In this document: positions 1 through 64,000 of the stretch, in pieces
How the letters are laid out: each line of letters begins with the position of its first letter
Position numbering within the stretch: position 1 is the stretch's first letter
Origin: a virus
IMG/VR virus record: IMGVR_UViG_3300038701_001169
Span: 1 to 64,000 of that record
Length of the DNA: 64,000 bases
Strand: one strand, 5' to 3'
Notes under the pieces: generated by a model
What the model was told of the DNA's origin: nothing
The model's input: only the letters and a program-made list of their open reading frames with translations
The model's database searches: none
Position numbers and translations under genes: made by a program

Positions 1-416
1 TACCGAGAACGCTTCGAGACGAATATGACCACCTAGTCATAAAGAACCCTTATATGCGCCCTAAACGGTCATTTAGTAACTACATAAGTGCCTGGAAATA
101 AGCAAGTTATAAACACGTAAGGCGATACAAGCCCGTGCCCGAAATCATTGAGGGGGTGCGGTGAAAATTTACTCCAAGCGTCCCGCAGATAACTACCATT
201 TTTCTAAAATTTTATGTACATAAACCCCTGACTATGAACTAAATGTTACTGAGCGACATTTAGCAGCCCTAAAAAATATTTTATAAAATTTTTCTAGAAT
301 ATTTACCTACTTCGTTCATGTAACTTATTAAAAATGAACAGTTTACATAAGGTATAAATCATGATATATGTAAAATACTCTAGTACAATAAGTTACGTAT
401 ACCGTAGGCTCTGTCT

Positions 417-438
417 CGCGCGTGCGCACCTGCGCGCG
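417..438. repeat. 22-nt block of G/C-rich alternating sequence (cgcgcgtgcgcacctgcgcgcg) in an AT-rich intergenic region
   Basis: Read directly. It contains the palindrome TGCGCA flanked by GCGCG/CGCGC and lies about 40 nt upstream of promoter-like motif R1. Confidence 0.5.
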
Positions 439-478
439 TAAGTAACTATTTATAAGTAATTTACAGGAAAACCACCTT

Positions 479-502
479 AAAATACACCCTCTATAGGAAT
501 AC
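479..502 (+). promoter_or_regulatory. candidate phage single-subunit RNAP promoter, copy R1
   Basis: AAAATACACCCTCTATAGGAATAC. It is 21/24 identical to the minus-sense copy at 54900-54923. The CCCTC..CTATAGG core resembles T3/T7/SP6 promoters. It sits 24 nt upstream of the first + strand ORF. Confidence 0.5.
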
Positions 503-525
503 TTAACGAAATGTATGAGGTAAAA

Positions 526-609
526 ATGAGCCCTTACACAGAGTATATCATACAAAGAAGCTTAATGACCTATTATTTAGAGGCTCAATATCGTGGATAT
601 ATTTTATGA
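526..609 (+). CDS. 27-aa ORF duplicating the N-terminus of the 838..1275 protein
   Basis: MSPYTEYIIQRSLMTYYL compared with MAPYTEYTIQKSLMSYYL. GAGG lies upstream. Its stop overlaps the next ATG (ATGA). Confidence 0.3.
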   Translation: MSPYTEYIIQRSLMTYYLEAQYRGYIL

Positions 610-854
610 AGAAACTCACTCATGAATACGTGAAAGGCGAGTTCCTAAAACGAAGTTGGGTACTTAGAAGTAAGTACGTAAATTCTCGTACAAAATTAGA
701 CTTCACTTGTGACAAAGGCCATAAACACTCGATTAAGTGGTGTAACTTTAAAGCAGGTACAGGATGTAAGACCTGTTCAGAAATAGATGTAACTAAAGGC
801 CTAGACCATATAACAAACAGACTGAAGGAGATAGTACATGGCTCCTTACACTGA
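606..854 (+). CDS. small Cys/His zinc-ribbon-like protein
   Basis: ORF track. Contains C-x3-H...C-x2-C (FTCDKGHKH...GCKTCSE). It is flanked by about 65-nt direct repeats. Confidence 0.5.
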   Translation: MKKLTHEYVKGEFLKRSWVLRSKYVNSRTKLDFTCDKGHKHSIKWCNFKAGTGCKTCSEIDVTKGLDHITNRLKEIVHGSLH

Positions 855-1275
855 GTACACTATACAGAAGAGCTTAATGAGTTATTACTTAAGCGTGCAA
901 TGTATTGCCGTACCTAACACTAAAGCTCTATGGAAACGACAGGAGTCGGACTTAGTTATTCTAACTCCTTGTAGAGTAGTCCATGAATTCGAGATTAAGC
1001 TTACACGAGCGGATTTCAAATCAGATTTTAAGAAAATATCTAAACACAAAAGATTAACTAATAAAACATGTCCTGTAAATAAGTTCTCATATGTATGTCC
1101 TGAAGGACTGATAACTAAAGACATGATACCACAGTACTCTGGACTTATCTATATCAAGAACAAAGACCTGAAGCCTTACACTATAAAAAAGGCTCCTCAT
1201 CTAAATACTAAACCTCTGTCAGACAAGACTAAGGATAGAATGTTTAGAAGCCTAGCATGGAAATATTGTAAGTAA
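838..1275 (+). CDS. PD-(D/E)XK nuclease-fold protein (MmcB-like)
   Basis: ESDLVIL...VHEFEIK matches a D...ExK signature. Confidence 0.45.
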   Translation: MAPYTEYTIQKSLMSYYLSVQCIAVPNTKALWKRQESDLVILTPCRVVHEFEIKLTRADFKSDFKKISKHKRLTNKTCPVNKFSYVCPEGLITKDMIPQYSGLIYIKNKDLKPYTIKKAPHLNTKPLSDKTKDRMFRSLAWKYCK

Positions 1276-1586
1276 TGCCTGGTAAGAAAATTAAGAACAG
1301 AGGACATACTCAGCTCTTTACCCCCGAAGGAAAACCCAGGAAGAGTAATAACAGATATGTATGGGTGAACCGTAAAGGTAAGAAGATCTATAAGTTACCT
1401 AATAAGCAAAGGAAGAAAGACCTTAAAGAGCTTATGGGAGAGGTGAGAAGGAAGTACGGAATAACAGACCAGTACCAAGCATGTTTAATCATCGCTAACG
1501 ACCCTAAAGTCAATTTGACCAAAAAGGAGCGTATAGAGATCATGAAGTACTTACAAACTACGGGGATAGACAATGCCAGAGAATAA
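1275..1586 (+). CDS. hypothetical basic protein
   Basis: ORF track. Its start overlaps the upstream stop (TAATG), and it is K/R-rich. Confidence 0.5.
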   Translation: MPGKKIKNRGHTQLFTPEGKPRKSNNRYVWVNRKGKKIYKLPNKQRKKDLKELMGEVRRKYGITDQYQACLIIANDPKVNLTKKERIEIMKYLQTTGIDNARE

Positions 1587-1872
1587 ATTAACTATCCGGC
1601 AGCAGTTAGCGCGTATTGAAAAAAGCGTGAGCCTAACCGGAGCCCTCGAAACTATCCGAAAGAAAGAAGGTCTGAAAGAGGTACTTAGTCCTAATGAATT
1701 CCTTATCAAGACTTATATGGACGAGGAGATAGATATAGAGACTAGAATCAAAGCCGCTCAAGCAGCTAAGAAAGACAACAAAGAGAAAGATACTTCTCCA
1801 GGTGTCACGGTAAACGTGAATAACTCATCTGAAAGTCAACCACCAGTAACCTTCGACTTAGAGGATATGTAA
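1573..1872 (+). CDS. hypothetical protein (its position would allow a small terminase; unproven)
   Basis: ORF track. It overlaps both neighbours in a coupled arrangement. Confidence 0.45.
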   Translation: MPENKLTIRQQLARIEKSVSLTGALETIRKKEGLKEVLSPNEFLIKTYMDEEIDIETRIKAAQAAKKDNKEKDTSPGVTVNVNNSSESQPPVTFDLEDM

Positions 1873-2162
1873 TGGATATAAAGCACCCTGAGTACATGAA
1901 GGGTAACACAGCTCAGCAATGGATGTGGTATAGACGCAAAGGCGTCAAAGACTGGATCACGAAAGGCATAGTGTATATCGATACAGACGAACAAGGCAAG
2001 TACAAGGACTATGAAATCAAACAAGCATTTGAATTCCATGTACAAGAGGACCAGCTAGTTTGTTTAAGACACCCGAACTGTATGAAGAACGAAGCAGTTT
2101 TCATGACAAAAGTTCGTCGCGAATTAGAGAGCATTCATTACAACTTACAAGAGAGATATTAA
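1872..2162 (+). CDS. hypothetical protein
   Basis: ORF track, with an ATGA-type overlap with the upstream gene. Confidence 0.5.
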   Translation: MDIKHPEYMKGNTAQQWMWYRRKGVKDWITKGIVYIDTDEQGKYKDYEIKQAFEFHVQEDQLVCLRHPNCMKNEAVFMTKVRRELESIHYNLQERY

Positions 2163-2260
2163 CATGTACTGGACTCAGTTGATACTTGAAGTTGTCTATA
2201 TTTTTATAAGTACATAATACAAGAGCAATCACACTGAACTCTATAAAAGCTGTGTCCCAA

Positions 2261-2333
2261 GCAGAAGTAACTCAACTGGCAGAGTATCTGATTTCCAATC
2301 AGAGAGTTGCAGGCTCGAATCCTGTCTTCTGCA
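2261..2333 (+). tRNA. tRNA-Gly (anticodon UCC)
   Basis: Hand fold: acceptor GCAGAAG/CTTCTGC, D arm ACTC-AACTGGCA-GAGT, anticodon arm TCTGA-TTTCCAA-TCAGA, T arm GCAGG-CTCGAAT-CCTGT. Confidence 0.8.
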
Positions 2334-2493
2334 CTAAGGGACAACGATAGGAAGGGTTGCTCCATCCAACAATACTCCCTAGAGTGAAAATCTCAGGAAC
2401 CCAGTAGATTAAGCACCTACCAGGACTTGAGATTAGTAACTCTAAATTCAACCTACGCCATTCACTACTCGAAAGAGATTCGTTTGGCTTTTC

Positions 2494-2565
2494 GCCTTTT
2501 TAGCTCAGTGGTAGAGCGTCTGCCTTGTAAGCAGAGAGTCCTCGGTTCAAGTCCGAGAAAAGGCT
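2494..2565 (+). tRNA. tRNA-Thr (anticodon UGU)
   Basis: Hand fold: acceptor GCCTTTT/AAAAGGC, D arm GCTC-AGTGGTA-GAGC, anticodon arm TCTGC-CTTGTAA-GCAGA, T arm CTCGG-TTCAAGT-CCGAG. Confidence 0.85.
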
Positions 2566-2574
2566 TTTCACAAA

Positions 2575-2626
2575 CATGTATACAAAAACCCATAAATGTA
2601 TACACATCTATAAAACATGTATACAC
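2575..2626 (+). promoter_or_regulatory. three phased copies of ATGTATACA (palindrome TGTATACA)
   Basis: Copies start at 2576, 2596 and 2617 (20-21 bp spacing), between tRNA-Thr and the TerL start. Confidence 0.45.
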
Positions 2627-2636
2627 AGGAGGTCTT

Positions 2637-4229
2637 ATGGAATTAGGACCTTCTACACTAACGCCCGTAGAAAAATTGTTTGTTAAGTCAGACAATTACC
2701 TATACACAAGGTGGCGTTTCTTCATGATGTACGGTTTTAATTTCGAGAGAAACTGGCATTTCGAGATCATATGCAGAAAACTAGAAGACATATTCTGTGG
2801 TATACAAAAGAAGAATATAGTTATCAATATTCCTCCTGGTTACGGTAAATCTGAAATAATATCCATAGGCATGACTGCTTTTGGAATGGGTCACGATCCG
2901 TCAAGTAAGTTCATCGTCACCAGCTATGTAGTCGAAGTAGCAGAGACATTTACCTCTCAGTCAAAAGATATACTGGAAGAACCTTGGCACTTGGATGTAT
3001 TTCCTTGTGCTATGGACAAGAGTACATCTGCTAAGAAGTTCTTTAAGACAAAGAAAAAAGGAGAGGTGCTGGCTGCTGCGGTTAACTCAAAAGTAACCGG
3101 ACACAGGGCAGGTACAGGTAAACCCGGTTTTACCGGGATGATAATTTCCGACGACCCTTTGAAAGCTTCAGACTCTAACAGTGAACCTAAACTAGCAGAA
3201 GCAACAAGGTTTCAGGACGAGACTCTTGAATCACGTAAGTTCAATGACTCAGTAGTCAAACTTATAGTGATGCAGAGACTATCACAGAAAGATCCTTCAG
3301 GTACAATGCTATCTAAAGGATGGGATCACTTATGCCTACCGGCAATCTTAAATAAAGAACAATTAAAACACTTTTGCGACGAGATAGGAGTCCACTACAA
3401 AGAAACAGACTCCTACAAACAAGGAGATGTAGAGGCAGATGAATTTCCTCTATGGCCTTGGAAACTAAACCTAGAGAAGCATAGATCCGATAGAGGAGAC
3501 TACATCGAAAAAGGTGTAGCCGGCATAGGTAGTTTTGTTTTCTCTGGACAGTACATGCAGAAGCCAAGCCCAGACGGGGGAGGCATTATAAAACTGGACT
3601 GGATCAGACATTACTCTGTACTTCCAGACAACATCCAATACAAGATCATTACAGCAGATACTGCATGGGACGAAAAAACTAGAAACGACTACAACGTTCT
3701 GCAGTGCTGGGGATACACAAGTACAGGAATATATCTGATTGATCAGATAAGAAAGAAATGTCAATTCCCAGAACTAAAAAGAATAGCAAGAACCTTCTAC
3801 CAGAAACACAGACCTAGATACTTCTGTGTAGAGAACAAGCAATCAGGGATAGCACTGTTTCAAGAACTTAGAGCTGAAATGATGCCCGTTAAAAAACTAA
3901 AAGCTCAAACTTGTAAAATAGCGAGAGCTCATGACGCAGCCCCTTGGATAGAGCTTGGATTTGTCTACATACCGGAAAAGAATATGTATCCTTGGGTTCA
4001 GGTACTTTTAGACGAGATAGAGACATTCCCTGTAGGAAATCACGATGACCAAGTAGATACTTTAGTATACGCAGTAAAGAAACTATGTACCGAGAATACT
4101 TTTGAGACTCCCACAGGTCTTGTAGCACCCACTAAAAAAGAACTGGCTGCTGAATTAAGAAAGACCAAACAACCAAACAACCAAAATCAAAAAACAAACC
4201 CGTGGCTTGAAGCTACAGGACTATCATAA
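2637..4229 (+). CDS. terL: terminase large subunit
   Basis: AGGAGG followed by ATG at 2637. Walker A PPGYGKSE, Walker B IISDDP, nuclease motifs ITADTA and HDDQVD. The track ORF start at 2427 runs through tRNA-Thr. Confidence 0.85.
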   Translation: MELGPSTLTPVEKLFVKSDNYLYTRWRFFMMYGFNFERNWHFEIICRKLEDIFCGIQKKNIVINIPPGYGKSEIISIGMTAFGMGHDPSSKFIVTSYVVEVAETFTSQSKDILEEPWHLDVFPCAMDKSTSAKKFFKTKKKGEVLAAAVNSKVTGHRAGTGKPGFTGMIISDDPLKASDSNSEPKLAEATRFQDETLESRKFNDSVVKLIVMQRLSQKDPSGTMLSKGWDHLCLPAILNKEQLKHFCDEIGVHYKETDSYKQGDVEADEFPLWPWKLNLEKHRSDRGDYIEKGVAGIGSFVFSGQYMQKPSPDGGGIIKLDWIRHYSVLPDNIQYKIITADTAWDEKTRNDYNVLQCWGYTSTGIYLIDQIRKKCQFPELKRIARTFYQKHRPRYFCVENKQSGIALFQELRAEMMPVKKLKAQTCKIARAHDAAPWIELGFVYIPEKNMYPWVQVLLDEIETFPVGNHDDQVDTLVYAVKKLCTENTFETPTGLVAPTKKELAAELRKTKQPNNQNQKTNPWLEATGLS

Positions 4230-4238
4230 GGAACAATT

Positions 4239-4676
4239 ATGTCACCCGAAAAACAAGAACTTTTGAAGAAGCTTGAAGAGCGCGGACTGGATAAAAATAA
4301 ATTTAAGAGATTAAGTGTCTCAAAATTAAAGGCAAAGATAGCTGAATTAGACAAAGCTGACGAAGTAGTCGAAGAGCCAAAAGACGAAGTAGTCGAAGAG
4401 CCAGAACTAGACCAGGAACAACTTAGCGAAATGAAAGAAGCTATAGTCGAAGCATGTGAAGAAGTCAAGAAGAACGCCCTTATCAAAAGACACATGGCTT
4501 CAGCTAGGTTTGCAACTCTTTTAGGACTCACACTTAAATCACCTAGACCGGTATGCAGTCACGCTATGCAAATGCATTTCAACAGCATCATGCCTAGGCC
4601 GAACGCCAACAACTTCAACAAAGATATTCATAACTTGTATCAAGACTTCAAGAAATATATCTCCCTTTTAAAATAA
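4239..4676 (+). CDS. hypothetical acidic protein
   Basis: ORF track. E/K-rich N-terminal half. Confidence 0.5.
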   Translation: MSPEKQELLKKLEERGLDKNKFKRLSVSKLKAKIAELDKADEVVEEPKDEVVEEPELDQEQLSEMKEAIVEACEEVKKNALIKRHMASARFATLLGLTLKSPRPVCSHAMQMHFNSIMPRPNANNFNKDIHNLYQDFKKYISLLK

Positions 4677-4695
4677 CCACTGAACGGAGACCTAC

Positions 4696-6255
4696 ATGAT
4701 AAAAGAAATTACCAAGTTCCTTGGAGGTCTCAGGAGAAAAAGAGATACTTCTCCTACAGGAGAAAAACTTCCTCCAACCCCTAAAGGAATACCTGAAGAA
4801 AAAGGAAGTGCAGGACTCAATATGTTCGGGGGACTCGAAAGAAAGAACGAGGACCACCCGGTCGAAGTCAGTGGACTATCAGGAGCCACTAAATTCTTTA
4901 GACAGATGACAAAAGACCCCACTATCGGAGGTTCTTTACAGATGTATACATCGATCTGTCAAATGGCTCAATGGCATGCAGAGTCAGCAACAGACGATAA
5001 AAAACCTGGATGGTCTGACGAAGAAGCGGATAAGAGTAAAATCTTCCTTGAGGAATGTATTAAAGATATGCAAGGAAGTATGAACGACATAGTTAGTCAA
5101 GTACTAGATATGTTAGTTCACGGATTCCACATTACAGTTCCTCAGTTTAAATTTCGTCAGGGACCAGACCAAGAAGACCCTAGACGACGATCCAGATACA
5201 ATGACAATAAAATCGGCTGGAATTACTGGAAGAGTATAGACCCTTATTCTGTGTATAGGTGGGACACACCTCGGGGAGAAGGGTACAGCTTACTAAAAGG
5301 CATTCAGCAACAAACAATATCAGGTTTCTCAGGATATATTGAGAGAGACAGAATGCTCTTGTTTAGAACTACAGCAAAGAACGACTCACCTTCAGGGGAA
5401 TCAGTTCTAGTTTCTGCTGTAGAGCCTTGGGAAGAGAAGAAAAGATCTGCGAATATAGAACTAACCGGCCTAGAGAGGAATCTTGAAGGGATACCTGTAT
5501 TTGATGTACCTGCAGCTTATTTAAGTGAGCACGCTACTGAAGAGCAAAAAGCAATTGTTCAGTACATTAAAAAAGCAGGGACATCCTTAAAATACAATAA
5601 TCAAACTTATATGTTGCGTCCTTCAGACAGGGACGATAACGGACATAGGCTTATAGACTTAGAGCTATTGAGTACTTCGGGAACAACAAGACCTGAAGCA
5701 GCAAGAGCTATTGTAGAAGCTAAAGAAAGACTTATAGCTGAAGCTGTACTCAGTCAGTTCCTAAAACTAGGGTCTAGTTCAGGTAGTTACGCGCTAAGTT
5801 CAGACATGACCGACTTATTTGTACTGGTTCTTAAAACTTATGTAGATCACATCAAAGAAGTCATTAACTCAGAAGCAATTCCCTACCTTTTCAAACTTAA
5901 TAAAATGGACATGCGTTACCTGCCTAGAATGGAGTACTCTGGACTAGAAAAGGATAATGTATCAGAGTGGATGAACTCTTTGTCTCAAGTAGCTAACGCT
6001 AACCTAATAGTCCCTTCTAAAGAAATCCAAGACGAGATCCTAGAAAGACTAGACCTACCTAAAGAAGAAGCAGGTAAGAAATGGGACGAGATAGAGAAAA
6101 TTAGAGATGATCTAGCTGAAAAGTTTTCACAAGCTGAAGAAGGTGCTCAAGCAGTTAAAGGTGCAGGTTCAGGTAAGAACAATGACGCTAACGGATCTGT
6201 AAGCCCTAAAGAAGGTTCTCCAGTACAGTCAATAATTAAGAAACTAACTAAGTAA
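4696..6255 (+). CDS. portal protein (Mu gp29/DUF935-like)
   Basis: 519 aa, immediately after TerL. The N-terminal region resembles DUF935 portals as recalled from memory. Confidence 0.7.
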   Translation: MIKEITKFLGGLRRKRDTSPTGEKLPPTPKGIPEEKGSAGLNMFGGLERKNEDHPVEVSGLSGATKFFRQMTKDPTIGGSLQMYTSICQMAQWHAESATDDKKPGWSDEEADKSKIFLEECIKDMQGSMNDIVSQVLDMLVHGFHITVPQFKFRQGPDQEDPRRRSRYNDNKIGWNYWKSIDPYSVYRWDTPRGEGYSLLKGIQQQTISGFSGYIERDRMLLFRTTAKNDSPSGESVLVSAVEPWEEKKRSANIELTGLERNLEGIPVFDVPAAYLSEHATEEQKAIVQYIKKAGTSLKYNNQTYMLRPSDRDDNGHRLIDLELLSTSGTTRPEAARAIVEAKERLIAEAVLSQFLKLGSSSGSYALSSDMTDLFVLVLKTYVDHIKEVINSEAIPYLFKLNKMDMRYLPRMEYSGLEKDNVSEWMNSLSQVANANLIVPSKEIQDEILERLDLPKEEAGKKWDEIEKIRDDLAEKFSQAEEGAQAVKGAGSGKNNDANGSVSPKEGSPVQSIIKKLTK

Positions 6256-6272
6256 CCACGTAGGAGTGTAAA

Positions 6273-7022
6273 ATGTCCTACGCTTACAGGTACACACTCC
6301 CTGAAAACCTGACTCAGGAACAAAGTCGCAAACTAAATCAGTTAGCCTTAGAGACCGCTAGAGGTGCCAGTGTAGTCCGTACAGGAAAGTTTAGAAGAGG
6401 ATGGAAATCCAGTATATCTAACAATGTATTGACTGTAGAAAACAGTGTAAAATACGCAGTTTACTTAGAGGTAGGTACAAAGTACTCTAGACAGCACAGG
6501 TTTAAGGTCAGAGATGCTCTTAACAGAGTAGGGTTTGACACAGCCAAGCCAGTTATATTAATCGATCAGCCGACAGACTCCACAGGACTTGCAGACACGC
6601 AGTCAAGCAACCAATCCACAGGAGTAGGTGGTCAAGTACCCGGAGGTACTTCAAATATAAAAGGGGCCAATGCACCGGACTCTCTCAACGATCTTCTCAT
6701 AACTAGCGAAGACCCTGTAGATATACTAATCAAACCTGTACCTAAGTTTAACGACGATACAAGGCCGACTATACCCTACAGAATTAGCTCTGTTCAAGAG
6801 GAAGTTGAGGCGTACAGGAAACTACTAGGTTCTAAGGAGCATATGATCAGCTTTGACGAGGTTCTGACCAAGTACAAGAAGTTAATCAAAAAACCTGTCC
6901 CTATTATAGACCTATTCAACAAAACTGCATTAACAATTCTCGTAAGTTCATTGTTGATTCAGTCAAAAACAGAAGAAGAGCAAGATGGAAGAGAAACAGA
7001 TATTCAAGGCGAAGTTCCATGA
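6273..7022 (+). CDS. minor head / HK97 gp10-like morphogenesis protein
   Basis: RTGKFRRGW...NSVKYAVYLEVGT resembles the HK97 gp10 family. It follows the portal. Confidence 0.35.
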   Translation: MSYAYRYTLPENLTQEQSRKLNQLALETARGASVVRTGKFRRGWKSSISNNVLTVENSVKYAVYLEVGTKYSRQHRFKVRDALNRVGFDTAKPVILIDQPTDSTGLADTQSSNQSTGVGGQVPGGTSNIKGANAPDSLNDLLITSEDPVDILIKPVPKFNDDTRPTIPYRISSVQEEVEAYRKLLGSKEHMISFDEVLTKYKKLIKKPVPIIDLFNKTALTILVSSLLIQSKTEEEQDGRETDIQGEVP

Positions 7023-8079
7023 GGAAAAACAAGAGATCCTAGCTCCTGTACTGGTTCCGAACGAGGTGGACTTTGACGGTCACACCTACTCAGAGGAAGA
7101 AGTATCAAAAGCAAAAGAAAACTTCGTTAAATATTGCAACAAAGCAAACCTACAACACAGATACAGCCTAAGTAAAGACCAAGCAGAGTTCACAGAACAC
7201 TACATAACTCCTGCAGACATGACCATTAATGAACAAGTAGTTAAAAAAGGTACTTGGATGGCTAGGATGAGTATAAAATCCAAAGCTTTATGGCAGGCTG
7301 TAAAAGATAAAGTATTTACCGGATTCAGTGTCCAGGGCACTGCACTTCATCAAGCAATAGTGAAAGCCAAAGTAGCCGGAAGGACTGAGACAAAGGCAAA
7401 ATATTCCTTAGCCGATTTTCGTTTCGATAAGGAAGGTATGGACTGTCATATAGGCCTTGTCGATGAAGCGGCAAATGCAACAGAGATTTTGGTCATGAAG
7501 ACCAAGAAGCAGGAAGAACAGACTCCTGTAAATAAAGAAACAGAGCCGGATAAGGGGTCTGTAAAACCTAACAAAAAAACGGAAACTAATATGTCCGAAG
7601 ATAAAAACAAAGAACTAGAGCTAGAAGTTAAAAAATCTAAAGAAGCGCAAGATGCTTTGGAGTTAGAGATCAAGAAAGAAAAAGAAGCTAAAGAACAGCT
7701 GGAACTTCAAGTTAAAAAGTTCAAAGAAGAAAAAGAAGCAGCAGAGAAAGAATCATTTATCTCCAAGGCTAAGGAACTAAAAAACATCGTAAAAGATGAA
7801 GAGGCAGAGGCTCTATTCGTAGTCAAGTCCATGTGTCCAGACCAATACGAGGTAATTTCTAAAGCCTTAGATTCTGCAAACAATATGATCGATAAGATGG
7901 AAGTAGTAGCAGAAGGCAAAGGGTCGTCCGATAAAGGAGCACTTAACGGTACACTTGAAGAAAGAGTAGTAATGAAGGCAAAAGAGCTTCAGAAAAACGA
8001 CTCAAAACTATCAGGCCCGGCTGCAAGAGATAAAGCACGTCAAATCATGCGTAAAGAAGGCACATACACTCAAGACTAA
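6985..8079 (+). CDS. XkdF-like prohead protease fused to a coiled-coil scaffold
   Basis: The N-terminus ILAPVLVPNEVDFDGHTYSEEEV is XkdF/S78-like. The C-terminal half is E/K-rich coiled coil. Confidence 0.6.
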   Translation: MEEKQIFKAKFHEEKQEILAPVLVPNEVDFDGHTYSEEEVSKAKENFVKYCNKANLQHRYSLSKDQAEFTEHYITPADMTINEQVVKKGTWMARMSIKSKALWQAVKDKVFTGFSVQGTALHQAIVKAKVAGRTETKAKYSLADFRFDKEGMDCHIGLVDEAANATEILVMKTKKQEEQTPVNKETEPDKGSVKPNKKTETNMSEDKNKELELEVKKSKEAQDALELEIKKEKEAKEQLELQVKKFKEEKEAAEKESFISKAKELKNIVKDEEAEALFVVKSMCPDQYEVISKALDSANNMIDKMEVVAEGKGSSDKGALNGTLEERVVMKAKELQKNDSKLSGPAARDKARQIMRKEGTYTQD

Positions 8080-8118
8080 ACCACTTGAGCTAGCCTAATA
8101 CCGACTGCCTTCAGTCAA

Positions 8119-8146
8119 ACCAAATAACCAAATAACCAAATAACCA
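8119..8146 (+). repeat. three tandem ACCAAATA units in the capsid-gene leader
   Basis: accaaataaccaaataaccaaataacc read directly, 19 nt upstream of the ATG at 8165. Confidence 0.8.
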
Positions 8147-8164
8147 ACCACCAAAGGACATATT

Positions 8165-9274
8165 ATGCCCGTAAATCCACATGCATCTACTAACATTACT
8201 GTAGACGAACTTACAGACTACTCTGTACAAGCTTTCGACTCACTGGGTAAGTATGATGTTCCAGAAAATATCATCCCTGTTAAGAGCTCACAGAGAGACC
8301 AAGGAAAATTTAGAGTATATGAACCATCAGCATTTCAGTCTGACTTGTTTCAAGCACTCGCTGACTGTCAAGTAGCTCCAGTAGCAACCTGGGGTCACAC
8401 AACTGCACCTTACTCTATCAATGTATACGGTCTGAGAGACAAAGTATCTGATCGTGACTATGTAAACGCTGAAGAAGCTATAGATCTATTTAGAGACACA
8501 GCTTTGTTCTTGGCACGTAACGGAATCAAACAGCGCAATAAAGCTTTCGCAGACGCATTCCTTGCCAATGCTGCAGGATGGTCAACGAAAGTAACAGGCG
8601 TTGCTGCAGGAGGATTCACCACAGCACCTCCAGACGGAATGTTTAACCCTGCTGAGAATGAGTTCCTGAAATTCACAGAAGCAGACTCCGATCCTCTATT
8701 ACTTCTAGACCTCCTTTGTGAAGTCATGCAAGAAACTACAGAGATCAGACCAGATACTCTTATCATCCCTCGTAAAGTGATGACTCAGCTTAAGCGCAAT
8801 GCAGCCATCAATCAGTTCGGTCTACAGAACCCTGTTGGTGGTATTGCCGGAGGTGAAGAATTTACTATCAATGTTATCGCTCAGTACGTTGGTCTAGAGT
8901 CTAGTAGAATATTCGTTATCGACACAGTATTCAACGATCAGTCCGGCGCTACCATAGATGACGCTACTCTTGCAGAGCTAGAAGACGGTCAAACAGGTAA
9001 GAAAATAACTGAAGCCGCTGCTGACATGAAATTCATCACGGAATCAAACTGCTTACTTATGCACATCGGAGACACGAACCTAGGTCTTAGATCCATGAGT
9101 GCATGTGCAGAATTCCTATGGACCGGCCTATACCCGAAAGGTGAGCGCGGGAACTATAAAAATAAAATGCGCTACGATGAAGACGGCGAATTCACATGGA
9201 TTGAAGGTCGTCAGGCATTCAAGTACCAGATTACAGCACCTGCATTAGGAATCCTAATCCAAGCCTGTATCTAA
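8165..9274 (+). CDS. major capsid protein
   Basis: 369 aa after the protease/scaffold gene, with a strong leader and a hairpin terminator directly downstream. Confidence 0.7.
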   Translation: MPVNPHASTNITVDELTDYSVQAFDSLGKYDVPENIIPVKSSQRDQGKFRVYEPSAFQSDLFQALADCQVAPVATWGHTTAPYSINVYGLRDKVSDRDYVNAEEAIDLFRDTALFLARNGIKQRNKAFADAFLANAAGWSTKVTGVAAGGFTTAPPDGMFNPAENEFLKFTEADSDPLLLLDLLCEVMQETTEIRPDTLIIPRKVMTQLKRNAAINQFGLQNPVGGIAGGEEFTINVIAQYVGLESSRIFVIDTVFNDQSGATIDDATLAELEDGQTGKKITEAAADMKFITESNCLLMHIGDTNLGLRSMSACAEFLWTGLYPKGERGNYKNKMRYDEDGEFTWIEGRQAFKYQITAPALGILIQACI

Positions 9275-9284
9275 GAATCTTATT

Positions 9285-9320
9285 TCCAGTACACTTTTCG
9301 GAGTGTACTGGATTCTTTTA
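9285..9320 (+). terminator. intrinsic terminator after the capsid gene
   Basis: Stem TCCAGTACAC/GTGTACTGGA with an 8-nt loop, followed by TTCTTTT. Confidence 0.65.
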
Positions 9321-9344
9321 ACTAATCGTTCAATAGGAGCAACC

Positions 9345-10094
9345 ATGTCTTTCACATACAATGTAGTAAATCTATCAACTGATAGAATAGCTCAGGTTCG
9401 GTTAGCCACAGGACAGACTCAAGAAAAGTCTTCTAGGATATCTGACGAAGAAATCTCTTACCTACTATCACAGAACTCATACAATGTAAAAACAACATCT
9501 GTACAGGTATTGAAAAACCTACTTGTAGCAGTAAGTCAGGAATACGATAGATCTACAGGCGAAGTGTCACAGTCATTATCTCAAGTATATGACAAACTAA
9601 AAGACCTTCTACAAAACGCTACTCTGGGACTAGGAGGGATATCATCCCCTACAGGACTCCATTTCGGAGGTTTATGCTCAGAGGAATTCGACTACAGAAA
9701 TAAAGATAAATCAGTCTATCACGGTTTCGTTTCCTGTGACAAGGGACCAGAATACAAGCCCGTCTGTGACGTAGAGACTTTAAACATCAATGAGAATCAA
9801 CCAAGTCAAGAAGAAAGCACCGTAACAAAGAACTTTATTGCCTCTGACTGGATTCAAGATACCTCTCAAGACCTTTATATAATTCACTTCACATATAGGG
9901 ACATTAATTTATTTCCTGTATCTGCAGAAGTATACAACTCCGAAGATGTACTACAGGACGATCCTGACGTAACTATAGACCAGGAAAGCATAACTATTAC
10001 TTCACCTATAGAAGAAGGTAACAACTTCGACGGCTACGTACAGGTTACAGGACTTATACCTTCAGAATCAAAAGTCGTGATCGATGAGTGTTAG
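9345..10094 (+). CDS. hypothetical head-associated protein
   Basis: AGGAG followed by ATG at 9345. The track start at 9303 lies inside the terminator. Confidence 0.55.
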   Translation: MSFTYNVVNLSTDRIAQVRLATGQTQEKSSRISDEEISYLLSQNSYNVKTTSVQVLKNLLVAVSQEYDRSTGEVSQSLSQVYDKLKDLLQNATLGLGGISSPTGLHFGGLCSEEFDYRNKDKSVYHGFVSCDKGPEYKPVCDVETLNINENQPSQEESTVTKNFIASDWIQDTSQDLYIIHFTYRDINLFPVSAEVYNSEDVLQDDPDVTIDQESITITSPIEEGNNFDGYVQVTGLIPSESKVVIDEC

Positions 10095-10551
10095 ACTTGA
10101 ACGGAAGAAGTTCAATAAAAAAGTAAAGCACCTTAACAACGTAGCGTCTAGAAAGTACACCACTGGAATCTTCGACCCTGAAAACGCTAGAAAAGGGATA
10201 CTACTAGATGAAGGTATTCCGGGTCAGCAAGTAGCCCGTCCTTGGTTCTCAGGTAACATGAATGGATCTAACAAAGCATTTCGTTACCTAATTAAGAATC
10301 ATGTACAGGCACTAATTAGACGACAGATAACAGAGAGATTGTTTGTAAAACATCTTACTGAATACTGTAGAGAGTCCTTAGATGATCCCGACCTAGACCC
10401 ACTCACTGAGAGAACTATTCAGATAAAATCAGGAGAAGTACCTAGACCGGATACAGGGAGAAAGAGAAAGTCTGCAGGAAATCCAGAAGACATAGGCAGA
10501 GACTCCCTTAAAATGTACAGATCCATAAAAACAACAGTAACTAAGAGGTAA
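10084..10551 (+). CDS. hypothetical head-tail joining region protein
   Basis: ORF track and position only. Confidence 0.45.
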   Translation: MSVRLERKKFNKKVKHLNNVASRKYTTGIFDPENARKGILLDEGIPGQQVARPWFSGNMNGSNKAFRYLIKNHVQALIRRQITERLFVKHLTEYCRESLDDPDLDPLTERTIQIKSGEVPRPDTGRKRKSAGNPEDIGRDSLKMYRSIKTTVTKR

Positions 10552-10553
10552 AT

Positions 10554-10919
10554 ATGTTTGTTCGAGAAGAAAAAATAGACATACTTAGAGTTACTGAAGG
10601 GGAGTTCGATTTAAATAAAGGCGAATGTTCAGAGTCTACAGAAACTGCAGAAACTATATATGGAAATATTCAACCTGCATCGGGTAACACATTACTTAGA
10701 CTACCTGAAGGTAGAAGATCCTTTGCCAAGTACAGTATGTGGACTGAGGAGCCTTTAGAACTATCAACAATAGTAATGTACAAATCAGCTAGGTTTGAAG
10801 TAGAGCTAGCAGATGACTGGAACCAACCGTCTAGCACCATACCTCACTATAAATACATCTTATACAGTGAAGGGAATAAAGCCCATAGTATAGTCGAAGG
10901 GGGAAACAGTGCTAAATAG
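10554..10919 (+). CDS. hypothetical head-tail joining region protein
   Basis: ORF track and position only. Confidence 0.45.
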   Translation: MFVREEKIDILRVTEGEFDLNKGECSESTETAETIYGNIQPASGNTLLRLPEGRRSFAKYSMWTEEPLELSTIVMYKSARFEVELADDWNQPSSTIPHYKYILYSEGNKAHSIVEGGNSAK

Positions 10920-11505
10920 AGATAAAGTTCTAAATCAACTAATCCCGATACTTAGACCGTTACTTTCATTGAATTCTACAGAGCTGTCTACTTACAGGTT
11001 AGTAAAATCTCCTACAGACTGCAGTAGACCAAACAACCCTTACTCAACTATATCTATAGTACAGATGCAAGACTTAGGGACTATGGAATATGGGGAGATT
11101 ATTTCAGATGTAGGTTTACAAAATAAAAAACACTACGAACTGCTGATTAGAATAAACTCATTCTATAAAGACAGTTGCTTTAGGTTAGATAAGCTAAAAA
11201 GCAACATGGAGAATCCCGATCTCTTAGATCAATTAACAGCTAACGGATTTGGATATAAGGACTCCTCCGCTATTAAAGACTTATCTGCCCTCAACACTAC
11301 AAAGTACGGAGAGAGATTCAGGATTGACTTATCTCTGTACGCTTCTAGTGGATGTCTAGAGACTTTCGAGGAAGTCCCCGAAGAAGACAAAGGCAAGGCA
11401 GGAAAAGGCAACTTCTTCGACTTAGATCCAGTGGAGTCTGTTAACGTTGTGTCGTTTAGTGGATTCCCTATAGAGCAAACCAGCAACATAGACAACGAAG
11501 AATAG
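10909..11505 (+). CDS. hypothetical neck/tail-terminator region protein
   Basis: ORF track and position only. Confidence 0.45.
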   Translation: MLNRDKVLNQLIPILRPLLSLNSTELSTYRLVKSPTDCSRPNNPYSTISIVQMQDLGTMEYGEIISDVGLQNKKHYELLIRINSFYKDSCFRLDKLKSNMENPDLLDQLTANGFGYKDSSAIKDLSALNTTKYGERFRIDLSLYASSGCLETFEEVPEEDKGKAGKGNFFDLDPVESVNVVSFSGFPIEQTSNIDNEE

Positions 11506-11576
11506 ACATACACGACCAATCACCCGCTAGATCCTAGATCAGCAAAAACCAAATAACCATAAACCAAGGAAACGGA

Positions 11577-12674
11577 ATGGCAAATATCGACCAAGTGGTA
11601 GATGTCAGCATTAGTAGAAATACTCTTATTGTTGATACAGCTAACTTTAATACCGTTCTTTTCATGACAGACGAAGAAGTATTTGCAGAAAGATCTAGGA
11701 AGTACCACTCACTAGATCAACTTTTAGCAGATGGATTTTTAGAAACTGGCCATGCATATAGAGCAGCAAAAGCATTCTTCTCCCAGTCACCAAGACCTTC
11801 TCAAATTACAATAGGTAATCAAGAAACCGGAGAATCATTTACTCAAGCTATAGCAGCCCAGGTAGCCTACGACAATGACTGGTATGTAATGACTAGTTAC
11901 AGCCACCTCGAAGCAGACGTACTAGAGATAGCATCTGTTATAGAGACAATGAATAAACTATATGCATTCTCTACACAGGCTCCAGAAAGTCTAGTAGCTC
12001 TAGCTGAACCAGCAGCAGATGACGACGTATTAGGGAAAGTTTACGAACTTAACTACGACAGAACTTTCGGAATCTACAACGGAGATGCTGACAATGCATT
12101 TATCGAAGTAGCGGTATGTGGCAAGAAACTGTACAATACAGTAGCTGGAGGAACTACCTGGAACTTCACAGTACTGTCTGGACAAACAGTCGATTCTCTA
12201 TCAGTCTCCGAAGGAGATATAATCAGAGCTAAGAACGGCAATACCTACGAAGAAATCTCAGGTATAAACATGATTCGTCAAGGGACAGTGGCTTCCGGCG
12301 AATATATAGACGTTATGAGAGGCTCAGACGAGCTTCAGAGCAGAATTCAGACTGAGGTGTTTAGAGCGTTAGTTGTCACGGCTAATGGAGGATCTAAGAT
12401 AGCCCTCACAGATCAAGGTGTAGCCCAGCTCATCGCAATTGTCGAGGGAGAAATCAAAAGAAGTATAGAAAATGGATTCATTAAAGAATTTATTGAGTAC
12501 AAGGACGACTCCGGAGCTATAAAAGTCATAGACGGATATGCGATTGAAGCAGACCTTGTCTCCAGCCTCACAGCCAACCAGAGAGCTTCTAGACAGGCTC
12601 CAGATATTAAATTTACAGCAGTCATTGCAGGAGCTATCCATAAAGTAGCTGTTCGCGGTGTACTAAGCGTATAA
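11577..12674 (+). CDS. tail sheath-like protein (DUF3383-like)
   Basis: 365 aa directly upstream of the tube-like gene. It carries the CA-rich leader. Confidence 0.55.
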   Translation: MANIDQVVDVSISRNTLIVDTANFNTVLFMTDEEVFAERSRKYHSLDQLLADGFLETGHAYRAAKAFFSQSPRPSQITIGNQETGESFTQAIAAQVAYDNDWYVMTSYSHLEADVLEIASVIETMNKLYAFSTQAPESLVALAEPAADDDVLGKVYELNYDRTFGIYNGDADNAFIEVAVCGKKLYNTVAGGTTWNFTVLSGQTVDSLSVSEGDIIRAKNGNTYEEISGINMIRQGTVASGEYIDVMRGSDELQSRIQTEVFRALVVTANGGSKIALTDQGVAQLIAIVEGEIKRSIENGFIKEFIEYKDDSGAIKVIDGYAIEADLVSSLTANQRASRQAPDIKFTAVIAGAIHKVAVRGVLSV

Positions 12675-12690
12675 TAAAGGAGACTAACAC

Positions 12691-13173
12691 ATGTCACAGA
12701 CATACAGCGCATGTAAAGTCAAGACAGTTATAGCAGGAATTGCTATCAGCGGATTCGGAGAATCTGACATGATTACTGTTGAGAGAGACGAAGCTAAGTT
12801 CATTAAAACAACAGGAGCTGACGGAGTTGTATCTAGGTCTCACGTATGTCACAACGCAGGACAAATTCAGATCACTCTTCAGCAAACATCTAAAGCGAAT
12901 GACGCACTATCAGGACTTCTAGCAGCAGATGAAGCAACTCTTCAAGGACAATTCCCTATAGTTATTAAAGACCTAAACGGTACATCTGTATACGTAGGTT
13001 CGGACTGCTGGATTACCGGGCCTCCTCCTGGATCTTTTGGAAAAGAGATTGGGGAAAGAGTATGGGTAATCGATTGTGCAGACCTTAAGATGTTCACAGG
13101 CGGAAATCACTCAGGTGGATTCGTCAACAGTGCCATTAACGAAGTACTAGGTGCAGTCGGAATTACTGGCTAA
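12691..13173 (+). CDS. tail tube protein (DUF3277-like)
   Basis: The N-terminus TYSACKVKTVIAGIAISGFGESDMITVERDEAKF resembles DUF3277 as recalled from memory. The gene order fits. Confidence 0.55.
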   Translation: MSQTYSACKVKTVIAGIAISGFGESDMITVERDEAKFIKTTGADGVVSRSHVCHNAGQIQITLQQTSKANDALSGLLAADEATLQGQFPIVIKDLNGTSVYVGSDCWITGPPPGSFGKEIGERVWVIDCADLKMFTGGNHSGGFVNSAINEVLGAVGITG

Positions 13174-13256
13174 TACCTCCTCGGAACTCCTCTAATTTAT
13201 AGGGGAGGCTCCGAAAACTCGTTACACCAAATAACCAAGACCAAGGAACAGAATAA

Positions 13257-13682
13257 ATGAAACAGAAAGAAGTATCGTATAATGGTGAAAAATACATTAT
13301 ACACGCAATGGGCTTTTTTAAATCAAATAGAATTCTACTAGACAAGATACTCCCATTAACACCAATAATTTTTAAGGCTGCTCAAGAAAACAGTCAAACT
13401 GAAAACAAAGATTCAGACAGTAAAGAACGACTTACAGACATATTGTCGCAAGTAATCACCAGTATAAATTCCGACTTGTTCGAGAGTATAACTAAAGAGA
13501 TTCTTCACGATGTTCGTAAAGAAAACGGAGATGCAGTTGTTCTGGATGGAATAGACGATTATGAACTGTATGTAGAACTCATGAAAGCAGCATTTTCTCT
13601 TAATTACTCCAGCCTGGGAAAGTTCCTAGCTCGTCTGAAGAAATTGACTCCCAAAGAGACTCTCAAGGCCCAGGACCAGTAG
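13257..13682 (+). CDS. tail assembly chaperone (G-like)
   Basis: Small acidic protein between the tube and tape-measure genes. It contains the slip site. Confidence 0.7.
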   Translation: MKQKEVSYNGEKYIIHAMGFFKSNRILLDKILPLTPIIFKAAQENSQTENKDSDSKERLTDILSQVITSINSDLFESITKEILHDVRKENGDAVVLDGIDDYELYVELMKAAFSLNYSSLGKFLARLKKLTPKETLKAQDQ

Positions 13683-14005
13683 ACGGAGACGAACAAGAGT
13701 TACAAGACGAGCTTAGAAGATTAGGAATAGACCCTTCACTCCTTGAACCTACTGCAGAAGACCTAGAACAGGCACGGAAAGCCAAAGACTACAAAGACCC
13801 AATAGAACAGAGATTAGAAGAACTAGCCGAAGAACACTTGATAGCATTCAGGATATCTGAAGCAGGATTCGATACCGTAGTCAACATAGCTGAAAAATGG
13901 ACATACAACATGGTCAGGGAGTGTCTAGATTATTTAGACATTAAGCACGAACACGAAAAACGAGAGAACAGTAGAGCCGAAGCAAAAGCCAAGGCCGTTA
14001 AATAA
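13257..14005 (+). CDS. tail assembly chaperone frameshift product (GT-like, -1 at 13616-13622)
   Basis: The -1 frame is open from 13604 to TAA at 14003-14005. I translated it by hand: ...KVPSSSEEIDSQ...AKAKAVK. Confidence 0.65.
13616..13622 (+). promoter_or_regulatory. -1 slippery heptamer G GGA AAG
   Basis: The zero-frame codons are CTG GGA AAG. This is the same heptamer as lambda G/GT. Confidence 0.65.
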
Positions 14006-14009
14006 TTTG

Positions 14010-14064
14010 GCGATTAGTCCGAGTAGTTTACTGTTCCTGAATCTCGGACTAATCGCAACTTTTT
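14010..14064 (+). terminator. 14-bp-stem hairpin plus T-run between the chaperone and tape-measure genes
   Basis: GCGATTAGTCCGAG ... CTCGGACTAATCGC followed by AACTTTTT. Confidence 0.4.
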
Positions 14065-14079
14065 CAAGGAATATTTTTT

Positions 14080-16062
14080 ATGTCTTCAGATTTACAATTA
14101 ACAGCAGATATACTGATCAGTATAAAAGATAAGGTACTGCAGGACTTTGAGGCTTTATTGACTAGCGTCCACACTAAAATGAAAGCTGTTGACAAAGAAG
14201 CTAAAGACATGCTTTCAGGATTGCCAAAAGAGAACAAAGTAAATAAAATACTTAGAGAGCAAGGTAATCAGCTAGCAAAGAACACAGAACAAATTAAAAA
14301 GAACACACAGGCCAAGAAAAAGAACACTAGTGCAGGTAAGAAAAACGAATCTCAAGCCACTAGAACTTCTGCAGCACTTGGAAAGCTTCCGGCTCTCTTA
14401 GCAAAGATTCGAGTAGGTTTAGGGCTTATATCGTTTGCAGGTAAAACTGCACTTGCGTCTATAGCTGTCCCAGCTGCTACTCTAGCAGGATGGACATATC
14501 TACTTAAGAGATTCAGTGACGGTGAGAGAGAAATATCTAACGCAGCAAGAGCCATACAAGTATCTGTAGATTATTATAAATCTTTAGGTTTAGTAGCGAA
14601 TGACGCAGGTCTATCTATAGACAATCTATCCGATCTCCATGAAGAGTTAGTAAACCGTATAGGCGATGCTAAAGAAAACATGAAAGGTGCATCTGGAACA
14701 GCCTTCTCCATCTTAGGATTAGACCCAAGAGACCTAGAGAACATGAGTAGAACAGAATCTTTCATGAAAACTGTTTCAGCCATCCAGAAGTCGAACTTGT
14801 CGGACATGGCAAAAATCAGACTAGGTGACGAACTTTTCGGAGGAGAAGGTAACAGGTTTTTAACTTATTTAGTTGAAACAAATACAGAGTTCTCTACTTC
14901 CATAGAGAAGTATAAATCATTGGTTAAGTTATCTAATGAGGCAAGTAAATCATCCAAAGAATTTTCCACAGGGTTCAGAAATGTAACTTCGGTTCTTAGC
15001 TCATTAGTACTCGAAGGCCTTAATCCAGTTTTTGAAGAGCTAAACCCTGTAATATCTTATTTTACGCACTTCCTGGTAAATAATAAAAAACAAGTGATAG
15101 GGTTTGTTAGAGAGCTAGGGAGTGAACTAAGTAATGCAATATACCATATAGCTAACTTCCTTTCATATATGGTTTCATGGCTGGTAGACAATAGAAAATC
15201 TATATTCAGATGGTCTAGAGTGGTATTTGAAGTAGTCAGTAAAGTAACATTAGCCATAGCCTCCTTAATAAATGTTCTACTTAAACTAGACGAAATAACC
15301 AAAGGATACTCAACAACAGCTCTGTTGGTTATAGGTGCAATGCTGTTATTTAAATCGACTACCAAGTTTATAATAGTTAAATTATTCTCGTTGGCTCAGA
15401 TATTAGTAGCAACAGTCATCCCTGCTATGTGGGGATACGTAACAGCTATAGCAGGATCTGTAGCAGCTATGTTACCTATGATAGCCCTGATCACTGTAAT
15501 CGTAGGATCTATTTGGTACTTGTATAAGAACAAGGAGAAAGCATTCTCTGGAATTAAATTACTGTGGGAAGCTTTGATTACATCCATAAAAACAGCCACA
15601 ACGCCTCTACTCGTACTTCTAGACTTACTTAAAGCAACAGTACTTACAGTCTGGGACGTTTTCGCTAATGGAGGTAAGAATGTAGCTAAGATCTGGGGAG
15701 ATACGTTCAGGAAAATAAGCTCAAGAGTAGATTCTGTTATTGGTAAGATGAAAGAGTACATGAACACTGTCAAAGCTTTGACAGGCTCCAGTTTAGAGGA
15801 TCTTGAAAGTAGCAACAATCCAGAGGCAAAGGCCTTAGTAGCTAATTTCAAAAGAAACCAGGCTTTAAAGGCTGCTCAACAAAATGCACTTAACTCATCG
15901 AGACAAGCTAGAAACTTAAGCACTACATCTAGAGTTACTAACTCAACAAATACTACCAACAATACAACTAATTCAGGCGGAAACAACATCAATGTAACTA
16001 TACATGACGGAGACCCCGAGAAACTCAAACAAGTACTTGTAGAAGGTCCAAGCAATTTTTAA
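14080..16062 (+). CDS. tail tape measure protein
   Basis: 660 aa with a coiled-coil N-terminus, several hydrophobic segments, and the canonical position. Confidence 0.75.
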   Translation: MSSDLQLTADILISIKDKVLQDFEALLTSVHTKMKAVDKEAKDMLSGLPKENKVNKILREQGNQLAKNTEQIKKNTQAKKKNTSAGKKNESQATRTSAALGKLPALLAKIRVGLGLISFAGKTALASIAVPAATLAGWTYLLKRFSDGEREISNAARAIQVSVDYYKSLGLVANDAGLSIDNLSDLHEELVNRIGDAKENMKGASGTAFSILGLDPRDLENMSRTESFMKTVSAIQKSNLSDMAKIRLGDELFGGEGNRFLTYLVETNTEFSTSIEKYKSLVKLSNEASKSSKEFSTGFRNVTSVLSSLVLEGLNPVFEELNPVISYFTHFLVNNKKQVIGFVRELGSELSNAIYHIANFLSYMVSWLVDNRKSIFRWSRVVFEVVSKVTLAIASLINVLLKLDEITKGYSTTALLVIGAMLLFKSTTKFIIVKLFSLAQILVATVIPAMWGYVTAIAGSVAAMLPMIALITVIVGSIWYLYKNKEKAFSGIKLLWEALITSIKTATTPLLVLLDLLKATVLTVWDVFANGGKNVAKIWGDTFRKISSRVDSVIGKMKEYMNTVKALTGSSLEDLESSNNPEAKALVANFKRNQALKAAQQNALNSSRQARNLSTTSRVTNSTNTTNNTTNSGGNNINVTIHDGDPEKLKQVLVEGPSNF

Positions 16063-16072
16063 GGAAATCTAA

Positions 16073-17011
16073 ATGACTAAAGAAAACAGAATAACAATAT
16101 TCACTAAGAACTCTAGTTCTAGATACGGTGGACGAGCTTTAGTCCTAGACCTAACAAGAAAGCTTAACCATTTGTACAATAGTGTAGTAGCCAAACACCC
16201 TATTGAGGGAGTGGGTTACAGCGTTGCAGATCACGCATACCCTGAGAATATCGTAATAGGTATCTCAGGACATGTCTCCAATGCTGTAGCTCCTCCTCCT
16301 CAGAGACTTAATCTAGAGAGCTACGACCCATTCGGACAATACAGGAACCAAGACGCTTATAAGAACTCTCTAGTCAGTGCCCTAGAAGAATCAACAATAG
16401 ACAAGAACATCATTGAAGATAGAGACCCGGAAGACCCTCTCACAGAAAGCGAATTAGAGATAGTAGATAAGTACACAATATCTACGGGGTTATCTGTAGG
16501 AGATCTCTTACCTGACGAGATTGTATCCGCTATGATAAGTACAATGGGCTCGACTATTGATCAGATAAAAAACAGAATAAATACTGTTGAAGAAAACAGT
16601 AAAGTCAAATCTGAGATAGACAATAATAAGAACCTTCGTCCCTTATATCAAACAGATCAGGCATCGAAACAATTAGATGCATTCGAGTTCTTAGAGGCTA
16701 TCCGGAGCGAGAGATTATTATGCGATGTATTAACAACTACAAAACTGTATCAAAACATGTTTATGTCGTCTCTAGCACTTCCTAGAGATATCGGACAAGG
16801 TTGTTCATTAGAAGTTAGAATGGTATTCGAGCAACAAAGGTTCACTACTATAAACGAGTCAATATTCTCATTCAACCCCGGAGAGGTCTCAGGAACGGAA
16901 GAGAAAGGGAAAGATCAAGGGAATAAAGTCCAGGAAGGACAGGAAGAAAAAACACTAGGTAGATTTAAAGACGCTATTTTGAGGCTCTCAGGATCTATTC
17001 TTAAGGACTAA
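16073..17011 (+). CDS. tail/baseplate-associated protein (in the Mu gp43 position)
   Basis: Gene order only. Confidence 0.35.
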   Translation: MTKENRITIFTKNSSSRYGGRALVLDLTRKLNHLYNSVVAKHPIEGVGYSVADHAYPENIVIGISGHVSNAVAPPPQRLNLESYDPFGQYRNQDAYKNSLVSALEESTIDKNIIEDRDPEDPLTESELEIVDKYTISTGLSVGDLLPDEIVSAMISTMGSTIDQIKNRINTVEENSKVKSEIDNNKNLRPLYQTDQASKQLDAFEFLEAIRSERLLCDVLTTTKLYQNMFMSSLALPRDIGQGCSLEVRMVFEQQRFTTINESIFSFNPGEVSGTEEKGKDQGNKVQEGQEEKTLGRFKDAILRLSGSILKD

Positions 17012-17023
17012 GAGAGGTGAGGC

Positions 17024-18028
17024 GTGGACAGATACTTACGAGACTATAGAATAGACTTCCTTGTAGATGGTAGGAAATCCAAACTACTAACATACACGAC
17101 CGAGAATAAAACAGACCCTTTACACATACAATTTAATTGTAGCCTAGAACAAGGACCGTCTAGACTACAATTAAAGATATATAACATGTCTCCGTCGTCT
17201 AGGTTACTTCTACAGTCAGAAGACATTAAAATAAGACTTCAAGTAGGTTATAGACGAAGCTCCAGACCCGATCTAATCAACCTGCAAACAATATTCTTAG
17301 GTAGTATAGATCCGAATATACCGATAGTTACAGAGGTTAAAGGAGCAGACCACATTACAAGAGTGTCTGCTACTGACGGATACATAATCAGAGAATATAA
17401 AGTCCATTTAGACGCACCTGAAGGAGTCTCACATACTCAAGTAATTAAAGACATAGTGAATAAAATTGCTAGTTATTCAGGGGGAATGCTGACCACTGAC
17501 TTCTCTGAGTTAGATGCACTTAGGATTCAAGATACTTACGTTAAAGGGACAAGCATTGTAGGTGTGGCAGACAAGGTTCTAGAAGAAAGATTGTCTATGC
17601 ATAATCTAAGTTACAGCACCTCTTTAGGAGCTCTGAAAATATACAAAGAAGGATTCTCTACTAGGACTAAGGTTCACGAAGTCTCTATAGGTTCCGGGTT
17701 ACTTTCTATACCTAAACCCACAGTACTAAGAGCAGGTAGAGCATTATCAGACCCGAGAAGTACTAAAGCGTATTGTTATACTTCTTTACTGAACCCAGAC
17801 CTAGTTCCTCTTGACAGAGTTAAATTAATACACGAATCAGTACCTGCAAGACATTCATTAATCATAGACTCTGTAACACATTATGGAGGATACGAAGAGA
17901 ATCAATGGTACTCCAAAGTCAATGCACATTTTGAATTCCAAGAAGACCCTGACAAGTCAATATCAGAAGCTCAGCAAAAGAACAATCAGTCTGAGATAAA
18001 ATACTTCGACCTACTAACAAACCCTTAA
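17024..18028 (+). CDS. baseplate hub protein (gpD / Mu gp44-like)
   Basis: GTG start, 334 aa, positioned before the spike gene. Confidence 0.45.
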   Translation: MDRYLRDYRIDFLVDGRKSKLLTYTTENKTDPLHIQFNCSLEQGPSRLQLKIYNMSPSSRLLLQSEDIKIRLQVGYRRSSRPDLINLQTIFLGSIDPNIPIVTEVKGADHITRVSATDGYIIREYKVHLDAPEGVSHTQVIKDIVNKIASYSGGMLTTDFSELDALRIQDTYVKGTSIVGVADKVLEERLSMHNLSYSTSLGALKIYKEGFSTRTKVHEVSIGSGLLSIPKPTVLRAGRALSDPRSTKAYCYTSLLNPDLVPLDRVKLIHESVPARHSLIIDSVTHYGGYEENQWYSKVNAHFEFQEDPDKSISEAQQKNNQSEIKYFDLLTNP

Positions 18029-18045
18029 TAAAAACTGGAGGACAT

Positions 18046-18858
18046 ATGTTTTTATCCTCCGAAGAATTCGCAAGAGCCTACAGACAAAACAGTGCTGAAG
18101 AATGGAGTCCTATACCTGCAGTAATTACAAGGTACAATGAATCTACTCAAGAGGCAGTTGTAAAACCCTTACAGAAGCAGATTTTCAAGGACAATAGCAC
18201 CCACGAGCTTAATAGAATCTATGGAGTCCCTATTTGGACACCTAGAACAGCGTTTGCAGGTCTCCAACTACCAGTGAAGGTAGGGGATAAAGTTCTGTTA
18301 TTGTTCACCATGAGAAGTATAGATACTTTACTGGAGTCTGATTTATCTGGATACACTATCAAAGATCAAGTCTCACCTAAGGATAATAGATTTAAGCAGT
18401 ACGAGTTCTGTATCGGTCTAGCAGGGTTTCATGACACTAAGTCAGCGATAGGGACGGATCAAGATGTACGTCTACTAAATAACTGGAAGAGTCACGAGAA
18501 CGAGCTACGACTAACCGAAGATGGAAGCGTCAATATAAAGAACCCAACTACTAATCTCAGAATGGACATTTCAGGAGAAATTAAAGCTGATAATGAGAAC
18601 AGTAGTATCACATTGGCTCCAGACGGGAACGTTACAATTACGAACGACAGTGTTACTGTTGAAATGACTCCAGACGGTGTACTGAACCTCACAGCCCCTG
18701 GATCTATAAATATCGATACACCTACAAGCAACTTCACAGGTGAGATAATTGCCCAAGGAGAGGTGACAAGCTTGTTCGGAGGAGTTGTTAAACTGACCGA
18801 ACATACCCACATAGGAGTAACTCCTGGACCGTCGAATACAGGCCCACCAGACAAATAA
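18046..18858 (+). CDS. baseplate spike (gpV / Mu gp45-like)
   Basis: N-terminal OB-like region (VPIWTPRTAFAGLQLPVKVGDKVLLLF) and a repetitive beta-helix-like C-terminus. Confidence 0.6.
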   Translation: MFLSSEEFARAYRQNSAEEWSPIPAVITRYNESTQEAVVKPLQKQIFKDNSTHELNRIYGVPIWTPRTAFAGLQLPVKVGDKVLLLFTMRSIDTLLESDLSGYTIKDQVSPKDNRFKQYEFCIGLAGFHDTKSAIGTDQDVRLLNNWKSHENELRLTEDGSVNIKNPTTNLRMDISGEIKADNENSSITLAPDGNVTITNDSVTVEMTPDGVLNLTAPGSINIDTPTSNFTGEIIAQGEVTSLFGGVVKLTEHTHIGVTPGPSNTGPPDK

Positions 18859-18866
18859 GGATCACT

Positions 18867-19238
18867 ATGTCACAAATAGACTTATTACTTACTCCTGAAG
18901 GAGACTTAGACATATCCAACGGACTGCAATTAACTGCTGCAGGCGGAGAATCCATAGCTCAGAAGGTGAAGATTAGATTACTAACTTTCTATAGAGAGTG
19001 GATTCTCAATACAGAAGCAGGAACACGGTGGTTCGAGATAGTCCTCAGAAAAGGAGCTACTGAATACACTGTCAATCAAGAAATCCGTAAACGAGTACTT
19101 CAGACAGAGGGAGTCAGAGGGATAGAAAACTTCTCATCAAGCTTCGACGAACCACTGAGGACATTCTCGTGCAAATTCTCAATAGTAACTGATCAAGACG
19201 AAACAGTTCTTATAAATCTAAATAACCTGGAAGTATAA
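18867..19238 (+). CDS. baseplate wedge protein (gpW/gp25-like)
   Basis: 123 aa, pattern DL....GDL.......IAQKVKIRLLTF..EW, and position. Confidence 0.5.
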   Translation: MSQIDLLLTPEGDLDISNGLQLTAAGGESIAQKVKIRLLTFYREWILNTEAGTRWFEIVLRKGATEYTVNQEIRKRVLQTEGVRGIENFSSSFDEPLRTFSCKFSIVTDQDETVLINLNNLEV

Positions 19239-19239
19239 C

Positions 19240-19608
19240 ATGATAAAAATAGCAATCTCCAGGCAGTCTACAGATTACACAACAGACATAGAATTAGACG
19301 GAACAGAGTACAAATACAGAATCTACTGGCACAATCTGTACGACAGGTGGTACATGGACCTTTTAGACATTACAGGACAGCCACTAGTAACAGGTAAAAA
19401 AATCACTCTAGGAGTCCCTATGTTCCGTCACAGGAAACTAAAAGGAGACTTCTTTGTTATCAGTAGAACAGAAGACGATACTCCTCCTGGAATTAAAGAC
19501 CTAGGAGAAAGAGTCAACATATTTTATTTATCAGAACAAGAAATCAATAGGACAGTCAGGCTCAGGGAGCAACATTCACTAGCTGACTTCTTCAACCTAA
19601 TAATTTAA
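19240..19608 (+). CDS. hypothetical baseplate-region protein
   Basis: ORF track. Confidence 0.45.
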   Translation: MIKIAISRQSTDYTTDIELDGTEYKYRIYWHNLYDRWYMDLLDITGQPLVTGKKITLGVPMFRHRKLKGDFFVISRTEDDTPPGIKDLGERVNIFYLSEQEINRTVRLREQHSLADFFNLII

Positions 19609-19617
19609 GGAGGCAGT

Positions 19618-20790
19618 ATGCCATACGACGAGACAGGATATACTGCTGAAACCCTTCCAGATATCTTAACTGAGATGAGTGAAGATGCGGTCGCGAGTTT
19701 CGGACCGGATACAGACACAAGTGAAAACTCTGTACTAGGCATACTTCTAGGCTTAGTAGCTATCCAAATCCATCAGCAAAGCCAACATGTGCAAGAAATG
19801 TATAGTAACAGAGATGCAGACAACGCAGAAGGAAAGGCTCTGGATGATATATGTTACGAGACGGGAATAATCAGGAAGAATGCTACATATTCTACCGTAA
19901 CACTTACATTTACAAACGATACTCTTTCTTTGGAATCTATACCTTCAGGTACAGAGGTCACTAACTCAGACGGAAACAAGTTCATAACCCAAGAAGACCT
20001 TAATGTACCAGCTTCAGGAACTGCAGACGTTTCGGCTACAGCGGAAGATCCTGGCCCCGTGCAGGCGGAAGCAGATTCCCTAACCCAGTACAGTCCGTCA
20101 ATAACAGACGTTACAGTAACCAATAACTTATCAGCGAATGTAGGGTCTCCTGTAGAGTCAGACACAGAACTCAGATTAAGAAGAGACAGGTTTTTATCTG
20201 CAGGCGGGAACTGTACTTTAAACGCTATAGCAACTCAAGTCAGTAACATCAGCGGAGTTACTAGTTTAATAGTAGTTGAAAATGACTCAAATGAGTTTGA
20301 AGATAGGGGCGAAGGCAACGAACCCAGACCTCCTAAATCATTCGAAGTAGTCGCTGAAGGCGGGTCGGACGAAGATATAGCAACTGTCATCGCTGCATGT
20401 AAACCTATAGGTATACAAAGTTTCGGAGACACTGTAATTCCGGTACAGGACAATCAAGGAATAGACAGGGCTGCATCGTTCACTAGACCTGTGTTAATTG
20501 ATCTTTACGTTAAAGTTAACTATACAGTGTACGAGGAAGAGATATTCCCAGTCAACGGAGAGCTAACTATAAAAAACGCCTTAGAATCCTTTGCTGAGGC
20601 AGAGTACACATTAGGAAAAGATGTCATTCCTCAGAGATTAGAAGCTCACATACATAAATCAGTTCCAGGACTAAAGACGGTACTGGTTCAGACCAGCCTA
20701 GACGATGTAAGCTTTAACGACAACATTAGAACCCTTCAAGTATTCGAAAAAGCAAATCTGACTTCAGCCAATATATCATTTATCAACTAG
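19618..20790 (+). CDS. baseplate J-like protein
   Basis: 390 aa after the W-like gene. Gene order follows Mu gp47 / P2 J. Confidence 0.55.
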   Translation: MPYDETGYTAETLPDILTEMSEDAVASFGPDTDTSENSVLGILLGLVAIQIHQQSQHVQEMYSNRDADNAEGKALDDICYETGIIRKNATYSTVTLTFTNDTLSLESIPSGTEVTNSDGNKFITQEDLNVPASGTADVSATAEDPGPVQAEADSLTQYSPSITDVTVTNNLSANVGSPVESDTELRLRRDRFLSAGGNCTLNAIATQVSNISGVTSLIVVENDSNEFEDRGEGNEPRPPKSFEVVAEGGSDEDIATVIAACKPIGIQSFGDTVIPVQDNQGIDRAASFTRPVLIDLYVKVNYTVYEEEIFPVNGELTIKNALESFAEAEYTLGKDVIPQRLEAHIHKSVPGLKTVLVQTSLDDVSFNDNIRTLQVFEKANLTSANISFIN

Positions 20791-20802
20791 TGAGGAGTAA
20801 TT

Positions 20803-21597
20803 ATGATTCCCGAATCTTTTGATAGTGACTACAGCATAATTCAAGTACTGATTTCACATATAGAACAAGCCCAGAAGAATAACCTAAGACAGTTTAAGAA
20901 CTGCCCTAACATAAACGACTTGCTCACTATTCTTATAGGCCCCTTAAACAAAGTCCAAAAGGACGTTTTAGACCTGCAGAAATATATGAGTCTAGAGAAC
21001 GGGTACGGTCACTACTTAGATGTCTTAGGAAAGATACTAGGTAGAGGCAGACAAGAAGAACAGTCTGATAAGGATTACAAACACTTTCTATACACGCAGA
21101 TACTTAAGAACACTAACCAGACTACGATTAACGAAGTCATCAACATTTTAGCTAAGACCCTTCAAGCAGATGTACAGGATAACAAAGTATTCACAACTGA
21201 GATATTTCCAGCTAAAGTAATAACGACGGTAGAGTCCGTAGACAATATTCTAAAATTAGGTGGGTCGAAAGGCATAGATTCTTTACTGCCGGCAGGCGTA
21301 GGTTTAGATATTAACGTATTCCCTGAAGGGTGCTTAGCTTTTGGCCTTGAAGGGTCAGGAGGAGCACCTCTAGATTTAGGGTGCTGGGTTTCCAGATACA
21401 GAGAACTCAATACTGACTACAACCCATTCGGGCTAGATACAGGATTTCCTCTAGACTTAGGTAGATTTATCGACCCAGATATCAATCAAACAATAGACCC
21501 TATTCAACAACCAGTAGACGAAGAAGACCCTCCTCCTGAACTATTCAGAGACCCTAGAGTATTAGGTTATTATCCTTCTGGAGGGGAGATAATTTAA
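20803..21597 (+). CDS. baseplate/tail protein (in the gpI / Mu gp48 position)
   Basis: Gene order only. Confidence 0.4.
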   Translation: MIPESFDSDYSIIQVLISHIEQAQKNNLRQFKNCPNINDLLTILIGPLNKVQKDVLDLQKYMSLENGYGHYLDVLGKILGRGRQEEQSDKDYKHFLYTQILKNTNQTTINEVINILAKTLQADVQDNKVFTTEIFPAKVITTVESVDNILKLGGSKGIDSLLPAGVGLDINVFPEGCLAFGLEGSGGAPLDLGCWVSRYRELNTDYNPFGLDTGFPLDLGRFIDPDINQTIDPIQQPVDEEDPPPELFRDPRVLGYYPSGGEII

Positions 21598-21618
21598 TAG
21601 ACCAAGGAACCACATAAA

Positions 21619-22254
21619 ATGCAAAGATTCTCCGACTTTTTACAGATGACTTTATCTGCAGATATAGACGATACAGTTACAACTATTTCAGTAGCAGATG
21701 CGTCTGGAATGCCTACTTTAGACACAGACGATTACATGTACCTAACTATATTCAAGGCTGACCCAGAACAGACAGAAATAATTAAATGTACAGCAGTTTC
21801 GAGCAACGATCTAACAGTTGTAAGAGGACAGGCAGGAACAACCGCACAATCATTCAATACAAATGACATTGTAGCCTTTTGGGTCAACGGTAAGATATTG
21901 GATCGAGTCATGGGATCTGCAGGATTTAGAAAAACAGAAAATATCAATACAAGTACTGTTCTAACTGCTACAGATCTAACTGAAGGAAAGCTCCTCGTTG
22001 TTGAAAAAACTACAGCGTCTGATGTAGAGATTACTCTACCCTCCACTACAGGGCTACTACTAGAGGATGGGATATTCTTTGGTAATGCGTCCCCTAAACA
22101 AGGTAAACTAGTACTAGCTGATGCTTACGCAGATCCAGGTAATCTTACTGGAGATACAATTAACGGGCTTCCGACAGAAAAAACATTCATGAACGGGCAA
22201 GGACTTTTTAGAGCAGTACCAGATAATGTGAATAAGATATGGTGGGTTTATTAA
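21619..22254 (+). CDS. putative tail fibre-associated protein
   Basis: ORF track and position. Confidence 0.4.
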   Translation: MQRFSDFLQMTLSADIDDTVTTISVADASGMPTLDTDDYMYLTIFKADPEQTEIIKCTAVSSNDLTVVRGQAGTTAQSFNTNDIVAFWVNGKILDRVMGSAGFRKTENINTSTVLTATDLTEGKLLVVEKTTASDVEITLPSTTGLLLEDGIFFGNASPKQGKLVLADAYADPGNLTGDTINGLPTEKTFMNGQGLFRAVPDNVNKIWWVY

Positions 22255-23699
22255 TGCTGAACCTAATAGAGGACATTACTCCAACTGATTTCAGAGGGTT
22301 GAATTCGTCTCACAATCTAAATACCAATCCTATAGAGTGGGACATTGACGATGAATTATACGATAGTGCAGCTTATATATACGGCAAAGTAAATGGAGTA
22401 ACACTTGCACAGCCAGAACTAATGATAAATGGTTCTGTTACAAGCCAAGACTATGGAGGTGAGTTTTCATATAATACATCAACTCAGGCTTTTTCGGGGT
22501 CAGGTGTACCTTTAGGAATATTTAACGCAAATGACGATACAAGTTTTGTTGCCAAATTAGTTATTCTTCTAAAGCAAGGTGAGGGGGCAAGGGTTGGTAT
22601 TGCTCAAGGATCTTCAGACGCAGGAGTAGGTCCAGTAATACGAACTAAAAACGGATTCAATACATCTTTAGTAAATACAACCATTTCAAGCCTAGGACTT
22701 AAAGAAAAGAATGGGGCTAATATAGACTTTTATATAAGAGTTTATCGCTGGTTGAGAAACGCCCCTATAAACAAGGGTGACATGCTGTTTTTTGGAGATG
22801 TTACAGTAGACAAACCTATCAATGTAGATCCATTATTTAATCAGTCAATAGGTTTTGTTTTTCAAGGAACAACTAAATACGATATAGATTTAAACGAATC
22901 AGAAGATACAAATGAATATAATCATGTTTCAATTGGCAATACCAACCTAAACGGCCACGGAAACTCAAGTGTCATTGACAGGGCTGACGATTTAGCAGAG
23001 GTTCAGACAAAGCATAATTTTGGCTGGATAAACGATGTAGAAAATTCAAAAAGATCCATCGGAGTTATAGGCGGGGATTATGACGGAAACCCGGTTAATT
23101 ATAAACAAAAATTAGCAATGTCAACCGAACTTGTAGTGCCTATAAATAAAATAGATATTAAGGCAAATGGTTCTTTATCAGGAAACTTTAGTTTACAAAG
23201 AAACGTAATCTTCCCTTTTGAGTTTATGCCTATGATTCCAATTGCTAGAAAGGAGATAAGTGCACAAGATTTATCTACAGCTATTTCACTAGCTATTACA
23301 GATACTCATTATTTTGCATTTGTTGTTCGTGTCATGGCATCGGCTGTAGCTTTAGAGACTCTGCAATGTGCAATAAATAATGACTTTACTTCTAGTTACT
23401 TTAATCACGGCCAATTCAATGGAGCTTCAGACATATCTGAACTTTCAAGAGCAGCAAAATCTTATTTGACGCAGTGTGAAATAGGGGACGGGTCTGAAGC
23501 TAACTACATGCAGTTTTGGGTCGCGGGCCAGAAGATAGATAACGAATATACTGGTCAGTTCCATAATCTATCCAATGACGGTGAGTACCAGTTCTTTAAA
23601 ATAGAGTACCACGATTCCGCAGCTATAACTTCGTTCGACTTTAAGACAACTGACGTAAGCTCCGTAACAGGTGTTTTTGAAGTATTCGGAATCCTCTAA
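22254..23699 (+). CDS. putative tail fibre / receptor-binding protein
   Basis: The ATG at 22254 overlaps the upstream TAA (TAATG). The track start at 22239 is also possible. Confidence 0.45.
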   Translation: MLNLIEDITPTDFRGLNSSHNLNTNPIEWDIDDELYDSAAYIYGKVNGVTLAQPELMINGSVTSQDYGGEFSYNTSTQAFSGSGVPLGIFNANDDTSFVAKLVILLKQGEGARVGIAQGSSDAGVGPVIRTKNGFNTSLVNTTISSLGLKEKNGANIDFYIRVYRWLRNAPINKGDMLFFGDVTVDKPINVDPLFNQSIGFVFQGTTKYDIDLNESEDTNEYNHVSIGNTNLNGHGNSSVIDRADDLAEVQTKHNFGWINDVENSKRSIGVIGGDYDGNPVNYKQKLAMSTELVVPINKIDIKANGSLSGNFSLQRNVIFPFEFMPMIPIARKEISAQDLSTAISLAITDTHYFAFVVRVMASAVALETLQCAINNDFTSSYFNHGQFNGASDISELSRAAKSYLTQCEIGDGSEANYMQFWVAGQKIDNEYTGQFHNLSNDGEYQFFKIEYHDSAAITSFDFKTTDVSSVTGVFEVFGIL

Positions 23700-23738
23700 G
23701 ACCAAATAAACCAAACCAATTTAACCAAGGACTGTTTT

Positions 23739-24527
23739 ATGTCTTTAACAGCAAAACCAACAGGTGAAGTAGACTGGGCAAATACAACCATTCTGAACTC
23801 ACCTACAGGTACAGCCAACAAAACCGAGTATGATGACGGGAACGACCGCTTCAAGCTTTTCGGCTGGCAATACGGGGAATTTGTCCCTTACCACATATTA
23901 AACGAATGGCAACACAGAGTATCTAAATGGACTAAGTGGAGTGAAGAAAACCTAGAGGACCTAGACAGTAGACTCACAACTGTTGAAGGAGATCCAGACC
24001 CTGATCCAGACCCTGAGCCCACAGGGGCACTGTCCAGCGGTGACGTGATAATATCTTTCGACGATGTACTTCCTTCAGGATTCATATGGTTCGACAACGG
24101 TGCAGAATTAGATCGAACTACCTACGCAGATATCTTTACCAGGTACGGAGTTAAATTCGGTAACGGTGATGGGTCAACTACGTTCAACGTCCCAGACTCT
24201 GCAGGTTACTTCATGCGTATCATGGGCGTGGATGTAGCTGACGATCCAGACATAGGGACACGTACAAATCGAGGAGACAGTACTACTGGAGGAGCTGTAG
24301 GTACTCTCCAGCAAGATGCTTTCCAAGGACATTACCACGACCTAGACCCATACACACATGGAATTGACGGCACAAATGTAAACTTAGGCTCATCAGGACT
24401 TATTGCCGAAATATTAGGACCACTATCAGTCACAGACCCCATAACAGACGGATCTAATGGAACTCCTAGAACAGCCAGTGAGACTAGACCTAAGAACATT
24501 AACATCCGTCTAATCTGCAAAATATAA
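23739..24527 (+). CDS. tail fibre protein with a phage tail-collar domain
   Basis: LPSGFIWFDNGAELDRTTYADIFTRYGVKFGNGDGSTTFNVPD matches the tail-collar pattern. Confidence 0.65.
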   Translation: MSLTAKPTGEVDWANTTILNSPTGTANKTEYDDGNDRFKLFGWQYGEFVPYHILNEWQHRVSKWTKWSEENLEDLDSRLTTVEGDPDPDPDPEPTGALSSGDVIISFDDVLPSGFIWFDNGAELDRTTYADIFTRYGVKFGNGDGSTTFNVPDSAGYFMRIMGVDVADDPDIGTRTNRGDSTTGGAVGTLQQDAFQGHYHDLDPYTHGIDGTNVNLGSSGLIAEILGPLSVTDPITDGSNGTPRTASETRPKNINIRLICKI

Positions 24528-24536
24528 GAGGAACAG

Positions 24537-25202
24537 ATGATTAATTATTTTTACAATAAAGAAACATTAGAGTTTACGCAAGAAAAAGAAGCCGAGCTAG
24601 ATCCTAGAGAAACCGAGCTAAAAGGTGAAAACGTATACCTTAGACTTCCAAACTGCACTCGAAAAGAGCCTTTGCAACCTAAAGAAGGGAAAGCAGTAGT
24701 CTTTGACATAGAAACTAATAAGTGGAAGTACGTTATAGATCAGAGAGGTACTAAATACCTCCTTCCAGGAGACCGAAGAGAATACACAATTCAAGAATTA
24801 GATCAAGAAGTTCCTGAGAACTCTCTGGATTCACTAGACCCTGAGTTGGTTAAAGAAGACCTTTGGTCATATACGAAAGGTGTAAGGAGCAATAAGATCA
24901 CTTCTCACTTGCAACACAGTGGAAAAGAGTACAGGGCACTACCTTCCAGTATAAAAAGCATGGAGGAAGTTGTTGCGGAGTTACATGACCCTGACGAAAT
25001 AACCTGGAAGGATGCGTCTAAAGAAAAAGTAGTTCTAACATGTGCAGATATTAAGAGCATGTTGACACAGTTCCGGCTTCGAAAGCAGTTAATGTACAAA
25101 GCAAGCTGGTTAGTAGAAGATGTCATAAAGAACAGTGCAGACCCTAAGAATCTAGATATAGACGCTTTGTTCAACGAAAAAATTACCGAAGCCTCTGCAT
25201 AA
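24537..25202 (+). CDS. putative tail fibre assembly protein
   Basis: Position directly after the fibre gene. Confidence 0.4.
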   Translation: MINYFYNKETLEFTQEKEAELDPRETELKGENVYLRLPNCTRKEPLQPKEGKAVVFDIETNKWKYVIDQRGTKYLLPGDRREYTIQELDQEVPENSLDSLDPELVKEDLWSYTKGVRSNKITSHLQHSGKEYRALPSSIKSMEEVVAELHDPDEITWKDASKEKVVLTCADIKSMLTQFRLRKQLMYKASWLVEDVIKNSADPKNLDIDALFNEKITEASA

Positions 25203-25208
25203 TAGGAT

Positions 25209-25979
25209 ATGTACATGGACGATCTACTAAGTAGATGTCTTACATACTCCGAAAAAGCTTATAATGACGACAACCACGAAGGTGAGTTACTTAGAGTCGG
25301 ATCTAGTGAAGTCTGGATTTACTCAGACGATAAATACACCTTCGTGGCTTTTAGAGGAACTGAACCTAAAGGATCTGATATTCTAACGGACCTAAGAACA
25401 CTCCCTAGAAAGATTAGGGGAGGTTGGTGTCATGCAGGGTTTAAATCCTCTGTAGACAGCCTAGCACCGTACATCAGGAAACACATAGTTAACTGTATAC
25501 GGAAAGGTCAGCAAGTAATACTTACAGGGCATTCAATGGGAGGTAGCATGGCTGAGTTATTCGGCTATCTATATCCTCTACCTTGCTCTGTAGTAGCGGT
25601 CGCCCCTGCTCAATGCCTACGTGTGAGAAAATACCCTCTACCTCTTACATACTTAGTCAACGAATCAGACCCAGTCACTAGAATAAGCTTTCTAAATTTG
25701 TACAGACATTACGGAAACTTGGTTCAGTTCGGAGAACCTAAAGGAAAGATATACGGACTCTTAACTGGATTATTCGGTCTAAGGTCAATTATCTCAGACT
25801 TAAAATACCACCCAGTAAAATCATATATCGAGAAATACAATGAAATTAAAGACAATATTGCTAAGCATTACGATGGCGATAATATCCTCGGGGTGCATGA
25901 CCAACCATGTACACGTGCACAAGCATGTTCACCAATACGGGATATACAATCACTCTATAATGACAGGCTCAGAACTTAA
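25209..25979 (+). CDS. class-3 lipase-like alpha/beta hydrolase
   Basis: VAFRGTE...D and the nucleophile elbow GHSMGG. Confidence 0.65.
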   Translation: MYMDDLLSRCLTYSEKAYNDDNHEGELLRVGSSEVWIYSDDKYTFVAFRGTEPKGSDILTDLRTLPRKIRGGWCHAGFKSSVDSLAPYIRKHIVNCIRKGQQVILTGHSMGGSMAELFGYLYPLPCSVVAVAPAQCLRVRKYPLPLTYLVNESDPVTRISFLNLYRHYGNLVQFGEPKGKIYGLLTGLFGLRSIISDLKYHPVKSYIEKYNEIKDNIAKHYDGDNILGVHDQPCTRAQACSPIRDIQSLYNDRLRT

Positions 25980-26040
25980 AGACAATGTTCTGAAGCCTCA
26001 CAACACTCCGACTGTAGATACTACAGTAAAGGCTCAATAA
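25840..26040 (+). CDS. small lipoprotein (o-spanin-like), overlapping the lipase 3' end out of frame
   Basis: Signal peptide plus lipobox MKLKTILLSITMAIISSGC. A His-rich stretch follows. Confidence 0.5.
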   Translation: MKLKTILLSITMAIISSGCMTNHVHVHKHVHQYGIYNHSIMTGSELKDNVLKPHNTPTVDTTVKAQ

Positions 26041-26324
26041 TGGAACCAGGCACATTAATAGCTGTAGTAGCCTTAGTACTCAGCCTGTTGGGTCCACTCG
26101 TGGGAAGATTATTTAGAAAAGACGATGCCCGTGTTGAGAAACTTCAAGGAGATGTAGAATCCCTAAAAAGAGACCTTGACAGGTACAAACTGACAGCAGC
26201 AAAGAACGAAGGCCTAAGCGAGTCTCTGAAGGAGATTTTGGAACTTAAATTCAAAGGTCTTGAAGACAATTTAAATACCAAGATAACAGCTATGCAAATA
26301 ATGCTAGAACAGTTAACAAAGTAA
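26040..26324 (+). CDS. N-terminally membrane-anchored coiled-coil protein (i-spanin- or holin-like)
   Basis: TM segment LIAVVALVLSLLGPLVG followed by coiled coil. Its ATG overlaps the upstream TAA. Confidence 0.5.
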   Translation: MEPGTLIAVVALVLSLLGPLVGRLFRKDDARVEKLQGDVESLKRDLDRYKLTAAKNEGLSESLKEILELKFKGLEDNLNTKITAMQIMLEQLTK

Positions 26325-26392
26325 AATAGAAAATAAAACCCCTGATACATTGTACATTATGTACGTGTATCAGGGGTTTTATTTTCTATTTT
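26323..26392. terminator. bidirectional terminator: perfect 27-bp inverted repeat
   Basis: Arms at 26323-26349 and 26366-26392. The core CCCCTGATACA/TGTATCAGGGG is flanked by A-runs and T-runs. It lies between the convergent blocks. Confidence 0.8.
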
Positions 26393-26553
26393 ACGTGGAT
26401 AAGTAATTTTTTATCCGTTCTAGAGTCTACAAAGCTTATTTCTCGTTCTTTTCCGTCAACTATAGCAACTACTTCAGGAGTAATTACTCTACCGTTTTTA
26501 TCTACATTAGATCCAGCGCACATAGTAAGACGAACGAATTCTGATAAGTCCAT
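26386..26553 (-). CDS. hypothetical 55-aa protein (below the track cutoff)
   Basis: Hand translation: MDLSEFVRLTMCAGSNVDKNG.... Its ATG overlaps the upstream TAA, and its stop lies in the terminator arm. Confidence 0.4.
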   Translation of the reverse strand: MDLSEFVRLTMCAGSNVDKNGRVITPEVVAIVDGKEREISFVDSRTDKKLLIHVK

Positions 26554-26762
26554 TAAACGTCCTTGAGTTCTCTTTTAATGTGATACAGTTCTTGAGCAAT
26601 GTGGGCCTTTCTCATTGTCTCGTAACTCTCTTCGTAGTATTTAAATTCAGCGTTGCTTATGTTCGGTATGTAGGACTCACATTTTAACTTCTTAGCATTC
26701 ATTATCTGGTTGCATCTTGAAAGACAGTCCATTAGATATTCTTTCACTGTAGGTATGTACAA
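26553..26762 (-). CDS. hypothetical protein
   Basis: ORF track. Confidence 0.5.
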   Translation of the reverse strand: MYIPTVKEYLMDCLSRCNQIMNAKKLKCESYIPNISNAEFKYYEESYETMRKAHIAQELYHIKRELKDV

Positions 26763-26766
26763 TGTA

Positions 26767-27402
26767 CTACAGTCCCGCTAGTTTAGAAATACTTAGTACA
26801 GTCTCACGTGGTGTACAATACCCTCTACCGTGAACAGAGTACTGACAGCTTTCGCTAATGTCTTTCTCAGACTCATGAGTATCTTGTTCTTTAAGAGAGT
26901 GACGATCTATCCATATAGACAGTCCATTTCTTGCGTGAATAGCATCTAACTCATTTTCAAAACGTGTATCAGTTATCACTAATATATCAGAAGGGTTAGG
27001 GTGAGTATCTATACGACCTACAATCTTCTTGACCCAGTACTCAGGATCTTGAGTTCTTCGGACATCTGTACCCCAGAGCTGCAGGACTTCACGGACTGTT
27101 AGATAACCGTTTGAAAAACCAAAGGCAGTAAACCATTTTTTCCAAGGAACAATTTCCTTAGCTTGTTCAAGGAACAACCCTACATTTACTTGGGTTTCAG
27201 TATTGTTCTTAGTTTCCTCATCCGCATGAAGTAAATCCATAGGAATTCCGAAAATATCATGTACTTCTTTCTTCAAGGCATCACCCCACGCAAGACGTTT
27301 AAAAGTGTACTGAGGGAATTTCTTACATAGTTCTTTGAAAACGGTATCCTTACCAGATCCTTTTCGACCAGATAGTGATATTAATTTATTTGAAGTAGTC
27401 AT
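26767..27402 (-). CDS. deoxynucleoside monophosphate kinase-like protein
   Basis: P-loop LSGRKGSGKDT near the N-terminus, similar to T4 gp1. Confidence 0.6.
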   Translation of the reverse strand: MTTSNKLISLSGRKGSGKDTVFKELCKKFPQYTFKRLAWGDALKKEVHDIFGIPMDLLHADEETKNNTETQVNVGLFLEQAKEIVPWKKWFTAFGFSNGYLTVREVLQLWGTDVRRTQDPEYWVKKIVGRIDTHPNPSDILVITDTRFENELDAIHARNGLSIWIDRHSLKEQDTHESEKDISESCQYSVHGRGYCTPRETVLSISKLAGL

Positions 27403-27599
27403 CTTCCATTATCTCTTACTTGGTTATTTGGTTTAATTTCTTGGCACTCACATAAACGAAGTTCGTATCCTCCAGAACTAATTGACTCATAACCAGTATC
27501 TGCACACGCCATGCACTCAGGCTCTATACACGAGCAAGGCATACATCGTTCTTGTCTAAGCAGTCCGGCTTCGCACATAGGGTCTAGATCTATGGCCAT
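27399..27599 (-). CDS. hypothetical Cys-rich protein
   Basis: ORF track, with 10 Cys in 66 aa. Confidence 0.5.
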   Translation of the reverse strand: MAIDLDPMCEAGLLRQERCMPCSCIEPECMACADTGYESISSGGYELRLCECQEIKPNNQVRDNGR

Positions 27600-27772
27600 A
27601 TAATCTTTAGTTCTTTGAATTTCTCAATTACAGGTACGTAATCCAGAGGTACTTCTACTGTTAGTGTTTGGAATCGAGGGTCTCTGTAGGTAGAGACAAC
27701 TTTTGTTTCATCTATTACTTTAGCTAGATCAGGAATATACAATTCACTGATCACAAATCTCCTTGTTTCCAA
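27590..27772 (-). CDS. hypothetical protein
   Basis: ORF track. Confidence 0.45.
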   Translation of the reverse strand: METRRFVISELYIPDLAKVIDETKVVSTYRDPRFQTLTVEVPLDYVPVIEKFKELKIIWP

Positions 27773-27858
27773 GGTTAGGTCCTTTAAGGTAAATAAAAAA
27801 GGAGCCAGTACGTGTTCTTGTACTGGCTCCTTGAAGGGAAATTTAGTTCTGTGTGGCG

Positions 27859-28272
27859 TTAGTCTAGAGGTACTAAGGTAGCTTTCCTGCCGACTCTAAA
27901 CTTGTAGTAACTGACTCCATCTATCTCGACAATAGAGTAATTATAGACGTTGTCATCTATCTTTATTGGGATCTCGCCAGTAAGGTCTAGGCCAATCAAC
28001 CCTCCCGATTGACTAAAATCGTGTTTTTCAGGGACATGTTGATTAGGGACTTTTACGATAGACAAAGCACCTCCACCAGGAACTATACCCTGTGTAGACG
28101 ATATCTTCATGTAAGTCTTACCGTTTGGCATGTTAAATATAGTTTTCTTGTATGGTTGCTTTATACGAATACTCTCGGTTTCGTGGACATAAGCCTTTTC
28201 TTTGTATGAAGCACATCCTACAAACATTGACATTAGTACAAGTAGCATTGCAATTAATAGTGACTTTTTCAT
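27859..28272 (-). CDS. lipoprotein
   Basis: MKKSLLIAMLLVLMSMFVGC lipobox. It carries the CA-rich leader. Confidence 0.6.
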   Translation of the reverse strand: MKKSLLIAMLLVLMSMFVGCASYKEKAYVHETESIRIKQPYKKTIFNMPNGKTYMKISSTQGIVPGGGALSIVKVPNQHVPEKHDFSQSGGLIGLDLTGEIPIKIDDNVYNYSIVEIDGVSYYKFRVGRKATLVPLD

Positions 28273-28369
28273 TACGTGTATTCCTTGGTTTTGTTATTTG
28301 GTTTACGGGTTTATTATAATCATAATACGTGTTTCTTCAAACCGAATTGTGAATTATTTTAAATAAATT

Positions 28370-28768
28370 TTATTCAGTTACTTTGGATAGGGTGCTGGCT
28401 TCAGCTGTAAATACATAAAGGTGAATAGCTAGTGACTTGATACGAATTATGTTTAATACTTTCTTAACGTGTTTTAGATCTTTGTCCGACCTAACAATCA
28501 AAACTAATCCAGCATGTTTTCCGGTCATTGTAGAATAGTGTAAAGCCTGTCCGATACCTTCTGCCCATTTACCAGCCCAATCAACTTCAATAGCTACTTT
28601 GTCAGTTAGGATATCAACTCTGGTTCCATCCTTTAAGACTACTTCAGTCTGACCTTTTAACTGCTCGGCTGCTATTAGTTGATAGTACCTCTCATTCTTC
28701 TTTACTACATCTTGTGCATGTAATGAGAACAAAAGTAGGGTAGTAATCAATACTAGGTAATATCTCAT
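28370..28768 (-). CDS. secreted hypothetical protein
   Basis: AAGGAGG followed by ATG at 28768. Signal peptide MRYYLVLITTLLLFSLHA. Confidence 0.55.
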   Translation of the reverse strand: MRYYLVLITTLLLFSLHAQDVVKKNERYYQLIAAEQLKGQTEVVLKDGTRVDILTDKVAIEVDWAGKWAEGIGQALHYSTMTGKHAGLVLIVRSDKDLKHVKKVLNIIRIKSLAIHLYVFTAEASTLSKVTE

Positions 28769-28903
28769 CGTGCCTCCTTGGCTTATTTTGTAAAAGGGTA
28801 GCCCTACATCTGAGGACACTCTGTCTTATGATTAGATAGAAACTCTACAAGAAAAAGTTGCCTGCACCCTGGACAAGGACTATAAGCAATATAATCACTC
28901 ATG

Positions 28904-29131
28904 TTAATTCAGCCTCCTGTTCATCTCGATACGTCGTTCAATCGCCTCTATAATTTCAAGGTACTCAGGGTTTGTGTAAAAAGTACCTATACGAATGTAA
29001 TCAGTAAAATTAACACCAATAGCACCTATTACACGAGGCACGTATCTGAACTTATCCTTATCTTTGTAATCCAGCCAAGGACGTAAGAAATCATCGTACT
29101 GCTTCTTAGATCCTGCAAGTACTGCTATCAT
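28904..29131 (-). CDS. hypothetical protein
   Basis: ORF track, with a 4-nt overlap with the upstream gene. Confidence 0.5.
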   Translation of the reverse strand: MIAVLAGSKKQYDDFLRPWLDYKDKDKFRYVPRVIGAIGVNFTDYIRIGTFYTNPEYLEIIEAIERRIEMNRRLN

Positions 29132-29433
29132 TCCGTCTCCTTATAGTTCCAGTCATATTTAAAGTTTCTCATTAACTCAGCTTCAATTTGTTCAGTGTCC
29201 ATATACGAATCCTCGAACTTATTTTTATTTTCGAGAGTGTATTTAAAGTAGGCTAGTTCACGAATACTTAGAGAGAATTCGGGGTCTGTTTTGTACAGAG
29301 TACCTGACTTAGTTTGCTTGAGTAATTGAAATGTTACACAGGGATTTACTTTGAGTCTGTGTAGTCCTGCTTTGCGTTCTTTATATGAAGGGGAAACTAG
29401 TAGTTGAAGAGACAGAATTAGCTCTAGGAACAT
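29128..29433 (-). CDS. hypothetical protein
   Basis: ORF track. Confidence 0.5.
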   Translation of the reverse strand: MFLELILSLQLLVSPSYKERKAGLHRLKVNPCVTFQLLKQTKSGTLYKTDPEFSLSIRELAYFKYTLENKNKFEDSYMDTEQIEAELMRNFKYDWNYKETE

Positions 29434-29732
29434 GACCTCTTAGACACTGCTTCTTTGAAGCTCTTTCCTGCGATCTTTTCGTACAGGGATATGTGCTTAC
29501 TCATCTCCTCTATAGATACGAGTTCGTTGATAGCTTCTAAATAAGCTTTTTGGAGATCATCGAACTTTTTATTCTTAGTTTCTAAGGACTTAGTAAATCT
29601 CTGAATAACACCAGCATGATTTTTGATCGTTTTGTCTTTAGTTTCTAGTTTCTTTTTAAGTTCTTCGTTCTCTTTCCTGAGCTTAGTAGTAAAGTCCTCA
29701 GATAGTCGCTGCTTTCTTGATTTGTAATTCAT
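29424..29732 (-). CDS. hypothetical coiled-coil protein
   Basis: ORF track. Confidence 0.5.
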   Translation of the reverse strand: MNYKSRKQRLSEDFTTKLRKENEELKKKLETKDKTIKNHAGVIQRFTKSLETKNKKFDDLQKAYLEAINELVSIEEMSKHISLYEKIAGKSFKEAVSKRSCS

Positions 29733-30115
29733 TGTTTACCGTCCCTCCGAGGTAATTGGATGTGCCTCCACTCTCTAATCTGAGGATTGTGAGGTAGTCC
29801 AGTTTCGTTCATTTTAGAGTCACAACATACCCATCCTTCAGGAGCTAAGTAAGCCAGAGAAACGTCACAACTATGTTCATCACAAATTAAAATCTCTACT
29901 AGTGTCCTCAGGGCAGGAAGTTCTTTGTACGGATCTCTCCACCCATATTCTTTTAGTTCGTTAAGCTCAGACAATATAGAATCGTAACTAGGACGTTTCT
30001 TTTTAAGGTTCTTCTTACGTCTTTCAGAGTTAACACGAGGAGGAGGGGCTTCTAGTTGAGGGTGGACGTTCAGGTACTTTATTTCTTCGAATCTTCTTTC
30101 TGCAGGAGTCCTCAT
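29729..30115 (-). CDS. hypothetical protein
   Basis: ORF track. Confidence 0.5.
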   Translation of the reverse strand: MRTPAERRFEEIKYLNVHPQLEAPPPRVNSERRKKNLKKKRPSYDSILSELNELKEYGWRDPYKELPALRTLVEILICDEHSCDVSLAYLAPEGWVCCDSKMNETGLPHNPQIREWRHIQLPRRDGKQ

Positions 30116-30288
30116 TCTTCGACCTCGTACACTGATTCTATAGTCCCGTCTCCGTCATGAAAGTGGTTATTAAGTACTTCTCTATCCTCCGACATCTCAT
30201 ATACTTTCTTCTTGGCTTCTTCTTCATTTTCAGCATCTACAGTGAAGAAGTAATACTGCCACTCTTTTAAACTAACTTCGTACTTCAT
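30112..30288 (-). CDS. hypothetical 58-aa acidic protein (below the track cutoff)
   Basis: GGAGGA followed by ATG. Hand translation MKYEVSLKEWQYYFFTVDAENEEEAKKK.... Its TGA overlaps the next ATG. Confidence 0.5.
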   Translation of the reverse strand: MKYEVSLKEWQYYFFTVDAENEEEAKKKVYEMSEDREVLNNHFHDGDGTIESVYEVEE

Positions 30289-30553
30289 CTAATCCTCCTA
30301 ATCTAAAATGTTAAGTGTAGCCAGAGAGCCGAGGGCAAAGCCCACGACTACTCCAGCTATTAAAAGACTCATTGGTAATTCGGGTGCTTAAAGATCTTTT
30401 CGATCTGGTACATGCATGTTACGTGAAGAGTTAGAAGCTCTTTAATCAGATCCTCGCATTCCTGATAAGTTTCTCTAGTGTATGAGACAAGTTTTCTAAC
30501 TCCGTAAGGAGATAATTCTATAATCTGCTTTAGTCATTATAGACTCCTTGAAA

Positions 30554-31054
30554 TTATTGATTAGGGAAATTTAGGTACAAGAACTCTTCGTCTGGAGTAC
30601 CTTTAAAGTAATTGATTGCGTAACTATCATAGGCACGTGCAGCAGTCTCTTCGGATACAAACAATCCTAAGTGTTTCTGAATCCCATTGAACTGAAAACG
30701 AACTCTCCACTTTCTATTTACCCTCATCCAAGAGACACCTTTAAATCTAGAGCTAGTATTTCTTCTAGGCCCACAGTTTAGTTGATTCTGTTGACGTGTA
30801 CAGAGCCTGAGATTATCTCTTCTATTGTCTAAGGTATCTCTATTCCTATGATCCACTTCTAAGTGTTTAGGTGCATTCATTAGAAACCTATGTAGTCGTA
30901 ATCCACCATCTCGCCACGCATAGAAGTTACCAGTAGATTTATCTAGAGCAGCACACCACTTGAACTGGGAAACTAAGTCCCAGTCCTGCAGTGATACTTT
31001 AGTAACTAATCCTCTGGTCAGGGGTACATGCTTAAAGGCTTCTGTCTTCGACAA
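30554..31054 (-). CDS. HNH endonuclease with a C-terminal AP2 DNA-binding domain (free-standing homing endonuclease)
   Basis: HNH motif EVDHRNRDTLDNRRDNLRLCTRQQN. AP2-like RFKGVSWMRVNRKWRVRFQFNGIQKHLGLFVSEETAARAYD. There is no in-frame ATG near the domain start, so a TTG at 31054 is proposed. Confidence 0.65.
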   Translation of the reverse strand: MSKTEAFKHVPLTRGLVTKVSLQDWDLVSQFKWCAALDKSTGNFYAWRDGGLRLHRFLMNAPKHLEVDHRNRDTLDNRRDNLRLCTRQQNQLNCGPRRNTSSRFKGVSWMRVNRKWRVRFQFNGIQKHLGLFVSEETAARAYDSYAINYFKGTPDEEFLYLNFPNQ

Positions 31055-32486
31055 CGGGCTTACCGAACTCTGTGTATATAAGTACGTAGCCAGGATCACT
31101 ACTCCATCCAGCGTGGTCGGAGTAGGTGTTACCTGAGAAGATGCTGGGTAGAGAGATATGTCTACCGTGTTTACAGTCCATTTTAATTGAACGATTGTGA
31201 TAGTGCCCAGTAAGGTAGAAGTTGAACTTGTCACGGCTTCCGTACCTAAAGAAAATCTCTTCTGGCTTGACCTTGGCTAACTTGTCTCCATGACTACAAA
31301 TGATATTCAGGTGCTCTGTAGAATGAGTAAGTACTTTAGGGTGGTAAATTACTTCGGTACTTGTCAGCATTACATTCAGGAACTCATAAATAAGTTCAGC
31401 TGCACCGCCGGTAGCATCTTCGTGATTGCTGGACGTAAGTCTATCGTGATTCCCTGAGATAACCAGAACGTTCTTGAGATTGACTATCTTAGACAGGAAC
31501 TCAGAAAGAATAATTACAGCGTTCTTAATTCCTTTAGCGTAGGTTGAACCGTGTTCCATTTCAGTAAATACATCGGGGTGGTTCTTTCCAGTTACGCTTT
31601 CTATAATGTCACCGTTCAATAGTACAGTGACCTCGTTAGCTTTTTTAGCGTTGGCTGCGTTAGCTACCTGGTCAAGGTACTTAGCACATATCTCATTGTT
31701 GTAGTCTTGGGTATCTTTAAGACCTTCAACACGAGAATTGATATGTATGTCACTAACAGCTACAAAAAGGTCGTCCAGTTCTGAATTGAAATCTACTCGT
31801 TGAGTTATTTCGGGAGTTTGAGAGGAGCTAAATTCATTAGCTAACTCAGCTAAGAAGTTCTTCTCAACAGCACGTTCTCTAGCTATGTCTGATAATTGTT
31901 TCTTTAGACTCTGCTGAAGTGCTTTCGTGTATGATCTATCAATTACATGATTAGGGTTGTCAAAGACGACTTTCAGTCGCTCAGTGACAGCTTGTTCACG
32001 TTGCTCAACAGGTATTAGTTCGAAACTAAAAGGAGCAAATACATTAGACTTCTTGTAAATGTTAAAATGGTTCTTTACTCTGGACCAGTCACGTGGACTG
32101 TAGCCGAACTCATTCATCATCTGTATCTGAGTAAAGTCATGTCCTTTGCTTGAGAAGTACAGGAACAAGTCATTAACTTCTTCTTCAGTAAATGTACGCC
32201 ACCCTTGCTCCGGTAGATCCAATGTGACTGACTGGTCACCTATGTACTGGATTTCAGGGGTTTCTGCTTCTTCATCACCTAGATCTAGCTCCAGTTCCAG
32301 TTCCAGCTGCAGGTTATGATCTCCTTGGACAGCTTCCCAGTCAGCGTCAGAGTTCTTCATTTCCTTTTGCCAACGAAAAACAGTTCTTTCAGGTACACCT
32401 CGAGATTTAGATATATCTTGAACAGTACGAGATGTGTTTTTAAGTAGGTGTATTACTTGTCGTTTGGTTTGTTTACTATGAGCCAT
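31032..32486 (-). CDS. metallophosphoesterase with an N-terminal HTH
   Basis: Calcineurin-like motifs SDIHIN, NGDIIE, GNHD and GHYH. N-terminal HTH VQDISKSRGVPERTVFRWQ. Confidence 0.6.
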   Translation of the reverse strand: MAHSKQTKRQVIHLLKNTSRTVQDISKSRGVPERTVFRWQKEMKNSDADWEAVQGDHNLQLELELELDLGDEEAETPEIQYIGDQSVTLDLPEQGWRTFTEEEVNDLFLYFSSKGHDFTQIQMMNEFGYSPRDWSRVKNHFNIYKKSNVFAPFSFELIPVEQREQAVTERLKVVFDNPNHVIDRSYTKALQQSLKKQLSDIARERAVEKNFLAELANEFSSSQTPEITQRVDFNSELDDLFVAVSDIHINSRVEGLKDTQDYNNEICAKYLDQVANAANAKKANEVTVLLNGDIIESVTGKNHPDVFTEMEHGSTYAKGIKNAVIILSEFLSKIVNLKNVLVISGNHDRLTSSNHEDATGGAAELIYEFLNVMLTSTEVIYHPKVLTHSTEHLNIICSHGDKLAKVKPEEIFFRYGSRDKFNFYLTGHYHNRSIKMDCKHGRHISLPSIFSGNTYSDHAGWSSDPGYVLIYTEFGKPVVEDRSL

Positions 32487-32504
32487 GTATTCAGGCCTTA
32501 TTGG

Positions 32505-32687
32505 TTATTTGGTTGTTCTAGTCCATCGAGCAGACTTTCCGTCTAACTCCATAGTCCAGTTGATACAGTCTTTTCTACCTTGTCCTATATTTTCAAGAAC
32601 AGTGGACAGGTATCCTATGGTTGCTGCTTCAGCTTCTTCTTTGGTCATTTTCGTGTGGATACAGAAGGATATTCGATCAATCGACAC
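32505..32687 (-). CDS. hypothetical protein
   Basis: ORF track. Confidence 0.45.
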   Translation of the reverse strand: MSIDRISFCIHTKMTKEEAEAATIGYLSTVLENIGQGRKDCINWTMELDGKSARWTRTTK

Positions 32688-33051
32688 TTATAACGTCCTT
32701 GATGTTTAGTTCGTAACTCTGGCCTAATGCATTTACCTTCATGCTGAGCTCTGGGGGTTGGGTACTGACAGATCCTATGAAGTCAGAACACCAGTAATAA
32801 TCGATACGATTAGCAGCAATGAACTCCTTAGCATGAGCGTATTGACTTATCTTGTCGTGGTCTGGCATGTAGCCTAAGTGCTTAATAAAATACTGCCTAA
32901 GTAACTCTTCGTTGTACTTGGCTCTGTCTTCAATATACCCGTGTACTACTTTCTGTATAAAGTCAGTCTCAAAACGACTCATGTCCTGTTTCAAGTCAAC
33001 AGGTACATTCAGGATAGTTAGGGACTTACTCATGTCCAATTCTCCTCCCAT
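32677..33051 (-). CDS. hypothetical protein
   Basis: ORF track. Confidence 0.5.
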   Translation of the reverse strand: MGGELDMSKSLTILNVPVDLKQDMSRFETDFIQKVVHGYIEDRAKYNEELLRQYFIKHLGYMPDHDKISQYAHAKEFIAANRIDYYWCSDFIGSVSTQPPELSMKVNALGQSYELNIKDVISVD

Positions 33052-33278
33052 ACTGGATCAAGTAATATTATTTGATCATAGAAATATCTAAGCTTCTTTA
33101 TGTGCCGGGACAACTCTGGTATCTTGCTACACAGGTATGGATTCCTAAGCTGAGGGTGATTGAAGAAAGGACTTCTGCGAACTTCATTCTGTATGTATCT
33201 GAAGAGGTTGCAGAACTCACGTTTCAGGTCTAATAATTTAAATTTAGTTTCTTTATTCATCGATGTCGTATCCGTCAC
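33030..33278 (-). CDS. hypothetical protein
   Basis: ORF track. Confidence 0.5.
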   Translation of the reverse strand: MTDTTSMNKETKFKLLDLKREFCNLFRYIQNEVRRSPFFNHPQLRNPYLCSKIPELSRHIKKLRYFYDQIILLDPVWEENWT

Positions 33279-33331
33279 TCATGTAACTACCAGCCACCAA
33301 AATACATGCTATGATGGCTAGTAGGATTAAT

Positions 33332-33646
33332 CTATCCGTCGGCATCGTTTTGGAATTGAGCCAACGCACTATGCATTATTGCGATATGCTGCAGTGTCTG
33401 TCTTCTAATGTTAGTAGTGTTAACGAGCCACTTCTTATTTCTTCTGCGACCCTTTCTATTAAGCTTGTTGAAGTCTTCGATAGCTTTATCAATTTCGGCG
33501 ATCTGATTTCGAAACCTTACTATAGCTTCTTCTATCTTTTGCTTCCTTAAAATCCTTTGGTCGTTAAGCTCTTCAGGAGACAAATCACTTGCTTTAGTAA
33601 GTGCCTCACGTAGCTTAGGGTTTGTTATCTCGGTTTCTTCGGTCAT
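33332..33646 (-). CDS. hypothetical protein
   Basis: ORF track. Confidence 0.5.
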   Translation of the reverse strand: MTEETEITNPKLREALTKASDLSPEELNDQRILRKQKIEEAIVRFRNQIAEIDKAIEDFNKLNRKGRRRNKKWLVNTTNIRRQTLQHIAIMHSALAQFQNDADG

Positions 33647-36072
33647 TTGGTCTCTTTAGGTTTAAATTCAAAAGGTACAAGGAATCCATCTTGGTCGTAG
33701 TAATCAAACGCTGACTTACTCCATTCAAGCATGAGTGCAGGTTCTACAGCAGAGCTTACTCCTTTACAGACGAACTCTAGTCCTCTGTTTAAAAGGACTC
33801 CTATCCTGTCTATAACACGTGTAGCTATTTCTCTATCTGCCACTACATCTCCGACTACTTCATCATGTACAATTGCAGTTAGATAGTGGTTCCCATGTAG
33901 AATAGAGTCGGGCCTTGTAAAGGTCTCTTTGGTGATTAGATGCAGACCTACTTGTACACCTTCTGCTGAAGGGGTTTGGAGGGCTTCGCCATTGGCACAG
34001 GCAGTGAAGTTGCAGTTTGGTCTTCTAAGTCCGAGAGGGGACGTGTATACAAATCTTGTATCGTAATACTCTTTCTCCTGCTCTTCGTAAGTGACGCTAC
34101 CGTCTTCATGATCTACTCTGACAGTCTCTTTCTTTGTACGTCTGCGACTATGTTTCCAGTCCTTGTTATCGTCCTTGATATGTTTGAGATATTTCTCAAC
34201 TTCAGGAAGTACTTTCAGGTCAATCAGTTTAGCCTGCTTAGCCTGTTCTTCAGTTATCATCAACCCGAACATAGTCTTAGCTGTTTTAGCCAGAGTAGCG
34301 GGGCCCATACCTCCGACAATACCTAAACCAACAGGCTTAGAGAATGTTCTCCAGTAATCGTAATAAGTATAGAAGTTTCCTTTCTTATCTTTGACAGGGT
34401 ATGTAAGATCTTTCTGTTTCTTTAGAGTCATGAACAGTTCGTACTTTTTCATGTACTCGTGTTCTTGAATACCCTTAGAGTCACACATGTTCTTAAACAC
34501 CTGGTCAGGGTCCATTTCATAGGCTAAGTTTGCGCCTAAGTATGCGTGTGCATCTCCTCCAGAATTAATTAAATAAGCGTATACGGACTCAAGTCCTAGA
34601 GCTACAAATACAGAACTAGCTGATATGAATTCCAGTGCTTTATAGTCAATAGAGTAAAACCAGTACCCGTCACGTGCTTTTATCAGCTTCCTCATACGAG
34701 CATCTATCTGTTGTGCATTAAGACTAGGGTACTTGTCCGAACCATAACTAGAAAATCTAGAAGTAACTTTAAGGACATCGAAACTAGGAAATACATAATC
34801 TGCAGGAGTTACCTCATCTGCAAGGCACATGTTCTTACACGAAGTCTTAATATTCTGTAGAGACTTTCTATGAAGGAACTGAGTAAGTATAGGGTCCAGG
34901 TCCAGTCCAACTAGTTCAGCAAAGAACTCTTTAGCTAGACTGACATATCCTATATTGTCCAGTAAATGCTGTCTTAACTGTTCCTTGTCTCCAGCCTTCT
35001 TGTACTCTTTAAACTTGTCCTTGAACTCTACGTCTTTTTTGCCTTTAGGACTCCACAACAGAACCGGAATTACGCCCTCTAAGTACTGATCAACAACATG
35101 TCTCTTAAGGACAACTTCTTTCATTGTTTCAGGTTCTGCGGCCTTCATCTTAACAGGACAGCCACATTCAGGTCTCTTCTTCTTGGGTACTTTAGTCTTG
35201 TAATTTACACATGTTTCAGCGTGGTTCTTGGCTCCATTAGCGTAAGGTTGCTCTGGAATATATCGAGAAATAATGCCGTGATCGTAAAGTAACTGTAGTT
35301 TAGATTCGTGAAGCTCTTCTTCTAGTTCTACTAAAGTCTCAGCGTGAGCTTTCTTATTGACTCTTAGTCCTTCTCCAGACATTAATCCGGCATCGAAGGA
35401 CATCATTGTCTTGAACTCGTCGTAGGAGATACCTAGTTTAGCTTTACAACGTCCTTCGAAGTCAAAAGGGTCGAACCCCTGACTTGCGATTACATGGTTT
35501 CGTCTGACTTCCTGGTCATCGTACAATCGAAGAGCCCATACTGAGTCCATTAGAGAATAGTCATAAGCTTTAGTAGGATATTGATCTGCAGGTATTCCGT
35601 CTAGTTCTCCATACCTTAATCTCCAGGCATCGCCACCTTTCTTATCTGCTGTCAGATCAACTCCAAACCTTTCTCTAACTAATGTAGATAGATCGTATAC
35701 TTTTCTACAATATCTACCGGAGTCGTTTTCGCCCTCTGTTATCCATCCAAGTGTAGCTAAATTAAGTAGCTTTTCTCTCAGTACAGTGCATACAAAGTAA
35801 CCTTTTTCTAGGCAGGCAAATATCTGAGGTAACAGGTGAGGGGAGTGTCGTGCTATGAGACAAAGGTCGAAAGCTAGGTTATGTGCAATTCTCTTTGCTT
35901 CTAGTTCGGGGTTGACCAACATCTCTATAAGTTTCATGTATCCAGAATCGCAGGAAGCATATACTTTCTGTCTGTTCTTAGAGTCAGCGAAACTTAGACA
36001 TACTGGTTTAGGAGTGGGGCCGGACTCAGGAGTGAATTTATAAGACTCAAAGTCGAAGCCTATTTTATACAT
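33643..36072 (-). CDS. family A DNA polymerase with a 3'-5' exonuclease domain
   Basis: Exo motif HNLAFD, motif A SIDYKALEF, motif B KPVGLGIVGGMG, motif C VHDEVV. Confidence 0.8.
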   Translation of the reverse strand: MYKIGFDFESYKFTPESGPTPKPVCLSFADSKNRQKVYASCDSGYMKLIEMLVNPELEAKRIAHNLAFDLCLIARHSPHLLPQIFACLEKGYFVCTVLREKLLNLATLGWITEGENDSGRYCRKVYDLSTLVRERFGVDLTADKKGGDAWRLRYGELDGIPADQYPTKAYDYSLMDSVWALRLYDDQEVRRNHVIASQGFDPFDFEGRCKAKLGISYDEFKTMMSFDAGLMSGEGLRVNKKAHAETLVELEEELHESKLQLLYDHGIISRYIPEQPYANGAKNHAETCVNYKTKVPKKKRPECGCPVKMKAAEPETMKEVVLKRHVVDQYLEGVIPVLLWSPKGKKDVEFKDKFKEYKKAGDKEQLRQHLLDNIGYVSLAKEFFAELVGLDLDPILTQFLHRKSLQNIKTSCKNMCLADEVTPADYVFPSFDVLKVTSRFSSYGSDKYPSLNAQQIDARMRKLIKARDGYWFYSIDYKALEFISASSVFVALGLESVYAYLINSGGDAHAYLGANLAYEMDPDQVFKNMCDSKGIQEHEYMKKYELFMTLKKQKDLTYPVKDKKGNFYTYYDYWRTFSKPVGLGIVGGMGPATLAKTAKTMFGLMITEEQAKQAKLIDLKVLPEVEKYLKHIKDDNKDWKHSRRRTKKETVRVDHEDGSVTYEEQEKEYYDTRFVYTSPLGLRRPNCNFTACANGEALQTPSAEGVQVGLHLITKETFTRPDSILHGNHYLTAIVHDEVVGDVVADREIATRVIDRIGVLLNRGLEFVCKGVSSAVEPALMLEWSKSAFDYYDQDGFLVPFEFKPKETK

Positions 36073-36392
36073 TCAGAGTCCTCTATCACAAATAGATCTA
36101 TCCCAGTCTGTTCCATGTGCATCCTGCAGTTACTGCAGACGTAAGTGTGACCTTTTAGATATAGAACCGATCCTTCAAGATCTAGTCCAAGAGCCTTGGC
36201 CTTATTAATTGCCTGTATCTCTGCGTGACCTTCTTGACCACAAACAGATCTACATAGGTCGTAACCTTCTCCGGTAGCCATCCCTAGTCTAGGGCATTTC
36301 TCAACATAGTTCTGTATGTCATTACTAGCTGAGACTAGAATTTTTCCTTTACGGTAAATAGTCGCAGTAACCACTTGTTTTAAACATTTCAT
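36060..36392 (-). CDS. dCMP/cytidine deaminase-like zinc enzyme
   Basis: HAE (GHAEIQAI) and C-x2-C (VCSNC) motifs. Confidence 0.7.
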   Translation of the reverse strand: MKCLKQVVTATIYRKGKILVSASNDIQNYVEKCPRLGMATGEGYDLCRSVCGQEGHAEIQAINKAKALGLDLEGSVLYLKGHTYVCSNCRMHMEQTGIDLFVIEDSECIK

Positions 36393-38604
36393 AATTCTCC
36401 TCCAGTAATTGTTTAGTGAGTATTAAAAAGGCTATAGCTGCTTGAGGAGGTACTACTCCGTTTCCGAGCATTCTGAGTCTTTCGATTCTGTTATCCTGAG
36501 TGACGTTGTACCTACCGGAATCCTCATTAGTTGCTCCACCCAGTCCGGGTTTAATTGTAACCCTTTGGTGCTCCCATTCGTGTTGTTGCTGGTTGGGTCT
36601 TGCAGGCCAACGAATACTTGCCTCGGTAGCTGGTCTATGTTGGTCTTCCCGTCCTTGCGAACAGTCGCCTGACCCGGTGTGTCCTTGTGATCTCTGGCAG
36701 TCGGTGTTGTCCAGTTCGGAGGAAGTACTACTTGGTCTTTCAGATCCATTCGATATGATCCCTCTTTCAACGGGTCTCTCGTGTTGCCTTTCTCCGACGG
36801 AGCATTGCCCTTGTATCTCGGTGGTCTCGCTTCTCCGCAGTCCACTGTCTGAGGGGTTTTCAAATTCTGTACATGCTCGTAAGCTACCTGATCCTCTAGA
36901 CGACTCTTGTGATCTTTCTTCGGAGTTCCATATCCACCGTTCGAAGTCACTCTTGGGGTTCCCCAGTTCGCTTCCAGTGTCTCGACTGCATCTCTCAATT
37001 TGGCTCCGTACCATCGCTCGGACGTTTGCCTGTACGATTTGAAACCAGTCGGGGTTATCTCTGTCTGAATCCTGCCTCCTTCGGCATCGGACACCCTGCT
37101 TGTAGGCCATGATAAAGACTCGCTTCCTTTGGTGAGGTGCGCCTGCTTCACTCGCAGAGAATACTCCCCACGTCGTTTTGTAACCTCTTTCTTCCAGATC
37201 TTTGAGCACTTGGAGCAGTCCTTTAGAGATATGTCCTTCGACGTTTTCGAAGAAACACATTCTGGGCATAATGCCGTCGATGATTCTACATATGTATGGC
37301 CAGAGGTGTCTAGGGTCTTCTTTTCCGAGTCGCTTTCCGGCCATAGAAAATGGCTGGCAGTTGTGGACCACAATGTTGTTGACTGTGTAACTGTTATCTT
37401 CTTCAACTTCGATATTGTATACTCGTTGATTTGTTCGGCATACATCGTTATATCTGATTTGTCTCCAACCGTAGTTTCCTTCTCTGAAGAATACTTTTTG
37501 GTTATTGGAGGGAAATGATACAGTGTAGTAGTCTGACTGGTTGACTGTTCGTCCTTCGATGACAGTTGTATCGGGAGTCTTCTGGAGCCTGACACTAGGT
37601 ACACATCCGAGAACAATTGATCCAAGCATCGATAAAGAGTATGCCAGTCTTCTAGAAACTGTTGTCGCTCTGTATCCTGACTTTTCTCTGTGTCCATCCC
37701 CTGACATGTATCCAGAGAATAGTGATTTGGCTTTACTATCTTCAAGTCCAAATACCCACCCAGGGATATACTTGTTCTCAGCCCCTTTTCCAAACTGGTC
37801 AAGAAATCTTGCGAAGTTAGTCTGGGTGATGTGATATTTAATAGCTGTTCGCTCTTCTGATCTGTAAGCTGTGAATCCCGATTGTTCGAGGATGTTTCTA
37901 AACTCTTCGTCTTTAACTTTACCGATACAGAAAACGGCCTTTCCTTTCTTTCCTTGGTATTGGGTGTATCCGTCAGCAAGCCACCTTCCAACAAGTTCCC
38001 AGAATCCTTCAGTATGTTCATCAGATTCTTTATCAACTGGGGTAACGTCACAGATAAACGTATCTCTGCATACGTCTTTAGCTTCTGTCCACTCTGGCTG
38101 CTTGAATCGTCTTTCTCCCTTGACTCTGTATCTTTGTCTAGTATAGAAAGGGTGCTCATCGGTACATTCAATACCATGTTGGCCACCGTGGGAAATGAGA
38201 CGAGTACTGGCTCCAGTCTTCTGCATGACGCTAAGTACTTTTCTCCATCTTCCTTTGTGAGTGAGAACCTGGTCTCCAAGCTGTACTTGTTCGATGGGCT
38301 TATGTCCTTCTTTAGTGAGGACAAGGTGTCCTTCTGTAAAGCAAGGGTATCCTCCAGTGAGTATGTCAGTGCTTCCTCGAAACGGGCGTAGAGGGAGGGT
38401 TTTAACATCCGAGTGAATAAGAGCCCAATCCATTTGACCCGCTTCCATCTTGTCAACCATGTTCGCAATGGCGAAAGATTCGATCTCCACATGAGTGATG
38501 ACTCTATGCGGGACTCTAGCAATTTTAAGTCCTCTTTCGATGCCACCATATCCTGCGCAGAGAGACAAGATACGTGCTTGGCTGGGTGGTTCGGAATAAT
38601 CCAC
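36349..38604 (-). CDS. DNA (cytosine-5) methyltransferase, intein-containing (frame A, GTG start)
   Basis: Motif I LCAGYGGIERG. Motif IV GGYP-C/QPFSMAGKR, split by the intein. Also FFENVEG, QRKRVFIMA, and a terminal RLRMLGNGVVPPQ. The middle 190 codons of this frame look like nonsense. Confidence 0.75.
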   Translation of the reverse strand: MDYSEPPSQARILSLCAGYGGIERGLKIARVPHRVITHVEIESFAIANMVDKMEAGQMDWALIHSDVKTLPLRPFRGSTDILTGGYPCFTEGHLVLTKEGHKPIEQVQLGDQVLTHKGRWRKVLSVMQKTGASTRLISHGGQHGIECTDEHPFYTRQRYRVKGERRFKQPEWTEAKDVCRDTFICDVTPVDKESDEHTEGFWELVGRWLADGYTQYQGKKGKAVFCIGKVKDEEFRNILEQSGFTAYRSEERTAIKYHITQTNFARFLDQFGKGAENKYIPGWVFGLEDSKAKSLFSGYMSGDGHREKSGYRATTVSRRLAYSLSMLGSIVLGCVPSVRLQKTPDTTVIEGRTVNQSDYYTVSFPSNNQKVFFREGNYGWRQIRYNDVCRTNQRVYNIEVEEDNSYTVNNIVVHNCQPFSMAGKRLGKEDPRHLWPYICRIIDGIMPRMCFFENVEGHISKGLLQVLKDLEERGYKTTWGVFSASEAGAPHQRKRVFIMAYKQGVRCRRRQDSDRDNPDWFQIVQANVRAMVRSQIERCSRDTGSELGNPKSDFERWIWNSEERSQESSRGSGSLRACTEFENPSDSGLRRSETTEIQGQCSVGERQHERPVERGIISNGSERPSSTSSELDNTDCQRSQGHTGSGDCSQGREDQHRPATEASIRWPARPNQQQHEWEHQRVTIKPGLGGATNEDSGRYNVTQDNRIERLRMLGNGVVPPQAAIAFLILTKQLLEENYEMFKTSGYCDYLP

Positions 38605-38606
38605 AT
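36453..38606 (-). other. 717-codon second open frame (frame B, ATG start) fully overlapping the methyltransferase gene
   Basis: ORF track. Its C-terminal 200 aa carry SWPTSRVSDAEGG, NWGTPRVTSNGG, NWTTPTARDHKD and LNPDWVEQLMRIPVG. Confidence 0.6.
37360..38343 (-). mobile_element. 328-aa intein with a LAGLIDADG homing-endonuclease domain, inserted at the catalytic Cys of motif IV
   Basis: N-terminus CFTEGHLVLTKEG, block B TDEHPFYT, LAGLIDADG-like GRWLADGY and GYMSGDGH, C-terminus NNIVVHN followed by +1 Cys. I verified the codons at both junctions by hand. Confidence 0.85.
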
Positions 38607-38632
38607 ATAAGTCCTTGGTTATTTGGTTTGGT

Positions 38633-38875
38633 TTATTTGGTGTTGGTTATTTGGTAGGTATAGTTTTCAGCAAGTCCCATACATGTAAGGTGTTCGTTGA
38701 TTCCTTCTCTCGACCAGGTTCGTCCAGACTCTTTATGGATTAGTGTCCAAGCATCTCTAAGTCCTCTTTCCGGCTCAAAGATAAATCGAATTTCGAACAG
38801 GTTATTGTAGTAATGAAGGTATCCGTAGTCTTCGTGATAATTGGTCGTGGTTTCAGGTTCTTTAGTCCAGTCCAT
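38633..38875 (-). CDS. hypothetical protein
   Basis: ORF track. Confidence 0.5.
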   Translation of the reverse strand: MDWTKEPETTTNYHEDYGYLHYYNNLFEIRFIFEPERGLRDAWTLIHKESGRTWSREGINEHLTCMGLAENYTYQITNTK

Positions 38876-39140
38876 CTAAGTGCTTCTTTATTTCATTTAG
38901 GATGTACTCAAGGGACATAACGGACTCGATATTAAGGAACTTTATATCTAGTAGTCTTAACCTGTCAGTAGCGTCTAGATCTCCTGCACCTATTGGCTTA
39001 GGGGAGTGGTTTACACTGATAGCTAGAAAGGGTGTATCGTCCTCTGTAACAGCAAAACCGAAAGATAGTTCTCCTTTACCTGCAGTCACTCCGACTCTAC
39101 CGTCTGGATATCTATCGATGGGTTTATACTCTTTACTCAT
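38862..39140 (-). CDS. hypothetical protein
   Basis: The ATG at 39140 overlaps the upstream stop (ATGAGTAA). The track start at 39185 is less likely. Confidence 0.5.
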   Translation of the reverse strand: MSKEYKPIDRYPDGRVGVTAGKGELSFGFAVTEDDTPFLAISVNHSPKPIGAGDLDATDRLRLLDIKFLNIESVMSLEYILNEIKKHLDGLD

Positions 39141-39636
39141 GCGCATAACCTTTCTCTTCTTTGATTCTGTGAAATGAGTCCTCAATAAGACCTAGCGATT
39201 CTAGTTCATTGATTAAGTGTCTACCTGAGAACATGGCATCTTCCAGCCTATGTCCCGGGTTAGTTGGATCATAATGAAGGGCGAGATAAATAGAGTTAAA
39301 TATATCTACTCGCTGTCTTAGTTTCTCATGCATCTCGTACTTGAATCTGAGTAGTTGTTCTTTCTCTCTATCTCGGATATCAGAAACAGATTGAGAAGCC
39401 CCTTTATCGAACATAGTAGGATCGAAGCAGACACTCACATCTATCTGCCTCTGGATCTGGTCAGTATCTAAACCTTTGAGATATTCAGATACAGCGTAAT
39501 TGTAACCGGATCTAAAGTCGTTCTGTAAACCACTTTGCTTGATTCGTGGTATCTGGTCTATGATAATATAGTAGACAGCAAAGAAAATAATGAGAGAGAT
39601 TAATAACAGTGAAACATATCCTAGTTGCTCGATCAT
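39133..39636 (-). CDS. membrane-anchored hypothetical protein
   Basis: N-terminal TM segment YVSLLLISLIIFFAVYYII. Confidence 0.5.
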   Translation of the reverse strand: MIEQLGYVSLLLISLIIFFAVYYIIIDQIPRIKQSGLQNDFRSGYNYAVSEYLKGLDTDQIQRQIDVSVCFDPTMFDKGASQSVSDIRDREKEQLLRFKYEMHEKLRQRVDIFNSIYLALHYDPTNPGHRLEDAMFSGRHLINELESLGLIEDSFHRIKEEKGYAHE

Positions 39637-39818
39637 AGTTTTTTCCTCGCTCTACGTTTCTCAATCTGCTTCTTTTTCATCCCGGCACGTCTTTTCTCAG
39701 GCCTGTATTTTTTGCGTCTTTTATGAGGGTCAGAATTCCTCCACATTGGGATAGGCTTAAATTCATGAACAGGCTCAATAGCCCCACTGCATAAGAAGCC
39801 TAAAAGTATATGAGGCAT
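39633..39818 (-). CDS. hypothetical basic protein
   Basis: ORF track. K/R-rich C-terminus. It carries the CA-rich leader. Confidence 0.45.
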   Translation of the reverse strand: MPHILLGFLCSGAIEPVHEFKPIPMWRNSDPHKRRKKYRPEKRRAGMKKKQIEKRRARKKL

Positions 39819-39839
39819 AAAAAGTCCTTGGTTATTTGG

Positions 39840-40247
39840 TTAGTCTGAAGCTTTTTCGTACATCTCTTTAATAACGTTCTCAGGGACTGGGTTTGGTCTC
39901 TTACTGTTACGGTCTATGCACGTATTTAGAGGAGTGTGCATCTGTATTGTAGATACCTGGACATCGGGATATGATTTCATGAATTCGAGAATAGTCTCCT
40001 CTGAATTAATGTTCATATTGTCCATGATTATAGAGTATTTAGTATTCTCTATGAGATGTTGAAGTATAGCTATACTTGTTTCTTTAACAGGCTCTGAGTG
40101 CATTGGATGGAAGACTACATTGAACATCATTAATCTTAAGTCATCACAATTGATACGAACCATGTTGCTCGACATAGAAAGTAATTCTTTAGCAAAGGTG
40201 GATTTACCCGATCCTTGTGGGCCTCTCATTAGTATTAGTCTTCTCAT
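39840..40247 (-). CDS. P-loop polynucleotide kinase-like protein (kinase domain only)
   Basis: LILMRGPQGSGKST...RINCDDLR parallels T4 Pnk LTIGCPGSGKST...NINRDDYR as recalled from memory. Confidence 0.5.
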   Translation of the reverse strand: MRRLILMRGPQGSGKSTFAKELLSMSSNMVRINCDDLRLMMFNVVFHPMHSEPVKETSIAILQHLIENTKYSIIMDNMNINSEETILEFMKSYPDVQVSTIQMHTPLNTCIDRNSKRPNPVPENVIKEMYEKASD

Positions 40248-40256
40248 ACGGACTCC

Positions 40257-41171
40257 TTAGAACAATTGAGAGAGGTGATCTTTGACTCTAAGTGTAGTGA
40301 AGTTATTTAGAACTTTATAATCGATCTTAGGGTTCTTGAATTTTTTGATAAAGTCCCATGAGTGTTCACGTACAAGGTCGTAGAAAACGGTGTGAAGAAG
40401 TCTAGGAATCATTTTAGAGGACCATCCTTCGGACTCAGTAACAATGTTAGAATAAACCTTGTCTATGATATCGTCAGTAAGGAATTGATTTATGATCTTT
40501 TCTTCTACGTAATCTGAGCCTTTACATTTAGGAGGGCCGTCCGCTTTTCTGTGCTTTTGTTTAAAGTCTGCAGTGACTATTTTAGCCCATGTCTGTCTAC
40601 CGTACTTGTTCACAAAATCGTAGTTCTTAATTACTACTCCTTCTCCTTTACCTTCCCCGTCCTTAATCAAATAGTCATTATCTTCTAGACACTTGTACAG
40701 GTTTTCTGTAGTAGGGTTTTTAATAACCCTCATAGGAACTATGTAGTCAGTGTAGACCATTTTGTCTAAAAGTACTTTATAATCTTCGTAGTGTACGTGA
40801 GTGCCGTCTTGTTTAACTACATCGAAGATATAGAACTTGCGCCATGCTTCTTTTTCGTATGTCTTTAAAGTGTGAGGTACTAACCACTCTCCGTATACAT
40901 GGCAATTAGGGTAGAACGTATCTAAGTAAGATACTGTATCTAATAAATTATAGTTACTTGAAGCCCATTCCATAAACCCGGCATTGTCTTTGCTTAGTGT
41001 TAGTTGTCTCTTACGACTCCCGAACTTTATTAAATTGTCTTCTCGATCAAGCCATACATGAGCGTTGGTTCCATCTATCTTTGGGAATATGTAGCAGTCA
41101 CCTAGTTCGATTCCTTCTACTTCTGTATTCCCTAGTTTTTCTACATGTTGGTATTTTCTATATTCGGTCAT
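40257..41171 (-). CDS. Rnl2-like RNA ligase (nucleotidyltransferase motif I KIDGTN)
   Basis: YRKYQHVEKL...FPKIDGTNAHVW resembles the Rnl2 N-terminus including KxxGxN. 304 aa. Confidence 0.55.
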   Translation of the reverse strand: MTEYRKYQHVEKLGNTEVEGIELGDCYIFPKIDGTNAHVWLDREDNLIKFGSRKRQLTLSKDNAGFMEWASSNYNLLDTVSYLDTFYPNCHVYGEWLVPHTLKTYEKEAWRKFYIFDVVKQDGTHVHYEDYKVLLDKMVYTDYIVPMRVIKNPTTENLYKCLEDNDYLIKDGEGKGEGVVIKNYDFVNKYGRQTWAKIVTADFKQKHRKADGPPKCKGSDYVEEKIINQFLTDDIIDKVYSNIVTESEGWSSKMIPRLLHTVFYDLVREHSWDFIKKFKNPKIDYKVLNNFTTLRVKDHLSQLF

Positions 41172-41186
41172 GGTTATTTGGTCTCT

Positions 41187-41241
41187 GGTCTTTGGTCTTT
41201 GGTCTTTGGTCTTTGGTCTTTGGTCTTTGGTCTTTGGTCTT
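41187..41241. repeat. about 8 tandem copies of the heptamer GGTCTTT (AAAGACC in the gene sense) in the RNA-ligase leader
   Basis: Read directly, with unit starts at 41187, 41194, 41201, 41208, 41215, 41222, 41229 and 41236. Confidence 0.85.
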
Positions 41242-41950
41242 GGTTATTTAGTTGGTTATTTGGATATAAAGTCCTAAGTGAGTTATTGAGTGTCAGTTGG
41301 GTACTGGCTGCCTTCAGAGCATCCTCCTACGAGACAACTGTTTGTCTTCCCTGATCACGTCTCTAGTATTACCTCCTCCCTCTCCACGAGGGTCGGCCTT
41401 GAGGTACTTGAGGGATGTCTCCCATACCTCTCCACCGTCTTAGGACTAAGGACAACGTATGGGATTCGAACCCCGAAGCTGCATACTTCTACCCGAGCAC
41501 CTATCCTGGTTACTCTACGTTGTCGTGCCTTAATTCGATAAGATCTACATTCCTATCTTTTCGGGACTTGATACAGATGTAAGGCCTCTTGTTTACCTGT
41601 ATTTTCTAGAGAAATACACTAACTGCTAATAGTTAACGGGAACTAGCTTCCCTCTACCAGATACGTGGGGTAGTCCACGTGTAGATTGATAAAGTACAGA
41701 GTAGGTTTTTCACCTACGAAATAAACTCTTTCTATCGAGCCACCTTACATTATCTCCGCTTGCTATTGTGTGCGGTCTGGTTTCCTGTACTGGGTTGATT
41801 CTTCAGAAGGGCTCAACCAAGCCTGTGAGTTTATAGACACTTAGGTCTGATTTTATCTCTTAGAGGTCTTGCTCTGACCACCGTCCCGTTTGCCTGCACG
41901 TCTTATCGGGACCTTCATTCAAGGGTGCAGTCCAGTGTTTAAAACGGACT

Positions 41951-42145
41951 TTAGATCGTTATTAGTTCACATGTTTCAAAGTCTCTCTTACATCTTGAGC
42001 TATGGACCTCATAAGTGGCTTTGCAGTTACCTGAAGACATGCACCTAACTCTATGACATTTTACATGAAGGTTACTGTTCTCTGTATCGTAACGTACAAC
42101 GAAAGAACCCCCGCAAGAACTGCATCTGTACTGTTTATCAGTCAT
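41951..42145 (-). CDS. small zinc-ribbon protein
   Basis: AAGGAGA followed by ATG. Contains CSSCGG...C-x4-C. Confidence 0.55.
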   Translation of the reverse strand: MTDKQYRCSSCGGSFVVRYDTENSNLHVKCHRVRCMSSGNCKATYEVHSSRCKRDFETCELITI

Positions 42146-42166
42146 ATTATCTCCTTAAAATTGTCC

Positions 42167-42198
42167 CGTTCATTTACTGTTGTACGAGGAACTATCAG
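42167..42198 (-). promoter_or_regulatory. repeat motif CTGATAGTTC-N6-CAACAGTAAATGA-CG, copy 1
   Basis: Lies 22 nt upstream of the ATG at 42145 and shares 25 conserved positions with copy 2. Confidence 0.4.
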
Positions 42199-42371
42199 GG
42201 TCTACACAGTGCTTTACAGTGCCTGTGTCCGGTTGCTTCTGTTGTAACTAACCTAGTTATTGTCCTTGTTACTTAGGACTATGGCCTGCTAGGTATAGGA
42301 GTGCGAATAAGTCAGCTCATCACACCATTAACTGTTTAAAGTCACTTCGGACTAGTTCTGACGTTAAGTAG

Positions 42372-42482
42372 TGAATAGGGTAGGATTCGAACCTACGACT
42401 TTCGGTGTTCGGTCTATCTATTTATCATGAATATTTTTAATAAACCCATCGATGCGATGCTCTACCACTGAGCTACCTATTC
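42372..42482 (-). ncRNA. tRNA-like gene 1 (canonical acceptor, D and T arms; 62 nt where 23 are expected)
   Basis: Acceptor GAATAGG/CCTATTC, D arm GCTC-AGTGGTA-GAGC, T arm GTAGG-TTCGAAT-CCTAC. I found no 5-7-5 anticodon arm by hand. Confidence 0.6.
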
Positions 42483-42593
42483 TTATTGCCTGACACAAGG
42501 AGCTACCTCATATCTAGGACTTTCACCGTTGTAGTTATAGGTTCTGACGACAACCTACTTACCGTCCTCAGAGCGTTCCTTCTCCGAGAGAAA

Positions 42594-42705
42594 TGCAGAG
42601 CCTTGGATTCGAACCAAGACTTCACGAGTTAATCAGCCTCATGAACTAGGTTGATGAGTCCTAGATACACCTAGGGTGCTGTGCTACCAGTTACACTAAC
42701 TCTGC
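42594..42705 (-). ncRNA. tRNA-like gene 2 (63 nt between the D and T arms)
   Basis: Acceptor GCAGAGT/GCTCTGC, D arm GTGT-AACTGGTA-GCAC, T arm CTTGG-TTCGAAT-CCAAG. Internal hairpins CTAGG-ACTCATCAA-CCTAG and TCATGAG-GCTGATTAA-CTCGTGA both have 9-nt loops. Confidence 0.6.
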
Positions 42706-42712
42706 TTATATA

Positions 42713-42746
42713 CGCTCATTTACTGTTGAACCTATCGAACTATCAG
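42713..42746 (-). promoter_or_regulatory. repeat motif CTGATAGTTC-N7-CAACAGTAAATGA-CG, copy 2
   Basis: Lies 8 nt upstream of the 5' end of tRNA-like gene 2. Confidence 0.4.
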
Positions 42747-42787
42747 TTTTGCCTCGTGCATTTTCCGGTCTGTCTTGAGGTCTTAAG

Positions 42788-42917
42788 TGCAAGGAGTAGG
42801 ATTCGAACCTACGCGATAGTTGACTAGACTTATCTGGACTAGGGACTAAAAGTAGTCAAATAATAGTTCCTATTCCTACCGGGCTTGTCCCGAGCTCTAC
42901 CACTGAGCTACCCTTGC
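42788..42917 (-). ncRNA. tRNA-like gene 3 (81 nt between the D and T arms)
   Basis: Acceptor GCAAGGG/TCCTTGC, D arm GCTC-AGTGGTA-GAGC, T arm GTAGG-TTCGAAT-CCTAC. The first internal hairpin CGGG-ACAAG-CCCG has a 5-nt loop. Confidence 0.6.
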
Positions 42918-43066
42918 TTAAGTCACGGAGTTTAAAGAGATACAGTGACATCGCTCTTTAATTGATTTGTTACGCTGGCTCAACCTTGCCTCTGGAATCC
43001 GGGCTTTCACCGTACTTGGATCTATTGCGTCCACAAGTGCTTGAATTCCGCAGTAATTACCTAGTA

Positions 43067-43363
43067 TTAGAAAGGTACTTCTTCGTGCTTTCTCTGCTGT
43101 AAGAGATAACCTTCCAGCATCCAGATCTTGTCTCTGATCTTCTTCATACAAACCTTATGTCCAAGATTCTCTGAGTAATTGTCGGGATCTACACAAGTAG
43201 CGGTCTCTACAATAGTGAATCCGTTCTTGAGCCGGACAGCAACTACAGTAGTCAGTTTACCTACTAAGTAGTCCGTTCTAGTTTGTACTTCGACTATTGT
43301 TCTTTCTACATGGTCTGGAGTAACTGAGTCTGGGATGTGTCCATCCGGGTAGTCTGGCTCCAT
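43067..43363 (-). CDS. N4 gp49 / Sf6 gp66 family protein
   Basis: VAVRLKNGFTIVETATCVDPDNYSENLGHKVCMKKIRDKIWMLEGYLL matches the family pattern as recalled from memory. The start at 43363 overlaps the upstream stop (TAATG). Confidence 0.6.
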   Translation of the reverse strand: MEPDYPDGHIPDSVTPDHVERTIVEVQTRTDYLVGKLTTVVAVRLKNGFTIVETATCVDPDNYSENLGHKVCMKKIRDKIWMLEGYLLQQRKHEEVPF

Positions 43364-43866
43364 TATGCTTCGGGCTCTTTCTTGAATCGGCAAGAGTCCA
43401 CGTATCTTTCGTAGTTCTCTTCAGATGCCTTAGCCTCGAATTCGGATTTAGTAATAGGTCCTTTGCATTTCTTCTTGACGAAAGGTTTCTCAGGGTCTTT
43501 CTTCCATGCGGAGTACTCAACTACCATACCCTTCAAGGGTTGTTCTGGACTTGCTGCTTTCAATAAGTGATCGAAAGTAATTTTATCTACTGTAGTGCCG
43601 AATATATCAGCCATAAGTGTTTTAACCTCATTGAAGAAGAAGTCACTTGATTCTGAATGCAGGTCACATACAGATTTTCCAACTGTATTTGTTCCATCGA
43701 AGCAGTGAACTACTTCACCTTCGACTTTAAAGTTACCTATGCCTTTGCGGTTCTTTCCACGTTCGATATTGTCAATACGTAAAAGGAAGTTACCTGGTTC
43801 CATGTATGCAGATGATGATTTAGGTTTTGCGCTGTTGAATTGATCAGCCCAATGGTCTTGACTCAT
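43363..43866 (-). CDS. hypothetical protein
   Basis: ORF track. It carries the CA-rich leader. Confidence 0.55.
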   Translation of the reverse strand: MSQDHWADQFNSAKPKSSSAYMEPGNFLLRIDNIERGKNRKGIGNFKVEGEVVHCFDGTNTVGKSVCDLHSESSDFFFNEVKTLMADIFGTTVDKITFDHLLKAASPEQPLKGMVVEYSAWKKDPEKPFVKKKCKGPITKSEFEAKASEENYERYVDSCRFKKEPEA

Positions 43867-43893
43867 ATGTTCTTTGTCCTTGGTTATTTGGTC

Positions 43894-44085
43894 TTACAGT
43901 TTGTGTGTTATGTAATACGGTGATTTCTTATTTATATAGAGTTCACCGTAGACGTACTCCGATACTGTGGTCCGAATCTTGTTCTGGTTAAACAGATCTT
44001 CTGCTTTTCGGTACAGGTCTGCACGTTGTTCTAAGGAGAGTTTATCTAACGCCTTAGAAAGTTCTATTCTTTGTTGGTTGTTCAT
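43894..44085 (-). CDS. hypothetical protein
   Basis: ORF track. Confidence 0.5.
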   Translation of the reverse strand: MNNQQRIELSKALDKLSLEQRADLYRKAEDLFNQNKIRTTVSEYVYGELYINKKSPYYITHKL

Positions 44086-44621
44086 TTACCGCTTTGTTTA
44101 AATTTATTTAGTGCCTGTTTCTTTTGGTGCTGTTCCCTGACGAACTGAGCAATGCATACAGCGTCTAATAAATGCTTCTGTTCAGTTTTTTTGAAACGAG
44201 GTAATAACTGAACCGCTGCACAATACCCAGCACATTCTATCACGGTCATGCCCATCTTCTTTATAAGCCAGAATTGGTTCTGCTTCTTTGTCCTGGACCT
44301 GGACCATGTATGAGGGAGTATTAGTTCAGGTTGACTAAAGTGCTGTGCTATGTACATCATTGATATGCCGCATGCACGTGCTAGAGTTAATAATGATTTG
44401 ACCTTTGCTGGCGTGTCTCCGGGGTAGAATTGTTGAGACTCTACTGTAGATATGTATGTAACATTAGGGTCTACTTCAGGGATATGTAAAGAGTGTTGTT
44501 TAGCAGAGTCCTTGAGGTCTTTTGAATTAATACACCAAGCATCTACTAACTTTCCTTCTTCATCTATGATTGCATACGAGGCTTTCTTTGTGTCAGGGTC
44601 ACAGGCTACATAATGTGTCAC
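44082..44621 (-). CDS. RuvC-like Holliday junction resolvase
   Basis: N-terminal VACDPDTKKASYAII and C-terminal HLLDAVCIAQ, in a RuvC-like acidic-residue layout. Confidence 0.5.
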   Translation of the reverse strand: MTHYVACDPDTKKASYAIIDEEGKLVDAWCINSKDLKDSAKQHSLHIPEVDPNVTYISTVESQQFYPGDTPAKVKSLLTLARACGISMMYIAQHFSQPELILPHTWSRSRTKKQNQFWLIKKMGMTVIECAGYCAAVQLLPRFKKTEQKHLLDAVCIAQFVREQHQKKQALNKFKQSGK

Positions 44622-44962
44622 TCTACCTTCTGCACTGAAACGATGTTCTTATACATTGAGAAGAAAGGTACTCTCCATCCATATATATCTGCTTTGTAGG
44701 TGCTACCTTCTTTGAGTTCTCTCTGAATATCTGAGCTATTAAATTTCCATCGCATAATAGAGTCTTTGTTCTGAAGTACTTCGTCCGTCGTGAATATAAG
44801 GTACTTGGATTTAGAGTTACTGATTACTACAGTCTTTTCCTCTACAGTGAACTCAATAGTATCTGCTGTTGCGTATGGGTAGATCATAGCTCCTATGCAG
44901 AATACTATGAAAGAGACTATAATGACTAACGATCCTATTAAAGATAATGTATCTGACTTCAT
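44618..44962 (-). CDS. membrane protein (DUF1523-like)
   Basis: N-terminal TM segment, then YKADIYGWRVPFFSMYKNIV. Confidence 0.45.
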   Translation of the reverse strand: MKSDTLSLIGSLVIIVSFIVFCIGAMIYPYATADTIEFTVEEKTVVISNSKSKYLIFTTDEVLQNKDSIMRWKFNSSDIQRELKEGSTYKADIYGWRVPFFSMYKNIVSVQKVE

Positions 44963-44995
44963 TTAAAGTTGTTCCTTGGTTATTTGGTTAGGTGG

Positions 44996-45220
44996 TTATA
45001 AGCCATTGCGACTATTGACTATTCTCATCCACTCGTCATCTAGTGCGTGCCAAGTCTCTATACTTATCTTAGTATTTAGAGAAGGTGAGTGGGAGATGTA
45101 TTGTACAGGCCAATGAGAATCACAGAATCGCTCTAGAGTAAGTCCAACGGACTCTAGTCCTTTAAGGAACTCTTCGAGTACAAGGTGGTCCTCTAGGAAC
45201 TTTTTGAATTTCTCAGTCAT
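44996..45220 (-). CDS. hypothetical protein
   Basis: AAGGAGGA followed by ATG at 45220, overlapping the upstream TGA. The track start at 45253 is less likely. Confidence 0.5.
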   Translation of the reverse strand: MTEKFKKFLEDHLVLEEFLKGLESVGLTLERFCDSHWPVQYISHSPSLNTKISIETWHALDDEWMRIVNSRNGL

Positions 45221-45495
45221 GAATCCTCCTTGTAGTGTCCTTGAGACATGCATTTGTCGTACAGTTCTTGAGATACTAAACTAACTATAGCTCGGGCGAT
45301 AAAATCCTCTGCGAGATTATCTACAGCTAATTGTGCAGCGTATTTAACATCAAAGCTCCTGTAGTAGTTATCTTTATATGTTAGAGTTATAACTTGCTCG
45401 TCGAAGTAAGTAGTTTGTAAAGGCATGGACTTAGGCAGTCTTTGCATAACATTCCCTAATGCGCCTACTACAGATTCTCCAACTACATCTGCCAT
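45217..45495 (-). CDS. hypothetical protein
   Basis: ORF track. Confidence 0.5.
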   Translation of the reverse strand: MADVVGESVVGALGNVMQRLPKSMPLQTTYFDEQVITLTYKDNYYRSFDVKYAAQLAVDNLAEDFIARAIVSLVSQELYDKCMSQGHYKEDS

Positions 45496-45512
45496 TATTT
45501 TAGTAGCATGTT

Positions 45513-45635
45513 TTACAGGTAGAGGACCGAGTTGTTTCCAGTAGCTTCTCTCTCTTCATCCCATTCGTGTAGTTGTATCCTCTCCATCTCTTCATGAAAG
45601 CAGTCAGTTACTTTTTTAACTTTATACCTTCTCAT
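45513..45635 (-). CDS. hypothetical 40-aa protein (below the track cutoff)
   Basis: Hand translation MRRYKVKKVTDCFHEEMERIQLHEWDEEREATGNNSVLYL. Its ATG overlaps the helicase stop (ATGA). Confidence 0.35.
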   Translation of the reverse strand: MRRYKVKKVTDCFHEEMERIQLHEWDEEREATGNNSVLYL

Positions 45636-47566
45636 ACATAGCTCTCCTCTAATGATTCATTAAGTATCAATCCACGTTCTTTAAGCACCTGTCTGCTGAA
45701 GTTCTCAGGGACGGGGTTATAGTCGGCGTAGATCAATTTCTGGTTAGTTTGTGTTTGGTGTATGTACAAAGAGTCGGCCATAGTTGCAGAGAACATCATT
45801 TTATCGAACTGTGTAGTTAGGTTTGTGAACTGGATACACTGATCGTGAGGGTATCCTTGTCTATGAAGTCTACCTAGTGCCTGCTCCATTTGTGTAGCAC
45901 TTCTGGAGGGCTGCACGAAATAAGCGTATCTGAATCTCTGTAGGTTTTGTCCTGTACCGAATGCCGAAATACTAGCTACTATGAACTTGTCTCCGTTGGT
46001 CTTGTCTAGGATTATTTTAGATCCAGTTTTACCTGAAGGAGCGTACAAAACATCTAGGCCAGATTTAAGCATTTCTTCGTAGAGCCACCTGCCTACTTCT
46101 TGATGATATACCCAATAAATACATGACTTCTTTACTTTCTTAGCATGTAATACTGCTGCTTTAATTTTGTAGTCACATATCCTATGTGCTCTGGAGTCTC
46201 TTTCGACTATTTCATCGAATTCTTTGGACTTCATGAACCTCCATTTAGTGTACAGTTCATCTCCGACTCGGTTTGCTCCGTGGTGATGCATCTCCAGACC
46301 TACAAGCATAGGACTGTCTAGACCTGAGATAGAGTTCTCTTCTAGCCACGTTCTAAGCTCGGACGAGTACATTTGATGTGCAGTCAGGTGTTCTTTACTC
46401 TTGTGTAAATATTCCTCGGCTACGTGTAAAGGTATTTCTCTTCTATCAGCGATTACTTCTGGTTCTGGCCAATACAGTTCTAAGTACAGGCCTACTGATA
46501 ATTCGTAATTGTACCTGAACTTATGAATAGGGTATTGTATCTCATCGCCGTTTGGGGCCATCGAATAATTGTCTACTTGACGAATGTATTCCTGTAGTTT
46601 GTCCCATCCTGGACAACCCTCTGGGTCTTTGACAGGTACATTCTCAATTAGCAGACTTGCAGATACAGTTGCGTCTCCGGAAGTGATGCTTCCTGGTGCT
46701 GTCTCAAGTCTTAGCTTGTATGCTCTTCTTAGACTTGCTACTTCTTCCTCGTCGAACTCTTGATTAGGGTAGTTTTTTCTTGCCCATTCAAGTAAAGGTT
46801 TCATTTCGTTACCAAATACGTGAGAAGAGAAAGTAGTGTCTATGCAGTAACCCCACTTATCTACATCAGCCCACACTAACGGGAGAGGGGAGTTTGATTT
46901 AAGTGCCCAGTGACATAAGTGAGCATAGTCATGTAGACCTTTAGCTGTTAATGTTCCTGACATAGCACAGAACTCAGTCTCAGGGAATTCGTCCATGTAC
47001 CTTTTAACTCGTTTAGTGCAACTTGAAGTAAGGTTGGCTAAGTTATGCGCTTCATCTGCTATAATACACTCAGGGGATATGTTACTAAGTAGCTCATCTG
47101 TATCTTTAAGACTCAACTGAGAATAAGACATGACGAATAACCCGGATGTTTCCCTAGACAGCTTTAGTCTTTTCTGTTTCGGTTGGCCTCCTAGACAGTG
47201 TACAGGGAGGTTTACTGCTATCTCTTTCTTGAGGTCTGGAAGTTCTTGTACTGTTTTATCTACACAGTTAGCAGGTACTAAAAGGATTATCTTTCTAAGT
47301 CCTTTAGCGTATGCGAAATCAGCTATTTTGAATGATACACATGTTTTTCCCAGACCGACGCCTATAGCACCTAATAACCCATTAAACTTTTTATACGAAA
47401 TCAATGAAGCTATCTGGGTCTGATTTAATATAGTCCATGTAGCAGAAGGCAGTAGTAATAGTTCTGAGAACTTCTTGACTAAGTCAGGAGGTATATCTGC
47501 AATTCTAGGAAGACCTATAATCCTGTCCATGTCGGAGCTAGATCTTTGCTCAGTTAATTCTAACAT
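45632..47566 (-). CDS. SNF2/DEAH-box helicase
   Basis: GVGLGKT, IIADEAHNL, FGTGQNLQ, QALGRLHRQG. Confidence 0.75.
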   Translation of the reverse strand: MLELTEQRSSSDMDRIIGLPRIADIPPDLVKKFSELLLLPSATWTILNQTQIASLISYKKFNGLLGAIGVGLGKTCVSFKIADFAYAKGLRKIILLVPANCVDKTVQELPDLKKEIAVNLPVHCLGGQPKQKRLKLSRETSGLFVMSYSQLSLKDTDELLSNISPECIIADEAHNLANLTSSCTKRVKRYMDEFPETEFCAMSGTLTAKGLHDYAHLCHWALKSNSPLPLVWADVDKWGYCIDTTFSSHVFGNEMKPLLEWARKNYPNQEFDEEEVASLRRAYKLRLETAPGSITSGDATVSASLLIENVPVKDPEGCPGWDKLQEYIRQVDNYSMAPNGDEIQYPIHKFRYNYELSVGLYLELYWPEPEVIADRREIPLHVAEEYLHKSKEHLTAHQMYSSELRTWLEENSISGLDSPMLVGLEMHHHGANRVGDELYTKWRFMKSKEFDEIVERDSRAHRICDYKIKAAVLHAKKVKKSCIYWVYHQEVGRWLYEEMLKSGLDVLYAPSGKTGSKIILDKTNGDKFIVASISAFGTGQNLQRFRYAYFVQPSRSATQMEQALGRLHRQGYPHDQCIQFTNLTTQFDKMMFSATMADSLYIHQTQTNQKLIYADYNPVPENFSRQVLKERGLILNESLEESYV

Positions 47567-47573
47567 AAGACTC

Positions 47574-48438
47574 CTATAGGTTGAGAATTGTTTTGATTAC
47601 CTTGAGTACATTTCTAGCGTGTCTTGTAGGTTCCCCAACAATCTCGTTCTCTATTTCAATGTCCATATCCTGAGCCCCACAAGTATAACCGCACGAAAAA
47701 GAGATATTTCTCTTAGGCGCTTGGTCTTTTGGTATTTGGTCTAGGAAGACTCGTACTCGCTTTCCTTTGATTGTCCTGCGATTTATTGCAGCACCTTTAG
47801 GGATTCCTGTTAAAGGGTCTTTTTTACCTATGGTCCGCTCAAACTTTGCGTACCAATTAAACACTTCAGGGAAGTCTTCACGGATTGCTGCCCAGTACCC
47901 TATAGAGTTGGCTTTAACGCATCCTGTACAATTAGCGTTTTTGTATCCTAATTTGTACATTTTAGGTAGTTTTAGTCCTAGCTCACGTATCACGAACTGA
48001 CAATCTTTTTTAGTGATATTGTGGTTGGCTAGTGGAGTATGTAGAGTAACTTCTGGATTGTTCTGTACAAATCTATTGATTCTAACTTTTTCGTCAGCAG
48101 TGTACCCGAATACTTGCCTTTCCGAGTAAAGTCGATCCCTTAAATAATCCCTAATAGGAATCTTTTTCATGTATGTAGTACAAGGGGCTCCTTGAATTCC
48201 TGCGAGGTATTTTCTATCTTCGAACACTTCAAAAATATTTTTATACTTTTTAGACTGGACTACGGTAATCTTTTTTTTTAGTTAGTTTTTCAAAGTCTCT
48301 TAAGAACCTTAAATTATCTCCATGCTCTGCTTTAGGGTCGGCATATATGATCTCCGACTCTGGCCTATTACATAGTTCTATTAAGGAGGCTATAGCCGAG
48401 GTAGATCCACATGAGAAGTGACATACTGATTTATCCAT
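47574..48438 (-). pseudogene. PAPS-reductase-like (PP-loop ATPase) gene split by a frameshift in an A9 tract
   Basis: The N-terminal part (48250-48438) carries the PP-loop-like motif SCGSTS. The C-terminal frame opens exactly at the A9 run (T9 at 48271-48279 on the + strand). One fewer A would fuse the two frames. Confidence 0.6.
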
Positions 48439-48539
48439 AAGGCTCCTATAGGTTAAAGGACACTGACCCAAAGAGCACGAACTACGTGACTTTGACTACC
48501 TTTCCGGTAGTTTCCTTTGGGTCAGTGCAAGGAGGTTAT

Positions 48540-50369
48540 TTAGCTAGCATTCCCGATAAATACTTGGGCGTTGTCCAGTTCGGATAATGCTGCACATAGA
48601 GGACGTGTATTCGCTGTAATTGAATTAGCTAGAATTACATGTCCTTTAAGCTTTTCAGCAATCTCTTCTGCCTTGCCTGCTACCGCATCCCTAAGAGCGA
48701 ATATGGTAGGTTCTTCTTTACCTGTTGACTTACAGTAAGCCAGTGCAGATTTAGAGTACTCGTCCCATATCTTTTGAGCAGTAATGTACTTAGAGTAACC
48801 TTGAGCATGTCCGTTGATACAGAGAATTATCCCTGAAGGAGAACGTTTTGCTTTGGTCTTGAAGTTCGGTTCATATGCCTCGTATGCACCTGCATCTATG
48901 ATAACTGAATCACTGGCTTCATTTTCTGGTGTAGATTCCACACTTCCTGAGCTGTCTGGTTCAGCATTTGTCTTAGTATCGACATCTCCCTTACCTTGCT
49001 CAGCTTTCTTTTCTTCGGCTTCTTTCTTAGCAAGTTCTTCGGCTTCTTTCTTGGCTTGTTCAGCGTCAGCTTTAGCCTTGGCTTCTGCTTCCTGTTTGGC
49101 TTTCTCTTCTGCATCTAGTTTATCTACCTGAGCCTGTAATTGTTTAATCTGCTCAGTCATGTCCATGCCCATATTGTCTTGCATGTCCTGCAGAGTTCCG
49201 ATTTTCTCGATTAGTTCTTCACGGGTTCCGTCAACCTTGAACTTTGTTTCGTTCTTTGCAGGGTCAGGAGTCTCTTCTTTCTTAGTGTCGGTTACAGGAG
49301 TTTCTAGGTTAGCTGTATTTGCTTCATCGTTCTTGGTTGTTTCTTCGAGTAGATCGTCGAAAGGGTCACTCATATCTATCTGTTCCTTTGGTATTTCGGT
49401 ATATTGACCGATAGGGGTTATTTGGTATTTTATTCGTTCTTTGTAATTGTCTAATGATTCCTGACCTGCACATATAGCTACAAAGTTGCAGCCACCGTAT
49501 GCTCCACAGGATTCTTCATTAGGCTCTATCTCTATGTATTTAGTAGATTTGTATCTAGTGTCTCTACATTTCTCTGCGGTCTTTTTTAAAGTCTCAAAGT
49601 TCTGAAGTACTCTTTTCCAAGATACTCTGGCTTTCGTAGTCTGAGGGATTCCTTGACCTTTGCGCTTATCTTTACCTTCAAAAGGGTATTGATAATGCTC
49701 TACATCCATGTATTCAGGGGGATCTTTTTCAAATCCGTTAGTCCTGTACTTAGCCCAGTAATAACAGTAAGTAAGTAATTGTACATCGTCTCCGATATAC
49801 TTGTCACTCCCTTCTATACTGTTAAGTACCCAGTTAAGGTTTTTACATGATTTATGGTCTCCGATAGTCCAGTCGTAAGCTAAGTCAATGAGTCCCGTGA
49901 TTTGCACTGCCGGCAGTCCGTTTTCTGAAGGAAGAAGTTCCTCCTCGAACTTGAACTCAACTCTCCTGTTAGGAGGTCTCCAAAGAACTCCGTTAGCTAT
50001 AGCGTCAGGAATGATTCTACGAATCCACGCTTGCTCTGCAAATGTGATTTCTTTAGTTTGACCTTTCTCTTCCTTAATGTACCAGTTTTCAGGGTAGAGG
50101 TTGACGGGATTGCCTTTCTCATCTAGACCTTGTTCATTAGCTAATAACCAACGTTCAAGTACTTCGTGAAGTATAGATCCTCGTGTAGTAGAGTCGGCCA
50201 TTTTAATAGGCAGTTTATCTACTTTTTCAAGAAACCATTTCCGGTTGCACATTTCGTAAGTTTTAGCTTGACTAACAGAGAACTTTATTACTTTAGCGTG
50301 TTCATTCTGTTCGCTCAAACTCTGTTCCTTTAGTCGGGAATACCCAAGCTTTTTTGATGGACTCTCCAA
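48540..50369 (-). CDS. Cas4/RecB-like PD-(D/E)XK exonuclease fused to a long E/K/A coiled coil and an unknown C-terminal domain
   Basis: N-terminal Cys (YEMCNRKW), IDLAYD...GDHKS, C-x5-C-x5-C (CGAYGGCNFVAIC). Confidence 0.55.
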   Translation of the reverse strand: MESPSKKLGYSRLKEQSLSEQNEHAKVIKFSVSQAKTYEMCNRKWFLEKVDKLPIKMADSTTRGSILHEVLERWLLANEQGLDEKGNPVNLYPENWYIKEEKGQTKEITFAEQAWIRRIIPDAIANGVLWRPPNRRVEFKFEEELLPSENGLPAVQITGLIDLAYDWTIGDHKSCKNLNWVLNSIEGSDKYIGDDVQLLTYCYYWAKYRTNGFEKDPPEYMDVEHYQYPFEGKDKRKGQGIPQTTKARVSWKRVLQNFETLKKTAEKCRDTRYKSTKYIEIEPNEESCGAYGGCNFVAICAGQESLDNYKERIKYQITPIGQYTEIPKEQIDMSDPFDDLLEETTKNDEANTANLETPVTDTKKEETPDPAKNETKFKVDGTREELIEKIGTLQDMQDNMGMDMTEQIKQLQAQVDKLDAEEKAKQEAEAKAKADAEQAKKEAEELAKKEAEEKKAEQGKGDVDTKTNAEPDSSGSVESTPENEASDSVIIDAGAYEAYEPNFKTKAKRSPSGIILCINGHAQGYSKYITAQKIWDEYSKSALAYCKSTGKEEPTIFALRDAVAGKAEEIAEKLKGHVILANSITANTRPLCAALSELDNAQVFIGNAS

Positions 50370-52332
50370 CTCTTACTGATTTATTGACTGCTCCTAGGTT
50401 TTTTAGGATATCAATAGCACTCTGTTTAGGTACATTTCTGATCCCAGAGGACTCTTTAAATGCTTGAGTAAACTCCTTTGGAAGTACAACGATGTTGTCA
50501 GCTAGATCTACCTCCTGTCTACGGCAATAGAACGAACATTCGTCTACGCAGTCCGACAAGAACTCAAGTATTAGTTGTTCAGTGTTGGATGTTGCTACAG
50601 CACCTATAAACTTGTAGTCAGTCATATTTCCCCAGCGACCAGTTCCTTTAGGTACAGGAAACTTGTCTTTGTTATGTATTAACCAAGCTACGTGTTTTGT
50701 TAGATGTCCGTTATTTAGCCACTTGTTAGATACGTCTCGCTCCCCTAGAACATCTTCATTTAAGAACATCTGAGTAATTGAGTCTGATTTCTCTTCGTGT
50801 ATTTCAACGTCGTAGATTCTTTGACCTAGTGCCTCGTTCTTCTCGTTAAACATAGATCTTACATGTGGCTTATCTCGATTGAAGGCACAGTAGCATCTTA
50901 TATGTCCGTGAAGGGTGGTCTGACCTCCGTACTTAGGGTTCACTTTCCATGCTGTGTGAGTGACGTAGTTTTTGAACCTGTCTTTCCACAGTTCCCTGTT
51001 CTTCGGAGTAACTACTAAACCACCGTCGTCTGCAACAACAAATGGGTTAGATAGTAATTGGCCGTTATATCCTGATTCATGATGATCTATAGGGCTTAAG
51101 TGCGCCTCGGCATCTTGTATCTGCTCTTCAATAGCATTAATAAGGAGAGACTTTCCTGTGTTAGGTGGCCCAATTATACTGAGTATCGGTAACGGTTTAT
51201 TGAAGTCTAGGCAGTGAGCTACCCAGCATCTGATATATTCGTAGTTGTTACCGAATGCGTCTCTCATCCATGTGTCACATTTTTCAGAGTATACAGGAGT
51301 TATATTAGCTCTTGTAACGCCTGACTGTTTGACACCTAGTTGCTCATCCTTTAGCGACAGCTCGTATTTGTGAGGTGCACGTAGATCTATTTCAGTGTAC
51401 TGAGTAATCATTATGTGCATGTCGTACAGCTCCGTCTTAGGGATAGGTACAGTTCTAATGTTTCCGTCCTTATCGATTACTTCACGTTCAGTAATACATA
51501 AAGGATTTACGTACTGGAATTGCTGGGATATTAGAGTTATTACTTCTGAAGAGTCCCTGACTTCGTAAGTGTACTTTAAGGTCTTAGGGTCTAAGAGTAG
51601 ATGCTTGTCTCTGGATATCTTGATGCATACGATATGTGCCAGTACTTCTAAGCTTTTTTCGTCGTTAACATCTAAGTTCTTCAGGAAAGGAAATACTTTA
51701 GTTAAGGAATCGTCTTCCACGACTCTTTTAGCTACATCTTGCCATTTAGCGTACTTGTTATTGGATTCTTCAGCTACCTTGTTTGACTCTTCTACTGCTT
51801 GGTTCTTCTGCTTCCATTCTTCAGTGTCTTTATGGTGTCTGTACTCGGTGTAGATCTTGTTAATAAGATTCATGAGTACTTGATCACTGTCTGACAGTCC
51901 GAACTGCATTGCAGCGGTCCTGAATATGTAGAATAATTGATATGCAGTACAGTCTAGCTTATCTAGTGTTTGAGACACTAGCCTAGGCATTACTGTGTTA
52001 AAGTCTTCCTGCTCTAGTTTAAGCTTTGCGTCCTTAAGTTTTATGAATTGATTATACTCAGGACTTCTAAGCTTTTTCTCCATTTTCTGAATAAGTGTTT
52101 TAGTGCTTAGTTCGGCATTTGGGACTTCGAACTCGTACTGGACTTTCTCAGGGGGAAGAGTAGCTGGAGGGACGTAATCTCTCCTTTCGTACCCTTCCCT
52201 TAATGCAGTGAAATAAGATCTTAGTTTCTCTATGTCTTCAGTAGACTTAAATAACTCAACAAACTCCTCAGTATCTTTATACTGGTATTCTTTACGAGCG
52301 GTAGCTATGAGTTTTTCTTGTAGTGGACTCAA
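50302..52332 (-). CDS. SF3-type replicative helicase (D5/P4-like)
   Basis: Walker A IIGPPNTGKS and Walker B FVVADDGG. 676 aa, next to the primase-like gene. Confidence 0.55.
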   Translation of the reverse strand: MSPLQEKLIATARKEYQYKDTEEFVELFKSTEDIEKLRSYFTALREGYERRDYVPPATLPPEKVQYEFEVPNAELSTKTLIQKMEKKLRSPEYNQFIKLKDAKLKLEQEDFNTVMPRLVSQTLDKLDCTAYQLFYIFRTAAMQFGLSDSDQVLMNLINKIYTEYRHHKDTEEWKQKNQAVEESNKVAEESNNKYAKWQDVAKRVVEDDSLTKVFPFLKNLDVNDEKSLEVLAHIVCIKISRDKHLLLDPKTLKYTYEVRDSSEVITLISQQFQYVNPLCITEREVIDKDGNIRTVPIPKTELYDMHIMITQYTEIDLRAPHKYELSLKDEQLGVKQSGVTRANITPVYSEKCDTWMRDAFGNNYEYIRCWVAHCLDFNKPLPILSIIGPPNTGKSLLINAIEEQIQDAEAHLSPIDHHESGYNGQLLSNPFVVADDGGLVVTPKNRELWKDRFKNYVTHTAWKVNPKYGGQTTLHGHIRCYCAFNRDKPHVRSMFNEKNEALGQRIYDVEIHEEKSDSITQMFLNEDVLGERDVSNKWLNNGHLTKHVAWLIHNKDKFPVPKGTGRWGNMTDYKFIGAVATSNTEQLILEFLSDCVDECSFYCRRQEVDLADNIVVLPKEFTQAFKESSGIRNVPKQSAIDILKNLGAVNKSVRVGESIKKAWVFPTKGTEFERTE

Positions 52333-52352
52333 CTTCGCTCCTTTTGTTAGGG

Positions 52353-53060
52353 TTATTCGTTAAGTTGTTCTTTGATCGACATCAATTGAATGACAAATAG
52401 TAATTGCTCAGAGAAGGGCATACTCTCTATATTCTCTAGACTGAAGTTCCTGAATACTGATTCAATTACCTGAACATACTTTTTACCTTCTTTAGGTTTA
52501 GGTAATCGAACAGAGGTACTTAGGTCAATGTTCTTAGGTCTGACTTCCTTAGCATTAGTTAACTCAGACTTAAGTTTCCTTATTTGACTAGCACAAGATT
52601 CAGCTCTCTTCTCCCAGACATCTCGTTCTTTAGTTACTGCGTCCCTGTCCTTAGTAAGAACTTCTTCTCTGGCTTTAGAGTGACCTAACTCTATCTGAGA
52701 CTCTTTCACTTGCGCTTTAAGTGATTGTTCCCTGTAGAGTGCTTTATTGAGTTTCGTCTCTAGTTTATGTAAATTCGTAGATAATTCACTGGCTACGAGA
52801 AGTAGTTGTGAACTAGTCCAGTACTCTTCTTCAATCCAGAACTCTTCTTTAGAGTGGACTTCCTTTACCTTAAATCTAGAAGCATCACATCGAGTAGATC
52901 CACCGTGGTCTGCTATCAGTTTCACCATCTCTGTCCCTGAGTGGTTTCTAGATCTATCAAGAATCTCGTATTCTTTGCCTACAGTCAATGTATTGAGGAT
53001 ACCGTCGGCATTTGTACATATTGCTGTATCGCCTTTTCGGAATCTGTATTTACTGCCCAT
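52353..53060 (-). CDS. hypothetical coiled-coil protein
   Basis: ORF track. Confidence 0.5.
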   Translation of the reverse strand: MGSKYRFRKGDTAICTNADGILNTLTVGKEYEILDRSRNHSGTEMVKLIADHGGSTRCDASRFKVKEVHSKEEFWIEEEYWTSSQLLLVASELSTNLHKLETKLNKALYREQSLKAQVKESQIELGHSKAREEVLTKDRDAVTKERDVWEKRAESCASQIRKLKSELTNAKEVRPKNIDLSTSVRLPKPKEGKKYVQVIESVFRNFSLENIESMPFSEQLLFVIQLMSIKEQLNE

Positions 53061-53237
53061 CTAGTAAACTCCGTGACTAACGATCTCGAACACGTCACCA
53101 AATTTATTGTTGTAGTTCCTGAATTTAGACATTAGCTCTTTGAAAGAGCACTCTGGTACTTTGAAGTCAGAGATTTCTTTGCTCCAAGCCGATTTAGGGT
53201 AGTTGGTCTTAAATCTGATTATTCGATCACGTTTCAT
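53061..53237 (-). CDS. hypothetical 58-aa protein (below the track cutoff)
   Basis: Hand translation MKRDRIIRFKTNYPKSAWSKE.... It carries the CA-rich leader with AAAGGA, and its stop abuts the next ATG. Confidence 0.45.
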   Translation of the reverse strand: MKRDRIIRFKTNYPKSAWSKEISDFKVPECSFKELMSKFRNYNNKFGDVFEIVSHGVY

Positions 53238-53290
53238 GATTGTGTTCCTTTGGTTTGGTTTTTACCCTTGCAAGATTCAGGTTATTTGGT

Positions 53291-54352
53291 TTAATATTTC
53301 TCAAAGTCTATAAAGTCAGGTAGATACAAGTGCTTCCATTCTAGAAAACTCCTGGACCCCTTATTAGTGTCTATTAAACTTTGAGGATGTTCTGTGTAAG
53401 CTTCTCTTTCTCGCCAAATAACTGGCTTATCAAGCTTGCGAATTGTCCCGGCACAACGTGTATACCTACTCGGATCTCTGCACTTTGAGTCGTAATTTAT
53501 ACCTATGCCTTCGCAGAATTCTTTTATCAGGTTTACTCGTTCAGAGTACTCTTCATAATTACTTGCTTCTACTTTTACAGCTGCGTGAAGGCTCTTTGCT
53601 CCAGAGTCTACAATACATGTAATAGGGAGTCTAGAGTTCAGTAGCATAGCGTACTGGAGCTCTAGACTAGGTACATCGTCACACTCTATCAAGGTATGCC
53701 TGAAATCAGTTACATTATCGTTACCGTTCAGTCCGTTGCACGGGTTTATATTGATGAAAATTGGTTTATGTACTGGGTCTTTTAGTAAAGTGTCTACCAG
53801 TACTGAGTTTCCTCCGAATCTAGGGTCTCTGGTTCCAAAAACCTGTTCACCTGCTCGGAATAATAATTGCAAGTACATTTGGTACTGACAATCCAGTGTT
53901 AGTATAGGTAATTGTTCAGGTAGCCTTACAGGGAGAATTGATTGTCTCTTGTAAGGAACTACTCGTCTCGGCTTTCTTTCTACTCGACCAGACGTAGGAT
54001 CGTTACTAATGTACTCAACGTCCTCGTCCTCTAGTTCACTGGCCTCCATCTGTAATTTAAATAGATCTCCACCTTGATCTAAGTAAATGTTCTTAAGAGT
54101 AGTGAAACCTCTTACATGTGCACCTTCAATGGCCGTAGCTCGTGATTGTGCTGATCTGTAACGGGTTAATTTCTCTTTTTCGTCGTGCCTTGGTCTCTGG
54201 TCGTAGCCGTCTGTCTCCATCCAGTCGAGTAGAATGCCTTCGTCGTAGCCCATTCCTTTAAGTGCGAACATTACTTCCTCAAAGTGGTCATATGGGCTAA
54301 TGTAACAGGATAGGAGTATCTGCACCATTTTGTCTTTAAATGTTGGTTTCAT
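53291..54352 (-). CDS. AEP-family primase-polymerase-like protein
   Basis: Acidic motif LIECDD, SGAKSLHAAV (sGxxxH-like), CRDPSR. Confidence 0.45.
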   Translation of the reverse strand: MKPTFKDKMVQILLSCYISPYDHFEEVMFALKGMGYDEGILLDWMETDGYDQRPRHDEKEKLTRYRSAQSRATAIEGAHVRGFTTLKNIYLDQGGDLFKLQMEASELEDEDVEYISNDPTSGRVERKPRRVVPYKRQSILPVRLPEQLPILTLDCQYQMYLQLLFRAGEQVFGTRDPRFGGNSVLVDTLLKDPVHKPIFININPCNGLNGNDNVTDFRHTLIECDDVPSLELQYAMLLNSRLPITCIVDSGAKSLHAAVKVEASNYEEYSERVNLIKEFCEGIGINYDSKCRDPSRYTRCAGTIRKLDKPVIWREREAYTEHPQSLIDTNKGSRSFLEWKHLYLPDFIDFEKY

Positions 54353-54368
54353 AACTCCTCTAGTTTAT

Positions 54369-54554
54369 TTAAGCTTGTAATAGTCCGTTCGATAGTGCGC
54401 TATTGTACGATGCTCTTTCTTGCTCTTTGCGTCGTTCGTCTGCTCGTTCTTGTAGTACTTCGTGCATTGTAGTGATGTCATGATTTCTTACGATGATTGT
54501 GTCTGCATTGCGATTAAGTTCTTGTACTTCGTTCGTTAGTTGCTCTTGTGTCAT
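54369..54554 (-). CDS. hypothetical protein
   Basis: ORF track. It carries the CA-rich leader. Confidence 0.5.
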   Translation of the reverse strand: MTQEQLTNEVQELNRNADTIIVRNHDITTMHEVLQERADERRKEQERASYNSALSNGLLQA

Positions 54555-54640
54555 TTTGGTCTCATGGTTATTTGGTTTGTAAATGATGTAGGTGCTATGT
54601 TCTTTATTGATTGTCTACTTAATAATGACCGCAGTTCGTA

Positions 54641-54838
54641 TTAAGCAGATAAAAGCTCTTCATTCTCGAAGACAGGTACATGCCCGTAGGTCGAACTTAT
54701 CTTTTCCAGAATGTATTCTTTGTCGTTACATGCGCCTTTTCCTATAGTCACGAATTCTGACTGATCGAAAAATCCTATTTGGTACTTGATAATATCTGTT
54801 CCTGGTTGAGGATATAGATGTAGTTCTAATAGGTTCAT
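54641..54838 (-). CDS. hypothetical protein (first gene of the minus block)
   Basis: AAGGAG followed by ATG, 68 nt downstream of promoter-like motif R2. Confidence 0.5.
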   Translation of the reverse strand: MNLLELHLYPQPGTDIIKYQIGFFDQSEFVTIGKGACNDKEYILEKISSTYGHVPVFENEELLSA

Positions 54839-54899
54839 GTTATGCTCCTTGTATTAAACATGAATTACATGTAAAAATTAACCGATATAAAATCATTCG

Positions 54900-54923
54900 G
54901 TATTCCTATATAGGGTGCACTTT
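54900..54923 (-). promoter_or_regulatory. candidate phage single-subunit RNAP promoter, copy R2
   Basis: In the minus sense it reads AAAGTGCACCCTATATAGGAATAC, 21/24 identical to R1. Confidence 0.5.
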
Positions 54924-55072
54924 TTTGTAATTATCTAAAATAAAGTAACTTATGGTTATAAATCAAATAGACTAACTAGCGACACTATTCACCTGAATGT
55001 AGCACCAAGTTATAACCTTAGTTGAAATAAGCTTAAAGCAGCTTAAATTAACCTGTAACAATGTAGATATGG

Positions 55073-56626
55073 GTGTTTAATTTGAAGTGTTTTATATACT
55101 GCCGTGTAAGTAGAGACGATAATACTAAATCATCGGGACGTACTAGGAACTCTATTAAAAATCAGGAGAGGATTTGTAGAGAGTACGCTATACGCAACAA
55201 TATACATATCTTGGATACCTTCTTAGATAATGATGTCTCAGGTACGCTGTACCCTGAAGATAGACCTGCTATGTCTAAGATGTGGTCTAGGTTAGATGAG
55301 GTTGATTGTATTTTAGTTTTGGATGCAAGCAGAACAAATAGAAATACAGGAGTGGCTGAATACATTTTAAGAACTTTAGTTGATAAAGGTATAGATCTTT
55401 TAGGTGCTGGGGAAAGGATAGACATTCAAAGCCCTCAAGGTAGAATGATTTTCAAGATCATGAATGTAGTTAATGAAAATTCAGTCAGTGTATCTAGAGA
55501 AAAGTCTATAAGTAGCTTACAAGACATGGCTAGGAAGGGAGAGCTGGCGTTGAATCCATTTACTTATGGTTTCGAGTCTATAGGCAAGAACAAGGTATCT
55601 AAAATAGACTCAGAGATTTCTGTAGTTAAAAAGATATTCGATTTATGTTTAAAAGGAATGTCTACTACTCAGATCTCTTCTTTCCTTAACGATAGAGGAT
55701 ATACGACCAGGAACGGTTGTAAGTGGAGAGCTCGGACTATCTGGTCTATAATTAGGAACCCTAGATTCAAAGGGAAAATTTATCTACCTAAACCGCTTCC
55801 GGAAGGAGTTAAGAGGAAACGTATAGACAGGGATCGATGTATATACGATTCTCCTTTTCCTGTGGTCATTCCTGAAAAGACTTGGGAGTTAACTCAAATA
55901 GCTCTTAGCTCAAGGAGTAAAGGTGCAGTTGCTTCTAGATCCCATAACTTACTATCAGGAGTTTTTAAGTGTTTTTATTGTGGGTGTGGGTACGGCTTTC
56001 AAAAAAGAATTAACAAACAGTCTACTTATTTTTGTTTAGGAAAAAGGGTAAAGAGGTCTTGCTCCTCTATAGCTATTCATTCAAGTGCAGATGATTTATT
56101 CGATAATTTCTTTAGTCTTGCTTTAATGAAGGATATGATTGTTTCAGGTAAAAAAGACAACGAGGTTTCTAAGTTGTTATTAGAGCAGGATTCTCTACAT
56201 AAGAAGATCAGTCAAATAGAGGCAAACGTACTTCAGGACCCGGACAGTGCTAAGCTCCTAATGAAAGTTCATTCGAACGCAGAAAAAAGATTAGAGGAGT
56301 TGAACATAGAGCTATCTAGTCACAAAGCTGAATTAGTGCATGGCACTGCAGATTCTCAAAAAAGAAAGATGTATAACTCGTTATCAAATAAAGATAAGAA
56401 CTTGATGCTTAAACAGGATGCAGAGATCTTGGTGATCGATGAGTGGTTCATAGTCAGTTTAAACAAGCAGGAAGATACTTTTACGCATATAGGTAAGTTT
56501 GTTAAAAAAGTAACTTATAAATCAAAGAACGATAAAAATATGAAGGCTTGGGTTCCTGTATTTCGTCCAAGTGAATTTGATAGTGGAATACCAGAGAAAG
56601 TACTGGCTATCTTCTCTAAGAAATAA
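55073..56626 (+). CDS. large serine recombinase (integrase)
   Basis: GTG start. N-terminal catalytic region IYCRVSRDD, followed by recombinase and zinc-ribbon regions (CFYCGC...C) and a coiled coil. 517 aa. Confidence 0.75.
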   Translation: MFNLKCFIYCRVSRDDNTKSSGRTRNSIKNQERICREYAIRNNIHILDTFLDNDVSGTLYPEDRPAMSKMWSRLDEVDCILVLDASRTNRNTGVAEYILRTLVDKGIDLLGAGERIDIQSPQGRMIFKIMNVVNENSVSVSREKSISSLQDMARKGELALNPFTYGFESIGKNKVSKIDSEISVVKKIFDLCLKGMSTTQISSFLNDRGYTTRNGCKWRARTIWSIIRNPRFKGKIYLPKPLPEGVKRKRIDRDRCIYDSPFPVVIPEKTWELTQIALSSRSKGAVASRSHNLLSGVFKCFYCGCGYGFQKRINKQSTYFCLGKRVKRSCSSIAIHSSADDLFDNFFSLALMKDMIVSGKKDNEVSKLLLEQDSLHKKISQIEANVLQDPDSAKLLMKVHSNAEKRLEELNIELSSHKAELVHGTADSQKRKMYNSLSNKDKNLMLKQDAEILVIDEWFIVSLNKQEDTFTHIGKFVKKVTYKSKNDKNMKAWVPVFRPSEFDSGIPEKVLAIFSKK

Positions 56627-56754
56627 AAGAGGCCGAGCGGAACCACCCAACTCGGCCAAACCAAATAACCGTAACCAAGACCATAAGGACTAGATTAGGT
56701 AATGCGGGAACCACCCCGCAACCAAATATAGACTTAACTTAGTCCTTATTCAAT

Positions 56755-59625
56755 CTAAGAAACGAAGTATTGTGAGTCGAATATACAAGACATATCTAGG
56801 TCTCCTTGTTCGATTTCCCAGTCTGATACACCATTAGCCTCTATGGCCTCTTCTTCACTCATGTGAGAATAGGTGTCTAATACTTCTGTGTTAATAAGTT
56901 CTTTGCATTCTTCCCAGGTATTTGTTTCAGTTACTTCTAAGCACCAGTCACGTATAAGATTTTTACCGTTGAATATCTCATAGGCTGCTTCTCGAACAGA
57001 TAGGTTTAAATCGTCCACCCACTCGCACAGAGTTCCGTAACTATCGTGTACAAGTTTCAGGAAATTAACGCCTTTCTCTTTGCACTTTAGAACTGTCATC
57101 ATTAGTAGAGAAGCGTCTAGGCTATGGATGAAATCAGGAGCCATAGCATTAGCCATTTTTACCCCGTGCATTTTACCTGTTGGCTCTAAGTAGGTTGATT
57201 TAAGTCTTCCTTTTTCATAAACTACTTCGCTTTCTCCTTGACTGTTCTTGTGTATTTTTCTTTTAGGGAAGTTGACAAATATTTCATCTCTTTCCATTCT
57301 CTCAGTAGCTCTAAACGCCTTAAACCCAACCGGCGTAGTCCATTTGATAGGCTTGTTTTTACGTGCTAGGAACCTGGCTACTTTTTGAATCAGGTTCATG
57401 CCAGTGGTTGCGCATTTAGCAGCCTTCTTTAGGGCGTATGTAATTATGTGAGCGAAACACTGAGTAGCTAACTTATCACAAGAGAAGTTCACCTGCATGT
57501 CAGTAATTGCTTCTTTCGAATATTTCCTAATGCCTTCATGAGTTAGTCCGTATGTTAAGCACATAACGGGTCTTTTTGTATGTGATCTATTTATACCGTG
57601 TTCTCTAAACTGCTTTAGGATTTCTATTTTCTCTTGTCTAAAGTCGTTGCCTTCTTTATCTTTTTTGTCTAAGAGCATTTCGACAGCAGGGTTACTAAAG
57701 TCACCTAACATATTGTTAAGATTGCTGGCTAGTTCATCGCTTAATTCATCTGTGCATTCACCTTCTAACACTATCCTCATCATTTCATCTGCAGTATCTT
57801 TGTAGATGTCTTGAGGACATTCTGTAGGGCTTACATTGACACTGTGAGCGACCTGACTATCTAAGTAAAGCATGGCGTATATCTGAATACCTGAGCAAGT
57901 AGCATCTAAATCTACGCTTACATGAGATCTGTGAGTCTCTTTATTCCTATTGTATGCTGTGTAGTCTTTGATTGCTTTTAGGAATTGAACAGGTTCCTCT
58001 GCTTTAGTCCACTCATTGTATTTTGCTGGATTCATGGCCATTGATTGAAACGTTCCCCAGTTCTGACGAACAAACTCAGCTCTTTGATCCAGTGTCATTT
58101 TGTCTGTAGATTTAGTTACGCCGTCGTGTGTTTCTGTCTGTCCCCAGAGGGTAGCTATATTGACTCTAAGCCAGTAAGCACCTCTCTCTGATACTTTGCA
58201 GCCTATGGAGGATTTCAGAATGCCTTTACTAAGGTCGTTGATCTGGGGGTGTAGTGTCGTCGATAACGGGTAGGACCTTCCTCTCTTGTCACAGTTGTGA
58301 GGGAAGAAAAGTTCTGCGTACTCCTGAAGATTTGAGGCAGTCTCTAAGGATCTCATTGACGCACTGCACTTAGATACATTCCCTTTCTTCTTTTTTAGAA
58401 TCTTGAACCAGTGTGAGATGTATCTGTTGTGTACTAATTCGTCCCAGGAGTTGTCACCTTCCTGCTGCCTTTCCTCTTTGTATTTATTACACACATCTAC
58501 AAACTCTCGTTCAGTGTCGAATAACTTTCTTAGTGGAGGTTTTGGTGGAAGGTCTACAGTTGTACTTATTCCAGGTATCTCTACACCTTTTTCTATACAC
58601 TCTAAGATGGAAACCAACATTTCTGTGTCAACCGTATATCTACTTGACTCAATATGATCTATAGCTTCATATACTTTAGGCATCTCATCTACAGAGTGAT
58701 CTTCTTTAAAGTATTTAAACTTGCTTGGGTTCTCTTCGTCCTTGTACTGGTACTTTAAGTTCCTTACTAAAGGATGTCCGTATCTAGAGGGGGAGGTATA
58801 TTGTACAGGTCTACGTATACTAGGTATCTGACAACCTTTAGTGTAGAGTAGGTTAGTAGACATCATTTCTTGAGCTTTATCGTAGTACTCAGGAGTCATT
58901 TGTATGTATGGTATCGTTACAATTAGGTCTCCGTTTTTTCTAGATCTCTTTTTAGTTAGCTCTATTACTTCAAACATATTAGAGTTGTCTAAGATGAACA
59001 TAACTAGCTGAGCACCTACTTCCATTCCAGTTTTATTTCTAGCTTTGTATACTTTATCTTGGTCACGTACACCATAAGCAAAGAAAAGTAGTTCTGATCT
59101 AGAGAGTAGCTTAAATCCTTTTTTGTCTTTATTGATGTATTGCTCTTGTTCTTTGTCAGCCAACAATTTTGGACCTAAAACACTCCCTATGTTGGATATG
59201 ATCGTCCTTCTCATGACTTTTGTAGTGTCTTCCTGAGACAAACATGAATTCATGAAGTGAGTAAGAGAAATAAGTACTAATTCCCTACATCTTGATAGGT
59301 GGTTGTCTTTGTGGTTAGGATATGTGTTGCAGAATCTGCTTAGGTATTTGGATTTTGTTTTTGTAGTGTTTAGGTAGTTTTGGAATTTGTTGGATAGCTC
59401 CCATACTTCTTCTTTAATTAATTGTATTCCGGTTCTTGTACTGGCTCCGTTATTGGTTTTGTACAGAGTGTCTAGATTGTCTTGAAGTAAGTCCTTACTG
59501 ATTTCTTTTTGCTTCGTTTGATATAACTTAACCTCCTCTATGTCAGGGTATCTCTTCTCTCCGTCCCAGTTAGGAGTTCTAGTTATTTCTGCTATTGAGT
59601 TTCGAATTGTGTCCCTTTCGGTCAT
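56755..59625 (-). CDS. T7-like single-subunit DNA-dependent RNA polymerase
   Basis: DATCSGIQ (T7 DGSCSGIQ), HTKRPVMCLTYG (T7 VTKRSVMTLAYG), PDFIHSLDAS (T7 PNFVHSQDGS), LVHDSYGT (T7 IHDSFGT). Confidence 0.85.
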   Translation of the reverse strand: MTERDTIRNSIAEITRTPNWDGEKRYPDIEEVKLYQTKQKEISKDLLQDNLDTLYKTNNGASTRTGIQLIKEEVWELSNKFQNYLNTTKTKSKYLSRFCNTYPNHKDNHLSRCRELVLISLTHFMNSCLSQEDTTKVMRRTIISNIGSVLGPKLLADKEQEQYINKDKKGFKLLSRSELLFFAYGVRDQDKVYKARNKTGMEVGAQLVMFILDNSNMFEVIELTKKRSRKNGDLIVTIPYIQMTPEYYDKAQEMMSTNLLYTKGCQIPSIRRPVQYTSPSRYGHPLVRNLKYQYKDEENPSKFKYFKEDHSVDEMPKVYEAIDHIESSRYTVDTEMLVSILECIEKGVEIPGISTTVDLPPKPPLRKLFDTEREFVDVCNKYKEERQQEGDNSWDELVHNRYISHWFKILKKKKGNVSKCSASMRSLETASNLQEYAELFFPHNCDKRGRSYPLSTTLHPQINDLSKGILKSSIGCKVSERGAYWLRVNIATLWGQTETHDGVTKSTDKMTLDQRAEFVRQNWGTFQSMAMNPAKYNEWTKAEEPVQFLKAIKDYTAYNRNKETHRSHVSVDLDATCSGIQIYAMLYLDSQVAHSVNVSPTECPQDIYKDTADEMMRIVLEGECTDELSDELASNLNNMLGDFSNPAVEMLLDKKDKEGNDFRQEKIEILKQFREHGINRSHTKRPVMCLTYGLTHEGIRKYSKEAITDMQVNFSCDKLATQCFAHIITYALKKAAKCATTGMNLIQKVARFLARKNKPIKWTTPVGFKAFRATERMERDEIFVNFPKRKIHKNSQGESEVVYEKGRLKSTYLEPTGKMHGVKMANAMAPDFIHSLDASLLMMTVLKCKEKGVNFLKLVHDSYGTLCEWVDDLNLSVREAAYEIFNGKNLIRDWCLEVTETNTWEECKELINTEVLDTYSHMSEEEAIEANGVSDWEIEQGDLDMSCIFDSQYFVS

Positions 59626-59721
59626 ATCTACCTCGGTAATTGGTATGGTTATTCAGGTATTGGTTATGTGGTTAATTTAAATATTAATCGATATATGATA
59701 TATTTCAACACGTGTTACGTG

Positions 59722-60147
59722 TTATTTTCTATAAAAATGAGCAAGAACTTTTTCAGTGTACTGTCTCCTTGTCTTTTTCATTATGCTCCCAGAGTTCCAT
59801 GAGGATATTATTTTGTCTAAGGTAGGGTATTCTCCGTACTTCCTAAAGTATCTTGAAACCTCGTGCTTTAGGAATAGGTAACATATTTTGTGGCTTTGTT
59901 TTCTAGAGTACAGATCTTTCTTAGTGAAAGTTGTCCCGTGAAGGTTGTTCACGTGCCTAAGCATTATCTGCCTTATCTGCATACATCCAATTTCCCCGGC
60001 TTTCCCTATTGCATGAGTTCGTCCAGAGGATTCTATCTGCTCTATTGACTTAATGATCTCTTTGTAAGGTACTTTGTCTGCTTTGGCTAAGTTAGCCATA
60101 ATTATTATTATTATTATAATTACTGTGGTTTTGGTTATTTGGTTCAT
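59722..60147 (-). CDS. SLT-domain lytic transglycosylase with a poly-Ile N-terminal segment
   Basis: IEQIESSGRTHAIGKAGEIGCMQI matches the SLT pattern ES....A.S..GA.GLMQ. An alternative start (MANLAKA) lies at 60099. Confidence 0.6.
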   Translation of the reverse strand: MNQITKTTVIIIIIIIMANLAKADKVPYKEIIKSIEQIESSGRTHAIGKAGEIGCMQIRQIMLRHVNNLHGTTFTKKDLYSRKQSHKICYLFLKHEVSRYFRKYGEYPTLDKIISSWNSGSIMKKTRRQYTEKVLAHFYRK

Positions 60148-60160
60148 TTGGTCCAGGTCC

Positions 60161-60706
60161 TTATGGTTTGTTATGAATTATTCCGTCTTCTATACTAAAT
60201 GGGACGATAGATCCCCAATCTTTCAAAACTCCTGAGAAGTGTACTTTATCCTCTTTTCTAATATTTAGAGCTTTATTTTTCTCAGAGTCTCTCAGGTGGA
60301 CGATGGCATCTGCTACTAAAGTTGTTCTATTCATTCTTACAGTTATGCTTAACCCCCCTAAAAAAGAATCTTTTATATCTGTAACTGTGCCTGTCCACTT
60401 TATTTTTTTATTCTTGAACTCTTTCCATCTCTCGTCTTTTTGTAAATCAGTATATGAGGATGACACATTATATATTCTATCTAACTCATCCCATGAGACA
60501 GTGTGTTCACGTACCTCGTGTTCGTGTACCTCTTCTGATGAATTAGATCCTTTGCTTTCGGAATACTGATTATATGCACCCAGAATAGCCAATGCAATTA
60601 CTATTACAATGAAGAATCCTACTAAGCCTTGAATCCATTGAGGACACTTACGAAAGGTAGATATAATGCTGTTGTTGTTATTATTGTCAGTAGCTAACTT
60701 GCCCAT
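60161..60706 (-). CDS. membrane-anchored hypothetical protein
   Basis: TM segment GLVGFFIVIVIALAILGAY. Confidence 0.5.
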   Translation of the reverse strand: MGKLATDNNNNNSIISTFRKCPQWIQGLVGFFIVIVIALAILGAYNQYSESKGSNSSEEVHEHEVREHTVSWDELDRIYNVSSSYTDLQKDERWKEFKNKKIKWTGTVTDIKDSFLGGLSITVRMNRTTLVADAIVHLRDSEKNKALNIRKEDKVHFSGVLKDWGSIVPFSIEDGIIHNKP

Positions 60707-61302
60707 TTAGTTTCCTCTTCTTTAAATGCTCTCTTTGTGTATTTCCTCAGTCCTGATACAGATACGTCTAGAGTAAATGCTATTTTATTAACTGAGTAAC
60801 CCATTTTTAGGTACATACTTATTTTACTATGTAACTGCTCATATTTTCCAGTTGATTTTCTACCTAATTTAACACCTTTTGCTTTTCTAGCTGCTAGAGC
60901 TTCTTTTGTTCTTTGAGATATTAGGTCTCTTTCCAGCTCTGAAAAAGCAGATAACATGGTAATCATTAACCTAGACATTGGGTTGTGTTGAGATAGCGTT
61001 AGAGATTGCTTGATAAGTACGACAGTTACTTCTTTGCTTAGTAGTTCATCTATCAGTATTATTATCTCCGCAGTCTTTCGTCCCAGTCTTGAAAGCTCTG
61101 ATACTACTAACATGTCTCCTTTGTTAAGGGAGTCTAGTAAGTGGTTTATTTTTCTTTTTTCCTGAGATTTTCGAGTAGACATCTCTACAGCTATTTCACG
61201 GTCTATAGATATATTGTTACTCTTACAGTAGTTAAGTATCTCGAATCTTTGATTATCTACAGTTTGCTTTTCTGTACTTACGCGAATGTATGAGTAGTTC
61301 AT
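60694..61302 (-). CDS. small serine recombinase (resolvase/invertase family)
   Basis: YIRVSTEKQ catalytic-Ser motif, SRLGR, and a C-terminal HTH. 202 aa. Confidence 0.75.
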   Translation of the reverse strand: MNYSYIRVSTEKQTVDNQRFEILNYCKSNNISIDREIAVEMSTRKSQEKRKINHLLDSLNKGDMLVVSELSRLGRKTAEIIILIDELLSKEVTVVLIKQSLTLSQHNPMSRLMITMLSAFSELERDLISQRTKEALAARKAKGVKLGRKSTGKYEQLHSKISMYLKMGYSVNKIAFTLDVSVSGLRKYTKRAFKEEETKWAS

Positions 61303-61375
61303 GAGTGTGTCCTGTTTGGTCTTGGTTATTTGGTTTACATGTAATTATAGCACGCCATTAAGGTATTGTCAATTA

Positions 61376-61639
61376 TTAATTAGGCTTATTTTCTTTGAAC
61401 TCCTTCATTAAACTAGTGCAATAGCAGTCTACATCATGAGCTATCATTCTATAAGAATTTTGCAGGTTATTTAGATCTTCCTGTAAATCATTGATTATCT
61501 GCTGCGCACGGTCAGGACTTACCTTATCTTCTAATTGATCGTTGTTTAGTTGATCAATCTTGTTGAGTAGATTTCCAATAACCTGTATTGTTGTAGTTGT
61601 AGTTATTCTTATTCCATCCTCGTTGTTAAATAGCGTCAT
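61376..61639 (-). CDS. hypothetical protein (first gene of the leftward operon)
   Basis: ORF track. Confidence 0.45.
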   Translation of the reverse strand: MTLFNNEDGIRITTTTTIQVIGNLLNKIDQLNNDQLEDKVSPDRAQQIINDLQEDLNNLQNSYRMIAHDVDCYCTSLMKEFKENKPN

Positions 61640-61900
61640 ACGCTTCCCCTTATTGCTTTGTTAATGTGTACTATTAAGCTTACTTTACACGTTAGATGAG
61701 TTTTATCCAGTGTTAGATTGCTTTAAACAGTCCTGTACTTTATATGTTTATACAGTACATTCAAGTAAGGGACATTTGGGTTCCCTGCCGTGTCCCTACC
61801 TAGAAATAATCTACTTTTTATTAAATTTACCTCCTTAATTAGCTGCATTTTTGGTTAGGTTATTTTACAGTTAGTGAGAATGTTATTTCAATATTTCTTA

Positions 61901-61929
61901 TTGACTATTCCTTTATATCAATATATAAT
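61901..61929 (+). promoter_or_regulatory. sigma70-type promoter TTGACT-17 nt-TATAAT
   Basis: Read directly. It lies about 60 nt upstream of the HTH regulator gene. Confidence 0.6.
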
Positions 61930-61989
61930 ACAAGTAATTCAATTAATTCAATTAACATAGGACAGGTATTTGAAACCTGATTTAATAGT

Positions 61990-62415
61990 ATGAGTTACGA
62001 AAAAGACTCCTACAGCTACGTCGTGTCTGTAAAGGTTGTGGACATTCTGCGTAGGTGGATGGAAAAGACTAAAACTAGCCAGACTGGACTTGCTCAGGAA
62101 ATAGGCACTACCCAGTCCGCTGTCCAGAGATGGATGAGTAAGCCTGGTAGTGTAGCTAGAGGCGACCATGCTAGGAGCCTTGAGAAGTTGGTCAATAAGA
62201 TCCAGGATGAGAAGCCTATGGTTCTTGACGGGCGTGTCTATAACCGAATATGTAAGTATAAAGAAGATAAGGATATGTCTATAGAAGAACTCGCTGACTC
62301 TCTTGACATGAGTCTCTACGATTGTATTACTTTGATTGAACGTTTTCATGGAAGTGTGTCTCCCGACTCCTACTTTAAGATAATGAAACTTTATATCGAC
62401 ATCTGCGAAGAGTAA
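61990..62415 (+). CDS. XRE-family HTH transcriptional regulator (CI-like candidate)
   Basis: HTH TSQTGLAQEIGTTQSAVQRWMS. It is divergent from the leftward operon. Confidence 0.6.
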   Translation: MSYEKDSYSYVVSVKVVDILRRWMEKTKTSQTGLAQEIGTTQSAVQRWMSKPGSVARGDHARSLEKLVNKIQDEKPMVLDGRVYNRICKYKEDKDMSIEELADSLDMSLYDCITLIERFHGSVSPDSYFKIMKLYIDICEE

Positions 62416-62419
62416 CCCT

Positions 62420-62474
62420 GGGGGAGGGGTATTGCTCTGATGTGCAGTATAGTAAGGGGGTATAGGGGGAGGGG
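62420..62474 (+). repeat. G-tract cluster (GGGGGAGGGG twice plus GGGGG)
   Basis: Five runs of at least 4 G within 55 nt, between convergent genes. Confidence 0.7.
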
Positions 62475-62492
62475 TGTCTGCATTTCCAGTAA

Positions 62493-62717
62493 CTACGCAC
62501 TTAATTTATTTCCTAGTTGATTAAGTACTTCGTCCATTAATTCAGGGTATTCGTAACCTATTTCCTTAAGTATTAATTCTTTAGATCTGGACAACATAGA
62601 AGAGTATCCAAAAGGTCTGAGCGCTTTTACCCACTCATCGTAAGTCATTTTTTCTTGATTGTATGTTACGCTGCAAGTGTGTCTTAGTAGGTTTACTTGT
62701 TCTTTTTTTAGATGCAT
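62493..62717 (-). CDS. hypothetical protein
   Basis: ORF track. Confidence 0.5.
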   Translation of the reverse strand: MHLKKEQVNLLRHTCSVTYNQEKMTYDEWVKALRPFGYSSMLSRSKELILKEIGYEYPELMDEVLNQLGNKLSA

Positions 62718-62938
62718 TTTTTATTTGGTTTTTATCTAGTTCTAAAGTTATCTTATTCATTTTTTCATCCTTATGGTTTCAGTATAATTTCTAATAATTT
62801 TCCGACAATTAGGTCTCAAAGTACAGATATTGTCAAAATCCAACAATTTTTCAGAGGTTGCTTATGTGCTTTTAGACACTAAGCCTAAGTTTCAACAGAA
62901 AAATCGATGTCCAGGGCCTTTATATGACATGTGTTTGA

Positions 62939-63121
62939 TCAGAATTGTGTGAGCTCTTTGTGCTTGTCTCTTTCTTGTATGTGGATATACTTAACTGCTT
63001 CGGTCACGTCGTGAAATGATTCGACGGGCTCGCCTGTCTTCTTAAAGACTTCATACGTTGTTTCATTTGTCTGTTCATTCTCATACAGTTTGAACGTGTA
63101 TGAGTTCATTAGTTCTTTCAT
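62939..63121 (-). CDS. hypothetical protein
   Basis: ORF track, preceded by the repeat-expanded leader. Confidence 0.5.
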   Translation of the reverse strand: MKELMNSYTFKLYENEQTNETTYEVFKKTGEPVESFHDVTEAVKYIHIQERDKHKELTQF

Positions 63122-63132
63122 GGTTATGTCCT

Positions 63133-63183
63133 TTGGTTACTTGGTTACTTGGTTACTGGTTACTGGTTACTGGTTACTTGGTC
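63133..63183. repeat. six tandem GGTTAC units (GTAACC in the gene sense) with 1-2 T spacers
   Basis: Read directly, in the leader of the 63121 gene. Confidence 0.85.
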
Positions 63184-63262
63184 TATGGTTTTCATACTTG
63201 TGAAGTGTGCACACTGGTTAAAATGTGCACTGTTCAAGAGTAAGCGGTTTTAATTACTTGTT

Positions 63263-63484
63263 CTATCGTTCAATAGTGATTTTTACGCACTTAGACATAA
63301 TTTCTAAGGGGTAAGGACTAGTACAAAACATTGAGCCTAGAAAGTATTGTTCTAGTTCTTTATCTGTCCTGCTACCGTTTACACTTGTTGACCACTTATG
63401 ATCATTTTCACATTCTAGGTGACAAGTAACAAAGGTGTTTTCTACTTTCTTTTCTTCCCTGTATTTATCGAGATAATAGCCCAT
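63263..63484 (-). CDS. hypothetical protein
   Basis: ORF track. Confidence 0.5.
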   Translation of the reverse strand: MGYYLDKYREEKKVENTFVTCHLECENDHKWSTSVNGSRTDKELEQYFLGSMFCTSPYPLEIMSKCVKITIER

Positions 63485-63486
63485 GT

Positions 63487-64000
63487 TTAAAGTCCCTTAA
63501 CTAGTTCTAAGTTATGTCTATTCAGACACAAAAACTTTGTTGGAAGTTCTTTGTCTGTAAACGTGACTATGTAGCTAGGTATGGCTTGTTTAAATGTTTT
63601 CTTTTTCCACTGGCTGCCGTACTTGTATTTAGCCATAGTTTCAGAGATTTTTATATTTTCGCCTGTACGTTTACAAGTATAGAATAGTTGATTACTTGTC
63701 CCTGTTTTAGTGACTGTACCTAGCTGATTAAAAAAGTTTGTGTCTAAGTCTTCACTAGGTACTGTTCTAACTGTGTCACCTTGCTTTATATCTTCGCACA
63801 GTTGGTTGTGATGTAGTTCATAAACGGCACTGATTAGTTTAATATCTTTGTTTAGTCTCTTGCTAAGTTCTTTAATACAGATATCTAAGGTTTTAAAGCT
63901 TTCCGGCGCTCTGTAATTAGTGCGGTTATCTGTGACTGTACAAACTGAATTATCATCGAACTCGTATATTTGAATTAAGGGTAAATGATCTTTTACGTAA
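63487..64000 (-). CDS. hypothetical protein, 5'-truncated by the window edge
   Basis: I translated 171 open codons from 63999 down to TAA at 63487-63489 by hand. The next ATG follows 3 nt later. Confidence 0.5.
   Translation of the reverse strand, partial: YVKDHLPLIQIYEFDDNSVCTVTDNRTNYRAPESFKTLDICIKELSKRLNKDIKLISAVYELHHNQLCEDIKQGDTVRTVPSEDLDTNFFNQLGTVTKTGTSNQLFYTCKRTGENIKISETMAKYKYGSQWKKKTFKQAIPSYIVTFTDKELPTKFLCLNRHNLELVKGL

Follow-up and report, generated by a model that had tools for sequence, protein, structure and literature searches.

The DNA analyzed here, called the window throughout, is a stretch of 64 kb (positions 1 to 64,000 of IMG/VR record IMGVR_UViG_3300038701_001169) on which two large gene blocks converge. 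The genome was completed with two Logan contigs from run SRR15330770, which carry the same genes and are identical to the window wherever they overlap it. These contigs also overlap each other, by 30 nt within a tandem repeat, and the genome therefore assembles as a circle of ~69.5 kb. All genes of the structural block share one strand and include two tRNAs, the large terminase, a Mu-type portal, a protease, the major capsid, the tail sheath, the tape measure, and baseplate proteins, with the capsid nearest to Shewanella and Colwellia phage capsids (~31%). The replication and nucleotide block, whose genes likewise share a strand, encodes a primase-like protein, a DUF5906 protein, a PD-(D/E)XK nuclease, an SNF2 helicase, an RNA ligase, tRNAs, a methyltransferase, a DNA polymerase, and an exonuclease. 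Where the blocks meet, a hairpin folds at −58 and −56 kcal/mol on the two strands (z = −12 and −13), with a U run beside it in either transcript direction. Coordinates are collected in Table 1.

The phage's RNA polymerase gene lies outside these blocks, in an early operon that begins at a consensus σ70 promoter and encodes, in order, a resolvase of 202 aa, an OB-fold protein, an SLT-domain protein, and the polymerase. It ends at two hairpins between the polymerase gene and the convergent integrase gene. The original prediction had placed the polymerase in a separate operon next to a σ70-type promoter region; the separate operon is borne out, but the promoter does not adjoin the gene and lies ~1.7 kb and three genes upstream of it. 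The integrase sits between the polymerase gene and copy 2 of the motif described below, on the strand opposite to both. A gene for a CI-like HTH_3 protein diverges from the early operon and has its own σ70-type promoter (TTGACT-17-TATAAT at 61901-61929). Together, the integrase, a second small resolvase, and the CI-like gene with divergent near-consensus σ70 promoters (61640-62415) form a module of lysogeny type. By its gene content, the phage looks contractile-tailed and is probably temperate, and the promoter of the polymerase operon is of host type and probably controlled by the repressor.

Table 1. Positions of the features discussed in the text, in the window and in related sequences
Feature	Sequence	Position	Strand	Details
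Motif copy 1, AAAATACACCCTCTATAGGAATAC	Window	479-502	+	Candidate phage-RNAP promoter heading the structural (late) block; predicted start G496; predicted 5' UTR to ATG 526, 30 nt
Motif copy 2, AAAGTGCACCCTATATAGGAATAC	Window	54900-54923	−	Candidate phage-RNAP promoter heading the replication (middle) block; predicted start G54906; predicted 5' UTR to ATG 54838, 68 nt
Structural block	Window	526-26324	+	All genes on one strand
Replication/nucleotide block	Window	54838-26767	−	All genes on one strand
Bidirectional terminator hairpin	Window	26313-26402		Convergence of blocks; 37-bp perfect arms, flanking A run and T run
Large serine recombinase (integrase)	Window	55073-56626	+	Resolvase + Recombinase + Zn_ribbon_recom
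Two hairpins after polymerase stop	Window	56620-56760	−	Second followed by U run; z = −4.2
T7-type single-subunit RNA polymerase	Window	56755-59625	−	956 aa, unsplit; PF00940
Small resolvase	Window	60694-61302	−	202 aa; first gene of polymerase operon
Consensus σ70 promoter	Window	61344-61372	−	TTGACA-17-TATAAT, TG extension, 12/12 match
CI-like HTH_3 protein	Window	61990-62415	+	141 aa; divergent from early operon
ACCAAATAACCAA(G)ACCAAGGA leader	Window	8119-8147, 11548-11560, 13226-13238, 23701-23713	+	
ACCAAATAACCAA(G)ACCAAGGA leader	Window	27420, 28290, 32501, 38615-38655, 41170-41264, 43880, 44976, 59660, 61322-61334, 63133-63153	−	
Split polymerase loci	Relatives	L028 2089-5158; L034 5602-8645; L045 8361-11404; L049 33-3152; L050 826-4043		
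C-run sites	Relatives	L028 5688-5699, 7439-7452; L034 9170-9183, 11055-11067; L045 11929-11941		
GTAGCTAAGGCAC loci	Relatives	L027 3015-3071; L028 5278-5398; L031 2500-2512; L034 8689-8875; L048 ~2579-2591		

Several stretches around these genes have features of their own. Two tRNA genes on the minus strand (42372-42482 and 42788-42917) score above the Rfam threshold and were missed by ARAGORN. They bear insertions of ~39 and ~35 nt at the anticodon loop and lie in a 2.2-kb ORF-free stretch adjoining the RNA ligase gene (40257-41171, minus strand); they may be intron-containing or otherwise processed phage tRNAs. At the head of the structural block, the 27-aa ORF directly after motif copy 1 repeats the N-terminus of ORF 838-1275 in truncated form. 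A 48-nt direct repeat (532-579 and 844-891, 79% identical) has an 82-aa Cys-rich ORF (606-854) between its two copies, and the region 526-891 looks like an insertion that duplicated its target. Further upstream, a 1.24-kb non-coding region (L004 3830-5070, window about −720 to 525) has divergent early and late genes on either side. It contains four iterons (CTGTTATTCAGTGACATTTAG), GTAAC/AAGTTACA repeats, and a GC-rich palindromic box, TCTCGCGCGTGCGCACCTGCGCGCG, at window 405-440. Similar iterons and a similar box occupy the equivalent place in the relatives L039 and L040, and the region is a candidate replication origin and/or packaging site.

The polymerase had been recognized as T7-like from the sequence, and the closer analysis agrees: the protein is complete and, judged by its motifs and predicted fold, looks active. 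It matches T7 RNAP in the PDB with E=1e-34, and the equivalents of T7 D537, K631, Y639, and H811/D812 are conserved. The genome that carries the motif pair thus also encodes a candidate cognate single-subunit RNAP with intact catalytic motifs. An AlphaFold (AF2) model built with 50 homologues has a mean pLDDT of 89.6 and a pTM of 0.87, and Foldseek matches it to T7 RNAP over the full length (TM 0.74-0.77 normalised to T7, 17% identity). In the model, long beta-hairpins at residues 218-243 and 775-819 lie roughly where the intercalating hairpin and the specificity loop would be expected from T7. In a HMMER alignment, which is poor and unreliable in the specificity loop, T7 residues R746 and N748 fall opposite Glu; the base-contact rules of T7 are therefore not transferable. 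The Pfam RPOL_N domain (PF14700) was not detected in this protein, and no polymerase among GenBank phages is >26% identical to it.

A 24-nt motif heads each of the two large blocks. Its two copies are identical at 21 of 24 positions, both match the 18-mer CACCCTNTATAGGAATAC exactly, and they end 24 nt before the ATG at 526 (copy 1) and 62 nt before the ATG at 54838 (copy 2). Both are non-coding and sense-oriented and lie <70 nt 5' of the first gene of their block. Coordinates, strands, identity, and both distances agree with those originally reported. A search of the rest of the genome, which the original prediction had proposed, was run with 18-mer, 24-mer, and 11-mer core patterns and returned no third or weaker copy above chance. 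The degenerate 24-mer, with up to 3 mismatches allowed, matches copies 1 and 2 only (0 matches in 100 shuffles), and there is no third copy in the extra ~5.5 kb outside the window. The whole circular genome therefore contains exactly two copies; the runners-up match at 17 of 24 positions and are as frequent in shuffled sequence.

The existence of such a pair is not remarkable in itself. In shuffled 64-kb sequence, pairs of 24-mers with at least 21 matches occur 0-3 times, i.e. about one is expected, and the real window has more of them than the shuffles, an excess that comes mainly from the terminator hairpin and an unrelated leader repeat. What makes the pair significant is its position at both block heads: for two pre-specified 150-nt regions, we estimate from the shuffle rates a chance expectation of ~1e-5. 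Among the 20 sense-oriented non-coding stretches of at least 72 nt in the window, the recurring motifs are this one and one unrelated leader motif.

In describing the motif, we took the first G of the GG as +1, a register assumed from the sequence. The segment from −17 to −13 is A/T-rich (AAAAT in one copy, AAAGT in the other) and is followed from −12 to −5 by ACACCCTC and GCACCCTA, i.e. (A/G)CACCCT(C/A), of which −11 to −7 is a C-rich CACCC in both copies. Position −7 is thus a C, the base that pairs with a conserved Arg in 91% of T7-like RNAP-promoter pairs (PMC11880802). The melting segment at −4 to −1 is TATA, the same as in T7, and +1/+2 is GG in both copies. From −4 to +7 the copies are identical; their three differences fall at −14, −12, and −5. 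Copy 2 has a perfect 10-bp palindrome, CCTATATAGG, at its centre, whereas in copy 1 the symmetry covers 8 of 10 positions, and the conserved flanks are asymmetric, with CAC upstream and AATAC downstream. Folding revealed no unusual structure in either predicted 5' UTR. As a conserved, asymmetric repeat of ~20 bp that is non-coding, gene-oriented, and provided with a G start, the motif is a directional element of T7-class architecture with its own specificity region.

Promoters of the T7/T3/SP6 class are likewise asymmetric, ~23 bp long (about −17 to +6/+7), and A/T-rich in their upstream part, with a specificity region at ~−11 to −7 that includes a C at −7, TATA at −4 to −1, and GG at +1/+2 (PMC11880802). 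The CCCT(C/A)TATAGG core had been described as close to T3 and T7 promoters. The shared architecture stands, whereas close kinship does not, because CCCTC lies two bases further from the start in T3 than in the window motif and the polymerase shares no more than 17-26% identity with T7-group enzymes. Copy number also differs: T7-like phages typically have ~13 per genome (PMC11880802), and this one has two. In the general T7 scheme, the phage polymerase is made early from a host-type promoter and then takes over (PMC4496689). T7 phages are 40-kb, one-directional podoviruses, whereas this genome is ~70 kb, myovirus-type, probably temperate, and arranged in two convergent blocks.

The original suggestion that two strong copies may drive most of the genome holds as to the count, in a layout already known from Syn5. 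That phage has no more than two promoters, which implies that its enzyme is highly processive (PMC3950665), and Syn5-like genomes have two predicted promoters each on average (PMC11880802). The Syn5 promoter ATTGGGCACCCGTAA, which has been verified experimentally and initiates at G (PMC3950665), has GCACCC in common with the window motif, and the core of the latter is nearer to Syn5 than to T3 or T7. In Syn5, however, CACCC occupies −9 to −5 and is followed by GTAA, whereas in the window it occupies −11 to −7 and is followed by T(C/A)TATA; moreover, Syn5 is a T7-like podovirus, and its polymerase is not close kin of the window's.

Two other phages offer partial parallels. In the Xanthomonas phage Xp10, early genes, including that of the phage single-subunit RNAP, are transcribed by the host RNAP before the phage enzyme takes over, as summarized in PMC4496689 (citing Semenova et al. 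2005). Xp10 is comparable in being a long-tailed phage, other than a T7-type podovirus, with a T7-type RNAP; it differs in being a virulent siphovirus, and no sequence relationship to the window was detected. N4 RNAPII, a heterodimer of gp15 and gp16, has the same split topology as the window's nearest relatives (PMC4496689), whereas the window gene is unsplit. The N-halves of those relatives are ~500-590 aa long and have a full N-terminal domain, compared with 269 aa for gp15, and N4 RNAPII differs further in needing cofactors and in using a minimal A/T-rich promoter from −7 to +2.

Other signals in the sequence were checked and set aside. Scans for σ70-like sites, with −35 and −10 hexamers 16-18 nt apart, found none in sense orientation at either motif copy. 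As possible further copies, CAACCCCTAAAGGAATAC at 4775 and AAAATGACCCTTCTATATGGAATC, 923-946 nt upstream of window position 1, were rejected since they lie within the portal gene and an early gene, respectively. The occurrences of TGAACTCTATA(A/T)AA at ~2235 and ~43935 are weak or chance matches; the former precedes a tRNA gene and overlaps a possible σ70-like site, and the latter lies in a probable small ORF (translated by eye). An exact-motif search of IMG/VR gave a single match, inside an unrelated terminase gene, which was discounted.

The unrelated leader motif, ACCAAATAACCAA(G)ACCAAGGA, is CA-rich and often tandem. It immediately precedes the Shine-Dalgarno sequence in ~15 genes of the early, middle, and late classes, among them those for the capsid, sheath, RNA ligase, and polymerase. 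One copy (61322-61334) lies between a σ70 −10 element and the start codon. Because it adjoins the Shine-Dalgarno sequence, serves all classes, and in this instance follows the −10 element, we regard it as an RNA leader element, and ACCAAATAACCAA, which lies in 5' UTRs, was rejected as a real promoter. It is a candidate for an unstructured leader that enhances translation. A repeat of this type also contains the circular junction of the genome.

No close relatives were found in GenBank phages, IMG/VR, or GTDB genomes, and the window's lineage is one without a cultured or GenBank representative; the relatives described here came only from metagenome protein searches. In an exhaustive profile search, the nearest polymerases are 36-46% identical to the window's and are all split into an N-half and a C-half. 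The split point corresponds to window residues ~497-507, where the window gene is fused with a linker of ~11 residues; in the relatives, the N-half ends after the DxRGR (DxxGR) block, and the C-half carries motifs A-C. The half-genes are adjacent or overlapping and are followed by a terminator, and on the contigs that reach far enough (L027 and L045), the same replication genes lie downstream. Heads of the late block were obtained from large-terminase relatives at 54-62% identity. One relative, assembled both as SPKZ01 contigs and as BOEU19 scaffolds (~69 kb), shares the divergent arrangement of early and late genes on either side of an iteron-rich region. More distantly, T7-type polymerase genes at 23-25% identity are present on chromosomal contigs of Rhizobiales, Shimia, Maritalea, and Aminobacter from GTDB (L035-L038), which shows that prophages with such polymerases are widespread in alphaproteobacteria.

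The heads of the relatives' gene blocks contain boxes that recall the window motif. In the SPKZ01/BOEU19 relative, an exact repeat of its own, ATACCCCCCCCCTATA, precedes two gene groups that lie after the polymerase. One of its copies runs on into AGGAAT, as the window motif does, and CTTATACCCAGTCTATAGCAT lies 40 nt before the first late gene. In another clade, CCCCCACCCCTAAAAAT or CCACCCCCTAAAATATAA precedes the first gene after the polymerase. An unseeded Gibbs sampler, given 11 block-head regions (39-46% identical polymerases), converges on CACCC[CT]CTA[TA]A[GA], a motif that takes in both window sites as well as one in L039, 40 nt before its first late gene; the near identity of the two window sites and low-complexity C runs favor this convergence. 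Boxes that combine a C-rich segment with TA(T/A)A stand at block heads in L027, L028, L034, L039, and L048 and are individually not significant; in a control, the relatives' best matches to the window 12-mer were equalled in a fraction of 0.03-0.66 of random 150-nt windows from the same loci. There is no convincing site in L040 or L043. The spacing from the upstream ATA to TATA in the relatives is 7-10 nt of poly-C, which is unusual for a fixed-register promoter. Their C run comprises 8, 9, or 10 C's, depending on assembly and site, and reflects either hypervariability of the homopolymer or an error of assembly.

Another element, GTAGCTAAGGCAC, is conserved after the polymerase gene in relatives and absent from the window, and it was set aside. 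It occurs in 2-3 copies per relative (1 in L031 and L048), in a conserved non-coding stretch 3' of the C-half, and resembles the 5' acceptor/D-arm of the tRNA genes next downstream in some relatives. ACCCTCACTTAAG in L031 and AACCCTTATATAG in L034 were discounted because both are inside ORFs. The proposed comparison with relatives thus found similar boxes at equivalent places, but not a significance beyond random windows. We consider the relatives' sequences to be compatible with promoter function and mildly supportive of it, not proof.

We propose that the two 24-mers are probably promoters of the phage's own T7-type RNA polymerase, the interpretation given in the original prediction, which is the best supported of those considered and in line with every computational check that we ran. 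As parts of this proposal, we infer that the enzyme binds the motifs, that it starts at the predicted points, and that the blocks have no other promoter. On infection or induction, the host σ70 polymerase would start at 61372-61344, beside the CI-like repressor gene. The early transcript would span the resolvase, OB-fold, SLT-domain, and 956-aa polymerase genes and stop at the 56620-56760 hairpins. The new polymerase would then bind each motif, reading the A/T-rich −17 to −13 segment and (A/G)CACCCT(C/A) at −12 to −5, melt TATA at −4 to −1, and start at the GG (G496 on the plus strand, G54906 on the minus strand). Two transcripts would result, of ~26 kb for the structural genes and ~28 kb for the replication genes, which would converge and stop at the shared hairpin (26313-26402). 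Since the terminator of the early operon comes before copy 2 and the integrase gene lies on the opposite strand, the replication block needs a promoter of its own. KP34 RNAP recognises two unrelated promoter sequences, as outlined in PMC6834552, and weaker or unrelated further promoters may have been missed by our scans.

Other explanations of the motif pair can be weighed against the same evidence. We think it unlikely that the motif is a site for a phage activator or repressor and that the host σ70 polymerase transcribes both blocks. Late promoters of P2- and Mu-type myoviruses do use the host σ70 polymerase plus a phage regulator, and the window has myovirus-type structural genes with a Mu-like portal, as well as several small early proteins without assigned function; the palindrome in copy 2, CCTATATAGG, could also suit a dimeric binder. 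However, the symmetry spans no more than 10 bp, with 8 of 10 positions symmetric in copy 1, and conservation is asymmetric beyond it, there is no acceptable sense −10/−35 pair at or just downstream of either copy, and copy 1 ends just 24 nt before the ATG. Such a regulator site would also leave the phage polymerase promoterless, because no other candidate motif exists. A shade less likely again is that the pair is a functionless chance or relic repeat, with the blocks transcribed from other, unrecognised signals. Its appeal lies in the frequency of pairs with at least 21 of 24 matches in shuffled 64-kb sequences (0-3) and in boxes among the relatives that are not individually significant. This is countered by the sense orientation of both copies <70 nt from the block heads (~1e-5 by the estimate from shuffles), by a match that forms a solid 17/18 core, and by four separate features that resemble known single-subunit RNAP promoters.

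It is very improbable that the copies are crossover sites of a serine recombinase, either the 202-aa resolvase/invertase or the integrase, arranged as inverted repeats. They are indeed inverted relative to each other, the genome has two serine recombinase genes, and in relatives a similar box stands just 5' of a small ORF that is followed by a resolvase gene. Yet the 54-kb segment between the copies contains nearly all essential genes, and its inversion would be functionally neutral. Hix/gix sites have a two-half-site layout of ~26 bp, whereas the dyad symmetry here extends over 10 bp only. In the independent Logan assembly, the breaks fall at tandem repeats (~41.2 and ~65.0 kb) and not at the motifs, and one orientation only is seen. 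The two boxes in the SPKZ01/BOEU19 relative are direct repeats rather than inverted ones.

To return to transcription by the phage's own polymerase, the scheme of two such promoters is already known from Syn5, and what is unusual here is the genome that carries it, which is ~70 kb, of myovirus type, and equipped with an integrase and a CI-like repressor. The larger picture that we draw is tentative, somewhat short of an even chance: the window would be the first genome assembled from an undescribed lineage of marine phages, temperate and contractile-tailed, in which a repressor-controlled σ70 operon yields a T7-type RNAP that runs the entire lytic programme from two promoters, with the RNAP split in sister phages in the topology of N4 RNAPII. 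The lysis-lysogeny switch would then be amplified through an orthogonal polymerase. If the promoter assignment itself is borne out, Syn5's strategy of an own polymerase with two promoters would extend to a contractile-tailed phage that has an integrase and a CI-like repressor, and a lytic programme of ~54 kb would stand under a single host-dependent step. The enzyme and its motif would also make up a very divergent new polymerase-promoter pair, with at most 26% identity to GenBank phage enzymes and a short, clear promoter. Such pairs serve as parts for orthogonal expression and help in tracing the evolution of promoter specificity among these enzymes.

Follow-up and report, generated by a model that had tools for sequence, protein, structure and literature searches.

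The systems closest to the locus described here are the bacterial YrlA Y RNAs, the RNAC and RNAD (species 1 and 2) RNAs of phage T4, and tRNAs interrupted by introns. The YrlA Y RNA of M. smegmatis is cleaved by RNase P and tailed with CCA. In the "tRNA scaffold" of Ponchon and Dardel (2007), the anticodon arm is reportedly swapped for a structured RNA, and the tRNA machinery of the cell processes and stabilizes the chimera. The tRNA likeness of YrlA has been defined by a module that resembles tRNA in its D and T arms and in its tertiary contacts, among them a covarying Levitt pair, and bacterial tRNA-mimic RNAs adjoin RNA-repair genes (PMC4201824, Chen et al. 2014). The function of T4 RNAC and RNAD is still unknown (PMC3014915, PMC9697503). 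Apart from YrlA and T4 RNAC/RNAD, our literature searches turned up no account of phage tRNA genes with short inserts or of phage-encoded tRNA mimics that lack an anticodon. Phage tRNA genes are now viewed as weapons against host defenses that cleave tRNA; selected, non-decoding look-alikes encoded beside RNA repair would indicate a different tactic, namely, mimicry or tethering instead of replacement, and would offer a way into the 50-year-old question of what purpose the non-tRNA small RNAs in phage tRNA clusters, such as RNAC and RNAD, might serve.

The stretch of DNA analyzed here (the window) is from a marine-type phage; it comprises 64,000 nucleotides (64 kb) of a 69.7-kb contig and, when compared by blastn in near and distant modes, had no match among GenBank phages. 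An initial annotation, made from the sequence alone, had pointed to an island with three tRNA-like genes, here called E1-E3, in which the acceptor, D and T arms are intact and a long insert occupies the place of the anticodon and variable region. This description was confirmed in two ways (Table 1). The Rfam tRNA model (RF00005, gathering threshold 29 bits) recognized E1 and E3, in each case with a large insertion in the anticodon/variable region, the scores being obtained only by counting 50-67 nt as insertions. E2, which had no Rfam match, was returned by a top-half finder, which requires that a 7-bp acceptor stem be accompanied by a GG-containing D arm and by a TTCGAAT loop closed by a T stem of 5 bp. 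Besides E1-E3, this finder returned from both strands of the window only the threonine tRNA gene at 2494-2565 (the glycine tRNA gene at 2261-2333 was not returned); by a rough estimate, the pattern would occur by chance about 0.03 times per window. Both of these tRNAs on the other arm, initially described as normal, were indeed called by ARAGORN in its default mode.

Table 1. Features of the island and of the adjoining genes (positions in the window).
Feature	Position	Strand	Description
Polynucleotide 5'-kinase domain	39840-40247	minus	135 aa; Pfam AAA_33; PHROG 505 'polynucleotide kinase'
RNA ligase, Rnl2-type, ATP-dependent	40257-41171	minus	304 aa; Pfam PF09414; PHROG 548 'RNA ligase'
7-nt tandem array	41177-41241		GACCAAA (coding strand) x 9.3, directly upstream of ligase start codon
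E4	41451-41524	minus	compact 74-nt cloverleaf, weakly tRNA-like
E5	41690-41789	minus	cloverleaf RNA of ~100 nt
ORF64	41951-42145	minus	candidate 64-aa Cys-rich protein (CxxC...C..C) with AAGGAG Shine-Dalgarno, from the ORF list
Duplicated 33-nt motif, copy 2	42167-42192	minus	22 nt upstream of ORF64 start codon
E1	42372-42482	minus	111-nt tRNA-frame RNA; Rfam tRNA 56 bits, E 9e-11
E2	42594-42705	minus	112-nt tRNA-frame RNA; top-half finder, no Rfam match
Duplicated 33-nt motif, copy 1	42713-42738	minus	(..GATAGTTC..CAACAGTAAATGAGCG), 8 nt upstream of E2
E3	42788-42917	minus	130-nt tRNA-frame RNA; Rfam tRNA 43.9 bits, E 2e-7
Upstream boundary gene	43067-43393	minus	N4 gp49 / Sf6 gp66 family; Pfam PF13876, E 3.5e-26

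In the three elements, the parts follow one another as in a normal tRNA, the acceptor ends are free, and all of their frame base pairs are intact (48/48), only the anticodon region being aberrant. The acceptor stem is formed by GAATAGG and CCTATTC in E1, GCAGAGT and GCTCTGC in E2, and GCAAGGG and TCCTTGC in E3; every position of these 7-bp stems, initially called perfect, does pair, but one pair each in E2 and E3 is G.U. E3 has the D arm GCTC-AGTGGTA-GAGC and the T arm GTAGG-TTCGAAT-CCTAC, both of which are identical in E1; the corresponding arms of E2 are GTGT-AACTGGTA-GCAC and CTTGG-TTCGAAT-CCAAG, and the discriminator is A73 in all three. The nucleotides involved in tertiary contacts are complete, namely, U8, A14, G18G19, T54T55C56, A58 and the 15:48 pair. 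De novo folding recovers the frame, with z-scores relative to shuffled sequences of -2.28 for E1, -3.52 for E2 and -2.15 for E3; the minimum-free-energy fold of E2 retains the frame, and 0 of 200 shuffles fold as well. An assignment to tmRNA, in which a tRNA-Ala-like domain (G3:U70) is combined with a reading frame for the tag, was rejected, since the tmRNA search of ARAGORN was negative and position 3:70, as read from the sequence, is A:U in E1, E2 and E3, not G3:U70.

The initial annotation had also stated that no 5-bp stem with a 7-nt loop can be folded in these genes, and this holds: with default settings, none of the three is called by ARAGORN, and a canonical anticodon arm (5-bp stem, 7-nt loop, U33, purine 37) was not found in any of them. 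The intron modes of ARAGORN yielded only weak models with mismatched stems and, in the cases of "Gly" and "Val", with impossibly long variable arms. The D arm is 62, 62 and 81 nt away from the T arm (of the values given before, 62, 63 and 81, the middle one needs correction), which is 39-58 nt more than in a normal tRNA. In E1, the insert consists of a stub hairpin, AUCG-CAU-CGAU, an AU-rich hairpin and then single-stranded GAACACCGAAAGUC; in E2, the stub GCACC-CUA-GGUGU is followed by two hairpins with 9-nt loops (ACUCAUCAA and GCUGAUUAA); and in E3, the stub CGGG-ACAAG-CCCG is followed by a 67-nt variable region. E3 has an orthologue, L075_118, at 3573-3690 of a related phage (L075), which in the Rfam alignment possesses a complete anticodon arm and a 46-nt insertion in the variable region, and it is with this arm that the first hairpin of E3 aligns. 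The orthologue thus reveals the actual layout: the anticodon arm is contracted into a stub hairpin whose loop has 3-5 nt, and the variable region is expanded to 48-67 nt. A stub combined with a long variable region is the design common to the three different elements.

The same orthologue is informative with regard to selection. Compared with E3, four of the seven acceptor pairs of L075_118 carry compensatory changes on both sides and one more has changed from G.U to G-C, the D and T arms being invariant. Similarly, the paralogous genes E1 and E3 have different acceptor pairs at four positions, with both partners exchanged at three of these, and pairing is preserved at all seven. The Levitt pair 15:48 covaries, being G15:C48 in E1 and E3, and A15:U48 in E2 and in the E3 orthologue. 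At the level of aligned sequences, these changes show that the tRNA frame of E1-E3 has been kept by selection; the covariation between orthologues rests on two sequences in each case, because detectable orthologues exist for E3 and E5 only and come from one lineage each. No homologue of E1 or E2 was detected outside this phage, and pattern scans of viral contigs for further orthologues produced only one unrelated tmRNA-like match. The claim of conservation is restricted to the frame, the structures of the inserts appearing to be element-specific.

These observations have to be weighed against the possibility, listed initially as "decayed genes", that E1-E3 are decaying tRNA pseudogenes, that is, neutral remnants of a former tRNA cluster with chance insertions. 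Phage tRNA clusters are subject to fast turnover. Aberrant tRNA-like genes are found just upstream of the same ligase in three related phages, namely, in the window, in L072 and in L075, and between the islands of L072 and L075, whose flanking DNA is ~81% identical, whole tRNA-like elements have gone missing or been truncated. In particular, the element X2 of L072 is only a minihelix in L075, so that the constraint on at least some members of the group seems to be weak, and one tRNA of L075 has an anticodon loop of 8 nt. The lack of orthologues of E1 and E2 and the weak tRNA likeness of E4 point in the same direction. However, the compensatory changes in the acceptor stems, between orthologues as well as between paralogues, the covariation of the Levitt pair, the 48 intact frame pairs, the retention of every tertiary-contact nucleotide and the recurrence of one design in three different elements argue against the pseudogene reading of E1-E3. 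We consider decay unlikely for these three, and the rapid turnover in L072 and L075 lends it some substance for some elements of this kind.

The RNA ligase and the polynucleotide kinase encoded directly downstream of the array, on the same strand, are located as originally indicated, and their designation as Rnl2-like and Pnk-like is supported by Pfam and PHROG (Table 1) and by PDB matches. The AlphaFold model of the ligase (pLDDT 90.6) has its best fold matches in full-length T4 Rnl2 (2HVR and 2HVQ, E 1e-11), and the sequence of the kinase matches Pnkp1 (4xrp, 2.5e-10), PSTK (1e-8) and T4 Pnk (2e-6). The kinase contains no phosphatase domain, neither a 3'-phosphatase nor a CPDase being detectable with Pfam or PHROG, and the same two collections yielded no candidate endonuclease near the array.

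The presence of a heal-and-seal pair directly downstream brings up the explanation that E1-E3 are pre-tRNAs with one or more protein-spliced introns, which an unknown endonuclease would cut and the Pnk and the Rnl2-type ligase would join into decoding tRNAs. This option had been proposed initially and was reasonable beforehand, given the existence of look-alike genes with restorable arms. We exhaustively excised single segments and scored the restored anticodon arm out of 14, in comparison with shuffled inserts, at most 0.5% of which reach a score of at least 13. The positive control consisted of 31 look-alike genes in other phages, 21 of which score 13-14 after a single excision, i.e. regain a perfect arm, as do many bacterial look-alikes; accordingly, the look-alike architecture is able to encode a complete anticodon stem-loop. 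For E1, E2 and E3, the scores are 2, 4 and 1, versus a null mean of about 3, with no solution at all for E1, and the single-intron tRNA was rejected. E1-E3 have no anticodon arm, and none is regenerated by excision of a single segment. The two-excision model has no statistical power: the shuffled null mean is already 11-12, and the test therefore carries no information. Bulge-helix-bulge (BHB, 3-4-3) motifs are not above chance (0, 0 and 1 in E1, E2 and E3, versus shuffled means of 0.16, 0.35 and 0.81), and the island matched no intron, group I or ribozyme family of Rfam at E <= 10. A group I intron, initially dismissed on account of the short inserts, is rejected on the same ground, as its catalytic core takes 200 nt or more, and for want of an Rfam intron match. 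In favor of splicing, the Rfam alignment itself allows an alternative CGGGA/UCCCU pairing in E3 with a Lys-UUU-like CUUUUAG loop, and removal of 37 nt after position 28 of E2 would, as we read the sequence, create a 5-bp stem with a 9-nt loop. Against it, the orthologue alignment places the first hairpin of E3 at the position of the anticodon arm, the kinase lacks the 3'-end healing domains and no candidate endonuclease is encoded nearby, and Rnl2-type ligases seal nicks in duplexes, not breaks in loops. For E1-E3, protein-spliced introns are thus unsupported, and we regard them as quite unlikely.

The array sits between two gene blocks of the same strand, and its flanks contain no sigma-70-type promoter and no convincing terminator pattern. 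The phage encodes a T7-type RNA polymerase, which makes long transcripts, and tRNA punctuation as well as mascRNA-type processing are established mechanisms. The elements might therefore be mere punctuation, i.e. sites for RNase P and RNase Z at which the mRNA of ligase and kinase is separated from the operon upstream, the pieces cut out being functionless; the conserved parts are only those that are recognized by RNase P, RNase Z and the CCA-adding enzyme. Yet one element would be enough for this purpose and three to five are present, each with a different, elaborate insert; a minihelix suffices for cleavage, whereas here the elbow is retained along with the D arm and the Levitt pair; and most related phages have no such signals at that position. 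Punctuation as the sole role appears decidedly improbable.

The island of 1.6 kb, initially described as non-coding, holds in addition a candidate ORF, two further cloverleaf elements and a duplicated motif. In E5, a 7-8 bp stem of the acceptor type is joined by two internal hairpins and, at the T position, by the hairpin GTAGG-TGAAAAA-CCTAC, canonical D or T loops being absent. In L238/L239, the ligase gene is directly preceded by a sequence that shares 76% identity with E5 over 101 nt, and in the consensus fold of the two, 3 of 23 pairs are compensatory, including a change from G1-C72 to C1-G72 (z-score -1.65). E4 has a 9-bp acceptor stem, a T arm GGG-TTCGAAT-CCC and a fold z-score of -4.26; its Rfam match, tRNA-Sec at 20.9 bits (E 0.63), is sub-threshold, and no orthologue was found. 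ORF64 belongs to no Pfam or PHROG family and has no homologue among 5.8 billion proteins; L074, another assembly of the phage, has no gene call there. As a homologue-less orphan, it was rejected as a conserved partner protein. The duplicated motif occurs in the window in two copies only, versus 0.02 expected by chance, and was discarded as a phage promoter in view of these just two occurrences, before E2 and ORF64. Many genes of this phage are preceded by the leader motif ACCAAATAACCAAGG, of which the 7-nt array is an expansion. An antisense or guide role was also rejected, the best candidate being a perfect 14-nt complement of E1 to the mRNA at 39114-39127, which 5% of shuffles equal.

Searching with a D-arm/T-loop spacing pattern revealed a large class of insert-bearing tRNA frames in bacteria and phages that resemble YrlA Y RNAs and lie beside Ro60/RtcB genes. 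The members of this look-alike class have frames in normal order, a Ro60-type hairpin and, often, a perfect anticodon stem-loop; they are encoded beside rsr, rtcB or the gene of a conserved 746-aa protein, in arrays of 2-4 that adjoin RNA-repair genes, and such modules are common in Bacteroidota. The class may matter independently, as it blurs the boundary between Y RNAs and intron-bearing tRNAs in bacteria, and standard tRNA finders miss or mis-call such genes. The ligase family is missing from 170 of the 170 loci found with the pattern, and most relatives of the ligase, including that of Cellulophaga phage phi19:3, are without aberrant tRNA-like genes; a general pairing of ligase and mimic was rejected for these reasons.

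Could E1-E3 then be divergent YrlA-like RNAs that partner either the Ro60 (Rsr) of a host or the 746-aa protein of Bacteroidota? The common design, in which a structured insert takes the anticodon position of a tRNA frame and the genes form arrays beside those of RNA repair, would speak for it, as would the likely host in Bacteroidota and the phage L038, which encodes Rsr together with three such RNAs. Moreover, the 5' 24 nt of E3 are identical to those of a member of the class (L040), and the stretch AACUAUUAU of E3, as we read it, resembles the YUAY tail of the class. Nevertheless, E1-E5 contain neither the strict Ro motif (present in 43% of positives versus 5% of shuffles) nor GRTTAYC (81% versus 3%), no long bulged helix is located at the anticodon position, and a tblastn search of the 64-kb window revealed no Rsr at E <= 1e-4 and no RtcB or 746-aa homologue. 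Taken together, these data make a Y RNA partnership of this kind very unlikely.

We propose that E1-E3 do not decode but mimic tRNA in connection with RNA repair or counter-defense, and that the same probably applies to E5 and E4; to this reading as a whole we give a probability of about 0.5. Two of the options listed initially, anticodon-less mimics or decoys and processed RNAs, fit the compensatory acceptor changes, the covarying Levitt pair and the collapsed anticodon loop. The neighborhood also speaks for this reading, with aberrant tRNA-like genes before the same ligase in three related phages, an E5 homologue adjoining that gene in L238/L239, and the Rnl2 fold and Pnk type of the two enzymes, as do the precedents of bacterial tRNA mimics beside RNA-repair genes and of RNAC in the T4 tRNA cluster. 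All that RNase P, the 3' processing nucleases and the CCA-adding enzyme recognize is the minihelix of acceptor and T arm together with the elbow; therefore, the array should yield discrete RNAs of ~110-130 nt, for which the YrlA RNA of M. smegmatis provides a direct precedent. From what is established about these enzymes, the products would carry CCA tails, have tRNA-like stability and be unable to decode. The working part can be envisaged as the payload in the variable region, and the mimics may act together with the adjacent Pnk kinase and Rnl2-type ligase in heal-and-seal. They could either be decoys that soak up host nucleases or toxins directed at tRNA or, by analogy with Y RNAs and Ro60, adaptors guiding a partner protein to substrates that resemble tRNA; either role is conjectural.

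A different use of a non-decoding tRNA would be that of an aminoacylated carrier, charged irrespective of its anticodon by a synthetase with class II-type recognition (as in LeuRS or SerRS) and delivering its amino acid to a non-ribosomal reaction. Class II tRNAs are charged independently of the anticodon, the elements all have long variable regions and A73, E2 and L075_118 have A15:U48, and A3:U70 is, by our reading of the sequence, conserved. However, no identity set was matched, no transferase gene is associated, the variable regions far exceed natural class II arms, and the idea is purely inferential; we hold it to be improbable in the extreme.

The mimic hypothesis can be carried further. 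A marine, probably Bacteroidota-infecting, phage clade might possess its own family of anticodon-less mimics that forms one module with an Rnl2-type ligase and a Pnk kinase. The mimics would be either decoys or sensors of host immunity that cleaves or modifies tRNA, with the repair enzymes resealing damaged RNAs, or substrates of a phage-encoded, protein-dependent cutting and rejoining of RNA in bacteria. In either case, the module would be the phage counterpart of the cellular Ro60-Y RNA-RtcB system, with different proteins and a different RNA payload. In this full form, the scheme is speculative and rather doubtful.

How, then, does the array compare with the known systems? Intron-containing tRNAs, be it the archaeal and eukaryal ones with BHB motifs or the bacterial ones with group I introns, likewise have a frame interrupted in or near the anticodon arm, and the ligase and kinase recall heal-and-seal splicing; unlike these, E1-E3 do not regain an anticodon arm upon excision and show neither BHB motifs above chance nor an intron family. 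The "tRNA scaffold" RNAs are an artificial design and provide here only a proof of principle for the behavior of such molecules in a bacterium. T4 RNAC and RNAD are, similarly, stable small RNAs encoded by a phage, 119-139 nt in length, among tRNA genes; in RNAC, whose architecture resembles that of E1-E3, ~100 nt of unrelated hairpins are enclosed by a terminal stem of acceptor type, and the T arm is canonical (CCGGG-TTCGAAT-CCCGG). Such RNAs have no formal definition; in practice, the term covers stable small RNAs other than tRNAs that have tRNA-like termini and are encoded in a phage tRNA cluster. RNAC differs in having no D arm, an imperfect acceptor (5/7 pairs) and no sequence similarity to E1-E3, and neither T4 RNA gene is adjacent to the T4 ligase or Pnk genes. 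The YrlA RNAs have, at the position of the anticodon stem, a Ro60-binding helix with GNCGAAN0-1G and, after it, the conserved YUAY, which E1-E5 are both without, and are by definition encoded within ~4 kb of rsr, the gene of the TROVE-domain protein Ro60, on the same strand, whereas the window contains no rsr, rtcB or 746-aa gene. In classical YrlA, circular permutation gives the order Ro stem, V, T, closed acceptor stem-loop and D, which is not that of E1-E3; the latter have a short stub at the anticodon position and the bulk of the insert in the variable region; and the repair enzymes here are those of the 5'-PO4/3'-OH pathway (Pnk, Rnl2), in contrast to RtcB in the YrlA class. What E1-E3 have in common with YrlA is the L-shaped tRNA mimic itself, whose D and T arms are canonical, whose tertiary contacts are kept and whose 15:48 pair covaries; the YrlA RNAs, too, are non-decoding, carry a specific payload at the anticodon position, often stand several copies in a row and lie beside genes of RNA-repair enzymes, also in phages (Chen et al. 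2014; Wang et al. 2018, bioRxiv 10.1101/312249). The array described here would carry this idea of the tRNA mimic and the Y RNA to a system without Ro60.

The initial annotation had placed three tRNA-like genes with acceptor, D and T arms (E1-E3) in the island upstream of the RNA ligase gene, and this description is correct except for small details. The Rfam tRNA model matches E1 and E3 only by jumping 50-67 nt, ARAGORN calls no tRNA at any of the three genes, and an explicit finder (7-bp acceptor stem, D stem with GG in the loop, 5-bp T stem and T-loop consensus) recovers all three from the window with zero spurious matches. L074, another assembly of this phage, has identical sequences. The feature itself is real and not a product of chance. 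The seven acceptor pairs are kept in each gene, but the stems are not all perfect, E2 and E3 having one G.U pair each, and the D-to-T distances were given correctly in general, except that of E2, which is 62 nt and not 63. The two tRNAs on the other arm are normal, as noted earlier: ARAGORN calls Gly-TCC and Thr-TGT (2261-2565).

Features of the window and of the comparison loci (L numbers, viral or genomic)
Feature	Locus	Position	Strand	Remark
N4-gp49-family gene	window	43393-43067	minus	
E3	window	42917-42788	minus	Rfam tRNA model, 43.9 bits
E2	window	42705-42594	minus	explicit arm finder
E1	window	42482-42372	minus	Rfam tRNA model, 56 bits
~33-nt motif	window	42713-42738; 42167-42192	minus	upstream of E2; upstream of ORF64
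ORF64 (orphan, Cys-rich)	window	42145-41951	minus	64 aa; AAGGAG Shine-Dalgarno sequence
E5 cloverleaf RNA	window	41789-41690	minus	
E4 cloverleaf RNA	window	41524-41451	minus	
Tandem array	window	41241-41177		7-nt x 9.3
RNA ligase gene	window	41171-40257	minus	
Kinase gene	window	40247-39840	minus	
C5 cytosine DNA methyltransferase	window	36349-38604	minus	interrupted by intein
Leader motif sites	window	38605-38655; 39818-39868; 41160-41252; 43865-43892; 44961-44988; 59622-59672; 60116-60143; 61307-61334		
Leader motif, plus-strand genes	window	4160-4191; 8123-8154; 11544-11567	plus	
E1-E3 region, doubled	L074	61-606; 6255-6800	minus; plus	
E3 orthologue (L075_118)	L075	3573-3690		
tRNA with 8-nt anticodon loop	L075	3825-3899		
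Acceptor minihelix	L075	~4270-4300		
Class-II-like element	L075	~4300-4420		
411-nt block	L072; L075	6836-7237; 3001-3402		
Arrays of 1-4 tRNA-frame RNAs	L128; L133; L171; L206; L219	2208-2496; 5450-5730; 956-2799; 372-678; 5201-5488		
Further such arrays	L223; L119; L211; phage L038	3487-3608; 3999-4531; 6524-6640; 1418-2097		
746-aa protein gene	L146; L151	370-2610; 2097-4340	minus; plus	
746-aa protein gene, 15 further Bacteroidota loci	L147, L150, L165, L173, L177, L182, L193, L196, L198, L200, L204, L205, L212, L234, L237			
T4 rnaC (species 1 RNA)	L242	1409-1547		

E1-E3 are built on a genuine tRNA core that selection has kept. U8, A14, G18G19, T54-T55-C56 and A58 are complete in all three, and D-loop position 15 finds its partner in the nucleotide directly 5' of the T stem, a pair that covaries (G15:C48 in E1 and E3, A15:U48 in E2). 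De novo folds regain the acceptor, D and T arms in every element (z-scores of -2.28, -3.52 and -2.15 for E1, E2 and E3). The D and T arms of E1 are the same as those of E3, and the two acceptor stems differ in 4 of 7 pairs, 3 of them changed on both sides, with every pair kept; between E3 and its orthologue in the related phage L075, whose ligase is 58% identical to that of the window, four of the seven acceptor pairs have changed on both sides and a fifth from G.U to G-C. Had decay been random, 48 of 48 frame pairs would not have come through intact with only the anticodon loop erased; these compensatory acceptor changes also speak against pseudogenes, which we consider unlikely. Selection on the design is demonstrable, if from few orthologues.

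What lies between the D and T arms can be read from the L075 orthologue, in whose Rfam alignment the anticodon arm is complete (CUCGA-UUAUUAG-UCGAG) and the variable region takes a 46-nt insertion. In a pairwise alignment, the first hairpin of E3 (CGGG-ACAAG-CCCG) falls on that anticodon arm, and the layout is the same in E1 (AUCG-CAU-CGAU) and E2 (GCACC-CUA-GGUGU): position 26 is directly followed by a stub hairpin, its loop 3-5 nt long, and then, before C48 or U48, by 48-67 nt folded into hairpins that differ from element to element. Therefore, the change is a collapse of the anticodon loop together with an expansion of the variable region, and the 62-81 nt that had been described as standing in place of both are not so much a replacement. 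The CTCATCA reported in an E2 hairpin is present (as CUCAUCA), beside CUGAUUA in a second hairpin, both being anticodon-loop-like with a pyrimidine at the equivalent of position 37. Nucleotides 6-19 of the E1 insert form a perfect 14-nt complement to a minus-strand mRNA (window 39114-39127, plus strand). The complementary stretch covers +14 to +27 counted from the ATG at 39140, where a small gene begins that overlaps the stop codon ahead of it; this match is not significant alone, as 15 of 300 shuffles reach equal length.

Protein-spliced introns, one of the possibilities raised in the initial annotation, did not survive an excision test in which each contiguous D-to-T segment was deleted and the remainder scored, to a maximum of 14, for a 5-bp stem, a 7-nt loop, U33 and a purine at position 37. 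The best single-excision scores were 2, 4 and 1 for E1, E2 and E3, against a mean of about 3 for shuffled inserts, which reach at least 13 in at most 0.5% of trials; a two-deletion model has a null mean of 11-12 and hence is uninformative. Bulge-helix-bulge (BHB) motifs are no commoner in E1-E3 than in shuffles, Rfam detects zero intron or ribozyme families at E <= 10, and the intron modes of ARAGORN offer nothing but 'Gly' and 'Val' models in which stems are mismatched and variable arms long. The single-intron model is rejected for E1-E3 by the excision test. An alternative fold of E3, in which a long-range stem closes a Lys-like CUUUUAG loop, could be taken to favor pre-tRNAs with several introns, but no statistical weight is attached to this loop or to the two of E2, and with single-excision and BHB results at shuffle level such precursors seem quite improbable.

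The genes immediately downstream, in the same direction, bear out their earlier labels. The ligase is assigned to PF09414 and PHROG 548, and its AlphaFold model (pLDDT 90.6) best matches full-length T4 Rnl2 (E 1e-11), with REL1 and the Naegleria nick-sealing ligase as its next matches. The 135-aa kinase is a Pnk-type domain alone (PHROG 505), with PDB matches to Pnkp1 (2.5e-10), PSTK (1e-8) and T4 Pnk (2e-6); Pfam and PHROG searches found no 3'-phosphatase, Hen1 or endonuclease gene adjacent to the pair. The phage also encodes a T7-type RNA polymerase, a Mu-like portal and a serine recombinase. By ligase identity its closest relative in culture is Cellulophaga phage phi19:3 (49%), and a non-Shine-Dalgarno leader motif precedes many of its genes, which together suggest a host in Bacteroidota. 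On both strands, many start codons directly follow this motif, ACCAAATAACCAAGG (AAUAACCAAAUAACC on the mRNA), a candidate leader or translational enhancer; the heptamer array ahead of the ligase gene is an expansion of it. The intein of the methyltransferase has a Hint domain at residues 87-135, a splicing domain that ends near residue 415, and junctions GGYP|CFTEGH... and ...VVHN|CQPF. A motif of about 33 nt, CUGAUAGUUC...CAACAGUAAAUGA(G/A)CG, has just two copies in the window, immediately before E2 and before ORF64, and may act as a local promoter or a processing site, or be the scar of a duplication. In L074 (JGI 3300036200 contig Ga0401693_089), the E1-E3 region occurs twice with its flanking genes, inverted, an arrangement that may be real (an inverted duplication or a genome end) or an artefact of assembly.

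The ligase is more than 55% identical in contigs SPKZ01007788.1, ERZ27279858 k141_30409 and Ga0075110_1003154. Among about 70 loci encoding this ligase family, aberrant tRNA-like genes lie upstream of it only in the window, L072 and L075; phi19:3 has no such genes. The insert lies in the D loop in the 105-nt element X2 of L072 and in the variable region in the E3 orthologue, and where L072 has X2, L075 has a minihelix remnant, CAGUCGG-11 nt-CCGAUUG-ACCA, with an encoded ACCA. The association of tRNA-like genes with ligase and kinase thus recurs in a small clade but evolves fast. L075 also carries an otherwise normal tRNA with an 8-nt anticodon loop (CUGGUGAA; the L072 orthologue has a normal Thr-UGU loop) and a class-II-like element whose D arm is of the Leu type and whose T arm is GUAAGG-UGCAAAU-CCUUAC. 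Just upstream of the arrays, L072 and L075 share a 411-nt non-coding block (81.5% identical) that matches no Rfam family, has no counterpart in the window and may be a structured RNA. Within the island itself, E5 shares 76% identity over 101 nt with the stretch that directly precedes the ligase gene in L238/L239, and its fold is a four-way junction in which 3 of 23 pairs show compensatory change (G1-C72 to C1-G72 among them). The 74-nt E4 is a compact cloverleaf (z-score -4.26) whose acceptor stem has 9 bp; its sole Rfam match is below threshold.

A scan for the architecture (canonical D arm, 55-85 nt, canonical T loop) yielded 52 viral and at least 120 genomic loci, mostly with perfect acceptor stems. 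Excision of one 30-59 nt segment, usually starting after position 27-29, restores a perfect 5-bp/7-nt anticodon arm in most of these loci (L019-L070 from IMG/VR, L118-L237 from genomes), including 21 of 31 distinct viral sequences and many bacterial ones. The restored arms include Lys-UUU, Asn-GUU, Gln-UUG, His-GUG, Cys-GCA, Met-CAU and a UCA suppressor-like loop, and shuffles almost never yield them. Archaeal matches are expected because archaea have BHB introns; bacterial ones were unexpected before their neighbors were known. These arrays are explained by the adjoining genes for Ro60/Rsr (TROVE plus vWA, E 3e-63) and RtcB, a member of the tRNA-splicing ligase family: tblastn finds Rsr in 18 genomic loci and the phage locus L038, and RtcB in 16 genomic loci. 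The restorable RNAs could be spliced into working tRNAs or only mimic an anticodon arm.

The insert consensus (...CCCUUGCC-loop-GGGCCGAAGG...GAGGGUUAUCG) is the GNCGAAN0-1G Ro60-binding motif plus YUAY that defines YrlA Y RNAs (PMC4201824). Whereas in classical YrlA the order is circularly permuted and the acceptor stem is closed, these RNAs keep the normal tRNA order and free acceptor ends, and Rfam identifies them as tRNA only. Arrays of the L128/L038 type, with a closed GNCGAAG and YUAY hairpin inserted after position 27-29 beside rsr and rtcB, appear to be the non-permuted counterpart of YrlA, a form not described in PMC4201824 and Wang et al. 2018 (bioRxiv 10.1101/312249). A conserved protein of about 746 aa (50-97% identity, no Pfam family) takes the partner's place in 17 Bacteroidota loci, where it directly adjoins a tRNA-Lys(UUU)-like gene with a 45-nt insert, with RtcB and a WYL/WCX regulator nearby and no recognizable Ro60. 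A phage subclass (L019, L028, and the 371-378 kb jumbo-phage contigs L031 and L059) has inserts that open with UAU(A/G)AA, form one hairpin, share the terminal tail GCAGCAACUAUACU and lack the Ro60 motif.

This class is the nearest known relative of the window RNAs in design and genomic logic, which would favor reading E1-E3 as Ro60-type Y RNAs. However, under patterns calibrated on the Rsr-linked set (strict Ro60 motif, 43% of positives versus 5% of shuffles; GRTTAYC, 81% versus 3%), E1-E5 lack the Ro60/YUAY signature, the window encodes no homologue of Rsr, RtcB or the 746-aa protein, and the anticodon position holds a stub hairpin instead of a long bulged helix. Membership of E1-E5 is rejected on these three counts, and a Y RNA identity for E1-E3 is very unlikely.

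E1-E3 lack an anticodon and are located in an RNA-repair cassette. The enlarged variable regions might serve as payloads that bind or distract a protein, either a repair factor or a tRNA-directed nuclease or toxin of the host, and the RNAs might act together with the Pnk/Rnl2 heal-and-seal pair. As a general statement, that E1-E3 are functional, non-decoding tRNA mimics has in our estimate an even chance of being right (about 0.5); any particular target is much less probable. That they are RNase P/Z punctuation signals is quite doubtful, and charged non-ribosomal carriers are the least probable of all.

Taken together, E1-E3 are best filed as tRNA-mimic non-coding RNA and not as members of an already known family. 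Precedents exist in YrlA and in T4 RNAC/RNAD. The 139-nt RNAC, from the T4 tRNA cluster, carries the canonical T arm CCGGG-UUCGAAU-CCCGG and, after it, a 7-nt strand of which 5 positions pair with the 5' end; it is a partial tRNA frame whose acceptor-type stem encloses about 100 nt of unrelated hairpins. The kind is known, and the E-RNA design is not categorically new but unusual; its interest lies in that this design is under selection and that its association with a ligase and a kinase recurs in a small clade.
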